From Zymomonas mobilis subsp. mobilis ATCC 10988 (lineage in GTDB: Bacteria; Pseudomonadota; Alphaproteobacteria; Sphingomonadales; Sphingomonadaceae), in contig NC_017262.1 of NCBI RefSeq assembly GCF_000175255.2, forward strand, positions 1,980,001-2,012,000: a stretch of DNA of 32,000 nucleotides. Reading direction: 5' to 3'. Of the stretch, positions 1 through 32,000 are shown in pieces. Position numbers and translations under genes: made by a program. Position 1 is the stretch's first letter, and each line of letters starts with the position of its first letter. The notes under the pieces are model-generated. The model worked only from the letters and a program-made list of their open reading frames with translations. It had not been told where the DNA came from and searched no databases.

Positions 1-425
1 ATCCTTTCCACCGCCATGCCGCTATGCATGCGGGCGTTGATTTGGCCGCTCCTTACGGTACCCCCGTTTATGCCAGTGCTGATGGCGTTGTTGATCGGGC
101 AGGGGGCGCTTCTGGTTATGGTAATCTGGTGGAAATCGACCACGGTCATATGATCCAGACCCGTTATGGCCATTTATCCCGTATTATGGTTCACGAAGGC
201 CAAGCGATCAAACGCGGCGATCTTATCGCTTTAATGGGGTCAACGGGACGTTCCACGGGTAGCCATTTACATTACGAAGTCCGTATTCAGGGCGAAGCTG
301 TTAATCCGGTGCCTTTTCTGGCTGTTGATTCCTATCATATGGCTATGCTGGATAATGTCTCTGCCGGTGCGCAGGGTGGACCTGAAAAAGACGTCAAGGA
401 TGTCAAAGTCCATCATCATAAATAA
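1..425 (+). CDS. M23 (LytM-domain) metallopeptidase, C-terminal part; the 5' end lies outside the window
   Basis: The frame is open from the window edge (frame of nt 3). Catalytic motifs are present: HAGVDLAAPYGTPVYA and GSTGRSTGSHLHYEV (HxxxD ... HxH). Confidence 0.85.
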   Translation, partial: PFHRHAAMHAGVDLAAPYGTPVYASADGVVDRAGGASGYGNLVEIDHGHMIQTRYGHLSRIMVHEGQAIKRGDLIALMGSTGRSTGSHLHYEVRIQGEAVNPVPFLAVDSYHMAMLDNVSAGAQGGPEKDVKDVKVHHHK

Positions 426-472
426 TCGAAAATGGATATCGCTAAGATCGAAAATCACTTTCAATAGCCTTG

Positions 473-495
473 TCATGACAGCTTGTCTGTCATGA
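473..495 (+). terminator. Hairpin downstream of the peptidase gene, a possible weak intrinsic terminator
   Basis: Perfect 9-bp inverted repeat TCATGACAG / CTGTCATGA with a 5-nt loop, followed by TTTCCGGCTTATTTT. The T-run is interrupted. Confidence 0.35.
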
Positions 496-516
496 TTTCC
501 GGCTTATTTTAAAGAA

Positions 517-864
517 ATGACAAACAACCCAACCGACAAAGCAGCGATTATTTTCAGCCCAGAAGCCGCAGAACGCGTTGCGGAAATCGCTCATCAGCAA
601 AAAAAGCCCGCCATATTACGCTTATCCGTAGAAGGCGGAGGATGCTCCGGTTTCCGTTATCAGTATAATTTGGCTGATAAACCAGAAGCTGATGATTATC
701 AGGCACCGCAAGGTGACTCTCTGCTTATCGTCGATCCTGTCAGCTTTGATCTTTTGGCAGGTGCCACCGTCAATTTTGTAAAATCTATCAATGGTGCAGC
801 TTTTCAAATCGACAATCCTAATGCCGTTTCCGGTTGTGGTTGTGGCTCCAGTTTTTCGATCTAA
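517..864 (+). CDS. erpA: Iron-sulfur cluster insertion protein, HesB/IscA/ErpA family
   Basis: 115 aa. Contains GGGCSGF and the C-terminal NPNAVSGCGCGSSFSI signature of A-type Fe-S carriers. Confidence 0.9.
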   Translation: MTNNPTDKAAIIFSPEAAERVAEIAHQQKKPAILRLSVEGGGCSGFRYQYNLADKPEADDYQAPQGDSLLIVDPVSFDLLAGATVNFVKSINGAAFQIDNPNAVSGCGCGSSFSI

Positions 865-1649
865 TGCGCAAGATTGCTAGCTTTAATGTAAACGGTATCA
901 ATGCTCGTTTACCCCGATTGATAGAATGGCTTGAAAAATTTCAGCCCGATATTCTCTGTCTGCAAGAATTAAAATCGGATGATGCCCGTTTTCCTCAAGA
1001 AGAAATTGAAAAAACGGGATATTACTGCCTGTATCACGGACAAAAAGCCTATAATGGCGTCGCTATTCTTTCAAAAGAACAGCCTAAACTTATCAGAACA
1101 AGCCTTCCTGACGATCCTGACCCGACACAATCACGCTATATTGAGGCCGCGATTGATAATTTAACGGTCTCCAGTCTTTATCTTCCGAATGGCAACCCAC
1201 TCAACAGCTCCAAATATGACTATAAATTGGCATGGTTCAAAGCCTTTTTGGCACATGCCCGTTCTTTATGGCAGCAAGAAAAATCGGTTATTCTTGCTGG
1301 CGATTATAATGTCGTGCCGTCTTTCGATATAAAAGATATTCGGAATGCTGCCGCGCTTGCCGATAATGCGCTGTTAGCCCCCGACAGCCTTTTTTATTGG
1401 CGGCAATTATTGGCCATGGGATGGACAGATAGCTTGCGTGTCCGCCACCCATCTGAACCTCTTTACAGTTTTTGGGATTATCAGGCACAAAGCTGGCCGC
1501 GCGATGACGGTATGCGGATCGACCATATTTTGCTTACGCCTGATTTGGCCGATGGCTTGACCGATTCTGGTGTCGATCGCCAGATGCGAGGGCAAGAAAA
1601 GGCCAGCGACCACGCCCCCGTCTGGATAGAAATTGACGATAAAAAATAA
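864..1649 (+). CDS. xthA: Exodeoxyribonuclease III (AP endonuclease, EEP fold)
   Basis: MRKIASFNVNGINARL...LCLQELK...GDYNVVP...SDHAPVW. I chose the ATG at 864, which overlaps the erpA stop (TAATG). The tracked start at 834 would overlap erpA by 31 nt. Confidence 0.9.
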   Translation: MRKIASFNVNGINARLPRLIEWLEKFQPDILCLQELKSDDARFPQEEIEKTGYYCLYHGQKAYNGVAILSKEQPKLIRTSLPDDPDPTQSRYIEAAIDNLTVSSLYLPNGNPLNSSKYDYKLAWFKAFLAHARSLWQQEKSVILAGDYNVVPSFDIKDIRNAAALADNALLAPDSLFYWRQLLAMGWTDSLRVRHPSEPLYSFWDYQAQSWPRDDGMRIDHILLTPDLADGLTDSGVDRQMRGQEKASDHAPVWIEIDDKK

Positions 1650-1676
1650 TCGTCGAGAAATTACTGTTTTCTAGGA

Positions 1677-1724
1677 AAATCTTTCTTATCCCCTGACAAT
1701 CGGTCGGGTGGATAAGAAAGATTT
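1677..1724. terminator. Bidirectional hairpin between convergent xthA and the GNAT-like gene
   Basis: Perfect 15-bp inverted repeat AAATCTTTCTTATCC / GGATAAGAAAGATTT with an 18-nt loop. It is flanked by an A-rich stretch on the left and GTTTTA on the right. Confidence 0.6.
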
Positions 1725-1727
1725 GTT

Positions 1728-2885
1728 TTAAATACTTTTGCTATAAATACGGTAAATGCGGTTCACTTCACTTTTAATCGCCGTTGCAATCGACCGCATT
1801 CCCTGATTATTATCCAAAATCCAGCCAATTTCGCCTCTGGTCGCGCCAAAGTCTTTTACTGAATTACGCCGGATATATTCAATCATCATAAAGGCCATCT
1901 GCCCAGCCAAACGCGAGGCTTGAAATTTTTTTCTGACCCCCATCAAAGGCACGCGCATCGTTCTTACTTTAGGATGTCGGAGCCACCACAACATTTTAAC
2001 AAAGTTGAAGGGGAACAGCTTACCTTTAAACTCAGCCAGTTTTTCATTCACATCTGGCAAAGTCATCATAAAGGCTGCGGGTTCGCCGTCAATTTCAGCA
2101 ATCATCACCAATTCGTTATAAACGATAGGCTCAAGATTATGACGGGCATGTTCGATTTCATGATCGGTTAACGGAATATAACCCCAGTTTTTTGACCAAG
2201 CATCGTTCAAAATATCCATCAGGATTTTGGCTTCACTAATGAAGTCTTTTTTCTGCGCCTGCCGGATTCGGATACGGGGATTTTTCTCGCCTGACGCCAC
2301 AATTTTCTGAATAATTTCAGGGAAAGGCTTGGTAATATCTAGCTCATAGGTAAACAGGTCTTTGATGCCCTGATAACCGTAGGATTCAATCCATCCGCGA
2401 TATTCGGGACGCTGATGTCCCATCATAATAGTCGGGGCATGGTCATGGCCTTTGATAAGCAAACCCGGCTCTTCCCATATCGAAAGGCTGATGGGGCCAA
2501 TCAGTTTTTTATTGCCGCGTTTTTCGTGCCATTCCTCGACCGTTTTCAGCAAGGCATAGGCAACCTCTTCATCAGCCGCTTCAAACATGCCCCACATACC
2601 GACATCTTTGCCACCCCCTTGCTCGGGCGGGGATTCTTGCACCAATCGGTCAATCTGTGCTGATATCCTGCCCACCGGCTCGCCATCTCTTTCAGCTAGA
2701 AAATATTCTGCCGTGGCATGTTCAAACCACGGATTTTTCTGACTGTTCAACTGCTCTCTTAATTCGCTACGCAAAGGCGCAATCCAGTTTGGATTGTCTT
2801 TATTCAGCTTATAAGCAACTTCAATAAAGCGGTTCAGGTCACGGTTTTGCTTCGTGCCAATAGGATAGATTTTCAGATCAGCCAT
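1728..2885 (-). CDS. Conserved GNAT-like N-acyltransferase family protein. Alphaproteobacterial members were historically mis-annotated as dATP pyrophosphohydrolase.
   Basis: 385-aa uninterrupted ORF. The C-terminal block GEIGWILDNNQGMRSIATAIKSEVNRIYRIYSK resembles the acetyltransferase-like tail of that family, from memory. No other strong motif seen. Confidence 0.5.
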   Translation of the reverse strand: MADLKIYPIGTKQNRDLNRFIEVAYKLNKDNPNWIAPLRSELREQLNSQKNPWFEHATAEYFLAERDGEPVGRISAQIDRLVQESPPEQGGGKDVGMWGMFEAADEEVAYALLKTVEEWHEKRGNKKLIGPISLSIWEEPGLLIKGHDHAPTIMMGHQRPEYRGWIESYGYQGIKDLFTYELDITKPFPEIIQKIVASGEKNPRIRIRQAQKKDFISEAKILMDILNDAWSKNWGYIPLTDHEIEHARHNLEPIVYNELVMIAEIDGEPAAFMMTLPDVNEKLAEFKGKLFPFNFVKMLWWLRHPKVRTMRVPLMGVRKKFQASRLAGQMAFMMIEYIRRNSVKDFGATRGEIGWILDNNQGMRSIATAIKSEVNRIYRIYSKSI

Positions 2886-3020
2886 AAGGATATATCAGGC
2901 CTCTTCATTTTCAAAAGACGCTTTGAGGCGCAAGGCTTGACCTTGGCACAAGCGGTAGAAAGACAATCGGAAACGGAATACTACCCCTCGATAGCATCCT
3001 GACACAGAAATGATGCGAAA

Positions 3021-3848
3021 TCAGCGGATATCCTGTATTTTATCCACTTCTTCAAAAGAGCTTTTATAGCGGTCTTTTTCTTTTGGGCTACATAAAACTT
3101 CACCGCCAGAATGTTCGGCAACCCACGGATATTTCTTGGCAATTTCTGGCGTATAGCCCAAATTAAAGACCGTCGAGCTTTTGTTCGGACGCTCACGGCG
3201 AACGTAATATGTCCCGAGTAATTTATCCCAAAAGAAATTGGTAATACCGAAATTACCATCTTCATCATGGAAATGATGTTCCAGATGACGTTTCTTCATC
3301 AAAGCCAGCCTTTTGTTCTTGGGTTTATACCCCAAACGCTGGATGCAATGACAGAATTCATAGAAACAGGTGCTTAACAAACCAACGGCATAACCGATAC
3401 AGGCACCTCCGAAACCCCCTATAAGATAGCCGGGGAGGGCAGTTGCCAAAGCAACCGAAGGCAGTGTCGTATAAAGCGCCCCGAATAAAACCTCTAAATG
3501 GTCGGGATCAAGATGGTGGTCATAGTGAATCCGTTTCCATAGTCCCGACAGGAAAGGGACTTTAAACATCCAATGACCATGCATAATCCAGCGATGGGTG
3601 ACATACCAAACCAATGGAAAACCCAAAATAGCGACAGCGATTGAGGCGATAGTCGGTAAAAGAGGCGCAGGCTTCCAAATATAAAGGCCGATCATAACAG
3701 CGGCCAATGTCAGATAGGTCAAAATCGTATAATATTGGAAATAGACGACAACCAACTCTTTCAATGTCATCCGTCCAAGATAATGCGACTTTTTCCAGAA
3801 TCGGGAAGCTGTTTTTAATGTCTTGGCATCAGTTGTGTTCATCGTCAT
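3021..3848 (-). CDS. Membrane di-iron fatty-acid hydroxylase / sterol-desaturase superfamily protein
   Basis: Several hydrophobic helices plus histidine boxes HRWIMHGH, HYDHHLDPDH and HLEHHFH. The start is placed at the ATG after GAGGA. The ORF is open to 3872 and an ATG at 3842 is also possible. Confidence 0.7.
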   Translation of the reverse strand: MTMNTTDAKTLKTASRFWKKSHYLGRMTLKELVVVYFQYYTILTYLTLAAVMIGLYIWKPAPLLPTIASIAVAILGFPLVWYVTHRWIMHGHWMFKVPFLSGLWKRIHYDHHLDPDHLEVLFGALYTTLPSVALATALPGYLIGGFGGACIGYAVGLLSTCFYEFCHCIQRLGYKPKNKRLALMKKRHLEHHFHDEDGNFGITNFFWDKLLGTYYVRRERPNKSSTVFNLGYTPEIAKKYPWVAEHSGGEVLCSPKEKDRYKSSFEEVDKIQDIR

Positions 3849-3996
3849 AATCCTCGCAGATCCGAAAGACACCCGTCAAATCGGGTCACAATCGGAACCG
3901 AAGTTCAGAAGGTTGTTGCTTTTATTAAGGCGCAATAAGGCCTTTTTGAGGCAAATTTAAACAATAAAAACCCGAAAGTTTCCAAAAGGCATTATT

Positions 3997-4245
3997 ATGA
4001 AAATCAACCGTTGCATGTCTGCACTTTCAAAAACGGTTCTTTTAAACACAGCCATAATTGGCCTTGTGCTTGGGAATATGGCCGTTTCCGGTTGCAAAGA
4101 CAAAACGCGCGATCTTCAAAATGCGACTCTCCATCCCGATACCGATATCGCTTTGGGAACAATCAATGACGAAATGGCCAGCGAGAGCATTTTTGAAGAG
4201 GAAAGCGATAACAGCATACAAGCCACCAGCTTACCTGCAAATTAA
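3997..4245 (+). CDS. Small putative lipoprotein
   Basis: 82 aa with an N-terminal signal and lipobox (LGNMAVSGC), followed by an acidic low-complexity tail. No family recognised. Confidence 0.5.
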   Translation: MKINRCMSALSKTVLLNTAIIGLVLGNMAVSGCKDKTRDLQNATLHPDTDIALGTINDEMASESIFEEESDNSIQATSLPAN

Positions 4246-4574
4246 AGACGGTAATTAGCTTGATGATGGATGTTTTTTGGGGTGATGAAAGCAATAAATT
4301 TTCTTAAAAATAGCTGGCAAGGCGGGGATATTTTCGTCTCCGGTTACTTTCAGCTTTTTTGTTCCGAAAAAGAAAAAATTGAATAGCCAAACACGCTAAA
4401 ATATGTTCTTTCCTGTCCAGATGGTTTATAAATCGGACAGCGTTTTAAAAGCTGTCATAAATCACTTATTAAGCCAGACTGTATAAGCAGCCTTTATCTA
4501 TTCCGACCTTCCTTCTTTCCTATCAAGATGTTTCAGGTCGGCTAGCACGTTATTACATCGGGAGAGCGTATATT

Positions 4575-5249
4575 ATGGTCATTTCTTTCGGTCGTCGGAT
4601 AGCCTCTTTTCTGACGGCAGGGTTTATTTCAGCCGGATTGCTGGCCTCTGCACCGGCCTCTGCAAATACTGGATACCTGTTTTGGTCTCCGCATGATTTT
4701 TCCGGTAAACCGGTCAAAGACAATGATCCTTCGGTCGTTCTTCCCCTTGTTAATGCTACACCGGCAGAACAACGCGCCAATCTGGTCTGGACATTGCGGT
4801 CAGGGTTGAATGTCGCCGCTTTGCAATGCCAATTTGCCCCTATTCTCGAAACCGCGCATGTGTATAACCAGCTTTTGGCAACGCATAAACGGGAATTGGC
4901 CTCTGCTTATACGGCTTTGGGTGGCTATTTCCGGCGGACAGGTGGCCGTTTTGGTCAGGTCAAATTTGACCAGCATTCGACCCAGACCTACAACCGTTTT
5001 TCAACTATGCAGGCACAGTTGGGCTTCTGCGATACGGCCGCTTCTATCGCTCACGAAGCGATGATTCATCCGAAAGGCAGCCTGTTCACTCTGGCTGAAA
5101 AACGGATGCAGGAATTTAAAAACAGCCTCGTTCCGGTAAAAGACATTCTTGCACCGACCGTAAAACTGACTTCCGAGCCGCCTTTACCGCCTTTCAATAA
5201 TGAATGTTGGGATAAAGATCGCCTCAGCCGTAAATGTCAGGCTGGCTGA
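4575..5249 (+). CDS. Secreted hypothetical protein
   Basis: GGGAGAG Shine-Dalgarno sequence upstream. Sec signal peptide ends in ASAPASA-NT. The mature part has four Cys residues. No family recognised. Confidence 0.55.
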   Translation: MVISFGRRIASFLTAGFISAGLLASAPASANTGYLFWSPHDFSGKPVKDNDPSVVLPLVNATPAEQRANLVWTLRSGLNVAALQCQFAPILETAHVYNQLLATHKRELASAYTALGGYFRRTGGRFGQVKFDQHSTQTYNRFSTMQAQLGFCDTAASIAHEAMIHPKGSLFTLAEKRMQEFKNSLVPVKDILAPTVKLTSEPPLPPFNNECWDKDRLSRKCQAG

Positions 5250-6097
5250 AAGTGAAAGACAGGCCGGCCATTCTCCCCTTAGGAGAGTGGCCACCTAAAA
5301 GGCCGGTTTTATTAACGGTTCCTCATGCAGGCCGTTTCTACCCCGAAGATTTGCTTGAAAAATTACGCTGTGAGCCGGAAAAACTGATTATCTTTGAAGA
5401 CCGCTTTGCCGATCTTCTCGTAGATAACGCGGTTTCTGCCGGTTTTTCAGCCTTGGTCGCCTGTTCACCCCGTGCTTTAATAGATTTAAACAGGCATCAT
5501 CTGGAAATTGATCCGATGATGATTGATCCCCCTTTGCCTTTGGATAGCGTTATTTTAACGTCCCGCTCGCGTAACGGCTTGGGGTTATTCCCGAATTATC
5601 TTGCTGGCTTTGGCGGGCTATATCATCATCTTTTACCTTATCAGGAAGCCCGCCATCGCATCGAAAATTATCATGCTCCGTGGCATGGCCATATCGCTGA
5701 TATTTTAGGCAATATAAAATCCCGTTATGGTTCCGCAATCTTGCTCGATATTCATTCCATGCCGCCTTTGATACCGGATGAGAAGGGAGAAGCCGCTGAT
5801 ATCGTCATTGGGACGGCCTATGGACACAGCGCCTCTTCGGAAATAACCGCTGTCATTGCTGAAATAGTCGAAAAACATGGCCTGAAACCGGCTTTTAACA
5901 AGCCTTATGCAGGGGGCTATACCGTGGACAGACATGGAAAACCGTCTTCCTCGCGCCATGCCTTACAAATAGAAATCGACCGCGCCCTTTATCTGGACGA
6001 GGATTTATATCATCCTTCGGCTTCGCTTCCGGCTATTCGGCAGCTTGTCCATGATATAGCCGAAGGCGTTGCCCAATATATCGAATTATCTCGCTAA
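5234..6097 (+). CDS. N-formylglutamate amidohydrolase (FGase) family protein
   Basis: 287 aa. LLTVPHAGRFYP near the N-terminus and LLDIHSMP in the middle are typical of the FGase family. The start overlaps the preceding ORF by 16 nt and is uncertain. Confidence 0.7.
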   Translation: MSGWLKVKDRPAILPLGEWPPKRPVLLTVPHAGRFYPEDLLEKLRCEPEKLIIFEDRFADLLVDNAVSAGFSALVACSPRALIDLNRHHLEIDPMMIDPPLPLDSVILTSRSRNGLGLFPNYLAGFGGLYHHLLPYQEARHRIENYHAPWHGHIADILGNIKSRYGSAILLDIHSMPPLIPDEKGEAADIVIGTAYGHSASSEITAVIAEIVEKHGLKPAFNKPYAGGYTVDRHGKPSSSRHALQIEIDRALYLDEDLYHPSASLPAIRQLVHDIAEGVAQYIELSR

Positions 6098-6098
6098 A

Positions 6099-7193
6099 TT
6101 ATTCTTCTGTCCTGATAAGAACGGCTTCCCCGATTAAAAGGAATAAGATGAAAGGCGAGCATGATGCCAATAAAGGCGGATAGGTTCCTAAATTCCCCAT
6201 AGTGAGGGCGAAGTTATCCGCGACAAAATAAGCAAAACCCAACGACATTCCGATAACGATACGGACAAAAAGCCGACCTGAACGCGCTAATCCAAAACCA
6301 GCAACAGAACCCAGAATAGGCATTAAAATAGCGGCAAAGGCGCCCGTAAAGCGATGGATAAGACTGGCTTTCAATTCGTCGGTTGGCCTTCCGGCAGCAT
6401 CCAAAGCCTTGATAGCACGATATAACGGCACAACTTCCATTTCATCGGCTTTAACATCGGCAAGGGTAAAGCGTTCTGGCGGTAAATCTGTATTGATATC
6501 CAAAACAGGTTTTTCCGTGACGGTATCAGCCGCGACATCAAAAGATTTTACTTTATTCAGATGCCAACCATGCCCTGTCCACTGTCCCGTATCGGCAGAC
6601 AAAATACTGACCAGCGTTTTTTGGGAGCGATTATAAACGGTAATACCGGATAAACGGACATTATCGCCATAGCCTTGGACATTATCGACATGGATAAGAT
6701 GGTCGCCATCGCGAAGCCAAATATTCACCCCGCTGGTAGCGGCTGGGGGCGGTTGGCCATAATCAACAGCCTGCCAAGCATCCAGCTTTGCCGTCGCGCG
6801 GGTGACAAGACGGTCATTAAAGACGAAACTGACGCATCCAATCAGAAAACAACTGGCAATCAGCGGCATCAAAATTTGATGTGCCGAGATACCCGCCGCC
6901 TTCATGGAGATGATTTCACTATTCTGGTTCAGGGTGCTTAACGTAATCAACACGCCCAACAGAACCGCAAAAGGTAAAAACCGCGCGATCAATTGGGGGG
7001 TTCTTAGCAAGACATAGTGAAATAATTCAGCCTGACCATTCCCTTTAACCGCCAAAATACGCGCGGATTCCCCCAACATATCAAGGGTTTGGAGAATAAA
7101 GATAAGGGCTGCCAAAACCGCAAAACATCTGACAACAAATAGCTTCGACAGATAAAAGGCAATCTGGCGTGATGCGAAAAGCCTTTTTATCAT
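6099..7193 (-). CDS. lptG: LPS export ABC transporter permease LptG
   Basis: 364 aa. YjgP/YjgQ architecture: three TM helices, a periplasmic beta-jellyroll region, then three TM helices. 4-nt ATGA overlap with the upstream lptF. Confidence 0.85.
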   Translation of the reverse strand: MIKRLFASRQIAFYLSKLFVVRCFAVLAALIFILQTLDMLGESARILAVKGNGQAELFHYVLLRTPQLIARFLPFAVLLGVLITLSTLNQNSEIISMKAAGISAHQILMPLIASCFLIGCVSFVFNDRLVTRATAKLDAWQAVDYGQPPPAATSGVNIWLRDGDHLIHVDNVQGYGDNVRLSGITVYNRSQKTLVSILSADTGQWTGHGWHLNKVKSFDVAADTVTEKPVLDINTDLPPERFTLADVKADEMEVVPLYRAIKALDAAGRPTDELKASLIHRFTGAFAAILMPILGSVAGFGLARSGRLFVRIVIGMSLGFAYFVADNFALTMGNLGTYPPLLASCSPFILFLLIGEAVLIRTEE

Positions 7194-8422
7194 GCCTTAA
7201 CCCCTCCTGATGAAAATCTTTTGAAAAACTGAACAATCCGCGACGAAATACGGGCAAAAAACCATTCCAGCGCACCGATAGGCTGACCACCTGGAATATA
7301 CGCCAAGGTATAATACATTCGCCAAACCAACAGGCTGAATAAAATAAAAGGCAGCCACATCATAAGAACCGGATTGATCTTCCCCAATCCTCCGATAGTC
7401 TGACAATATTGGTTCAGCTTATGATCGGTCACCAGAATAAGGATCGATAAAAACACCCCTAAAGAGGATGTCGAACGCTTGGGCGGTATCGCCAAAGTCA
7501 AAGCCAACATTGGTAACAGGAACATCGTCGCCACTTCAACCAGACGGAAATGGAGATTAGCCTGTAGCTGATTGCGGAGTTTTTTCGGTAAATGCTTTTG
7601 ATGAAGAATAAAAAATAATTCAGTCAGGGTCATTTCCTGCTGATTACCATCGCGACCACGAAAACTCTCAACTGCCGGTAATTTGATCGGCATATCGTGG
7701 TTTTCAAAGGTCAATACACGTGGGGTCGTAAAATCAGGGCGGTTATGAATAAGCAAACCATGATTGAGGCGCAAAAGAATGACATTGGGATCATCAGACG
7801 GCATGAAACGTCCGTTATCGGCAGTAACCGTCAGCTTTTGACCATTCTCAGGATTTTCGCTGGTTCCAAAAATACCAGAAAGATTTCGGCCGCTATCTTG
7901 GCTCCCTTCAACTCTCAAAGTCATATGGGTGCCTAATTTGGTAAATTCACCGACTTTAATCGCGGCCCCCAACGCGCCCGACCGCAATTCATAGCGCAAA
8001 TCTTCATAGGCATAATGGGAATAGGGTTCAATATAGCCCACAATCGCAAGGTTAACCAACGCAAAGAAGAAGGCAAAAATATAGGGAATCCGTAATAACC
8101 GACTATAACTTATCCCGACCGCCCGAAACACATCCAGCTCTGACTGCAAGGCCAATTTGCGAAACGCCAATAAAATACCCAATGTCAAACCAATCGGAAT
8201 GCCCAAGGACATATATTCCGGTAACATATTCGCCAGCATCCGCCAGACAACACTGACGGGGCCTCCTTGATTGGCGACGAAGTCAAAAAGCTTTAACATC
8301 TTGTCCAGCACCATTAACATGGCCGACACAATCAGGGTTGTGACCAAAGGAACAGTGATAAGACGGATCAGATAACGATCAATAGCATTAAAAATTCTCA
8401 AGCTTTCTGCGCTCCTCACCAT
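7190..8422 (-). CDS. lptF: LPS export ABC transporter permease LptF
   Basis: Same YjgP/YjgQ architecture, with N-terminal IDRYLIRL. The start is uncertain: ATG at 8446, ATG at 8422, or TTG at 8401 preceded by AGGAG. Confidence 0.8.
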   Translation of the reverse strand: MVRSAESLRIFNAIDRYLIRLITVPLVTTLIVSAMLMVLDKMLKLFDFVANQGGPVSVVWRMLANMLPEYMSLGIPIGLTLGILLAFRKLALQSELDVFRAVGISYSRLLRIPYIFAFFFALVNLAIVGYIEPYSHYAYEDLRYELRSGALGAAIKVGEFTKLGTHMTLRVEGSQDSGRNLSGIFGTSENPENGQKLTVTADNGRFMPSDDPNVILLRLNHGLLIHNRPDFTTPRVLTFENHDMPIKLPAVESFRGRDGNQQEMTLTELFFILHQKHLPKKLRNQLQANLHFRLVEVATMFLLPMLALTLAIPPKRSTSSLGVFLSILILVTDHKLNQYCQTIGGLGKINPVLMMWLPFILFSLLVWRMYYTLAYIPGGQPIGALEWFFARISSRIVQFFKRFSSGGVKA

Positions 8423-8528
8423 TTTATGGCCGCAATCACCATTCAAAAGTAACCATCCACGGAGACGCCGAATCTTTATGACCGTGCGTCGTTATTTTCG
8501 GGCTATAGCTTTGCGGAGTAAATAGGTC

Positions 8529-9068
8529 ATGCTGAAATTGACAGCCTTTATCGCATCCATTCCTTTGATAATAGGCGTAAATGCGGCCAATGCCGCTATT
8601 TTAGGGGCAGATGCCGCCGCCTGCCAAAAGGGCGGACAAAAACCCGCTATTCTGGTGCATGTCGAAGGCCTGAAAAACCGTAGCGGCACCTTGCGGGTGC
8701 AAGCCTATGATGCCGATCAAAAGGTCTATTTTGAAAAGGGAAAATACCTCACGCGGGTAGAAACCCCGCTTCCCCAAGAAGGTAATATTGATGTCTGCCT
8801 GACTGTGCCAAAAGCAGGCGATTACACGGTTTTGGTGCGCCATAAAAATGGTGATACCGACCGCGAAGATGGCGGCGGCTTTTCCGGTAATCCTTCAATG
8901 TCGTTAATGGATGTTGCGTTAAAGCATAAACCCCCTCTAAAAGCCTCGACTATTACCGTTGGCAATGGCGTCTTAGATATTAAAATTATTATGAAATATA
9001 TTCAGGGATTAAGTTTTAAACCAATTGCGTCTCTTGACGATAAGAAGAACAGCGAGGGTACGCGATGA
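8529..9068 (+). CDS. Secreted DUF2141-like protein
   Basis: Signal peptide MLKLTAFIASIPLIIGVNAANA. The pattern G-LRVQAYD...AGDYTVLVRHKNGDTDREDGGGFSGNP...KPP matches what I remember of DUF2141. Confidence 0.6.
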   Translation: MLKLTAFIASIPLIIGVNAANAAILGADAAACQKGGQKPAILVHVEGLKNRSGTLRVQAYDADQKVYFEKGKYLTRVETPLPQEGNIDVCLTVPKAGDYTVLVRHKNGDTDREDGGGFSGNPSMSLMDVALKHKPPLKASTITVGNGVLDIKIIMKYIQGLSFKPIASLDDKKNSEGTR

Positions 9069-10042
9069 CTTCAGTTGCCTTGCTGTCTAATCCACAGTCT
9101 ACCGGCAATCGGGCAAAGTTACCCGACATCAGGCATTTTTGTATTCAGGAAGACGATGTCTTTCATTACGAAGTGGAAGAGGTGGATCAGATAGGGGAGG
9201 CGTTATCCAGTATCGCTCAAACACGGCCATCTATTTTGGTCGTGAATGGCGGGGACGGCACTGTCCAAACTGTTTTGACGGCTCTTTATACCGGCAAATA
9301 TTTTGAAAAGCATATGGTGCCGCCGGTTGCGGTTCTACCAAACGGCAAAACCAATCTGATTGCCTTGGATTTGGGGGCAGAAGGCGACCCGGTGGTGGCC
9401 TTGCAAAAAATTCTGGATATTGCACGCGGTGATCTCGACAGCCATATCGTTAAACGCGAATTGATCGCCTTATCGGATAGCAGTGATAAACCACCGGTTC
9501 TCGGGATGTTTCTCGGCGGGGCAGGACTGGCTGATCTTATCATCTATTGTCGTGATACGATTTATCCGCTTGGTTTACCGAATGGTATCAGTCATGTCAT
9601 CGCGGCATTTGCGCTTCTGATATCCATGTTTATTCGCGCGCCTTTATCCTTTTTACCGCGTGCAGCGCGGCCTATTTCTGTTTCCTTGATGCAGCAAGGC
9701 CAGATCAAGGGTAACTTCTCTCTTTTGGTTGTGACGACTTTGGAACGGCTCTTGGTCGGGACACATGTGTTTCAACAAGATCCGCAAGACAAAGGCTCAA
9801 TGAAACTGATGATGGTTGACCAAAATCCGTTTCATCTTATCCATGCGGTGGCGGCAGGTATTGTGGGGCGGCTCGGGAAAAGCCGTATCAAAGGCGTTCA
9901 TCTCAAACAGGATGATGAAATCAGAATTGCTGGTGAACGCTCACATTTAATCTTGGATGGCGAAGTCTTTTACGCGGATAACGAACATCCGGTTATTTTG
10001 CGGCATACCGAGCCGATTTCTTTTGTGAAACTCGCCGTCTAA
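9065..10042 (+). CDS. DAGK/LCB5-fold lipid kinase (diacylglycerol / sphingoid / ceramide kinase-like catalytic domain)
   Basis: ILVVNGGDGTVQTVL (GGDGT motif) and LPNGKTNLIALDLG. ATGA start/stop overlap with the DUF2141-like gene. Confidence 0.7.
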   Translation: MTSVALLSNPQSTGNRAKLPDIRHFCIQEDDVFHYEVEEVDQIGEALSSIAQTRPSILVVNGGDGTVQTVLTALYTGKYFEKHMVPPVAVLPNGKTNLIALDLGAEGDPVVALQKILDIARGDLDSHIVKRELIALSDSSDKPPVLGMFLGGAGLADLIIYCRDTIYPLGLPNGISHVIAAFALLISMFIRAPLSFLPRAARPISVSLMQQGQIKGNFSLLVVTTLERLLVGTHVFQQDPQDKGSMKLMMVDQNPFHLIHAVAAGIVGRLGKSRIKGVHLKQDDEIRIAGERSHLILDGEVFYADNEHPVILRHTEPISFVKLAV

Positions 10043-10112
10043 ATTTTATTGCACTGATCTAAAAGCAGGGGGACTATAACCGCTTTTGGCGGTTATAATA
10101 TGCTATAAATAT

Positions 10113-11021
10113 ATGATGCAAAAATGGAAGAATACGGATGTGCATGGCCTAAAAAGCATCATTGGTGAAGAACTGACAAAGACGGTTTTGCCGGAAATAT
10201 CCGATATGGCGGCCGCTATTGCTGCACGGCATGGCTCTTCACGGGCTGTTCTTTTTTACGGCTCGGCTTTACGCGCGACTGATCTTGATGGCCTGATGCT
10301 GGATTTTTACCTGATTGTTGATGATTATCATCAGGCTTATTCTCATCGCTGGTTGGCATGGGCGAATAAAGCACTGCCACCTAATGTTTTTCTTTTCCGT
10401 TACAAGGATTTTGTCGCCAAATATGCGGTGCTGACGCTTTCGGATTTCCGGCGGCTGGCGTCACTTGAAACCTTGTCGGTTTCGGTCTGGGCGCGCTTTG
10501 CCCAACCCAGTCGCTTGGTCTGGGCAAAAGACAAAGATTCTGTCACCGCAACAATCGCTGTTGTGGCTTGTGCGGCACCCACTCTTTTGGAAGCAGCGGC
10601 ACCGCTCTTCTCGGGATCAAAAGATCCCCTTGACCGCTGGCGCGAAGCCTTCCGCTTGACCTATCAAGCCGAATTGCGGGTTGAAAAATCGGACGGTCGG
10701 GCTGATCTGATCGTGGACAGCAATCCCGAATATTACCGCCATATTACCCAAGCGGTTGTCGCTCATATCAGCCGAAATTTACCGAGCCGTAAGCAGGCTT
10801 TGCGCTTATGGGCAAAAAGAAGATGGCGCGGCAAATGGCTTAGTATTTTCCGCTTGGCCAAGGCTAGTTTCACCTTCGCAGGTGGGCTTGATTATCTTGC
10901 ATGGAAAATCAACCGCCATGCAGGCACTCAAATCATGATCAAGCCTTGGCAACGCCGTTTTCCGATTATTGGGGCATTAACACTTCTGCCCCGCTTACTT
11001 GCCAAAGGCACCGTGCGCTAA
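10113..11021 (+). CDS. Tam41/Mmp37-like nucleotidyltransferase-fold protein (putative lipid cytidylyltransferase)
   Basis: The ordered pattern FYGSAL..-LDFYLIVDD-...PPNVFLF...AKYAVLTLSDF...WARFAQPSRLVW parallels the Tam41 blocks YGSGVF / IDxIxxV / VYFN / KYGVV / AGRLQKP. This is recognition by eye only. The ATG at 10113 is preferred over the tracked TTG at 10086. Confidence 0.45.
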   Translation: MMQKWKNTDVHGLKSIIGEELTKTVLPEISDMAAAIAARHGSSRAVLFYGSALRATDLDGLMLDFYLIVDDYHQAYSHRWLAWANKALPPNVFLFRYKDFVAKYAVLTLSDFRRLASLETLSVSVWARFAQPSRLVWAKDKDSVTATIAVVACAAPTLLEAAAPLFSGSKDPLDRWREAFRLTYQAELRVEKSDGRADLIVDSNPEYYRHITQAVVAHISRNLPSRKQALRLWAKRRWRGKWLSIFRLAKASFTFAGGLDYLAWKINRHAGTQIMIKPWQRRFPIIGALTLLPRLLAKGTVR

Positions 11022-11047
11022 TAGCTTTAAACGCATCTGAAATGGAA

Positions 11048-11080
11048 AGAACCGGCCTAGACAGCCGGTTCTTTTTTATT
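11048..11080 (+). terminator. Intrinsic terminator of the 8.5-11.0 kb operon
   Basis: AGAACCGGC / GCCGGTTCT 9-bp stem with a 7-nt loop, followed by TTTTTTATTTT. Confidence 0.8.
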
Positions 11081-13301
11081 TTCCAAGATTTTGTAATAAG
11101 CCTGTTGTCAGAATTTGCGGCAATATCTGAATTTCGCCATCGGCGGGATAATAGAGATAAAGCGGAATACCCGAACGATGCATCTTGGACAGAAAACGGG
11201 TAATTTCAGGATCACCATTTGTCCAATCGCCATGCAAGGTAACAATACCCTTCTGCCGGAAAGCCTGACGAGTGCTATCACGATCAATCGCCATTTTCTC
11301 GTTGACCTTACAAGTCAGACACCAATCTGCCGAAAAATAGATGAAAAGCGGTTTTTTCTGGCGATGTAATTCTTCAACCGCTTGTTCACTAAAAGGCTCT
11401 ATCTCCGGCGCATCTTTAGCGTTTTCGACTTTTGGATTTGTCTCACTTGCAATCGGATGGGCAGGGGTAAAAGAACCAATCACCACTGAAAATAGGATCG
11501 CTATCGCCGCAGGTAAAAAGCTGTAATTCTTTCCCTTATGTTGGCGTTTTCCTGTCCACCATAACCCTGTTGCCGATATCAGACAGATACCGAAGGCAAC
11601 AATTAAACCATCCGTTCCGATCTGATGCCCTAATGTCCATCCCAACCACAAGGCAGTGATAAACATCGGAATAGCCAAAATATGGCGCATCGTGGCCATC
11701 CATGCCCCGGGTCTTGGCAATAATTTCCGTATCGGCGGGACAAAACCAATCGCCAAAAAGGGCAGTGCCATACCAATACCCAATCCGGCAAAAACCATCA
11801 GGGATTCAATCGGTGACAAGACCAAGGCAACCCCGATCGCTGCCGCCATAAAGGGACCCGTGCAAGGGGTCGCAATAAAGGCGGCCAAAGCGCCCGTGGT
11901 AAAGGCACCTAAAAGGCTATCCTGTTTTGGATTAGCTCCGCCGTTAAAACTCGGAAGCTCAAATAATCCGGCCAGATTAAAACCAATCATGGCGGTTAAA
12001 ACCATCAAAGCCAAAACGATATGGGGATATTGCAACTGGAATGCCCATCCAACGGCATGCCCTCCCGCTCGAAACAAAAGAAGTGCCGCACCCAATCCCA
12101 AACAGACCATAATCACACCAGCGCTATAGGCTGAGGCTTCTAACCGATGGGCTTTTTCAGGGGCATGGGTGCGGGCAAGGCTCAAGGCCTTCAGGCTCAA
12201 GATAGGAAAGACGCAAGGCATGATATTTAAAATCAGCCCACCCAAAAACGCCCCTGCCAAAGCCAACCATAACAGCTTGCCATTATGTCCTTTTCCTACA
12301 GAGGGAGTTTCATTTTGTGCTGTATTCTGTTGCGGGGAAGCTGTCGCTTTGGCTTGGCCTTCTTCACTTGATGCCGTCAAAATAACGGGATTTTTGTCCG
12401 GTAGAGAGATATTGCCTTTTTGAGCATTGACCAAGAAACCCTTTCCGTCTTTTAAACGGAAAACGCCGGTTATAGCGGAGGGAATAGAGGCTTTTTCCCG
12501 CAAGGGCAGGGTCAGAAAAAGGGCGTTACCCTCACGAAGCAAGCGTTGATCGGCACTATAGTCAAACACGCCATCTTGTGACGGGAAAAACCACACGCCA
12601 TTGATCGTGGTATCAAGCTTTTCGGTTTCGGGATAATCCAGTTTCAGAATGATTTGATTCTGTTGTTGGGCAAATAAAGCCTGCCTTCCAGTTGTTTCTG
12701 GTAAAGCCCGTCGAAAGGCCTGAAATAGTTGGCTATTATCCGCTGTAATTTCACCCTTACCGATATGCAGCAACAAATGACGTTCGGCCGTTTCTGGCAC
12801 ACAGCTGGTATCGGTGCAGGCCAACCAATTTAACTGCGCCGATATCGGCAAAGCTGTTCCCACAGGCAAGCCGGCCGGAATATCCAGATCAATCAACAAG
12901 CGATAATCATGCTGATAGACATAGCTCATTAAACCGGCGACTTTCATCTTTTCCGGTATCGGATACTGGATAGCCGAGGTTTTAATTTTATAAGGAAAAT
13001 GCCAGATTATTTCGGTTTCTTGTCCGGCATCACCCCCGTTTTTCCAATAACCATGCCAGCCCTGATGGGGCTTCATTTCCAAGGCTACGGTCACCTTTGT
13101 CCCTGCTTTAGGGGTTAAGGTCTCTGCGATAAATTGTGGCTCGATATGCAAATCGCTATCGGACAAAGTCGCGGCAGAAAGGGGATAGATGAAAAGGGCT
13201 AAAGCCCAGCAAAAAAGGCAGCCAAAGGCGCGGTAAACGGAGGCCAATATCGTCATAACCCTCACGGTAACATTTCTTTTCATGAAAGCAAGAAAGAACA
13301 A
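11076..13301 (-). CDS. dsbD: DsbD/ScsB-type thiol:disulfide reductase (periplasmic N-domain, DsbD membrane core, C-terminal thioredoxin)
   Basis: 741 aa. The TM core has MPCVFPIL and ATPCTGPF. The C-terminal thioredoxin has FSADWCLTCK. The large N-terminal periplasmic domain contains CTDTSC. The exact start is uncertain. Confidence 0.85.
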   Translation of the reverse strand: MFFLAFMKRNVTVRVMTILASVYRAFGCLFCWALALFIYPLSAATLSDSDLHIEPQFIAETLTPKAGTKVTVALEMKPHQGWHGYWKNGGDAGQETEIIWHFPYKIKTSAIQYPIPEKMKVAGLMSYVYQHDYRLLIDLDIPAGLPVGTALPISAQLNWLACTDTSCVPETAERHLLLHIGKGEITADNSQLFQAFRRALPETTGRQALFAQQQNQIILKLDYPETEKLDTTINGVWFFPSQDGVFDYSADQRLLREGNALFLTLPLREKASIPSAITGVFRLKDGKGFLVNAQKGNISLPDKNPVILTASSEEGQAKATASPQQNTAQNETPSVGKGHNGKLLWLALAGAFLGGLILNIMPCVFPILSLKALSLARTHAPEKAHRLEASAYSAGVIMVCLGLGAALLLFRAGGHAVGWAFQLQYPHIVLALMVLTAMIGFNLAGLFELPSFNGGANPKQDSLLGAFTTGALAAFIATPCTGPFMAAAIGVALVLSPIESLMVFAGLGIGMALPFLAIGFVPPIRKLLPRPGAWMATMRHILAIPMFITALWLGWTLGHQIGTDGLIVAFGICLISATGLWWTGKRQHKGKNYSFLPAAIAILFSVVIGSFTPAHPIASETNPKVENAKDAPEIEPFSEQAVEELHRQKKPLFIYFSADWCLTCKVNEKMAIDRDSTRQAFRQKGIVTLHGDWTNGDPEITRFLSKMHRSGIPLYLYYPADGEIQILPQILTTGLLQNLGK

Positions 13302-13415
13302 GTTTAAGATAGTTCTATCGCAAGTTTATTAAGGGCTGGTCGTTCAGAAATCTTTCTTGTAGGCTCCCCCCATCGGCGTTTTTCAAAGCCCCATCCCAAG
13401 ACAGAAAGATCAAAA

Positions 13416-15182
13416 ATGGTTTCTCTTCGGCACCGTCCGTTTCTGACGGCTTTTTCTGCGCTTATTGCTTTTTCAAGCAGCCATCTGGCCATGGCACGTC
13501 AAACCCAAAAACCGGTGACGGTCACAAAAGAAATCGACTGGTCTGATGTTGCCCATCTGCCTAAAAAATCAACCGCCTCTCACGCTATGGTAGCGGCGGC
13601 CAATCCTTTGGCGGTAAAGGCTGGATATGATGTCTTGAAAGCAGGCGGCAGTGCCGTTGATGCAGCGGTTGCTATCCAAGCCGTTTTGGGGCTGGTTGAA
13701 CCACAAAGTTCAGGCATCGGCGGCGGTGCTTTCATGACCTATTATGATGCCAAAACCCATAAAGTAACGGCCTATAATGGGCGAGAAACCGCTCCGGCTG
13801 ATGCTACGCCTGATATGTTTTTGGATGATAATAAAAACCCGATTCCGTTTAAACAGGCGGTTGTTTCCGGTCGCGCCACGGGTGTTCCGGGGGCTGTTGC
13901 TATGCTGGAATTGGCACAAAAAGAACATGGTATTTTGCCATGGCGTCAATTATTTACGCCTGCGATTGCCCTAGCCGAGCAAGGCTTTACCGTTTCGCCA
14001 CGCCTTGCCAGCATGATTAACGGCCATTCCCCCGAAGCCTATACCGAAGACGCTATCCGCTATTTTGTTAAAGCTAACGGAGAACGCTATCAGGCCGGTG
14101 ATATTTTAAAGAATCCTGATTATGCGAATAGTTTGAAGGCCATTTCCGAAAAAGGTTCGGCTGCCTTGCTCACGGGGGCGATTGCACAGGCGATTGTAGA
14201 TAAAGTCCATCAAGCGCCTTTGGCGGGCAGTATGACGATGGCTGATCTTGCGGGTTATCGCCCGAAAGAAAGCGCCGCTTTATGTAAAGGCTATCATCTC
14301 TATGTCGTCTGCACTCCCGATGCGCCTTCAGGTGGCGTTGGGTTGCAAGAGGCTTTAGGCTTGCTCTCACATACCGATATTGATCGCCGCAATGCCGATG
14401 ATCCGAAAGCATGGTTGGAATTTGCCGAAGCTAGCCGTCTTGCCTATGCTGACCGCGATTATTTTGTCGGTGATCCTGATTTTGTAAAAGTGCCGGTCAC
14501 CGGATTATTAGACCCTCATTATATCGCCGAAAGGGCAAAATTGATTGGCGATAAAGCCAATCCCCAAGCCCCCAGCCACGGTAATCCCAAAGGCGCGCCC
14601 AGCTATAGCATGGATGCAACGGCTGAACCGGGCGGCACAACCCATCTTGTTATTGTCGATAGCAAGGGAAATGCTGTCTCGATGACGACGACGGTTGAAA
14701 ATATCTTTGGCTCTGGTCGTATGGTGGGCGGTTTCTTCCTAAACAACCAATTGACAGATTTTTCTTTCTCGCCACAGGCCTATGACAATACACCGGCCGC
14801 GAATGCTGTTGCGGGTGACAAACGTCCCCGTTCAACGATGGCACCGACACTGGTCTTTAACCAGAAAGGCCAATTTGTCGCTGCCTTGGGTTCACCAGGG
14901 GGCAGCTCTATTCAGGCCTACAATCTGAAAGCGATTGTGGCCCTTCTCGATTGGCATATGCCGGTTGATCAAGCCTTGGCGCTTCCCAATCTGGTCGCCC
15001 ATGGCACGCTTTTTCTTTCCGACCCGTTTCCTGCCAAGGTATCACAAGGCCTGAAGGATTTAGGCGTTACGCTAACACCGGCAGAGCATGAAGAATCCGG
15101 CCTTCAAGCGATTATCAAACGGGGTAACTATTACGAAGGCGGTGCCGATATCAGAAGAGAAGGCACGGCCGTCGGCTTCTAA
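13416..15182 (+). CDS. ggt: Gamma-glutamyltransferase
   Basis: 588 aa with a signal peptide. Autoprocessing/nucleophile block GGTTHLVIVDSKGNAVSMTTTVE and SPGGSSI. Confidence 0.92.
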   Translation: MVSLRHRPFLTAFSALIAFSSSHLAMARQTQKPVTVTKEIDWSDVAHLPKKSTASHAMVAAANPLAVKAGYDVLKAGGSAVDAAVAIQAVLGLVEPQSSGIGGGAFMTYYDAKTHKVTAYNGRETAPADATPDMFLDDNKNPIPFKQAVVSGRATGVPGAVAMLELAQKEHGILPWRQLFTPAIALAEQGFTVSPRLASMINGHSPEAYTEDAIRYFVKANGERYQAGDILKNPDYANSLKAISEKGSAALLTGAIAQAIVDKVHQAPLAGSMTMADLAGYRPKESAALCKGYHLYVVCTPDAPSGGVGLQEALGLLSHTDIDRRNADDPKAWLEFAEASRLAYADRDYFVGDPDFVKVPVTGLLDPHYIAERAKLIGDKANPQAPSHGNPKGAPSYSMDATAEPGGTTHLVIVDSKGNAVSMTTTVENIFGSGRMVGGFFLNNQLTDFSFSPQAYDNTPAANAVAGDKRPRSTMAPTLVFNQKGQFVAALGSPGGSSIQAYNLKAIVALLDWHMPVDQALALPNLVAHGTLFLSDPFPAKVSQGLKDLGVTLTPAEHEESGLQAIIKRGNYYEGGADIRREGTAVGF

Positions 15183-15190
15183 GACATCAA

Positions 15191-15236
15191 AACACCCCTG
15201 TAATCAAAGCGATAACGCTCTGGCTACAGGGGTGTT
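15191..15236. terminator. Hairpin between convergent ggt and ctrA
   Basis: 12-bp inverted repeat AACACCCCTGTA / TACAGGGGTGTT with a 22-nt loop, followed by TAAAT. Confidence 0.55.
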
Positions 15237-15316
15237 TAAATCGGTCAAAATATCCTGCTGATAGATACGATTCTTATCGTAACCGATCTAAAGTAAATCC
15301 ACTCGCAACGGAAATT

Positions 15317-16021
15317 TTAAGCCTGCTGGCCTTCCAATTCGGCATGTTCTGCTTCGCGCAAGATGTAACCGCGTCCCCAGACCGTTTCGATATAATTTTC
15401 GTCAGGATAGGCTTTGTTCAGCTTTTTCCGCAGTTTGCAGACAAAGACATCAATAATTTTTAATTCCGGTTCATCCATCCCACCATAAAGATGGTTCAAG
15501 AACATTTCTTTCGTGATGGTGGTGCCTTTTCTCAAAGACAGCAATTCCAATATGGCATATTCTTTACCGGTCAGATGAACAGGCTTGTTATCAATCTCGA
15601 CTGTTTTACTATCAAGATTGACGGTTAAACGGCCTGTTTTAATAATTGACTGGGAATGGCCTTGGGAACGGCGAACAACGGCTTGAATACGGGCAATCAA
15701 TTCTTCCTGATGGAAAGGCTTGGTCAAATAATCATCAGCCCCAAAGCCCAAAGCCCGCACTTTGGATTCCATTTCGGCAATACCAGACAATACAATGATC
15801 GGCGTTTTTACCTGCGCCGTCCGTAACGTCTTTAATACTTCATAGCCATGCATATCGGGCAAATTGAGATCAAGACAAATGATATCATAATCATACAGCT
15901 TGCCCAGATCGATGCCTTCTTCGCCAAGGTCTGTCGTATAGACATTGAAACGCTTTTTCGTCAGCATCAATTCGATAGATTTCGCCGTTGTCGGCTCATC
16001 TTCTATCAATAAAACACGCAT
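15317..16021 (-). CDS. ctrA: Cell-cycle response regulator CtrA (OmpR-type)
   Basis: MRVLLIEDE...[14 protein letters not shown]...LSG...[10 protein letters not shown]...[48 protein letters not shown]...[10 protein letters not shown] is near-diagnostic for CtrA. Confidence 0.93.
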
Positions 16022-16207
16022 TCTCCATTCCCCGTTATAGCTGTCATACTATTATTATAGTTGACAGGTTAACTACGCCCCCTGCCATCAACTATCTTTT
16101 TCCTAGATATCTCCGTATCTTTGATGAAAAAGAAAGAAAGCCAGCATTCCATGAATTTTTATTATGTGATCAAAAAGAAGAATGCTGACATCTATAATAA
16201 TTTACGA

Positions 16208-16903
16208 TCAAGATTCTGTTTTATATTTTAACTCTAAAAAGCGCTGCTGAGTAGCCAATTTATCAAGATCATGATGGGCAAGCTCTTCTTCTATGCGACC
16301 TAGTGCCTGATTGATCACATCTAGGCCGGTTGCAAGCTGTGAATCAGGGCTATCCAGACCAGCGCGTTTCTGTGTTCTTAAGTTAACGGGTATTTCGACA
16401 TAGCCTTTAACCAATTCCGGCATTTCTTCACTGACCAATTTTCGCATCTGGGTCGCTGTCGGATCATCTTCCGGCAGTTTTTCGGTGACAGAGGACAAAT
16501 GCGATAATTTATCAAGGATCGATTCTGCCAAAGGACGGGCAGGCGGCGGCAAAGCCTGTTTCTGGGCTGACAGCCATGAAGCGGCCTGCGACGGTAATTG
16601 TTTTAAAGACTGTTTTTGCAAATTTTCAATTTTAACCGGACGCGGCAAGGGCAGGGTCAAAGGTGCCAAAATACTCCCCAAGACCAAGGCCGCAAAAGTC
16701 AGGATAATACCAGAAATGCCCAGCGGATGGATAAAACCAATAATAAAGGCGGCCAGTATAATCGCCGCATCCGTTACACATAGCCGCTTTAGTCGCCGTC
16801 CTAACAGGCTTTTCTTTGCAAAGGCGCGGCTTGCTTCTTGACCATCCCGAAGCCTTGCCAAAACAGCCTGCGCTTCCAAAAGTATTTGCTGATTACTGGC
16901 CAT
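16208..16903 (-). CDS. XpaC-like membrane protein (5-bromo-4-chloroindolyl phosphate hydrolysis protein family)
   Basis: 231 aa with two adjacent TM helices followed by a coiled C-terminal region. It starts 9 nt after the telA-like stop. This is the same pairing as yaaN-xpaC in Bacillus. The call rests on architecture and context only. Confidence 0.5.
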   Translation of the reverse strand: MASNQQILLEAQAVLARLRDGQEASRAFAKKSLLGRRLKRLCVTDAAIILAAFIIGFIHPLGISGIILTFAALVLGSILAPLTLPLPRPVKIENLQKQSLKQLPSQAASWLSAQKQALPPPARPLAESILDKLSHLSSVTEKLPEDDPTATQMRKLVSEEMPELVKGYVEIPVNLRTQKRAGLDSPDSQLATGLDVINQALGRIEEELAHHDLDKLATQQRFLELKYKTES

Positions 16904-16912
16904 TTATTTCCC

Positions 16913-18187
16913 TTACAAAGGCTTGAACGGATCTCCTGTCGGAACCGTTTTAGAAGCCGCCGCCGCAGGCGGTGCATTTTTGTCCTCTGCCTGCATCAAC
17001 TGTTTCATTGCTTGGTCTTGACCTTGGCCGGAACCTTGCGCCCGCGCAATATAACCGCGTGATTTCTCAATTTCGTCAGACAAGACATCGACCGTCTGTT
17101 TCATCGAAGACAAGGCTTGGACTTTATATTGGTCAATAGAATCCATGGTTGCATAGATATTGCTAAAGGCACGCTTCAGAACATCGAGTGGGATCGTTGC
17201 CGATGCCGCTTGTTTCTGAATCTCTCCGGTCTGGTTTCTTAACATTTCGCCAGTGGAATCGATAATATTCGCCGTCGTGCTGTTCAAAGCATTGATCTGT
17301 TCCAGAACAAGCTTTTGGTTGGTCAAAGCCTGCGCCACGGTCACGGCTGTTTTTAGGGCGGCCACTGTCGTTGTCGAAGCGCGATCAACCCCTTTAATCA
17401 GTTCGATATTATTCTTTCTGACCAGATCCAATGCCAGATAGCCCTGAACACTCACGGCTAATTGGGTCAAAAGATCTGTTACCCGTTGCCGGACATAGAA
17501 CAGCGCGCTTTCCCGCAAGGTCTTGGCTTTGGCTGGATCGCTGATGTCCAGCTCATGACTTTTGGCTTCCAACTGGCTATCCAGCGTTTTCGCCATATAA
17601 ATCATCTGTTCCAGACGTTCCAACGTCGCCCATAAGGTCTGGCGCTCAACGTCAATCGCCGCATTATCTTTCAACAATTCATCCTTACCGCTTTCAAGAC
17701 TGGTAAGAATGGTGCCGATATGGGATTGCGCCGATTTATAGCTGTCGAAATAATCGCGGAGCTTGTTTCCGAAAGGAATAATACCAAAAATCTTCTTGGG
17801 CGCCGTTAAATCACCGCGTTTTCCGGGATCAAGGTCTTCGATCACCCGCCGCAACTGGGCAAGATTGGAACCAATGGGGCTACTGCCATCCATGGCTTTA
17901 ACCGGACGATCCAAAAAACGATTAGATTGATTGGCGGCTTCCCGAATTTCATTGCGTCCCAGATTGATGATAGAATCAACTTTTTTGCCAAATTCGGGGC
18001 TATTGGGATTTTCGGCCACCAGTTCTTCAATAAAGCCGCTCACCTTGGCTTCAAGCTGGCTTTTTTTGCCATCATCCAATGGGACTAAACCATCGGCTTT
18101 TTCTGTCGAAACGGGTGGAACAGGATCAGGGGGAGTTAGCTTTAAATCAGCATTATTCTGACCAGCGGCATTATTTTCTGTAACCAT
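16913..18187 (-). CDS. telA: TelA / YaaN-family toxic anion resistance protein
   Basis: About 424 aa, all-helical, with characteristic N-terminal blocks (VSGFIEELVAENPNSPEFGKKVDSIINLGRNEIREAANQSNRFLDRPVKAM). ATG at 18187 is preceded by GGGGAG. Confidence 0.8.
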   Translation of the reverse strand: MVTENNAAGQNNADLKLTPPDPVPPVSTEKADGLVPLDDGKKSQLEAKVSGFIEELVAENPNSPEFGKKVDSIINLGRNEIREAANQSNRFLDRPVKAMDGSSPIGSNLAQLRRVIEDLDPGKRGDLTAPKKIFGIIPFGNKLRDYFDSYKSAQSHIGTILTSLESGKDELLKDNAAIDVERQTLWATLERLEQMIYMAKTLDSQLEAKSHELDISDPAKAKTLRESALFYVRQRVTDLLTQLAVSVQGYLALDLVRKNNIELIKGVDRASTTTVAALKTAVTVAQALTNQKLVLEQINALNSTTANIIDSTGEMLRNQTGEIQKQAASATIPLDVLKRAFSNIYATMDSIDQYKVQALSSMKQTVDVLSDEIEKSRGYIARAQGSGQGQDQAMKQLMQAEDKNAPPAAAASKTVPTGDPFKPL

Positions 18188-18270
18188 CAAGCGGCACTCC
18201 CCAACTATCCATCTGTAAAATCTGGCCTTTTATTTCCGGTCTTCAAGAGACGAAAAGAAATTTAACGCTT

Positions 18271-19191
18271 TTACCTGACCCATTCCAAACCGATTTCATT
18301 ATAAATGTCGCGATCTTCATCCCATCTCGGGCTGACTTTAACATGCAGGAATAGATGAACTTTGCAGCCTAAAATCTGGGATAATTCGGCACGGGCTTTA
18401 CTGCCGATTTCTTTCAGCCTTGCACCATGATGACCGACAACAATCGCCTTTTGGGAATCGCGGGCGATCAAGATTTGCTGATGAATAGCGACCGAACCAT
18501 CTTTCCGCTCTTCATATTTTTCGGTTTCAACTGCGGCGGCATAGGGTAATTCATCATGAAGCTGTAAAAAGATTTGTTCGCGGGTAATTTCTGCTGCCAA
18601 CATACGATCCGTGACATCTGACACCTGATCTTCTGGGAAATGCCATGGGCTTTCCGGCATCATATCCGCCAAAGAACGCTTAAGATCGGCGACCCCATCT
18701 CCGGTTGTGGCCGAAACCATAAACAAGGCTTCCGGCTTGATCGCTTCATAAAGCTTTTGTGCCAAAGCCAGTAATTCAGCTTTCGGGGTGATATCGACTT
18801 TATTCAGAATAATAACTTTGGGTTCTTTACGGGCGGCAACAGCTTCCACCAAAGGTTCAATTCGGCGGGTAAGACCAGAAGAGGCATCCACCACCAAAGC
18901 CACGAGATTGGCACCTTCGGCACTGCCCCAAGCGGCGGCAACCATCGCGCGATCAAAACGCTTTTTCGGGGTAAAAATACCGGGCGTATCCACTAACAAG
19001 ATCTGGGTCTGATCCTGCAAGGCAATACCCATTAAACGGGCGCGGGTTGTCTGCGCCTTGGGGCTGATAATGGCAATTTTCTGGCCAACCAACGCATTAA
19101 CAAGGGTTGATTTACCAGCATTCGGCGCACCCACAATGGCGACCAGACCGCAATGCTGGGTATTCTCTGAAGGCGTATTCGTATCTTTCAT
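18271..19191 (-). CDS. era: GTPase Era
   Basis: G1 GAPNAGKST, G3 DTPG, G4 NKVD, and a C-terminal KH domain (IVVGHHGARLKEIGSKAR). Confidence 0.93.
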   Translation of the reverse strand: MKDTNTPSENTQHCGLVAIVGAPNAGKSTLVNALVGQKIAIISPKAQTTRARLMGIALQDQTQILLVDTPGIFTPKKRFDRAMVAAAWGSAEGANLVALVVDASSGLTRRIEPLVEAVAARKEPKVIILNKVDITPKAELLALAQKLYEAIKPEALFMVSATTGDGVADLKRSLADMMPESPWHFPEDQVSDVTDRMLAAEITREQIFLQLHDELPYAAAVETEKYEERKDGSVAIHQQILIARDSQKAIVVGHHGARLKEIGSKARAELSQILGCKVHLFLHVKVSPRWDEDRDIYNEIGLEWVR

Positions 19192-19324
19192 TCTTTCTTC
19201 ATAGAGAGAAGCGGGACGGAAAGGAATACCGCTTCTTTTCCGGTATTATCCTTCTCTCTTTTTATTTGTGATAGAGGCATAATCACCATTCAAATGACAG
19301 GCTCTCTTCGCAAAGACGTTGATA

Positions 19325-19357
19325 AAAAGGCCGCCTGCCACAACAGAACGGCCTTTT
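19325..19357 (-). terminator. Intrinsic terminator downstream of the phospho-lyase-type gene
   Basis: AAAAGGCCG / CGGCCTTTT stem with a 15-nt loop. On the minus strand the 3' arm runs into TTTTTAT. Confidence 0.6.
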
Positions 19358-19386
19358 CAGATTAAATAGAAGCAAGCCGACGACTG

Positions 19387-20727
19387 TTACCGACCTAATT
19401 TGGTCAGACTGCGATCAAGCGCTCCGGTTAACCAATCAATATCGCCACTCTGGAAGGCCAGAGGTGGCCGCAATTTCAGAACATTACCATAAGGCCCAGC
19501 AACCGAGGTCAGAACATGTTCGTCGCGAAGCGCTTCGATCAGATCGAGTGCCAATTCTTTATCCGGTTCTTTGCTGTTGCGATCTTTCACCAATTCAAAA
19601 CCGATGAACAGACCGGCACCCCGAACATCTCCAACGGATTCATGCTTATCTTGCAGTTTTTTCAGTTCACCCAAAAGTTCAGCCCCGACTTTTTGGGTAT
19701 GGGTCTGAAGATTTTCTTCCTTGATGACATTCAAAACGGCAGAGGCCGCCGCCATTGAAACCGGATTGCCGCCGAATGTGTTGAAATAAGGGACATGGTT
19801 ACTAAAGGCTTCCATCACTTCCTTGCGGGCGAAAAGACCGGAAACCGGAATACCATTCCCCATCGGTTTTCCCGTTGTTACGACATCGGGAATTAAGCCA
19901 TGCCGCCCAAATCCCCAGAAAGATTCACCGGTTCTAACAAAGCCCGGCTGCACTTCATCGGCAATGAAAATACCGCCATTTTTGTGGACGACATCAATCG
20001 CCTCTTTCAAAAATCCGGCTTCACCTGGCAAGACACCATCCGAAGAGAAAATCGAATCCGCCATAAATCCGGCAAATTTGATGCCATGGGCAGCCATATC
20101 ATCAATCTGCTTTTGCATTTCGGCGGCAAACCATGCACCGGCATCTTGTCCTGCCAAACGATAATGGTCAGGCGCAGGCACCAAACGCGTATTCGGGGAC
20201 AAATTTTGACCGCTACCAAGGGCAGGGGATGCGCCAGAGGTCAGAAAACTGGTACCGTGATAGGATTCCTGCGTCACGATAATGCCGGTTCCACCCGACC
20301 ATTCACATGCGATCCGCATTGCCAGATCATTGGCTTCGGATCCGGTGCACATATACATAGCGCGATTGATTTCTTCCGGCATGGTTGCCAAAATCGCTTC
20401 GGAATAATCAAGGATCGTTTCATGCAAATAGCGGGTATGGGTATTCAACCGGCCCATCTGCTCATAAACCGCTTCGATAACGGCAGGATGGCAATGACCG
20501 ATGCTGGCAACATTGTTATAAACATCCAGATATTTATCACCATTGGCATCCCATAAATAAGCCCCTTTTCCGCGCACCAGATGGACAGGACGGCGATAAA
20601 AAAGGCGATAGGATGCGCCCAAAAGATCTTTACGGCGCTCGGTCAGGGAACGCGTTGCCTCATCCAAAGCGGCGGCATGTTCATCCCGAAAACTGTTCGT
20701 GTCCATAATGGTAGAGCGACTTGACAC
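19387..20727 (-). CDS. Class-III PLP enzyme of the ETNPPL/PHYKPL (AGXT2L1/2) branch: putative O-phospho-amino-alcohol phospho-lyase
   Basis: 446 aa. GTG start with AAGGAG 7 nt upstream. Motifs: NNVASIGHCHP, GSEANDLAMR, ADEVQPGFVRTGESFWGF, PDVVTTGKPMGNGIPV, FNTFGGNPVS, NVLKLRPPLAF. Confidence 0.7.
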   Translation of the reverse strand: MSSRSTIMDTNSFRDEHAAALDEATRSLTERRKDLLGASYRLFYRRPVHLVRGKGAYLWDANGDKYLDVYNNVASIGHCHPAVIEAVYEQMGRLNTHTRYLHETILDYSEAILATMPEEINRAMYMCTGSEANDLAMRIACEWSGGTGIIVTQESYHGTSFLTSGASPALGSGQNLSPNTRLVPAPDHYRLAGQDAGAWFAAEMQKQIDDMAAHGIKFAGFMADSIFSSDGVLPGEAGFLKEAIDVVHKNGGIFIADEVQPGFVRTGESFWGFGRHGLIPDVVTTGKPMGNGIPVSGLFARKEVMEAFSNHVPYFNTFGGNPVSMAAASAVLNVIKEENLQTHTQKVGAELLGELKKLQDKHESVGDVRGAGLFIGFELVKDRNSKEPDKELALDLIEALRDEHVLTSVAGPYGNVLKLRPPLAFQSGDIDWLTGALDRSLTKLGR

Positions 20728-20946
20728 AGTATTCTCCTTTTCAGGATTAAAAAGAAAACTAATGTTCCAATTATGTCAGTCGTCCTTGAAACAAACTTGA
20801 CGGCAGAAGACATTCTTAATTTTTTTATGTCAAAAGTTTCGTCTTTTATTTCTTTGCGGTCAAAAAAGGGTCGTCTCCAGCCAAGTTATAAATCTCAACC
20901 TCTTCTTATCATGACTCCAGAAAATAAACGTTCAGGAGTCTGCCAC

Positions 20947-21957
20947 ATGAATTCCCGACATGCCGATAATCTCGACACCTCCATTCTTTCCCAATTGGCA
21001 GCGCAAGCAATGGAGGCCTATCCTAAAGCCTATCAGGGAAAAATCCGGCTTTTAACGCGTTCGGAAAATGCGACTTTTCACATTGCGGCATCTTCCGGTG
21101 AAAATTATGCCCTGCGCCTGCACCGTCCCCATTATCACGATAAACAAAGCATTACGGGCGAATTGGCATGGCTGAAAGCGTTACAGGAAGATATCGGTTT
21201 AACGGTGCCGCAAGCTATTCCTGACCGCGATGGGGAAGTGATTCAAACCCTAAAAGCGCCCGATGGCGCGCTGCGCTATGCGGTGCTTTTCAACTGGGTC
21301 GAAGGCGAAATGCCAACGGCTGATCTTGACCCTTCGCTGTTCCAAAGACTGGGCGAAGTGACCGCCCATCTGCATCAGCATAGCCAACGCTGGGAAAAGC
21401 CGGATAATTTCAAACGTCTTATCTGGAATCATGAAAATATGGTGGGTGCCGACGGCTATTGGGGCGATTGGCGCGCCACTCCGGGGCTAGATTCAAACGG
21501 CATTATCATTATGCGTGAAGCTATGGAGCAAATCGGGCAATCCTTGGAAAAATTTGGCCAATCTTCCGACCGTTACGGCCTTATCCATGCGGATTTAAGA
21601 TTAACCAATATTCTTATCCATGAAGGCGATACAAGGGCGATTGACTTTGATGACTGCGGCACTGGATGGTTTCTGCATGATCTCGCTGCGGCGATCAGTT
21701 TTGAAGAACATAATCCGGCCGCGCCTTTATGGGTCGAAAATTGGCTGAAAGGCTATGATCGAGTTCAGTCCCTTTCTCGGGAAGAAATTGATATTCTTCC
21801 AGCGCTTTTCGCCCAAAGAAGAATCCAAATGACGGCATGGGTTGGATCTCATGCGGATACCGATATGGCGCGCAGTTTAGGGGGCGACTGGCTGGCACAT
21901 ACGGTGCGCTTATGCCGTGACTATCTTGACGGAAAAACACCGCTTGGTGCTGCCTAA
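20947..21957 (+). CDS. APH/choline-kinase-fold phosphotransferase (hydroxylysine-kinase / amino-alcohol-kinase-like)
   Basis: Brenner motif LIHADLRLTNILI and the Mg-binding motif IDFDD. I chose the ATG at 20947 (AGGAG 8 nt upstream). The tracked start at 20773 adds a non-conserved-looking 58 aa. Confidence 0.75.
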   Translation: MNSRHADNLDTSILSQLAAQAMEAYPKAYQGKIRLLTRSENATFHIAASSGENYALRLHRPHYHDKQSITGELAWLKALQEDIGLTVPQAIPDRDGEVIQTLKAPDGALRYAVLFNWVEGEMPTADLDPSLFQRLGEVTAHLHQHSQRWEKPDNFKRLIWNHENMVGADGYWGDWRATPGLDSNGIIIMREAMEQIGQSLEKFGQSSDRYGLIHADLRLTNILIHEGDTRAIDFDDCGTGWFLHDLAAAISFEEHNPAAPLWVENWLKGYDRVQSLSREEIDILPALFAQRRIQMTAWVGSHADTDMARSLGGDWLAHTVRLCRDYLDGKTPLGAA

Positions 21958-21993
21958 AAAACGATCCAATCCAGACTCTCTTTTCAGACTTCC

Positions 21994-22043
21994 AATCTCT
22001 TCCTTCATAAAATTTCACTATTTTATAAGGAAGAGATTTTTTT
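21994..22043 (+). terminator. Strong intrinsic terminator after the kinase gene
   Basis: Perfect 12-bp stem AATCTCTTCCTT / AAGGAAGAGATT with a 21-nt loop, followed by TTTTT. Confidence 0.85.
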
Positions 22044-22160
22044 AAATTTTATATTGCAATTTGATGACATAATATGATGTTATCCATTTAGGATATAATT
22101 TTGGGCATATTCATAGACTCATTATCCTGATGAACCGCATGCCAAGGAAAGTCTGGAAAT

Positions 22161-23231
22161 ATGACATCTTCTCTAAATACAGCTTTCTCGAAAACCCTCT
22201 CTTCCTTTGAAGAAGTCCATCATGGTGTTCTTGCCGCCGCTGGAAGCGGACTTGGCGATTTTATTAAAAAAACAGGCGGCGATGCTGACCGTGTCTTTGG
22301 GTCATGCGGCGTGGATCCGGCGATTATGGAACGCCCAACACACAGCCTTAGCCTCACCAATTATTGCCGCTTAATGGAAGAAGCCGCAATCGATTCCCAA
22401 AATGGTAATTTCGGGTTGCATTATGGCAAGCAATTCCAGCCACAAAATCTTGGGTTAATCGGTTATATCGGTCTCTCTTCTCCGACATTGGGTGACGCCC
22501 TTTCCAATGTTGCAAAAGATTTTCACTGGCACCAACATGATACCTTAACCCGCTTTGTAAAACGGGAAAATCAATGGCATTTTGAATATCAGGTCAGACA
22601 TGGTGCCATTACAAGACGGCGGCAGGATGCCGAGCTTTCTATGGGGATGATTCTGAATATCATCCGCAGCGCGCTTGGTTCTAAATGGACGCCGCAAGAG
22701 GTCAATTTTGAACATTATCGGCCAGAACAGGCACATGAACATGAAAAAGTGTTTGGTGCGGCAGTCTGGTTTGAACAACCCTGCAACTCTATTGTGCTTT
22801 CTGAAAAAGACTTGATGCGCCCGATGCCGGGTTATGAACCGGTCTTATTAACGGTAATGCGGGAAACCATCCGCCGTCTAAATCGCCATAATGTGCCGCA
22901 ATCATTCCCTGAACGGGTGAGGGCGATCATCCGTATCATGCTGCCCCAAGACGACTTTTCTCTTGAAAAGATTTCCGAAAAAATGGCGATGACGCCTTGG
23001 TCTTTGCAACGGCGGTTGAAAGAAGAAAATGTCACTTTTCTCACGTTGATAGATTCCGTCCGCAAAGAAATGGCTATCGACTATATGAAGCAACCTCATC
23101 TAACGATTTCAGATATTACTTTTATGCTGGGCTATTCCGAGGTCTGCGCGCTTTCACGGGCTTTTCGGCGCTGGTTCGGTGTCAGCCCCCGTGCATGGCG
23201 TAAAAATTATGCCAGTAATGCCAAGGCCTGA
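22161..23231 (+). CDS. AraC/XylS-family transcriptional regulator with an N-terminal ligand-binding domain
   Basis: 356 aa. The C-terminal double HTH (ISDITFMLGYSEVCALSRAFRRWFGVSPRAWR) follows a roughly 230-aa sensor domain. AAGGAAAG Shine-Dalgarno sequence. Confidence 0.85.
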   Translation: MTSSLNTAFSKTLSSFEEVHHGVLAAAGSGLGDFIKKTGGDADRVFGSCGVDPAIMERPTHSLSLTNYCRLMEEAAIDSQNGNFGLHYGKQFQPQNLGLIGYIGLSSPTLGDALSNVAKDFHWHQHDTLTRFVKRENQWHFEYQVRHGAITRRRQDAELSMGMILNIIRSALGSKWTPQEVNFEHYRPEQAHEHEKVFGAAVWFEQPCNSIVLSEKDLMRPMPGYEPVLLTVMRETIRRLNRHNVPQSFPERVRAIIRIMLPQDDFSLEKISEKMAMTPWSLQRRLKEENVTFLTLIDSVRKEMAIDYMKQPHLTISDITFMLGYSEVCALSRAFRRWFGVSPRAWRKNYASNAKA

Positions 23232-23550
23232 ATAAAAGGTCGCTGATAACACATAATAGGGCTTTGTTTTGATCCTGCACCGGAATTTTTCCGTGCGGGA
23301 TAATTTTTATACCGCCTCTCGCATCCTTATTTCGTCCCTCTCACTTACCAGAAAACCCTTTTGATAAGCCGCTTTTGGGTTATTCCTCTTAATCGACAGA
23401 GTTCTTTAAAAACGGTAAATTATCACGAAAGATTAAAATTTATTTTCAATAAACAACAAATTGTCATTAAGGGTCAAGTTTATATGCTTTCATTGCCGAT
23501 ATGGTTTTCTTGTGACTATAGAAAATCCGGTAAGGGGAGAGTCCTCCAAG

Positions 23551-24960
23551 ATGCCAGAAAAATCTCCGAAGCTTTCAAAAACGCTTAGCTCTTTTCATCT
23601 CTGGGGCATCGCCGTTGGCCTTGTGATCTCAGGTGAATATTTTGGCTGGAGCTATGGCTGGGCGACCGCGGGAACCATGGGTTTTCTGATCGCGACGGTT
23701 ATTGTTGCGGCTATTTATACCAGTTTCATTTTCAGCTTTACAGAACTCACCTGCTCTATTCCGCAGGCAGGGGGGCCTTTCGCCTATAGCTTTCGGGCTT
23801 TAGGTAAATGGGGTGGTGCCATTGCCGGTATGGCAACCTTGGTTGAATTTTTATTCGCCCCTCCGGCTATTGCTCTAGCCATTGGTTCCTATCTCAATGT
23901 GCAATTTCCGTCACTTTCTCCCAAAATGGCGGCGGCCTGTGCTTATATCGTTTTCATGGCTTTGAATATCGTGGGTGTCAGAATCGCCGCGACATTCGAG
24001 CTTTTCATCACTGTTGCCGCTATTTTTGAATTACTGGTTTTCATGGGGGTCGTTGCACCTGCTTTTTCATGGGAACAATTCCTGCATGACGGCTGGGGTG
24101 TTGCCAGCCATTTCGACATTCAGGCCATTGGCGGGATATTTGCTGCTGTGCCTTTTGCGATCTGGTTCTTTCTGGCAATTGAAGGGGTCGCTATGGCCGC
24201 TGAAGAAGCCAAAAATCCCCGCCGTTCTATCCCGATCGCTTATACCGCTGGTATCTTAACGCTGGTTTCTCTTGCTTTCGGTGTGATGGTTTTTGCTGGT
24301 GGTTCTATGGATTGGCATCAGCTTGCCAATTTGAACGATCCACTACCTCAAGCGATGAAACATGTGGTCGGCGCGCATAGCGGCTGGTTGCATATGCTTG
24401 TTTTCCTCGGGTTGTTCGGGCTAGTTTCTTCCCTGCATGGTATCATCATGGGCTATGGTCGCCAGATTTTTGCCTTGGCAAGGGCAGGTTTTCTTCCGGC
24501 AACGCTTGGGAAATTACATATCAAACTGCAAACCCCTTATGCCGCGACTATCGCCGGTGGTTTAGTCGGTATCGCCGCTATCTTTGCCGATGATGTTCTT
24601 TCTTTCGGCGGTCATTCTCTGACGGCTATTCTGGTAACAATGTCGGTTCTTGGCTCGCTTACCATGTATGTGTTGAGCATGGCCAGCCTGTTCCGCTTGC
24701 GTCAAACCATGCCGGATTTACCACGCCCTTACAAAGCGCCTCTTTATCCTTTCTTGCCTGCCTTGGCGCTGATTGGGGCTTTCTTCCTGCTCGCCGCCGT
24801 TATTTACTATAATGCCGGCATTTCCTTCATCTATGCGCTTTTAATGTGCATTGCCTGCCCGCTTTGCCTTTACAGCTACAAGCGGAGCCAAAACAAAAAA
24901 ACAGAAGAAAACGATATCACGACATCTGCTATTCTCGCTGCCGAGGGGGCGGAAGAATAA
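23551..24960 (+). CDS. eat: APC-superfamily permease, Eat-type ethanolamine permease
   Basis: 469 aa from the ATG at 23551. 12-TM profile. The N-terminal block LWGIAVGLVISGEYFGWSYGW...FSFTELTCSIPQAGGPFAYS...EFLFAPPAIALAIGSYLNVQ matches the ethanolamine permease family as I remember it. Confidence 0.75.
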   Translation: MPEKSPKLSKTLSSFHLWGIAVGLVISGEYFGWSYGWATAGTMGFLIATVIVAAIYTSFIFSFTELTCSIPQAGGPFAYSFRALGKWGGAIAGMATLVEFLFAPPAIALAIGSYLNVQFPSLSPKMAAACAYIVFMALNIVGVRIAATFELFITVAAIFELLVFMGVVAPAFSWEQFLHDGWGVASHFDIQAIGGIFAAVPFAIWFFLAIEGVAMAAEEAKNPRRSIPIAYTAGILTLVSLAFGVMVFAGGSMDWHQLANLNDPLPQAMKHVVGAHSGWLHMLVFLGLFGLVSSLHGIIMGYGRQIFALARAGFLPATLGKLHIKLQTPYAATIAGGLVGIAAIFADDVLSFGGHSLTAILVTMSVLGSLTMYVLSMASLFRLRQTMPDLPRPYKAPLYPFLPALALIGAFFLLAAVIYYNAGISFIYALLMCIACPLCLYSYKRSQNKKTEENDITTSAILAAEGAEE

Positions 24961-25004
24961 GCGGTCAACGCAGCGACTGTTTTTGTGAAAAAAGGATGTC
25001 CGAC

Positions 25005-26438
25005 ATGCGCTATTACACCTTATCTTTTTGCTTTGGTTGCTGTCTTATCGGCATGGTCGGCGTGCAATCGCCTGCCTTGGCAGAAGTCCAAACGGGCGAT
25101 ACGCCAACGCCACCGGCCGAACTTTTGCAAAAGGCTGCTCCTGACAAAGCTGACTATGAACAGTCACAAGACCCTGATTTACCCGCTCTTGAAGCGGGAA
25201 ATCTGTTTCATAGTAAAGGCGGAAAACTTTCTTATTGGGACGGCCTTGTCGGTCATGCCATGATCGAAGGGGGTGCGAATGGAAACCCTGTTACCCATTC
25301 AGGCCGCAACTTCGGGCAGTATTTTACTGATAAATCCAATACAGGTACGCTTAACCAGATCACGGCTTCTATTTCTCATCCCGTAACCCCAATCGGAAAA
25401 GGCTATGGCATCGGCTTTGTTGTGGAAATGCTCTACGGTTCCGATGCGCGGGTCGATCCTACCTTAGGCATGGGGGACGGCGCTTTAAAAGGCGGCTATC
25501 AATGGGCGCCAACTCAGGCGCATATTGATGTTCATACCCCTTGGCTTTTCAAACATGGTATCGATTTCCAAATCGGGCAGATGTATGGCTTGATGGGGGT
25601 CGAAGGTATCCCAGCCCTTGCACGTCCCTTCTACAGCTACAACTACAGTTCGGATTATATCGTTCCCTTTGAAACGGTAGGGATCGTCGCGACAATGCAT
25701 GTCTCTCGCGATATTGATTTCCTGCTTGGTATTGATTCCGGTAACGCGTCTACTTTCGGTAATGCGACCGTCAATAAACAACCCAAAGGTTATGCGGGTC
25801 TCGTCTTTAAAAACCTGATGGATAACAAAATGACCATCCGCGCCATTTCCCATTTAGGGCCCGCGGGTAACTCCGGCACCGCTGTAACCTCGGCTGATGG
25901 CTGGACGAGTGCTGGTATCGGTTCGGCTGCCAATAAACTGATGCAATATAATGTTGAAGTCAGCATGAGCTATCGCTTCACGGATAAAGTCACCTTTACA
26001 GAAGACATCATCGTCGATCGGGATGAATCCATCCGCGACACCGCTTATGGCTTCACCTCTTATGTGGCATGGGATTTACGGAAAAACCTAACTCTGAATT
26101 TCCGTGGAGAAATCTTCCGTGATAATACTGGCGGGGTCATTACCCAATTTATTGGTAGCGATTCCTACAGAAGTTACCTCAGAAATCGGCCTTATGCTTA
26201 TTACAGCGCCCCCGCGACCACTTATGGCGAGCTGACCGCTGGCGTGTCATGGAAACCGCCGGTTATCAACGATCATCTGGGGAAGGGGACTTTCACTTTA
26301 CGGCCAGAACTCCGACTGGATAGATCTTTAAACGGCACACATCCCTTTAACAGAAGTGCTTCGGTCATGAATCCGGTGGTTACAAACGGAACCCGAAATA
26401 TGTTCTGGGTCAGTTGTGACGCGATCCTCAGTTTCTGA
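25005..26438 (+). CDS. Outer-membrane beta-barrel porin
   Basis: Signal peptide MRYYTLSFCFGCCLIGMVGVQSPALA-EV. Alternating beta-strand pattern rich in G, Y and aromatic residues. C-terminal ...DAILSF ends with Phe. It starts 45 nt after the permease stop. The tracked start at 24846 overlaps the permease. Confidence 0.7.
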   Translation: MRYYTLSFCFGCCLIGMVGVQSPALAEVQTGDTPTPPAELLQKAAPDKADYEQSQDPDLPALEAGNLFHSKGGKLSYWDGLVGHAMIEGGANGNPVTHSGRNFGQYFTDKSNTGTLNQITASISHPVTPIGKGYGIGFVVEMLYGSDARVDPTLGMGDGALKGGYQWAPTQAHIDVHTPWLFKHGIDFQIGQMYGLMGVEGIPALARPFYSYNYSSDYIVPFETVGIVATMHVSRDIDFLLGIDSGNASTFGNATVNKQPKGYAGLVFKNLMDNKMTIRAISHLGPAGNSGTAVTSADGWTSAGIGSAANKLMQYNVEVSMSYRFTDKVTFTEDIIVDRDESIRDTAYGFTSYVAWDLRKNLTLNFRGEIFRDNTGGVITQFIGSDSYRSYLRNRPYAYYSAPATTYGELTAGVSWKPPVINDHLGKGTFTLRPELRLDRSLNGTHPFNRSASVMNPVVTNGTRNMFWVSCDAILSF

Positions 26439-26507
26439 TCTTCGAACAGAAAGGGCATCTATCTTAATTTAAAGGGGGGATAATGAATAAAGGTGGTATC
26501 AAATAAA

Positions 26508-26583
26508 TGGTGCCGGGTGAGGGACTCGAACCCCCATGGTCGCTACTTACAAGGTAGGTGCCTAACCATTCGGCCAACCCGGC
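26508..26583 (-). tRNA. tRNA, best read as tRNA-Thr(UGU), with encoded CCA and an irregular anticodon stem
   Basis: Reverse complement: GCCGGGU-UG-GCC-GAAUGGUUA-GGC-A-CCUAC-CUUGUAA-GUAGC(G)-ACCAU-GGGGG-UUCGAGU-CCCUC-ACCCGGC-A-CCA. The 7-bp acceptor stem, T arm and loop CUUGUAA fold well. The anticodon stem needs a C.C mismatch or a bulged C, and the D stem has only 3 bp. Confidence 0.65.
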
Positions 26584-26736
26584 AGTGATTCGTCTTTCCA
26601 GTAAAGCATTTTGATAGAAAAGGGAATCGCTACTTCGCAAAAAAAATCAATTTTTTCCAAATTTTTATAACTTTTCAAGCTGTTGCAGGATTCCTCTCCA
26701 TAAAAAACATTTTCCTCGAGAGAGGAGGCATCTTTT

Positions 26737-27477
26737 TTGGCTGATAAACGCTTTTTTGGAACAAAGACGTTTCCTAATCAAGAAAAGGCTTTAAAAGCTA
26801 AGATTATGAATAATGATGCTTTCATAAGCTGGATTGAAAAAAATTTAGGCCATCGGCCTAAAGATCCGGCCTTGTTTTTACGAGCCATGACTCATCCCAG
26901 TCATGGCAACAGCGATTATCAAAGATTAGAGTTTTTAGGCGACCGTGTTTTAGGATTGGTCATTGCCAATTGGTTATACGACCTGTTCCCTCGCGAACCG
27001 GAAGGCAAATTGTCCCGACGATTAAACAGCCTTGTTTCAGGGGCTAGCTGCGCCAGCATTGCGCGGATTGTCGGACTTCCTCAATGGCTCCGTCTGGGAA
27101 AACAGGCGCGCGATGACGGCGCGGCGGCCTCTGACAATGTCTTGGGCGATGTGATGGAAGCCATGATTGGTGCCATCTTCTTGGAATCCGGTATCGAAGC
27201 CGCAGGCAAACTTATTCATAAATACTGGGCGCCTTTGGTGACGGGACAGGAATCCGCCCCGAAACATCCGAAATCGGCTTTGCAGGAATGGGCAGCCGCC
27301 CATAACCGCCGCCCGCCTGTTTATGAAATTGTCAGTCGGACAGGCCCCCAGCATAATCCTTGCTTTACCATTCAGGTTTCTATTGCCGGTGTCGGTGAAG
27401 CCAGTGCCGAAGGCTCTTCAAAGCAGGAAGCCCAAACGGCTGCTGCTCAAGCGCTTTTGGATATTTTGGCGCAATAA
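26737..27477 (+). CDS. rnc: Ribonuclease III
   Basis: Signature ERLEFLGDRVLGLVIA, catalytic LGDVMEAMIGAIFLESG, and a C-terminal dsRBD. The TTG at 26737 has GGAGG 8 nt upstream. The alternative ATG at 26806 gives a more canonical N-terminus but has no Shine-Dalgarno sequence. Confidence 0.9.
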   Translation: MADKRFFGTKTFPNQEKALKAKIMNNDAFISWIEKNLGHRPKDPALFLRAMTHPSHGNSDYQRLEFLGDRVLGLVIANWLYDLFPREPEGKLSRRLNSLVSGASCASIARIVGLPQWLRLGKQARDDGAAASDNVLGDVMEAMIGAIFLESGIEAAGKLIHKYWAPLVTGQESAPKHPKSALQEWAAAHNRRPPVYEIVSRTGPQHNPCFTIQVSIAGVGEASAEGSSKQEAQTAAAQALLDILAQ

Positions 27478-27697
27478 CAAGGACGGCTTAAAGCCTGCCC
27501 GCTTTTACCATTGACCGAATACAGGCCAAGGGAACAGCTCTATTCTTGTGTAAAAAGCTATCTTTCCGGCTATTCTTGCCTTCTTTATTCCGATTATAGC
27601 CGGATCTCGCCCAATAAATTAGACGCCAGAGGTGAGGGCATATTGGCTTACTCACAGCTTTTTATTCAACAGTAGTGTATGATATAACGCTCATTAA

Positions 27698-27726
27698 AAC
27701 AGGCTGCCTTTTTAAAAGACAGCCTG
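27698..27726 (-). terminator. Intrinsic terminator of the orphan gene
   Basis: CAGGCTG / CAGCCTG stem. On the minus strand it is followed by TTTTAATG. Confidence 0.5.
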
Positions 27727-27761
27727 CTGTTCGTTGCCGATTTTTCGTAAAATTTTAATGG

Positions 27762-28274
27762 CTATGCCATGTTATGAACATAGCGGGATGTTTCCGCATT
27801 TTTCATCAAAAGATTGTAGATCCACGGCGATCCATTGCCACTTTCATGGGTTTCAGCCAGATGATGGCAAGCCAAATAGGTCATTGCCGGATTTAACCGA
27901 CGCGGTTCCCAAGCCATAAAATCACTAATTTGTGATGGATCAGTCGGAAAATTTTTCTCACTGACCATCGCTTTCGCCAAGGTCAAAGCGTCATCAGCTG
28001 GCCGCCATGCCATCCAAAAGCTGTCAAAAACGGCGTATAATTTGGCATGGGGGGCAATGGAATGACCATCATCCTGAAATAACACCATTTCAGAGCCTAA
28101 ATCATCAATACCGTCTTTGACATCTTCTTTTGATAATCCGGTGCGTTTAACCAATTCATCCATGGAAATGGGCTGATCGAATTCGCCCCCATGATAGCTG
28201 GTTTGAACAAAAACTTGAGCCACAGCCTTACAATTCGCGGAATAGGCAGAGGCTTCTGATGTCTGGTTAACCAT
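27762..28274 (-). CDS. Hypothetical protein (orphan, no family recognised)
   Basis: 170-aa ORF with coding-like composition. It is flanked by a terminator-like hairpin and a long AT-rich upstream spacer. A possible winged-helix-like stretch is ISMDELVKRTGLSKEDVKDGIDDLG. Confidence 0.5.
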   Translation of the reverse strand: MVNQTSEASAYSANCKAVAQVFVQTSYHGGEFDQPISMDELVKRTGLSKEDVKDGIDDLGSEMVLFQDDGHSIAPHAKLYAVFDSFWMAWRPADDALTLAKAMVSEKNFPTDPSQISDFMAWEPRRLNPAMTYLACHHLAETHESGNGSPWIYNLLMKNAETSRYVHNMA

Positions 28275-28717
28275 AATCCAGATCCTTTCAGGGACAGATA
28301 ATGATGAAAATGGTTATCCTGATTTTAAAATATTCAAATAATTTCAGATACAAAAGTTCTTCACAAAGATACGAAATTATCTTTTAAAAAAGACCAAACC
28401 ATTTCAACATCTACTATGGGGTTAAACGCATGACATGAAATTTAGATCATTTTTTCTCGTTATATATCTATTTTTTCGCACGATTGGGCGCAGACTATTA
28501 TCTTGTTATTTAGAAACCCATAATCAGAATTTTTGTTCGCCAAAAACTAGCTATCCCCGTGTAATCAAAAACAAAATCTAACCGCTCTTCATTTTTCTTT
28601 GGTCTGTCCCCATGCCTTGAAAATGGATTTTGTTTCGTTTCCTTACATTCCAGCCACTTGGCTCAAAATCTTGTCCCTTTTGTTGTTATAGGAAGAACAA
28701 CCAAGGATATAATCATC

Positions 28718-29563
28718 ATGGGACATATTCTGATTACGGGTGCCGGTAGCGGTTTTGGGAAAGAAATTGCTTTCCGTCTGGCAGAACAAGGACATGACGT
28801 TATTGCTGCGGTCGAAATCCAGCCCCAGATATTTGCCTTGCAGCAAGAAGCGCAAAAACGCGGCCTCTCTTTATCAATAGAAAAACTGGACATCACCGAT
28901 CCGGCTGATCGTGCCAAAGCATGGCAATGGGACGTTGATATTTTACTGAATAATGCTGGCATTTCCGAAGGCGGTTCGGTTACCGATATTCCGGCAGAAA
29001 ATCTTCGGAAACAATTTGAAGTCAATGTGATAGGTACAATCTTGCTTACGCAAGGCTTCGCTCGCGAGATGGTCAAAAATAAAAAAGGCCGAATTGTTTT
29101 TATGTCCTCGGTCGCGGGTCTTACCGTTGACCCTTTTACGGGAGCCTATTCGGCTTCCAAACATGCGATAGAAGCCTTTGCGATCGCCTTGGATAAAGAA
29201 TTGAAATATTTTGGCATCCAAATTGCAACTATTAACCCGGGGCCTTTCCTAACGGGTTTCAATGACCGGATGTTTGAAACATGGAAAAGCTGGCGCGACA
29301 CCCCTGAAGATAGGGTTTTTGACTATAGCCAACTTGCTTTCCCGCATGAACAATTCGACCCAGAAGAGGTTATCACAACAACGCTTTCTGTTCTGACGGG
29401 AAAAACCAAGCATTATCGCAATCTGGTGCCTGCCCAAATGGAAAAGGATACTGAAAAACAGATCAATCATGTCTGGGATAAATTGCAAAATAATCCAGAA
29501 GGGGGCGCGAAAGATCCTCTGGTGCAGAAAGCCTATCAAATAAGGCCCGGAACGCCTGCCTAA
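28718..29563 (+). CDS. Short-chain dehydrogenase/reductase (classical SDR)
   Basis: ILITGAGSGFG (TGxxxGxG), NNAG, and the catalytic YSASK. ATG at 28718 follows AAGGA. The tracked start at 28658 adds 20 aa. Confidence 0.85.
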   Translation: MGHILITGAGSGFGKEIAFRLAEQGHDVIAAVEIQPQIFALQQEAQKRGLSLSIEKLDITDPADRAKAWQWDVDILLNNAGISEGGSVTDIPAENLRKQFEVNVIGTILLTQGFAREMVKNKKGRIVFMSSVAGLTVDPFTGAYSASKHAIEAFAIALDKELKYFGIQIATINPGPFLTGFNDRMFETWKSWRDTPEDRVFDYSQLAFPHEQFDPEEVITTTLSVLTGKTKHYRNLVPAQMEKDTEKQINHVWDKLQNNPEGGAKDPLVQKAYQIRPGTPA

Positions 29564-29663
29564 GACGGTAATTTACTGCAATTTGGTTTAAAATTAAGAA
29601 ACAGTATGAAGCAATACGGACATATTTCCATTTTACAAAAATAACAGTTTTTTATAATATCGA

Positions 29664-29753
29664 ACTACAAAAGATATCCCCCTTTTGTAAGCAGATAGTT
29701 GTAGCTTTCTCAATTCTCTTAATTCGGCCCTGCTTTTGCAGGGTCTTTTTTTT
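29664..29753 (+). ncRNA. Candidate small RNA (orphan promoter to orphan terminator); alternatively a long SDR 3' UTR
   Basis: Perfect TATAAT at 29653-29658, with TTTACA 15 bp upstream. A 5' hairpin (UACAAAAG / CUUUUGUA, 8 bp) follows. The unit ends at the terminator CCCTGC-TTTT-GCAGGG plus TCTTTTTTTT (29728-29753). Confidence 0.3.
29728..29753 (+). terminator. Intrinsic terminator, plus-strand oriented
   Basis: 6-bp GC-rich stem CCCTGC/GCAGGG with a TTTT loop, followed by TCTTTTTTTTG. It lies 165 nt after the SDR stop. Confidence 0.75.
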
Positions 29754-29836
29754 GCTCTCAACACAAAGCAAGTCTAGCCGATGCCGCTATAGATAGCCGC
29801 AGTTGCATGATAAATTTTAAGGAAATAAAATAGGAC

Positions 29837-29912
29837 TGGTGGGCGATGACAGGCTCGAACTGCCGACATCCTCCGTGTAAAGGAGGCGCTCTACCAACTG
29901 AGCTAATCGCCC
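29837..29912 (-). tRNA. tRNA-Val(UAC)
   Basis: Reverse complement: GGGCGAUUAGCUCAGUUGGUAGAGCGCCUCCUUUACACGGAGGAUGUCGGCAGUUCGAGCCUGUCAUCGCCCACCA. Canonical cloverleaf with anticodon loop UUUACAC. Confidence 0.95.
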
Positions 29913-30074
29913 TATCGTTTTGCCAGACCCCGATGCCAGACTATCGCGCTTGGTGCAAGAGAAATTATTAAAAATTATAGCTTTAGGGCTAAATTTATTC
30001 TTACCTGAATGAACGCCAAGGCGAAGAAAAGACATCGGACGCTCCCGCTGCCTAGGGCGGAAGATAGTCTGCAT

Positions 30075-30110
30075 AAAAAAGGCTGGCATCCTGTTTCTAT
30101 AATGCCAGCC
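30075..30110 (-). terminator. Intrinsic terminator of aguAB
   Basis: GGCTGGCAT / ATGCCAGCC 9-bp stem. On the minus strand it is followed by TTTTTTAT. Confidence 0.8.
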
Positions 30111-30149
30111 TCTTCCAATCAGATCAAAATAGAACGTCTAAATTTTAAT

Positions 30150-30998
30150 TTAGCGGTCTTCGCTAATCCGATGATATAATTCTGGTCGCCGATCACGGAA
30201 AAAGCCGAAAGCCGCGCGATGTTGTCTTATTTGCTCAATATCAAAATGAGCGACCAAAACGCCGCTTTCATCTTTGCCAAAGGCTTGCACTAAATCGCCA
30301 CGCTGATCGGCAATAAAGCTATGACCATAAAAAGATAGCGTAGCTTCCTGACCAATCCGGTTCGATGCGATGACAGGCACGACATTAGAAACGGCATGAC
30401 CAATCATAGCTCGCCGCCACAAACGGCTGGTATCCAGATCGGGATCATGGGGCTCATTTCCAATCGCTGTCGGGAAAAAGAGCAACTCAGCACCCATCAG
30501 CATCATGGCACGCGCCGTTTCAGGATACCATTGATCCCAACAGATACCGACACCTATCTTGATGCCGCCACAATCCCAGACTTTAAAACCGCTATTACCG
30601 GGGCGGAAATAGAATTTTTCTTCATAGCCGGGGCCATCGGGAATATGACTTTTCCGGTAAACGCCCATAACCTCGCCATCTGAATTGATCATGGCAAGGC
30701 TGTTATAATAATGGGGCGGATCGCTTTCAAAAAAGCTGGTTGGAATAGTCACTTTCAACCGCTTAGCTAGCTTTTGCATCGCTAAGACAACGGGATGTTT
30801 TTCCACTGGCTTGGCGCGTGCAAAACAGCTCTCGTCTTCGGTCGCACAGAAATAATGCCCTTCAAATAATTCGGGCGGTAAAATAATTTTGGCACCTTGC
30901 GCCGCCGCTTCTTCGACCAATACTGAAACACGATCAATATTGGTCTGGATATCATCCGTCAAAGCCAGCTGTAATGCCGCTACAGTGATTTCAGTCAT
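30150..30998 (-). CDS. aguB: N-carbamoylputrescine amidase (CN-hydrolase/nitrilase superfamily)
   Basis: MTEITVAALQ..., PELFEGHYFC, YRKSHIP and GVGICWDQWYPE (Glu-Lys-Cys triad context). ATG at 30998 sits 11 nt after the aguA stop, with AGGA upstream. Confidence 0.85.
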   Translation of the reverse strand: MTEITVAALQLALTDDIQTNIDRVSVLVEEAAAQGAKIILPPELFEGHYFCATEDESCFARAKPVEKHPVVLAMQKLAKRLKVTIPTSFFESDPPHYYNSLAMINSDGEVMGVYRKSHIPDGPGYEEKFYFRPGNSGFKVWDCGGIKIGVGICWDQWYPETARAMMLMGAELLFFPTAIGNEPHDPDLDTSRLWRRAMIGHAVSNVVPVIASNRIGQEATLSFYGHSFIADQRGDLVQAFGKDESGVLVAHFDIEQIRQHRAAFGFFRDRRPELYHRISEDR

Positions 30999-31009
30999 CA
31001 GTAATTCCT

Positions 31010-31990
31010 TCAGGCTGGCCATTGCTGGGAAATACAATGGAAGCTGCCACCCCCTGTCAAAATATGACCGGCTGGCAAGGCGACGACTTTCCGGCTTGGG
31101 AATAAGGCTTCCAAGGCTTGAACAATCGCGCTATCATTTTTGGCACCATAAACCGGAACAACAACGACCTTGTTCCCAATATAGAAATTCATATAGGAAG
31201 CCGGAACGACTTCATCATCAATCGTAATCCGTCCGGTTGAGGGGATGCGGGTTACTTTTACGCCAAACTCTGTCGCGATTTGAGCCGCTTGGTCATAGAC
31301 TTCCCGATTAGGATCATCCTGATCCGTCGCGATAGGGACGACCAAATGATTTTCACCGACAAAACGAGCAAGGTTATCGACATGCCCATCAGTATGGTCA
31401 TTATGCAGGCCTTTTCTCAGCCACAACACACGATCATAACCCAGATCATTCCGCAAATGACGGGCAATATCGCCCCGCGATAATTCAGGATTGCGGTTTG
31501 GATTTAACAGACATTCTTCGGTTGTAACGACCAATCCATGACCATCACCATCAATGGAACCGCCTTCCAAAACCCAATTTTTTTCTAAAACGGGCAGGGC
31601 TGTATCTTTGGCAAGATCACGTCCAATAGTCTGATCGCCATCAAGATTATATTTTCCGCCCCAACCATTGAAACGGAATAAAGCCAGCGCCTTTTTATCA
31701 CCCTCTTTGACGAAAAGCGGGGCGTTATCTCTCAACCAGATATCACCGAAAGGATGGCAGATAACCTCAATATCCGATCCCGCCATTTTTACAGCTTGAT
31801 CGGCTGCTTCTTTATGGGCGGCAACCAGATAAACTTTTTCCCCTTCGCCCTGCGCTGCAACAGCCTTGGCAAAAGCAACTACCTCGGCTTGTGCCGGTTC
31901 CAAATCTTCAAGCCAAAGAGAAGCATCACTAGGGAAACCGATCCAAACCGCATCATGCGGCATCCACTCGGCAGGCTGATGGTAAGGCAT
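31010..31990 (-). CDS. aguA: Agmatine deiminase
   Basis: N-terminal PAEWMPHDAVWIGFP, then DIWLRDNAP and HTDGHVDNLARF, and the C-terminal catalytic Cys block GGGSFHCISQQWP. Confidence 0.88.
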   Translation of the reverse strand: MPYHQPAEWMPHDAVWIGFPSDASLWLEDLEPAQAEVVAFAKAVAAQGEGEKVYLVAAHKEAADQAVKMAGSDIEVICHPFGDIWLRDNAPLFVKEGDKKALALFRFNGWGGKYNLDGDQTIGRDLAKDTALPVLEKNWVLEGGSIDGDGHGLVVTTEECLLNPNRNPELSRGDIARHLRNDLGYDRVLWLRKGLHNDHTDGHVDNLARFVGENHLVVPIATDQDDPNREVYDQAAQIATEFGVKVTRIPSTGRITIDDEVVPASYMNFYIGNKVVVVPVYGAKNDSAIVQALEALFPSRKVVALPAGHILTGGGSFHCISQQWPA

Positions 31991-32000
31991 AAGGGAACTC

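Follow-up and report, generated by a model that had tools for sequence, protein, structure and literature searches.

The three genes at positions 8529-11021 of the window (the whole 32,000-nucleotide stretch of Zymomonas mobilis subsp. mobilis ATCC 10988 DNA that was analysed) probably constitute the Zymomonas cpgB-cpgC module of bacterial anionic sphingolipid synthesis, acting by the steps proposed below. The module sits in a remnant of the Sphingomonadales sphingolipid locus (bCerS, hydroxylase, lptG, lptF). The locus has already been published: Olea-Ozuna et al. 2024 list ZMO1390, ZMO1391, ZMO1393, ZMO1394 and ZMO1400 of Z. mobilis ZM4 as the orthologs of Caulobacter CpgC, CpgB, LptF2, LptG2 and bCerS, respectively, along with S. 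wittichii orthologs (Swit_3900-3908) whose gene order is that of the window. Since these genes were already assigned to the sphingolipid pathway, no new system is added here. Orthology of the window's proteins to those of Caulobacter rests on the published BLAST tables together with synteny; within the species, the window's proteins are 90-99% identical to Z. mobilis proteins, with full synteny in strain AN0101, and matches between the window and Z. mobilis loci run at 80-97%, in identical gene order. The relevant features are the following.

1728-2885, minus strand: bCerS-like GNAT N-acyltransferase (bCerS, bacterial ceramide synthase; ZMO1400 by position and species), with a weak Acetyltransf_1 match.
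3021-3872, minus strand: FA_hydroxylase-family membrane hydroxylase (PF04116, E 1.4e-20), adjoining bCerS.
6099-7193, minus strand: lptG, the LptG2 ortholog ZMO1394 (TIGR04408, 287.4 bits against a cut-off of 240).
7190-8446, minus strand: lptF, the LptF2 ortholog ZMO1393 (TIGR04407, 233.2 bits against a cut-off of 230).
8447-8528, no strand: divergent intergenic region of 82 bp, presumed to hold the promoters of both operons.
8529-9068, plus strand: gene 1 (ZMO1392 by position), an ORF of 179 aa for a predicted secreted DUF2141 beta-sandwich protein.
9065-10042, plus strand: gene 2, an ORF of 325 aa.
10074-10098, plus strand: hairpin in the spacer between genes 2 and 3, with a perfect 10-bp stem and no T-run.
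10113-11021, plus strand: gene 3, 302 aa from its ATG (the longest ORF starts at TTG 10086).
11044-11076, plus strand: intrinsic terminator closing the operon, with a 13-bp stem including 6 G-C pairs, then a T-run.

The layout described in an earlier note made from the DNA letters is borne out in full. The three genes lie on one strand, divergent from lptF/lptG across 82 bp (counted from the TTG start of lptF); genes 1 and 2 overlap by ATGA at 9065-9068, and 70 nt separate the stop codon of gene 2 (10040-10042) from the ATG of gene 3. The strong terminator abuts the end of the convergent dsbD. The hairpin in the spacer (z = -2.0) is only partly conserved in Z. mobilis AN0101, and no sigma-70 consensus match was found inside the 82-bp divergent region. 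The gene arrangement is far beyond chance and recurs in dozens of Sphingomonadales genomes.

A locus search with the closer gene 3 alignment returned only Sphingomonadales, and in 58 of 71 of these loci the kinase gene lies directly upstream of gene 3. Both lptF and lptG are present in every kinase-containing locus with at least 5 kb of upstream sequence (51/51), and spt (serine palmitoyltransferase) is in the flank of 47 of 55 loci, downstream and usually 2.0-2.1 kb away; it passes the NF047603 equivalog and has ACP, CerR-like and acyl-ACP synthetase genes beside it. The published table pairs the bCerS-like GNAT protein (ZMO1400) with CC_1154 bCerS (40% identity, E 2e-97); most Sphingomonadales loci encode a homolog of it 2-3 kb past lptG, and homologs also occur in the loci L085 (43% identity), L087 and L092. 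A hydroxylase gene stands beside the GNAT gene in L008, L016, L080 and L085, and the FA_hydroxylase-family protein of the window is a candidate ceramide hydroxylase. The earlier note had proposed DAG or ceramide as the lipid that is phosphorylated; the surroundings of spt, ACP, CerR, bCerS and lptFG support the sphingolipid. In Zymomonas, unlike in the Caulobacter sphingolipid locus, spt, acp and cerR are not adjacent: they are absent from the window and lie elsewhere in the genome.

Genes with an lptFG-adjacent address might instead modify LPS, lipid A or a polyprenol carrier, the adjacency reflecting LPS biogenesis, and the genes from which the operon diverges do score above the equivalog cut-offs of LptF and LptG; a distant relative (L082-84) sits with GT4, Wzy_C and Asp_Arg_Hydrox genes. 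We regard this as very improbable. S. wittichii is without LPS and its equivalent LptFG are its only copies, proposed to be sphingolipid carriers; what remains of the conserved neighbourhood is ceramide synthesis, and conservation alongside the pair extends to no enzyme of lipid A or polyprenol metabolism.

The linkage of kinase to gene 3 extends beyond adjacency. One protein, P0262, is a natural end-to-end fusion of the two. Elsewhere the pair is joined in operons by a PF01066 (CDP-alcohol phosphatidyltransferase) gene, in the order PF01066-kinase-gene 3 (L081, L086 and L088), and in L087 gene 3 precedes PF01066 with a 4-nt overlap. These observations support functional coupling of the kinase and the nucleotidyltransferase, as the note had suggested. 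Three of the divergent contigs sampled are too short to show Pfam context; in two of the three, tblastn recovered pieces of kinase and spt genes. Its expectation that all three genes are conserved together holds for the kinase-gene 3 pair (58/71) and, for the DUF2141 gene, in 46 of 57 kinase-containing loci but not in the other 11. A 611-aa gene 3 ORF in Sphingobium (L046) was considered as a second fusion and rejected: it lacks the kinase domain and overlaps gcvPB, and is a spurious extension.

Gene 2 is the probable Zymomonas CpgB-type ceramide kinase, its activity being ascribed from the Caulobacter ortholog. The DAGK/LCB5-type lipid kinase fold recognized earlier by its GGDGT motif (residue 62) is confirmed by a match to PF00781 DAGK_cat at E 5e-14, and in the published ortholog table the partner of ZMO1391 is CC_1160/CpgB (29% identity, E 2e-22). 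The soluble DAGK_cat kinases YegS, DgkB and MamU have the catalytic domain and the GGDG nucleotide motif in common with gene 2, but it scores only 16-29 bits on their equivalogs, for which the cut-offs are 118-400, and therefore belongs to a separate subfamily; this fits the 'distinct bacterial ceramide kinase clade' of PMC10331486. The eukaryotic CxxxCxxC motif was not found in its translation. Purified Caulobacter CpgB has been shown biochemically to be a ceramide kinase (PMC10331486), and its reported in vitro substrates include DAG besides ceramide (S1 Text). [quoted passage not shown]

The evidence supports gene 3 as a CpgC-type protein with a predicted Tam41 nucleotidyltransferase fold. 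The published table gives 36% identity of ZMO1390 to CC_1161/CpgC over 95% coverage (E 1e-51), and Olea-Ozuna et al. 2024 noted the Tam41 InterPro domain (IPR015222) for CpgC (PMC11324152, S1 Text). The gene 3 protein itself gives no match to PF09139 even at E=10, and neither the single protein nor a 40-sequence profile finds a match in the PDB by sequence; it took structure and a more diverse profile to reveal the link to Tam41. The AF2 model (pLDDT 88.9) has as its top Foldseek matches the Tam41 structures 7ecd, 6ig4 and 6ig2 (E 1.4e-7 to 4e-5, probability 1.00), with TM 0.44-0.56 over 232-274 columns; the CTP-bound bacterial Tam41 aligns best (E 1.4e-7, TM 0.51/0.56), and other nucleotidyltransferases reach TM 0.32 at most. 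Sequence connects the two transitively. One member of the family, P0190 (E 3e-69 against the gene 3 profile), exceeds the PF09139 cut-off of 24 with 34.3 bits and matches SpTam41 at E 3.7e-6; a diverse profile of the gene 3 family matches SpTam41 (6ig2) at E 4.8e-5, aligning the blocks G-S, D, KY[AG]V, RF.QP and Y..[DE].R; and 15 of 129 family representatives reach PF09139 at E<=0.01. Thus the Tam41 likeness that the earlier note had picked out by eye stands as regards the fold, with Tam41 as the best structural match, the transitive Pfam and PDB links and the published InterPro entry; direct detection by PF09139 failed. The motif blocks on which it had been based (YGS, LDFYLIV, PPNVF, KYAV and ARFAQP) are all present, and invariant or nearly so across the family.

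Comparison with the Tam41/Mmp37 CDP-diacylglycerol synthase of mitochondria and bacteria (PF09139; 6IG2, 6IG4, 7ECD) brings out both likenesses and differences. The order of nucleotidyltransferase, helical and cationic C-terminal segments is the same, and YGS..D, KY[AG]V.S, RF.[QK]P and Y..[DE].R are common blocks. A positively charged C-terminal membrane-binding segment or helix has been described for Tam41 (PMC7018664); in gene 3, whose net charge is +19, residues 226-302 account for +17, and this stretch has many W, F and L residues. In contrast, identity is only 12-13%, the gene 3 helical domain is modelled without the beta 'wing' of Tam41, and the lipid substrate suggested by context and genetics is ceramide-1-phosphate rather than phosphatidate. 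In strand 2 of the nucleotidyltransferase core only one Asp (D64) is conserved, in place of the classical D-x-D. Gene 3 would be a peripheral membrane protein, combining a Tam41 nucleotidyltransferase fold with a cationic C-terminal membrane anchor.

The closest counterpart of the operon is Caulobacter crescentus cpgABC (CCNA_01217-01219 / CC_1159-1161), in which the kinase is likewise followed immediately by a CpgC-family gene of similar size (~300 aa) and the pair is likewise linked to lptF2/lptG2 and bCerS. The comparison with this locus in the earlier note was apt, the published tables pairing ZMO1391 with CpgB and ZMO1390 with CpgC. The two differ in that the Zymomonas operon is divergent from lptFG, which in Caulobacter lies several genes away, and in that the Zymomonas locus is without cpgA (PF01066), the CC_1158 phosphoesterase and the CC_1157 HIT gene, for which reason Z. 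mobilis has been predicted in print to make CPG but not CPG2. Our own searches agree with the published statement that Z. mobilis is without CC_1159: PF01066 is absent from window ORFs of at least 150 aa, and tblastn with two CpgA-like queries gave no match in the window or in any of 80 Sphingomonadales loci. Deletion of cpgB in Caulobacter leaves cells without ceramide-1-phosphate, and deletion of cpgC leaves them with ceramide-1-phosphate, which is kept or accumulates, and without CPG (PMC9393093).

These phenotypes bear on a rival account of the pair as glycerolipid salvage, a soluble DAG kinase and a Tam41-type CDP-diacylglycerol synthase that recycle the DAG of envelope biogenesis and have nothing to do with sphingolipids. 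Database annotation leans that way (relatives of gene 2 are entered as diacylglycerol kinases, and one relative of gene 3 as a phosphatidate cytidylyltransferase), Tam41 is a CDP-DAG synthase, CpgB accepts DAG in vitro, and the window has no spt. The account is nevertheless improbable: the Caulobacter mutants lose (cpgB) or accumulate (cpgC) ceramide phosphate, the CpgB kinase family is almost confined to genera that make sphingolipids or encode their synthesis (PMC10331486), and in most Sphingomonadales, as in divergent lineages, the pair lies between lptFG/bCerS and spt-acp-cerR.

On the sphingolipid reading, gene 3 would be needed in the second step for turning ceramide-1-phosphate into a lipid with a phosphodiester headgroup, which could be ceramide phosphoglycerate (CPG) or else the ceramide phosphoglycerol that has been reported in Z. 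mobilis. That requirement comes from Caulobacter genetics only (PMC9393093, PMC11324152), and papers of 2025-26 still refer to the CpgC reaction as an "unidentified mechanism". [quoted passage not shown] CDP-ceramide would then be resolved by a CDP-alcohol phosphatidyltransferase, the operon partner of the pair in other lineages, and in Zymomonas, which has no cpgA, probably by a housekeeping enzyme of PgsA type. We tentatively propose that CpgC proteins in general, and gene 3 with them, act as CTP:ceramide-1-phosphate cytidylyltransferases, and give this slightly less than an even chance. Of the sequence of reactions foreseen in the earlier note (phosphorylation of a lipid, activation with CMP, remodelling of the headgroup) the coupling of kinase and nucleotidyltransferase has held up, and CMP activation would be the inferential part.

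A different chemistry, in which CpgC makes no CDP-lipid and either attaches glycerate or phosphoglycerate directly to ceramide-1-phosphate or activates its small-molecule partner, is possible but rather unlikely. Addition of glycerate to ceramide phosphate was the original proposal of Zik et al., and mutants in CC_1161 cofit with the gluconeogenic enzymes that supply phosphoglycerate. In Caulobacter, deletion of cpgA removes only CPG2 and CPG is still made, so that no dedicated CDP-alcohol transferase is required for the CpgC step; the CpgC family is, moreover, far from Tam41, with 114 of its 129 representatives missed by PF09139. Against this, conversion of a phosphomonoester to a phosphodiester needs activation, and the only known chemistry of the closest fold relatives is the transfer of CMP to a lipid phosphate (PMC7018664). 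The nucleotide-binding blocks in common with CTP-bound Tam41 are invariant in the gene 3 family, and operons that combine gene 3 with PF01066 genes occur repeatedly. Nor does the making of CPG depend on CDP-glycerate from CpgD. CpgD (CCNA_01210), a CTP:phosphoglycerate cytidylyltransferase, is a cytidylyltransferase of the overall Caulobacter pathway, but it has a soluble substrate and serves the CPG-to-CPG2 step; considered as a homolog of gene 3, it was rejected for its unrelated fold (IMPCT/GlmU type; PMC12275187). Its only Z. mobilis counterpart is a partial match, ZMO1100, at 24% coverage.

To return to the cpgB-cpgC module, its third step would be extraction of the finished sphingolipid by the adjacent LptF/LptG permeases for transport to the outer membrane, as suggested by published Caulobacter work in which LptF2/G2 are dispensable unless the cells make sphingolipids (preprint 10.64898/2026.04.12.717747).

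Gene 1 precedes the kinase in Zymomonas and has no equivalent in the Caulobacter cluster. Its earlier description as a DUF2141-like protein with a Sec signal is upheld by PF09912 (E 5.5e-13, 49.3 bits against a cut-off of 24.4) and by a hydrophobic, signal-like N-terminus ending ANA|A, of which residues 1-20 are of low pLDDT in an AF2 model with pLDDT 77.8 overall and a core above 85. The gene is also present in locus L085. The further suggestion that this protein acts on or binds the lipid product in the periplasm did not gain support: the gene is missing from 11 of 57 loci and from the Caulobacter cluster, and the model is uninformative, no PDB structure matching it better than E 5e-3 / TM 0.37. 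A role as substitute for LptC or LptA was rejected, the model being a generic Ig/transthyretin-like sandwich that matches no Lpt protein. Gene 1, whose translation is coupled to that of the kinase, probably encodes a lineage-specific accessory, secreted and of beta-sandwich type; more speculatively, it may serve sphingolipid export or remodelling in the periplasm, as a factor specific to Sphingomonadales. The published ortholog tables skip this conserved, translationally coupled gene, which is flagged here.

Anionic sphingolipids can replace lipopolysaccharide in the Caulobacter outer membrane, and sphingomonads, including the industrial ethanol producer Zymomonas, depend on sphingolipids at the cell surface. 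What is added here is evidence on the CpgC step: the confident structural match of CpgC-type proteins to CTP-bound Tam41, the natural kinase-CpgC fusion and the repeated operon linkage to CDP-alcohol transferases, which together turn CDP-ceramide as an intermediate into a definite hypothesis, open to experiment. If it is true, the making of bacterial phosphosphingolipids would follow, step for step, the Kennedy CDP-diacylglycerol route transposed to sphingolipids, with a kinase, then a Tam41-fold synthase, then a CDP-alcohol transferase; in Zymomonas a PgsA-type housekeeping enzyme would turn CDP-ceramide into ceramide phosphoglycerol; and mitochondrial Tam41 may descend from the alphaproteobacterial CpgC family of sphingolipid enzymes.

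The three co-oriented genes, their terminator and the divergent lptF and lptG lie where the earlier note placed them, and both lpt genes score above their NCBIfam equivalog cut-offs:

6099-7193, lptG, upstream and divergent from genes 1-3
7190-8446, lptF, upstream and divergent from genes 1-3
8529-9068, + strand, gene 1
9065-10042, + strand, gene 2
10113-11021, + strand, gene 3
11044-11076, terminator hairpin (13-bp stem and T-run) ending the three-gene unit

A GC content of 46-48% and near-identical database proteins named Zymomonas mobilis place the window in Zymomonas, order Sphingomonadales. An ATGA overlap joins genes 1 and 2, and 70 nt separate the gene 2 stop codon from the gene 3 ATG. 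In most other Sphingomonadales the latter gap is much shorter, or the gene ends overlap. The 70-nt spacer contains a perfect 10-bp hairpin without a T-run (10074-10098; TATAACCGC..GCGGTTATA); its fold z-score is -2, and Z. mobilis AN0101 keeps no more than part of it. The terminator ends at the final base of the convergent dsbD ORF (11076-13301, - strand), and may be bidirectional, serving the operon and dsbD units alike.

Profile searches bore out the reading of genes 1 and 2 as a secreted DUF2141 protein and a GGDGT-containing lipid kinase. The gene 1 product begins with a signal-peptide-like segment and matches PF09912 (E 5.5e-13); that of gene 2 gives a match to PF00781, the catalytic domain of DAGK enzymes (E 5e-14), with GGDGT at residue 62. 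Since its scores fall far below the YegS, DgkB and MamU equivalog cut-offs, gene 2 represents a separate lipid-kinase subfamily.

A locus of this kind has been published. The Caulobacter operon CCNA_01217-01219 was defined by Zik et al. 2022 (PMC9393093): CpgB is an LCB5-type kinase whose deletion strain lacks ceramide phosphate, and CpgA, which has a PgsA domain, is needed for CPG2 only. CpgB was later purified as a ceramide kinase (PMC10331486). For Z. mobilis ZM4, Olea-Ozuna et al. 2024 (PMC11324152) list ZMO1390 as CpgC (36% identity, E 1e-51), ZMO1391 as CpgB, ZMO1393/1394 as LptF2/G2 and ZMO1400 as the bacterial ceramide synthase, bCerS; CpgA, CC_1158 and CC_1157 have no ortholog, and Z. 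mobilis is concluded to be able to make CPG and not CPG2. Sphingolipid export needs LptF2/G2, whose homologs in S. wittichii are that organism's sole LptFG (2026 preprint 10.64898/2026.04.12.717747). The gene order of the window matches the published ZMO locus-tag series exactly, so neither the locus nor its assignment to this pathway is new; ZMO1392, skipped in the published tables, corresponds by position to the DUF2141 gene. The earlier note had pointed to the Caulobacter ceramide-phosphoglycerate locus, and the pairing of ZMO1391 with CpgB and ZMO1390 with CpgC makes it the related system. The note's interpretation is supported in its main lines, for a system already described in Z. mobilis.

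The arrangement is widely kept, as a synteny comparison of 80 Sphingomonadales loci shows. The kinase lies directly 5' of gene 3 on the same strand in 58 of 71 testable loci, DUF2141 lies 5' of the kinase in 46 of the 57 that contain one, and all 51 kinase-containing loci with at least 5 kb of upstream sequence carry both lptF and lptG. The serine palmitoyltransferase gene, spt (identity checked with the NF047603 equivalog, 795.7 bits vs 670), lies on the other strand downstream of gene 3, typically at a distance of 2.0-2.1 kb, in 47 of the 55 loci whose flank is long enough, and it is present in 12 of the 13 loci whose gene 3 has no adjacent kinase. A representative locus, L008, carries on one strand a bCerS-like GNAT gene, a fatty acid hydroxylase gene, lptG and lptF, and on the other DUF2141, kinase and gene 3, followed by a hybrid histidine kinase, spt, a small ACP-sized ORF and a CerR-like NAD epimerase. 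The published table layout for S. wittichii (Swit_3897-3908) is the same. In the Zymomonas window dsbD and ggt stand in place of the spt side, and two genes of the other side are retained:

1728-2885, bCerS-like GNAT
3021-3872, - strand, FA_hydroxylase-family gene adjoining the bCerS-like GNAT

The same adjacency is seen in L008 and three other compared loci (L016, L080 and L085), and the 3021-3872 product is a candidate for hydroxylating the acyl chain of ceramide; in Caulobacter a DesA-family enzyme (CC_0202) is reported to do this instead. The hybrid histidine kinase (CHASE3-HisKA-HATPase-REC, about 650 aa; L008:10911-12872 and, in another compared locus, L046:10824-12815, both - strand) is the sole conserved gene in the cpgC-spt interval in most Sphingomonadales, and may regulate sphingolipid synthesis.

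Several other genes of the window deserve mention. The gene for a secreted 224-aa protein without a family match (4575-5249, + strand) shares 16 nt with an N-formylglutamate amidohydrolase gene (5234-6097, + strand); of the compared loci, those of Zymomonas alone (the window and AN0101, L002) have these two genes in the interval from lptG to the hydroxylase. A response regulator (15317-16021) lies near a TelA (toxic anion resistance) gene (16208-18190, - strand), which is followed by a 231-aa ORF without a Pfam match. A class-III aminotransferase (19387-20727, - strand) and a divergent APH-family kinase (20773-21957, + strand) match, respectively, the C-terminal and N-terminal halves of the fused NCBIfam models NF004799/NF004800, and look like a split version of that kinase-aminotransferase fusion.

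Gene 3 had been likened by eye to Tam41/Mmp37. Its protein has no PF09139 match, even at E=10, and a PDB sequence search with it or with a 40-member profile found nothing, but the fold, the sequence blocks and the links made through its family all lead to Tam41. The alignment-based AlphaFold model is confident (pLDDT 88.9, pTM 0.88), and in the structural comparison that the note had proposed its best Foldseek matches are Tam41 entries (bacterial 7ECD with CTP-Mg, S. pombe 6IG4 and 6IG2) at E 1.4e-7 to 4e-5, with TM 0.44-0.56 across most of its length, against TM of 0.32 or less for other nucleotidyltransferases. The family is large and strongly conserved: more than 7,900 close matches come from Sphingomonadales (about 57-60% identity), and an exhaustive search gave 1,452 clusters at the 50% identity level. 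A profile of diverse members finds S. pombe Tam41 (E 4.8e-5); 15 of 129 such members reach PF09139 individually, other families being non-recurrent, and one of the family, P0190, does so with 34.3 bits (threshold 24) and matches S. pombe Tam41 at E 3.7e-6. The aligned blocks are YGS...D, KY[AG]V.S, RF.[QK]P and Y..[DE].R, within which G50, D64, K103, R128, Q131, E187 and R189 are invariant in the family. Of the +19 net charge on the gene 3 protein, +17 falls within its last 77 residues, which recalls the cationic membrane helix at the C-terminus of Tam41 (PMC7018664). Together, the fold, transitive profile links, shared blocks and cationic C-terminus argue, from sequence and model, that gene 3 belongs, though divergent, to the Tam41 superfamily, the failed formal Pfam test notwithstanding. 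Homologs of CC_1161 bear the Tam41/Mmp37 InterPro domain (PMC11324152, S1 Text).

More divergent lineages tie gene 3 to a kinase and to CDP-alcohol phosphatidyltransferases (PF01066). In the family member P0262 kinase and gene 3 are fused end to end, in a gene that begins 17 nt after a PF01066 gene; L086 and L088 have the order PF01066 - kinase - gene 3, and L087 has a 4-nt overlap between gene 3 and a PF01066 gene. The kinase is fused, adjacent or nearby in 8 of 10 distinct divergent contexts, among which a CpgA-like PF01066 gene occurs in four, spt in four and a bCerS-like gene in three. L085 is a complete sphingolipid locus, DUF2141 included. In L082-84 a gene 3 relative again follows lptF-lptG, without a kinase. 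Distant relatives are accompanied by sulfotransferase and Mito_fiss_Elm1-family genes (L082:4343-9383, L092:8001-13787), that of L092 lying 3-4 kb from an ACP and an spt-like gene; in these the same scaffold may serve another kind of headgroup chemistry.

CpgC is said in papers of 2025 and May 2026 to act 'through a yet unidentified mechanism', and the term 'CDP-ceramide' was found in no paper of the literature searched. Four features make CMP activation of ceramide-1-phosphate the predicted step: the Tam41-like fold, the conserved blocks of the nucleotide site, the fusion with the kinase and the recurrent partnership with PF01066 genes. The main objection is genetic: Caulobacter without cpgA still makes CPG, so that the step would need to be finished by some other transferase or by CpgC itself. 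Z. mobilis has no cpgA at all, yet one of its glucuronosyltransferase mutants reportedly accumulates ceramide phosphoglycerol (Okino et al. 2020, cited in PMC11324152 S1 Text), a lipid that would be accounted for if a housekeeping enzyme of the PgsA type used CDP-ceramide.

The DUF2141 protein is predicted to have a confident beta-sandwich core; its model resembles neither LptA nor LptC, and the nearest structures are uninformative (best E 5e-3, TM 0.37 or lower). The Caulobacter cluster lacks the gene, as do about a fifth of kinase-containing Sphingomonadales loci. The note's idea that the protein acts on or binds the lipid product found no support. Being translationally coupled to the kinase, and present in L085, the gene is a reasonable accessory candidate. 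What is left of interest in this locus is a sharpened and testable mechanism for CpgC, together with the DUF2141 gene.

Follow-up and report, generated by a model that had tools for sequence, protein, structure and literature searches.

Which genes could allow Zymomonas mobilis to draw nitrogen from ethanolamine? In a single well of a Phenotype MicroArray, strain ZM4 "appeared to utilize" ethanolamine as a nitrogen source (PMC2836469). A model paper of 2020 described the genes for ethanolamine use in Z. mobilis as not known, and its authors did not re-confirm the MicroArray result (PMC7451989). When an E. coli model was compared with Z. mobilis, ethanolamine ammonia-lyase figured among the reactions removed from it (PMC3004842); the passage is indirect, and we read it as meaning that this enzyme is absent from Z. 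mobilis. For the genome as a whole, the absence of eutBC is taken from such published statements. The papers that name the Zymomonas genes considered here report stress expression changes only. Judging from sequence comparisons and gene neighbourhoods, we believe that a cluster of five genes in the window (the whole stretch of 32,000 nucleotides that was analysed) is likely to serve B12-independent, shell-free ethanolamine use, mainly for nitrogen. If so, it would provide the genes for an ethanolamine growth phenotype of ZM4 that has so far had none assigned.

The first-pass annotation of this DNA had proposed the same ethanolamine kinase and lyase reading, which both sequence and gene context support; its route is likely but less novel than it implied, since the chemistry and the kinase-lyase pairing were already known. 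In Erwinia carotovora, now Pectobacterium, Jones, Faulkner and Turner (Biochem J 1973) reportedly described an inducible amino-alcohol kinase together with an O-phosphate phospho-lyase, with ethanolamine said to be the preferred substrate and the aldehyde to be excreted; to our knowledge, the genes were never identified in that work. The type of kinase represented by PDB entry 6EF6 is said by Mallette and Kimber (JBC 2018) to be widespread in Proteobacteria, usually beside a candidate phospholyase.

The region is Z. mobilis ZM4-type DNA spanning ZMO1377-ZMO1382, in which ZMO1377, ZMO1378 and ZMO1380 were recognized as counterparts by gene length and name. All five genes, the 219-bp control region between the divergent lyase and kinase genes (20728-20946, read directly from the sequence) and two hairpins were found where the earlier annotation had put them. 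Downstream of the kinase gene lies an intrinsic-terminator-like hairpin with a U-run (21994-22044, plus strand), of which positions 21994-22038 have a folding energy of -19.9 kcal/mol (z = -6.5), a value that none of 200 shuffled sequences equalled, and are followed by seven U (UUUUUUU). The hairpin downstream of araC (23272-23301, plus strand) reaches -17.9 kcal/mol (z = -4.0) and is followed by AUAAUUUUUAU. A simple terminator scan detected neither of the two. The two hairpins point to separate transcription of lyase, kinase, araC and eat-porin, four units in all. The permease and porin genes are indeed adjacent, with a measured gap of 44 nt in place of the 45 nt first reported. Family profiles scanned against the window's 26 main ORFs found no eut, pdu or shell-protein families, bearing out the earlier statement that the window holds no eut, pdu or BMC shell genes, and neither an aminopropanol dehydrogenase nor an aldehyde dehydrogenase was found among the scanned window ORFs.

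The class-III PLP enzyme (19387-20727, minus strand; 446 aa; PF00202, 257 bits over residues 48-439) corresponds to ZMO1382, whose published name is aspartate aminotransferase family protein. [quoted passage not shown] These scores agree with the earlier placement of the enzyme in the phospho-lyase branch and not among the transaminases. The five motifs listed for it at that time are all present and align with their counterparts in human ETNPPL; GKPMGNG, ADEVQ and FNTFGGNPVS are among the aligned motifs, and Lys287, the lysine within GKPMGNG, conserves the Schiff-base position. None of the curated transaminase cut-offs in NCBIfam was reached, and the protein matches the C-terminal part of the PRK06148/PRK06149 kinase-aminotransferase fusion families. 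By prediction, therefore, it belongs with the ETNPPL-like amino-alcohol O-phosphate phospho-lyases.

The gene encoding the APH-fold kinase (20947-21957, plus strand; 336 aa; PF01636, 89 bits), presumably ZMO1381, starts at an ATG located 9 nt downstream of AGGAG, and homologues of the protein measure 334-336 aa; on these grounds, a mechanically called ORF of 394 aa starting at 20773 was rejected as an over-extension. In line with the kinship to aminopropanol kinase suggested previously, the closest PDB chain is that of Mycobacterium 6EF6 (227 bits, 38% identity), which we take to be the (S)-1-amino-2-propanol kinase of Mycobacterium smegmatis; amicoumacin kinase follows at 87 bits. The protein retains its catalytic motifs, with HADLRLTN at 214 forming the HxDxxxxN loop and a DFD metal site at 233. 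No kinase equivalog cut-off in NCBIfam was reached: matches to protein-kinase and homoserine-kinase models were weak and far under their thresholds, the latter at 36-48 bits against cut-offs above 255. Furthermore, kinase and lyase match opposite ends of the fused PRK06148/PRK06149 families. We infer that the protein is an amino-alcohol (ethanolamine/aminopropanol) kinase, and we counted against the ethanolamine reading that its nearest structure is, as we take it, an aminopropanol and not an ethanolamine kinase.

The transport genes also bear on the substrate. The Eat-type ethanolamine permease (23551-24960, plus strand) scores 568 bits against TIGR00908, passing the curated equivalog cut-off of 382 and upholding the identity first assigned to it. 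It has the same length as ZMO1378, published as an ethanolamine transporter, and it shares 78% identity over 443 residues with the permease of a eutB-eutC-eat-porin operon in G. japonicus; the name of the Eat family is based largely on gene neighbourhood. The BBP2/OmpL-like outer-membrane porin (25005-26438, plus strand; PF07642, 129 bits against a gathering threshold of 26) is ZMO1377, annotated publicly as hypothetical, and its signal-like N-terminus, read directly, is MRYYTLSFCFGCCLIGMVGVQSPALA followed by EV, ending ALA/EV. Porin orthologues with 53-64% identity close eutB-eutC-eat-porin operons in five of the nine Acetobacteraceae contexts examined, the other four not being eut contexts, and in two Acetobacteraceae eut operons an AraC of the same type accompanies the eat-porin pair. 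Another homologue (49% identity) lies downstream of a methylamine dehydrogenase operon. The porin probably lets ethanolamine or other small amines pass; among the loci examined, Zymomonas alone combines it with the kinase/lyase module. Its position with eat at the end of eutB-eutC-eat-porin operons makes the pair look like an ethanolamine uptake cassette. Zymomonas carries kinase and lyase where its Acetobacteraceae relatives carry EutBC, the AraC/eat/porin uptake set being common to the eutBC operons of acetic acid bacteria and the Zymomonas module, and the presence of eat-porin in these operons lends direct comparative support to the earlier proposal that kinase and lyase stand in for EutBC.

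Could the physiological substrate nevertheless be 1-amino-2-propanol (or aminoacetone once reduced), with propionaldehyde as the product and ethanolamine a side substrate at most? For the Mycobacterium microcompartment pathway, 1-amino-2-propanol or aminoacetone has been proposed as the substrate. We consider this unlikely for Zymomonas, where the two PDB chains closest to the lyase bear the name of phosphoethanolamine lyases, the permease and porin have their orthologues in eutBC operons, ethanolamine use has been reported for ZM4, and the window ORFs include neither an aminopropanol dehydrogenase nor shell genes. Within an ethanolamine pathway, 1-amino-2-propanol is plausible as a second substrate.

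The AraC-family regulator (22161-23231, plus strand; Arabinose_bd PF12625, 181 bits, with HTH_18 PF12833) is ZMO1380. It scores 302 bits against the NCBIfam QhpR model (cut-off 250) and is 41% identical to the AraC encoded divergently from eutBC in G. japonicus. We do not file it as QhpR proper, because its gene lies downstream of the kinase gene in 17/17 loci and its neighbours are kinase and eat, with no adjoining qhp amine dehydrogenase genes; it is probably a QhpR-related regulator that responds to an amine or aldehyde. The 219-bp lyase/kinase region, which includes ACAAACTTGAC (20791-20801), is 93% conserved relative to Z. mobilis AN0101. In the same comparison, the promoter/leader region upstream of eat (23415-23550, plus strand) is conserved at about 90% identity and includes GTCAAGTTTAT, the remaining spacer having diverged. 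Upstream of eat, ATAAACTTGAC occurs as its reverse complement, which is a candidate operator only; no common operator motif was established.

Among alpha- and gammaproteobacteria, each of the 17 loci studied in detail showed linkage of the lyase, kinase and AraC genes, in several gene orders, and 13 of them also included Eat; a kinase gene was found within 10 kb of the lyase gene in 23 of the best 80 lyase loci. Because of these two counts, the clustering of lyase, kinase and AraC is not chance. Pectobacterium carries the same set, arranged as lyase-eat/kinase-araC, and the module of Gluconobacter sphaericus adds a phospholipase C, a HAD-IB phosphatase-like lipoprotein and a TonB-dependent receptor, which we counted in favour of ethanolamine. 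Other contexts bear on the idea that the lyase mainly clears endogenous O-phosphoethanolamine from envelope or phospholipid turnover, as housekeeping or detoxification and not as external nitrogen scavenging. Many Erwinia and Pantoea genomes retain the lyase beside a DeoR regulator alone, and on Klebsiella IncF plasmids, where it has no kinase close by, it adjoins genes for a DeoR regulator and an ABC importer, a context from which it follows that the lyase can act on a ready-made phosphorylated substrate. For Zymomonas we hold such a role to be very improbable: there the lyase comes with a kinase, an importer and a porin, all of them superfluous for an internal metabolite, and Erwinia tasmaniensis has eat/kinase-araC at a second locus, separate from its lyase locus. 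A reading of the PLP enzyme as a common omega-transaminase, and of its neighbour as an unrelated kinase for antibiotics, homoserine or proteins, in which the adjacency would mean nothing functionally, can be dismissed almost entirely, as the public names (aspartate aminotransferase family protein; phosphotransferase, serine kinase or homoserine kinase) and the sub-threshold kinase matches on its side are set against a lead of 130-170 bits for the phospho-lyases, the lack of any transaminase or kinase equivalog cut-off reached, the occurrence of the two families as fusions and the linkage of their genes across many bacterial orders.

In the ethanolamine pathway that we favour, the BBP2 porin would admit the substrate across the outer membrane and Eat would carry it across the inner one, after which the APH-fold kinase, going by its homologues, would phosphorylate the hydroxyl group at the expense of ATP. 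The PLP enzyme, like the two phospho-lyases in the PDB, would then convert O-phosphoethanolamine to acetaldehyde, ammonium and phosphate; in Zymomonas, the acetaldehyde may be reduced to ethanol or excreted. AraC probably activates the genes when it senses the amine or aldehyde.

Compared with human ETNPPL (AGXT2L1, 6TOR) and Arthrobacter 5G4I (EC 4.2.3.2), the Zymomonas lyase shares the class-III PLP fold, full-length identity of 42% and 38%, the Schiff-base lysine motifs and, by prediction, the 1,2-elimination of phosphate; unlike them, it sits in an uptake and catabolism cluster with a kinase, regulator, permease and porin. With the RMM aminoacetone microcompartment locus of Mycobacterium smegmatis, the cluster has in common the kinase family and the logic of a kinase followed by a phospho-lyase, whereas no shell, aminopropanol dehydrogenase or aldehyde dehydrogenase genes were found in the Zymomonas window, and its transport genes favour ethanolamine over aminopropanol. 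The Erwinia carotovora pathway reported in 1973 resembles what is predicted for Zymomonas in its two reactions, its use of ethanolamine nitrogen and its aldehyde by-product, and Pectobacterium carries the lyase-eat/kinase-araC module, although the Zymomonas version also includes an outer-membrane porin. Finally, the short eutB-eutC-eat operons of Acetobacteraceae are matched in Eat (78% identity), porin (53-64%) and AraC (41%). EutB and EutC were not found in the window, and the acetaldehyde and ammonium that B12-dependent EutBC produces would in Zymomonas arise from a core of ATP and PLP chemistry.

The five genes that the first-pass annotation had drawn together as a B12-independent, compartment-free module for the breakdown of ethanolamine or another amino alcohol were all recovered with the coordinates and products described: a class-III PLP enzyme (19387-20727, minus strand), an APH-fold kinase (20947-21957, plus strand), an AraC regulator (22161-23231, plus strand), an Eat permease (23551-24960, plus strand) and a BBP2 porin (25005-26438, plus strand). 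The window comes from ZM4-type chromosomal DNA of Z. mobilis. In length and name, three of its genes agree with ZMO1377 (annotated as a hypothetical protein), ZMO1378 (an ethanolamine transporter) and ZMO1380 (an AraC protein); the porin shares every residue with a Z. mobilis protein (100% identity), and the PLP enzyme, ZMO1382, is named in the literature as an aspartate aminotransferase family protein. An AGGAG precedes the start of the kinase at 20947, from which a protein of 334-336 aa results, as in its homologues; the divergent spacer between lyase and kinase therefore measures 219 bp, as originally proposed. The close spacing of eat and porin also stood, with a gap of 44 nt instead of 45 nt. 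Direct folding recovered both of the hairpins noted earlier, namely a long one with a U-run 3' of the kinase gene (-19.9 kcal/mol, z = -6.5) and one 3' of araC (-17.9 kcal/mol, z = -4.0), while a simple terminator scan detected neither. These hairpins suggest that lyase, kinase and araC are each transcribed on their own and eat-porin as a fourth unit. In line with the earlier reading, none of the 26 main ORFs scanned in the window belonged to a eut, pdu or shell-protein family.

The module is flanked by era (18271-19191, minus strand) and a tRNA-Thr gene (26508-26583, minus strand), followed by rnc (26737-27477, plus strand). Commonly, rnc and era share a single operon and point the same way. 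In this window they diverge, and are separated by the 7-kb module and the tRNA-Thr gene, a layout that is the same in Z. mobilis AN0101. The arrangement points to an ancient insertion or inversion at the era-rnc site; GC content gives no sign of a recent transfer of the module. Elsewhere in the window, an OmpR-type response regulator (15317-16021) is found, as well as a TelA-family gene (314 bits) followed by the gene for a 231-aa protein with no match in Pfam or NCBIfam (together 16208-18190, minus strand), and, downstream of rnc, a 170-aa ORF without a Pfam match (27762-28274, minus strand). At the right edge, genes of the PAD_porph and CN_hydrolase families overlap by 28 nt (30150-31990, minus strand); we read this pair as a putrescine-forming agmatine deiminase and N-carbamoylputrescine amidase, unrelated to the module.

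The PLP enzyme had been assigned to the phospho-lyase branch of its family rather than to the transaminases, and comparison with all PDB sequences bears this out. Human ethanolamine-phosphate phospho-lyase (6TOR) scored 354 bits and the Arthrobacter phospholyase (5G4I) 318 bits, while the third-ranking chain, a racemase, scored 185 bits and true transaminases at most 172 bits. The enzyme is 42% identical to 6TOR and 38% to 5G4I, which are themselves 39% identical to each other, and each of the motifs originally listed aligned to its counterpart in ETNPPL. No transaminase cut-off of NCBIfam was reached. Its top NCBIfam matches were instead to PRK06148 and PRK06149, each about 1000 residues long, in their C-terminal parts; the N-terminal parts match the kinase, so that the two activities are linked by gene fusion. 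As for the kinase, hydroxylysine kinase and aminopropanol kinase had been named as partners of this lyase branch. Its closest solved relative is 6EF6 (227 bits, 38% identity), with amicoumacin kinase as runner-up at 87 bits, and it retains an intact catalytic loop (HADLRLTN) and DFD motif. The PDB labels 6EF6 simply as an aminoglycoside phosphotransferase; we take it to be the Mycobacterium smegmatis enzyme that phosphorylates (S)-1-amino-2-propanol (Mallette and Kimber, JBC 2018).

The assignment to families and the linkage of the genes were observed directly here; transport, both reactions, the AraC effector and the fate of acetaldehyde are inferred. Ethanolamine would be imported by the porin and Eat, the kinase would turn it into O-phosphoethanolamine, and the lyase would split this into acetaldehyde, ammonium and phosphate. 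We hold this pathway as a whole, from import to lyase, to be probable with good confidence. The smaller remainder is shared in part by the alternative that 1-amino-2-propanol is the main substrate, which is compatible with ethanolamine as a second one.

The strongest evidence for ethanolamine comes from the context of the porin. Homologues of the Zymomonas porin occur almost exclusively in Acetobacteraceae, five of which (Gluconobacter japonicus, Acetobacter thailandicus, Asaia bogorensis, Swaminathania salitolerans and Acetobacter aceti) have a porin orthologue (53-64% identical) as the last gene of a eutB-eutC-eat-porin operon. The operons of G. japonicus and A. thailandicus are accompanied by a divergent AraC gene of the same domain type. 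The Zymomonas Eat permease, which scores 568 bits against a curated ethanolamine-permease cut-off of 382, is 78% identical to the permease of the G. japonicus eut operon, and the Zymomonas AraC protein is 41% identical to its regulator. The AraC/eat/porin set therefore appears to be a cassette for ethanolamine uptake and control, and in Zymomonas the kinase and lyase stand at the place that EutBC takes in these relatives. The remaining four porin contexts are not eut loci, and three of these are uninformative. In an Acetobacter locus (L091, 2346-7362), a porin homologue (49% identical) lies directly 3' of a methylamine dehydrogenase operon comprising heavy chain, MauE, redoxin and light chain families. 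This fits a general small-amine channel, a role that may extend to the porin subfamily as a whole.

To place the lyase and kinase in a wider context, we surveyed lyase relatives using one genome per species, which gave 379 stretches with close relatives, and kept the best 80. A kinase homologue was found within 10 kb of the lyase in 23 of these best 80 loci. Lyase, kinase and AraC occurred together in all 17 loci studied in detail, and Eat in 13 of the 17. Gene order varies (a slash separating groups of genes): lyase / kinase-araC-eat-porin in Zymomonas; araC-kinase / lyase in Gluconacetobacter and Halomonas; araC-kinase / eat-lyase in Pantoea ananatis, Klebsiella indica, Rosenbergiella and Zymobacter; lyase, then eat / kinase-araC in Celerinatantimonas; and, in Acinetobacter, the lyase and, not far from it, araC-(HAD-like gene)-kinase / eat. 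A compact form, lyase-eat / kinase-araC, is present in Pectobacterium aroidearum. A 436-aa gene in the Acinetobacter module, considered as a second porin, is not a porin homologue and encodes a HAD-IB-like lipoprotein. The other loci among the best 80, mostly from Erwinia, Pantoea and Tatumella, had no kinase near the lyase. That such genomes lack the kinase altogether was rejected, since several such species in those genera have kinase orthologues; in Erwinia tasmaniensis, for example, the kinase lies at a separate locus (eat / kinase-araC).

In Gluconobacter sphaericus (L034, 176-9939), the kinase-to-eat operon carries extra genes ahead of araC and eat, encoding a TonB-dependent receptor, a phosphocholine-type phospholipase C with a TAT signal (758 bits on TIGR03396) and a HAD-IB phosphatase-like lipoprotein. 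The latter matches Pseudomonas phosphorylcholine phosphatase locally, and its family is also found in the Acinetobacter modules. This suggests that scavenging of phospholipid head groups may feed the kinase/lyase route in G. sphaericus.

The lyase gene is often divergent from a DeoR-family regulator gene, as in four Acinetobacter loci (L029, L032, L033 and L047) and in Erwinia rhapontici, the one locus examined among those with no kinase nearby, where the two adjoin (L014, 9043-11341). DeoR regulators usually sense phosphorylated intermediates, which makes O-phosphoethanolamine a plausible effector at these loci; no DeoR gene lies beside the Zymomonas lyase. A lyase with 76% identity is also found on conjugative plasmids of Klebsiella and Enterobacter. 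On the K. pneumoniae IncF plasmid pCAV1344-250 (L094, 2171-8356), it is divergent from an ABC importer and a DeoR regulator, and no kinase was listed in the stretch shown; possibly, a phosphorylated substrate is imported directly.

Control of the Zymomonas module was approached through its AraC protein and intergenic regions. The AraC protein scores above the NCBI cut-off for QhpR, but no quinohemoprotein amine dehydrogenase genes lie near its gene; to file it automatically under that name would probably be an error. A search for a shared operator in the three intergenic regions of the module returned one weak 11-mer only, AWAAACTTGAY. Alignment with the second Zymomonas genome revealed that about 135 bp upstream of eat (23415-23550) are conserved as a block; the lyase-kinase spacer (20728-20946) was uninformative for the operator search because it is 93% conserved along its whole length. 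No sigma-54 promoters were found in the intergenic regions of the module, and the number of hits equalled chance; Rfam returned two tRNAs only and no riboswitch. In a table of a phenolic-aldehyde response study, ZMO1380 is listed with values of 5.17, 2.60 and 2.21 (PMC4578398).

The module matches a reported phenotype. A Phenotype MicroArray study found that ZM4 "appeared to utilize ethanolamine" to obtain nitrogen (PMC2836469), a phenotype that the 2020 metabolic model omitted because the genes were unknown (PMC7451989); use of ethanolamine is also attributed to a model from 2023. Ethanolamine ammonia-lyase is mentioned among the reactions deleted from an E. coli model in a comparison with Z. 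mobilis (PMC3004842), an indirect passage that we read as meaning that the enzyme is absent from Z. mobilis. A cobalamin adenosyltransferase gene is mentioned for the species. Our literature search found no paper assigning a function to ZMO1381 or ZMO1382, none on bacterial kinase/lyase genes for ethanolamine, and none on the Arthrobacter phospholyase under its accession A1RDF1; the papers that name genes of the cluster concern expression or protein-abundance changes and one point mutation only. ZMO1377-ZMO1382 offer a concrete, easily testable gene set for ethanolamine nitrogen use in Z. mobilis. The module also corrects uninformative public names ("aspartate aminotransferase family protein", "phosphotransferase/serine kinase", "hypothetical protein"), with a reach of at least 379 species genomes with close lyase relatives, many of the sampled loci also having kinase, AraC and Eat. 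It suggests a role for the porin as an outer-membrane channel for small amines, and could serve in engineering as a compact ethanolamine module, free of B12 and shell.

Kinase/phospho-lyase chemistry has been known since the 1970s, and the kinase is reportedly widespread in Proteobacteria, usually beside a candidate phospholyase (Mallette and Kimber 2018). The human enzymes were identified in 2012, and a bacterial phospholyase structure already exists (5G4I). What is new is modest: genes proposed for the Z. mobilis phenotype, a connection to Pectobacterium, a candidate amine porin, and an eat-porin cassette common to the B12-dependent and kinase/lyase routes. The BBP2 porin subfamily seems to accompany eat in an uptake cassette, and its role may be that of an outer-membrane channel dedicated to small primary amines such as ethanolamine and methylamine. 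The ATP- and PLP-dependent kinase and phospho-lyase, set against the B12-dependent EutBC of relatives, would be a clean non-orthologous displacement, with the acetaldehyde from ethanolamine passing on to ethanol. The pathway is said to have been first shown biochemically by Jones, Faulkner and Turner (Biochem J 1973) in Erwinia carotovora, now Pectobacterium, reportedly with an inducible amino-alcohol kinase and O-phosphate phospho-lyase, ethanolamine as the preferred substrate and excretion of the aldehyde; to our knowledge, its genes were never identified. That the porin is an amine channel, that EutBC was displaced and that the Pectobacterium module represents the 1973 genes are, taken jointly, about evenly balanced between true and false in our estimate. 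Pectobacterium carries the same four-gene module as Zymomonas without the porin and, if this reading is true, that module would supply the genes for the 1973 pathway.
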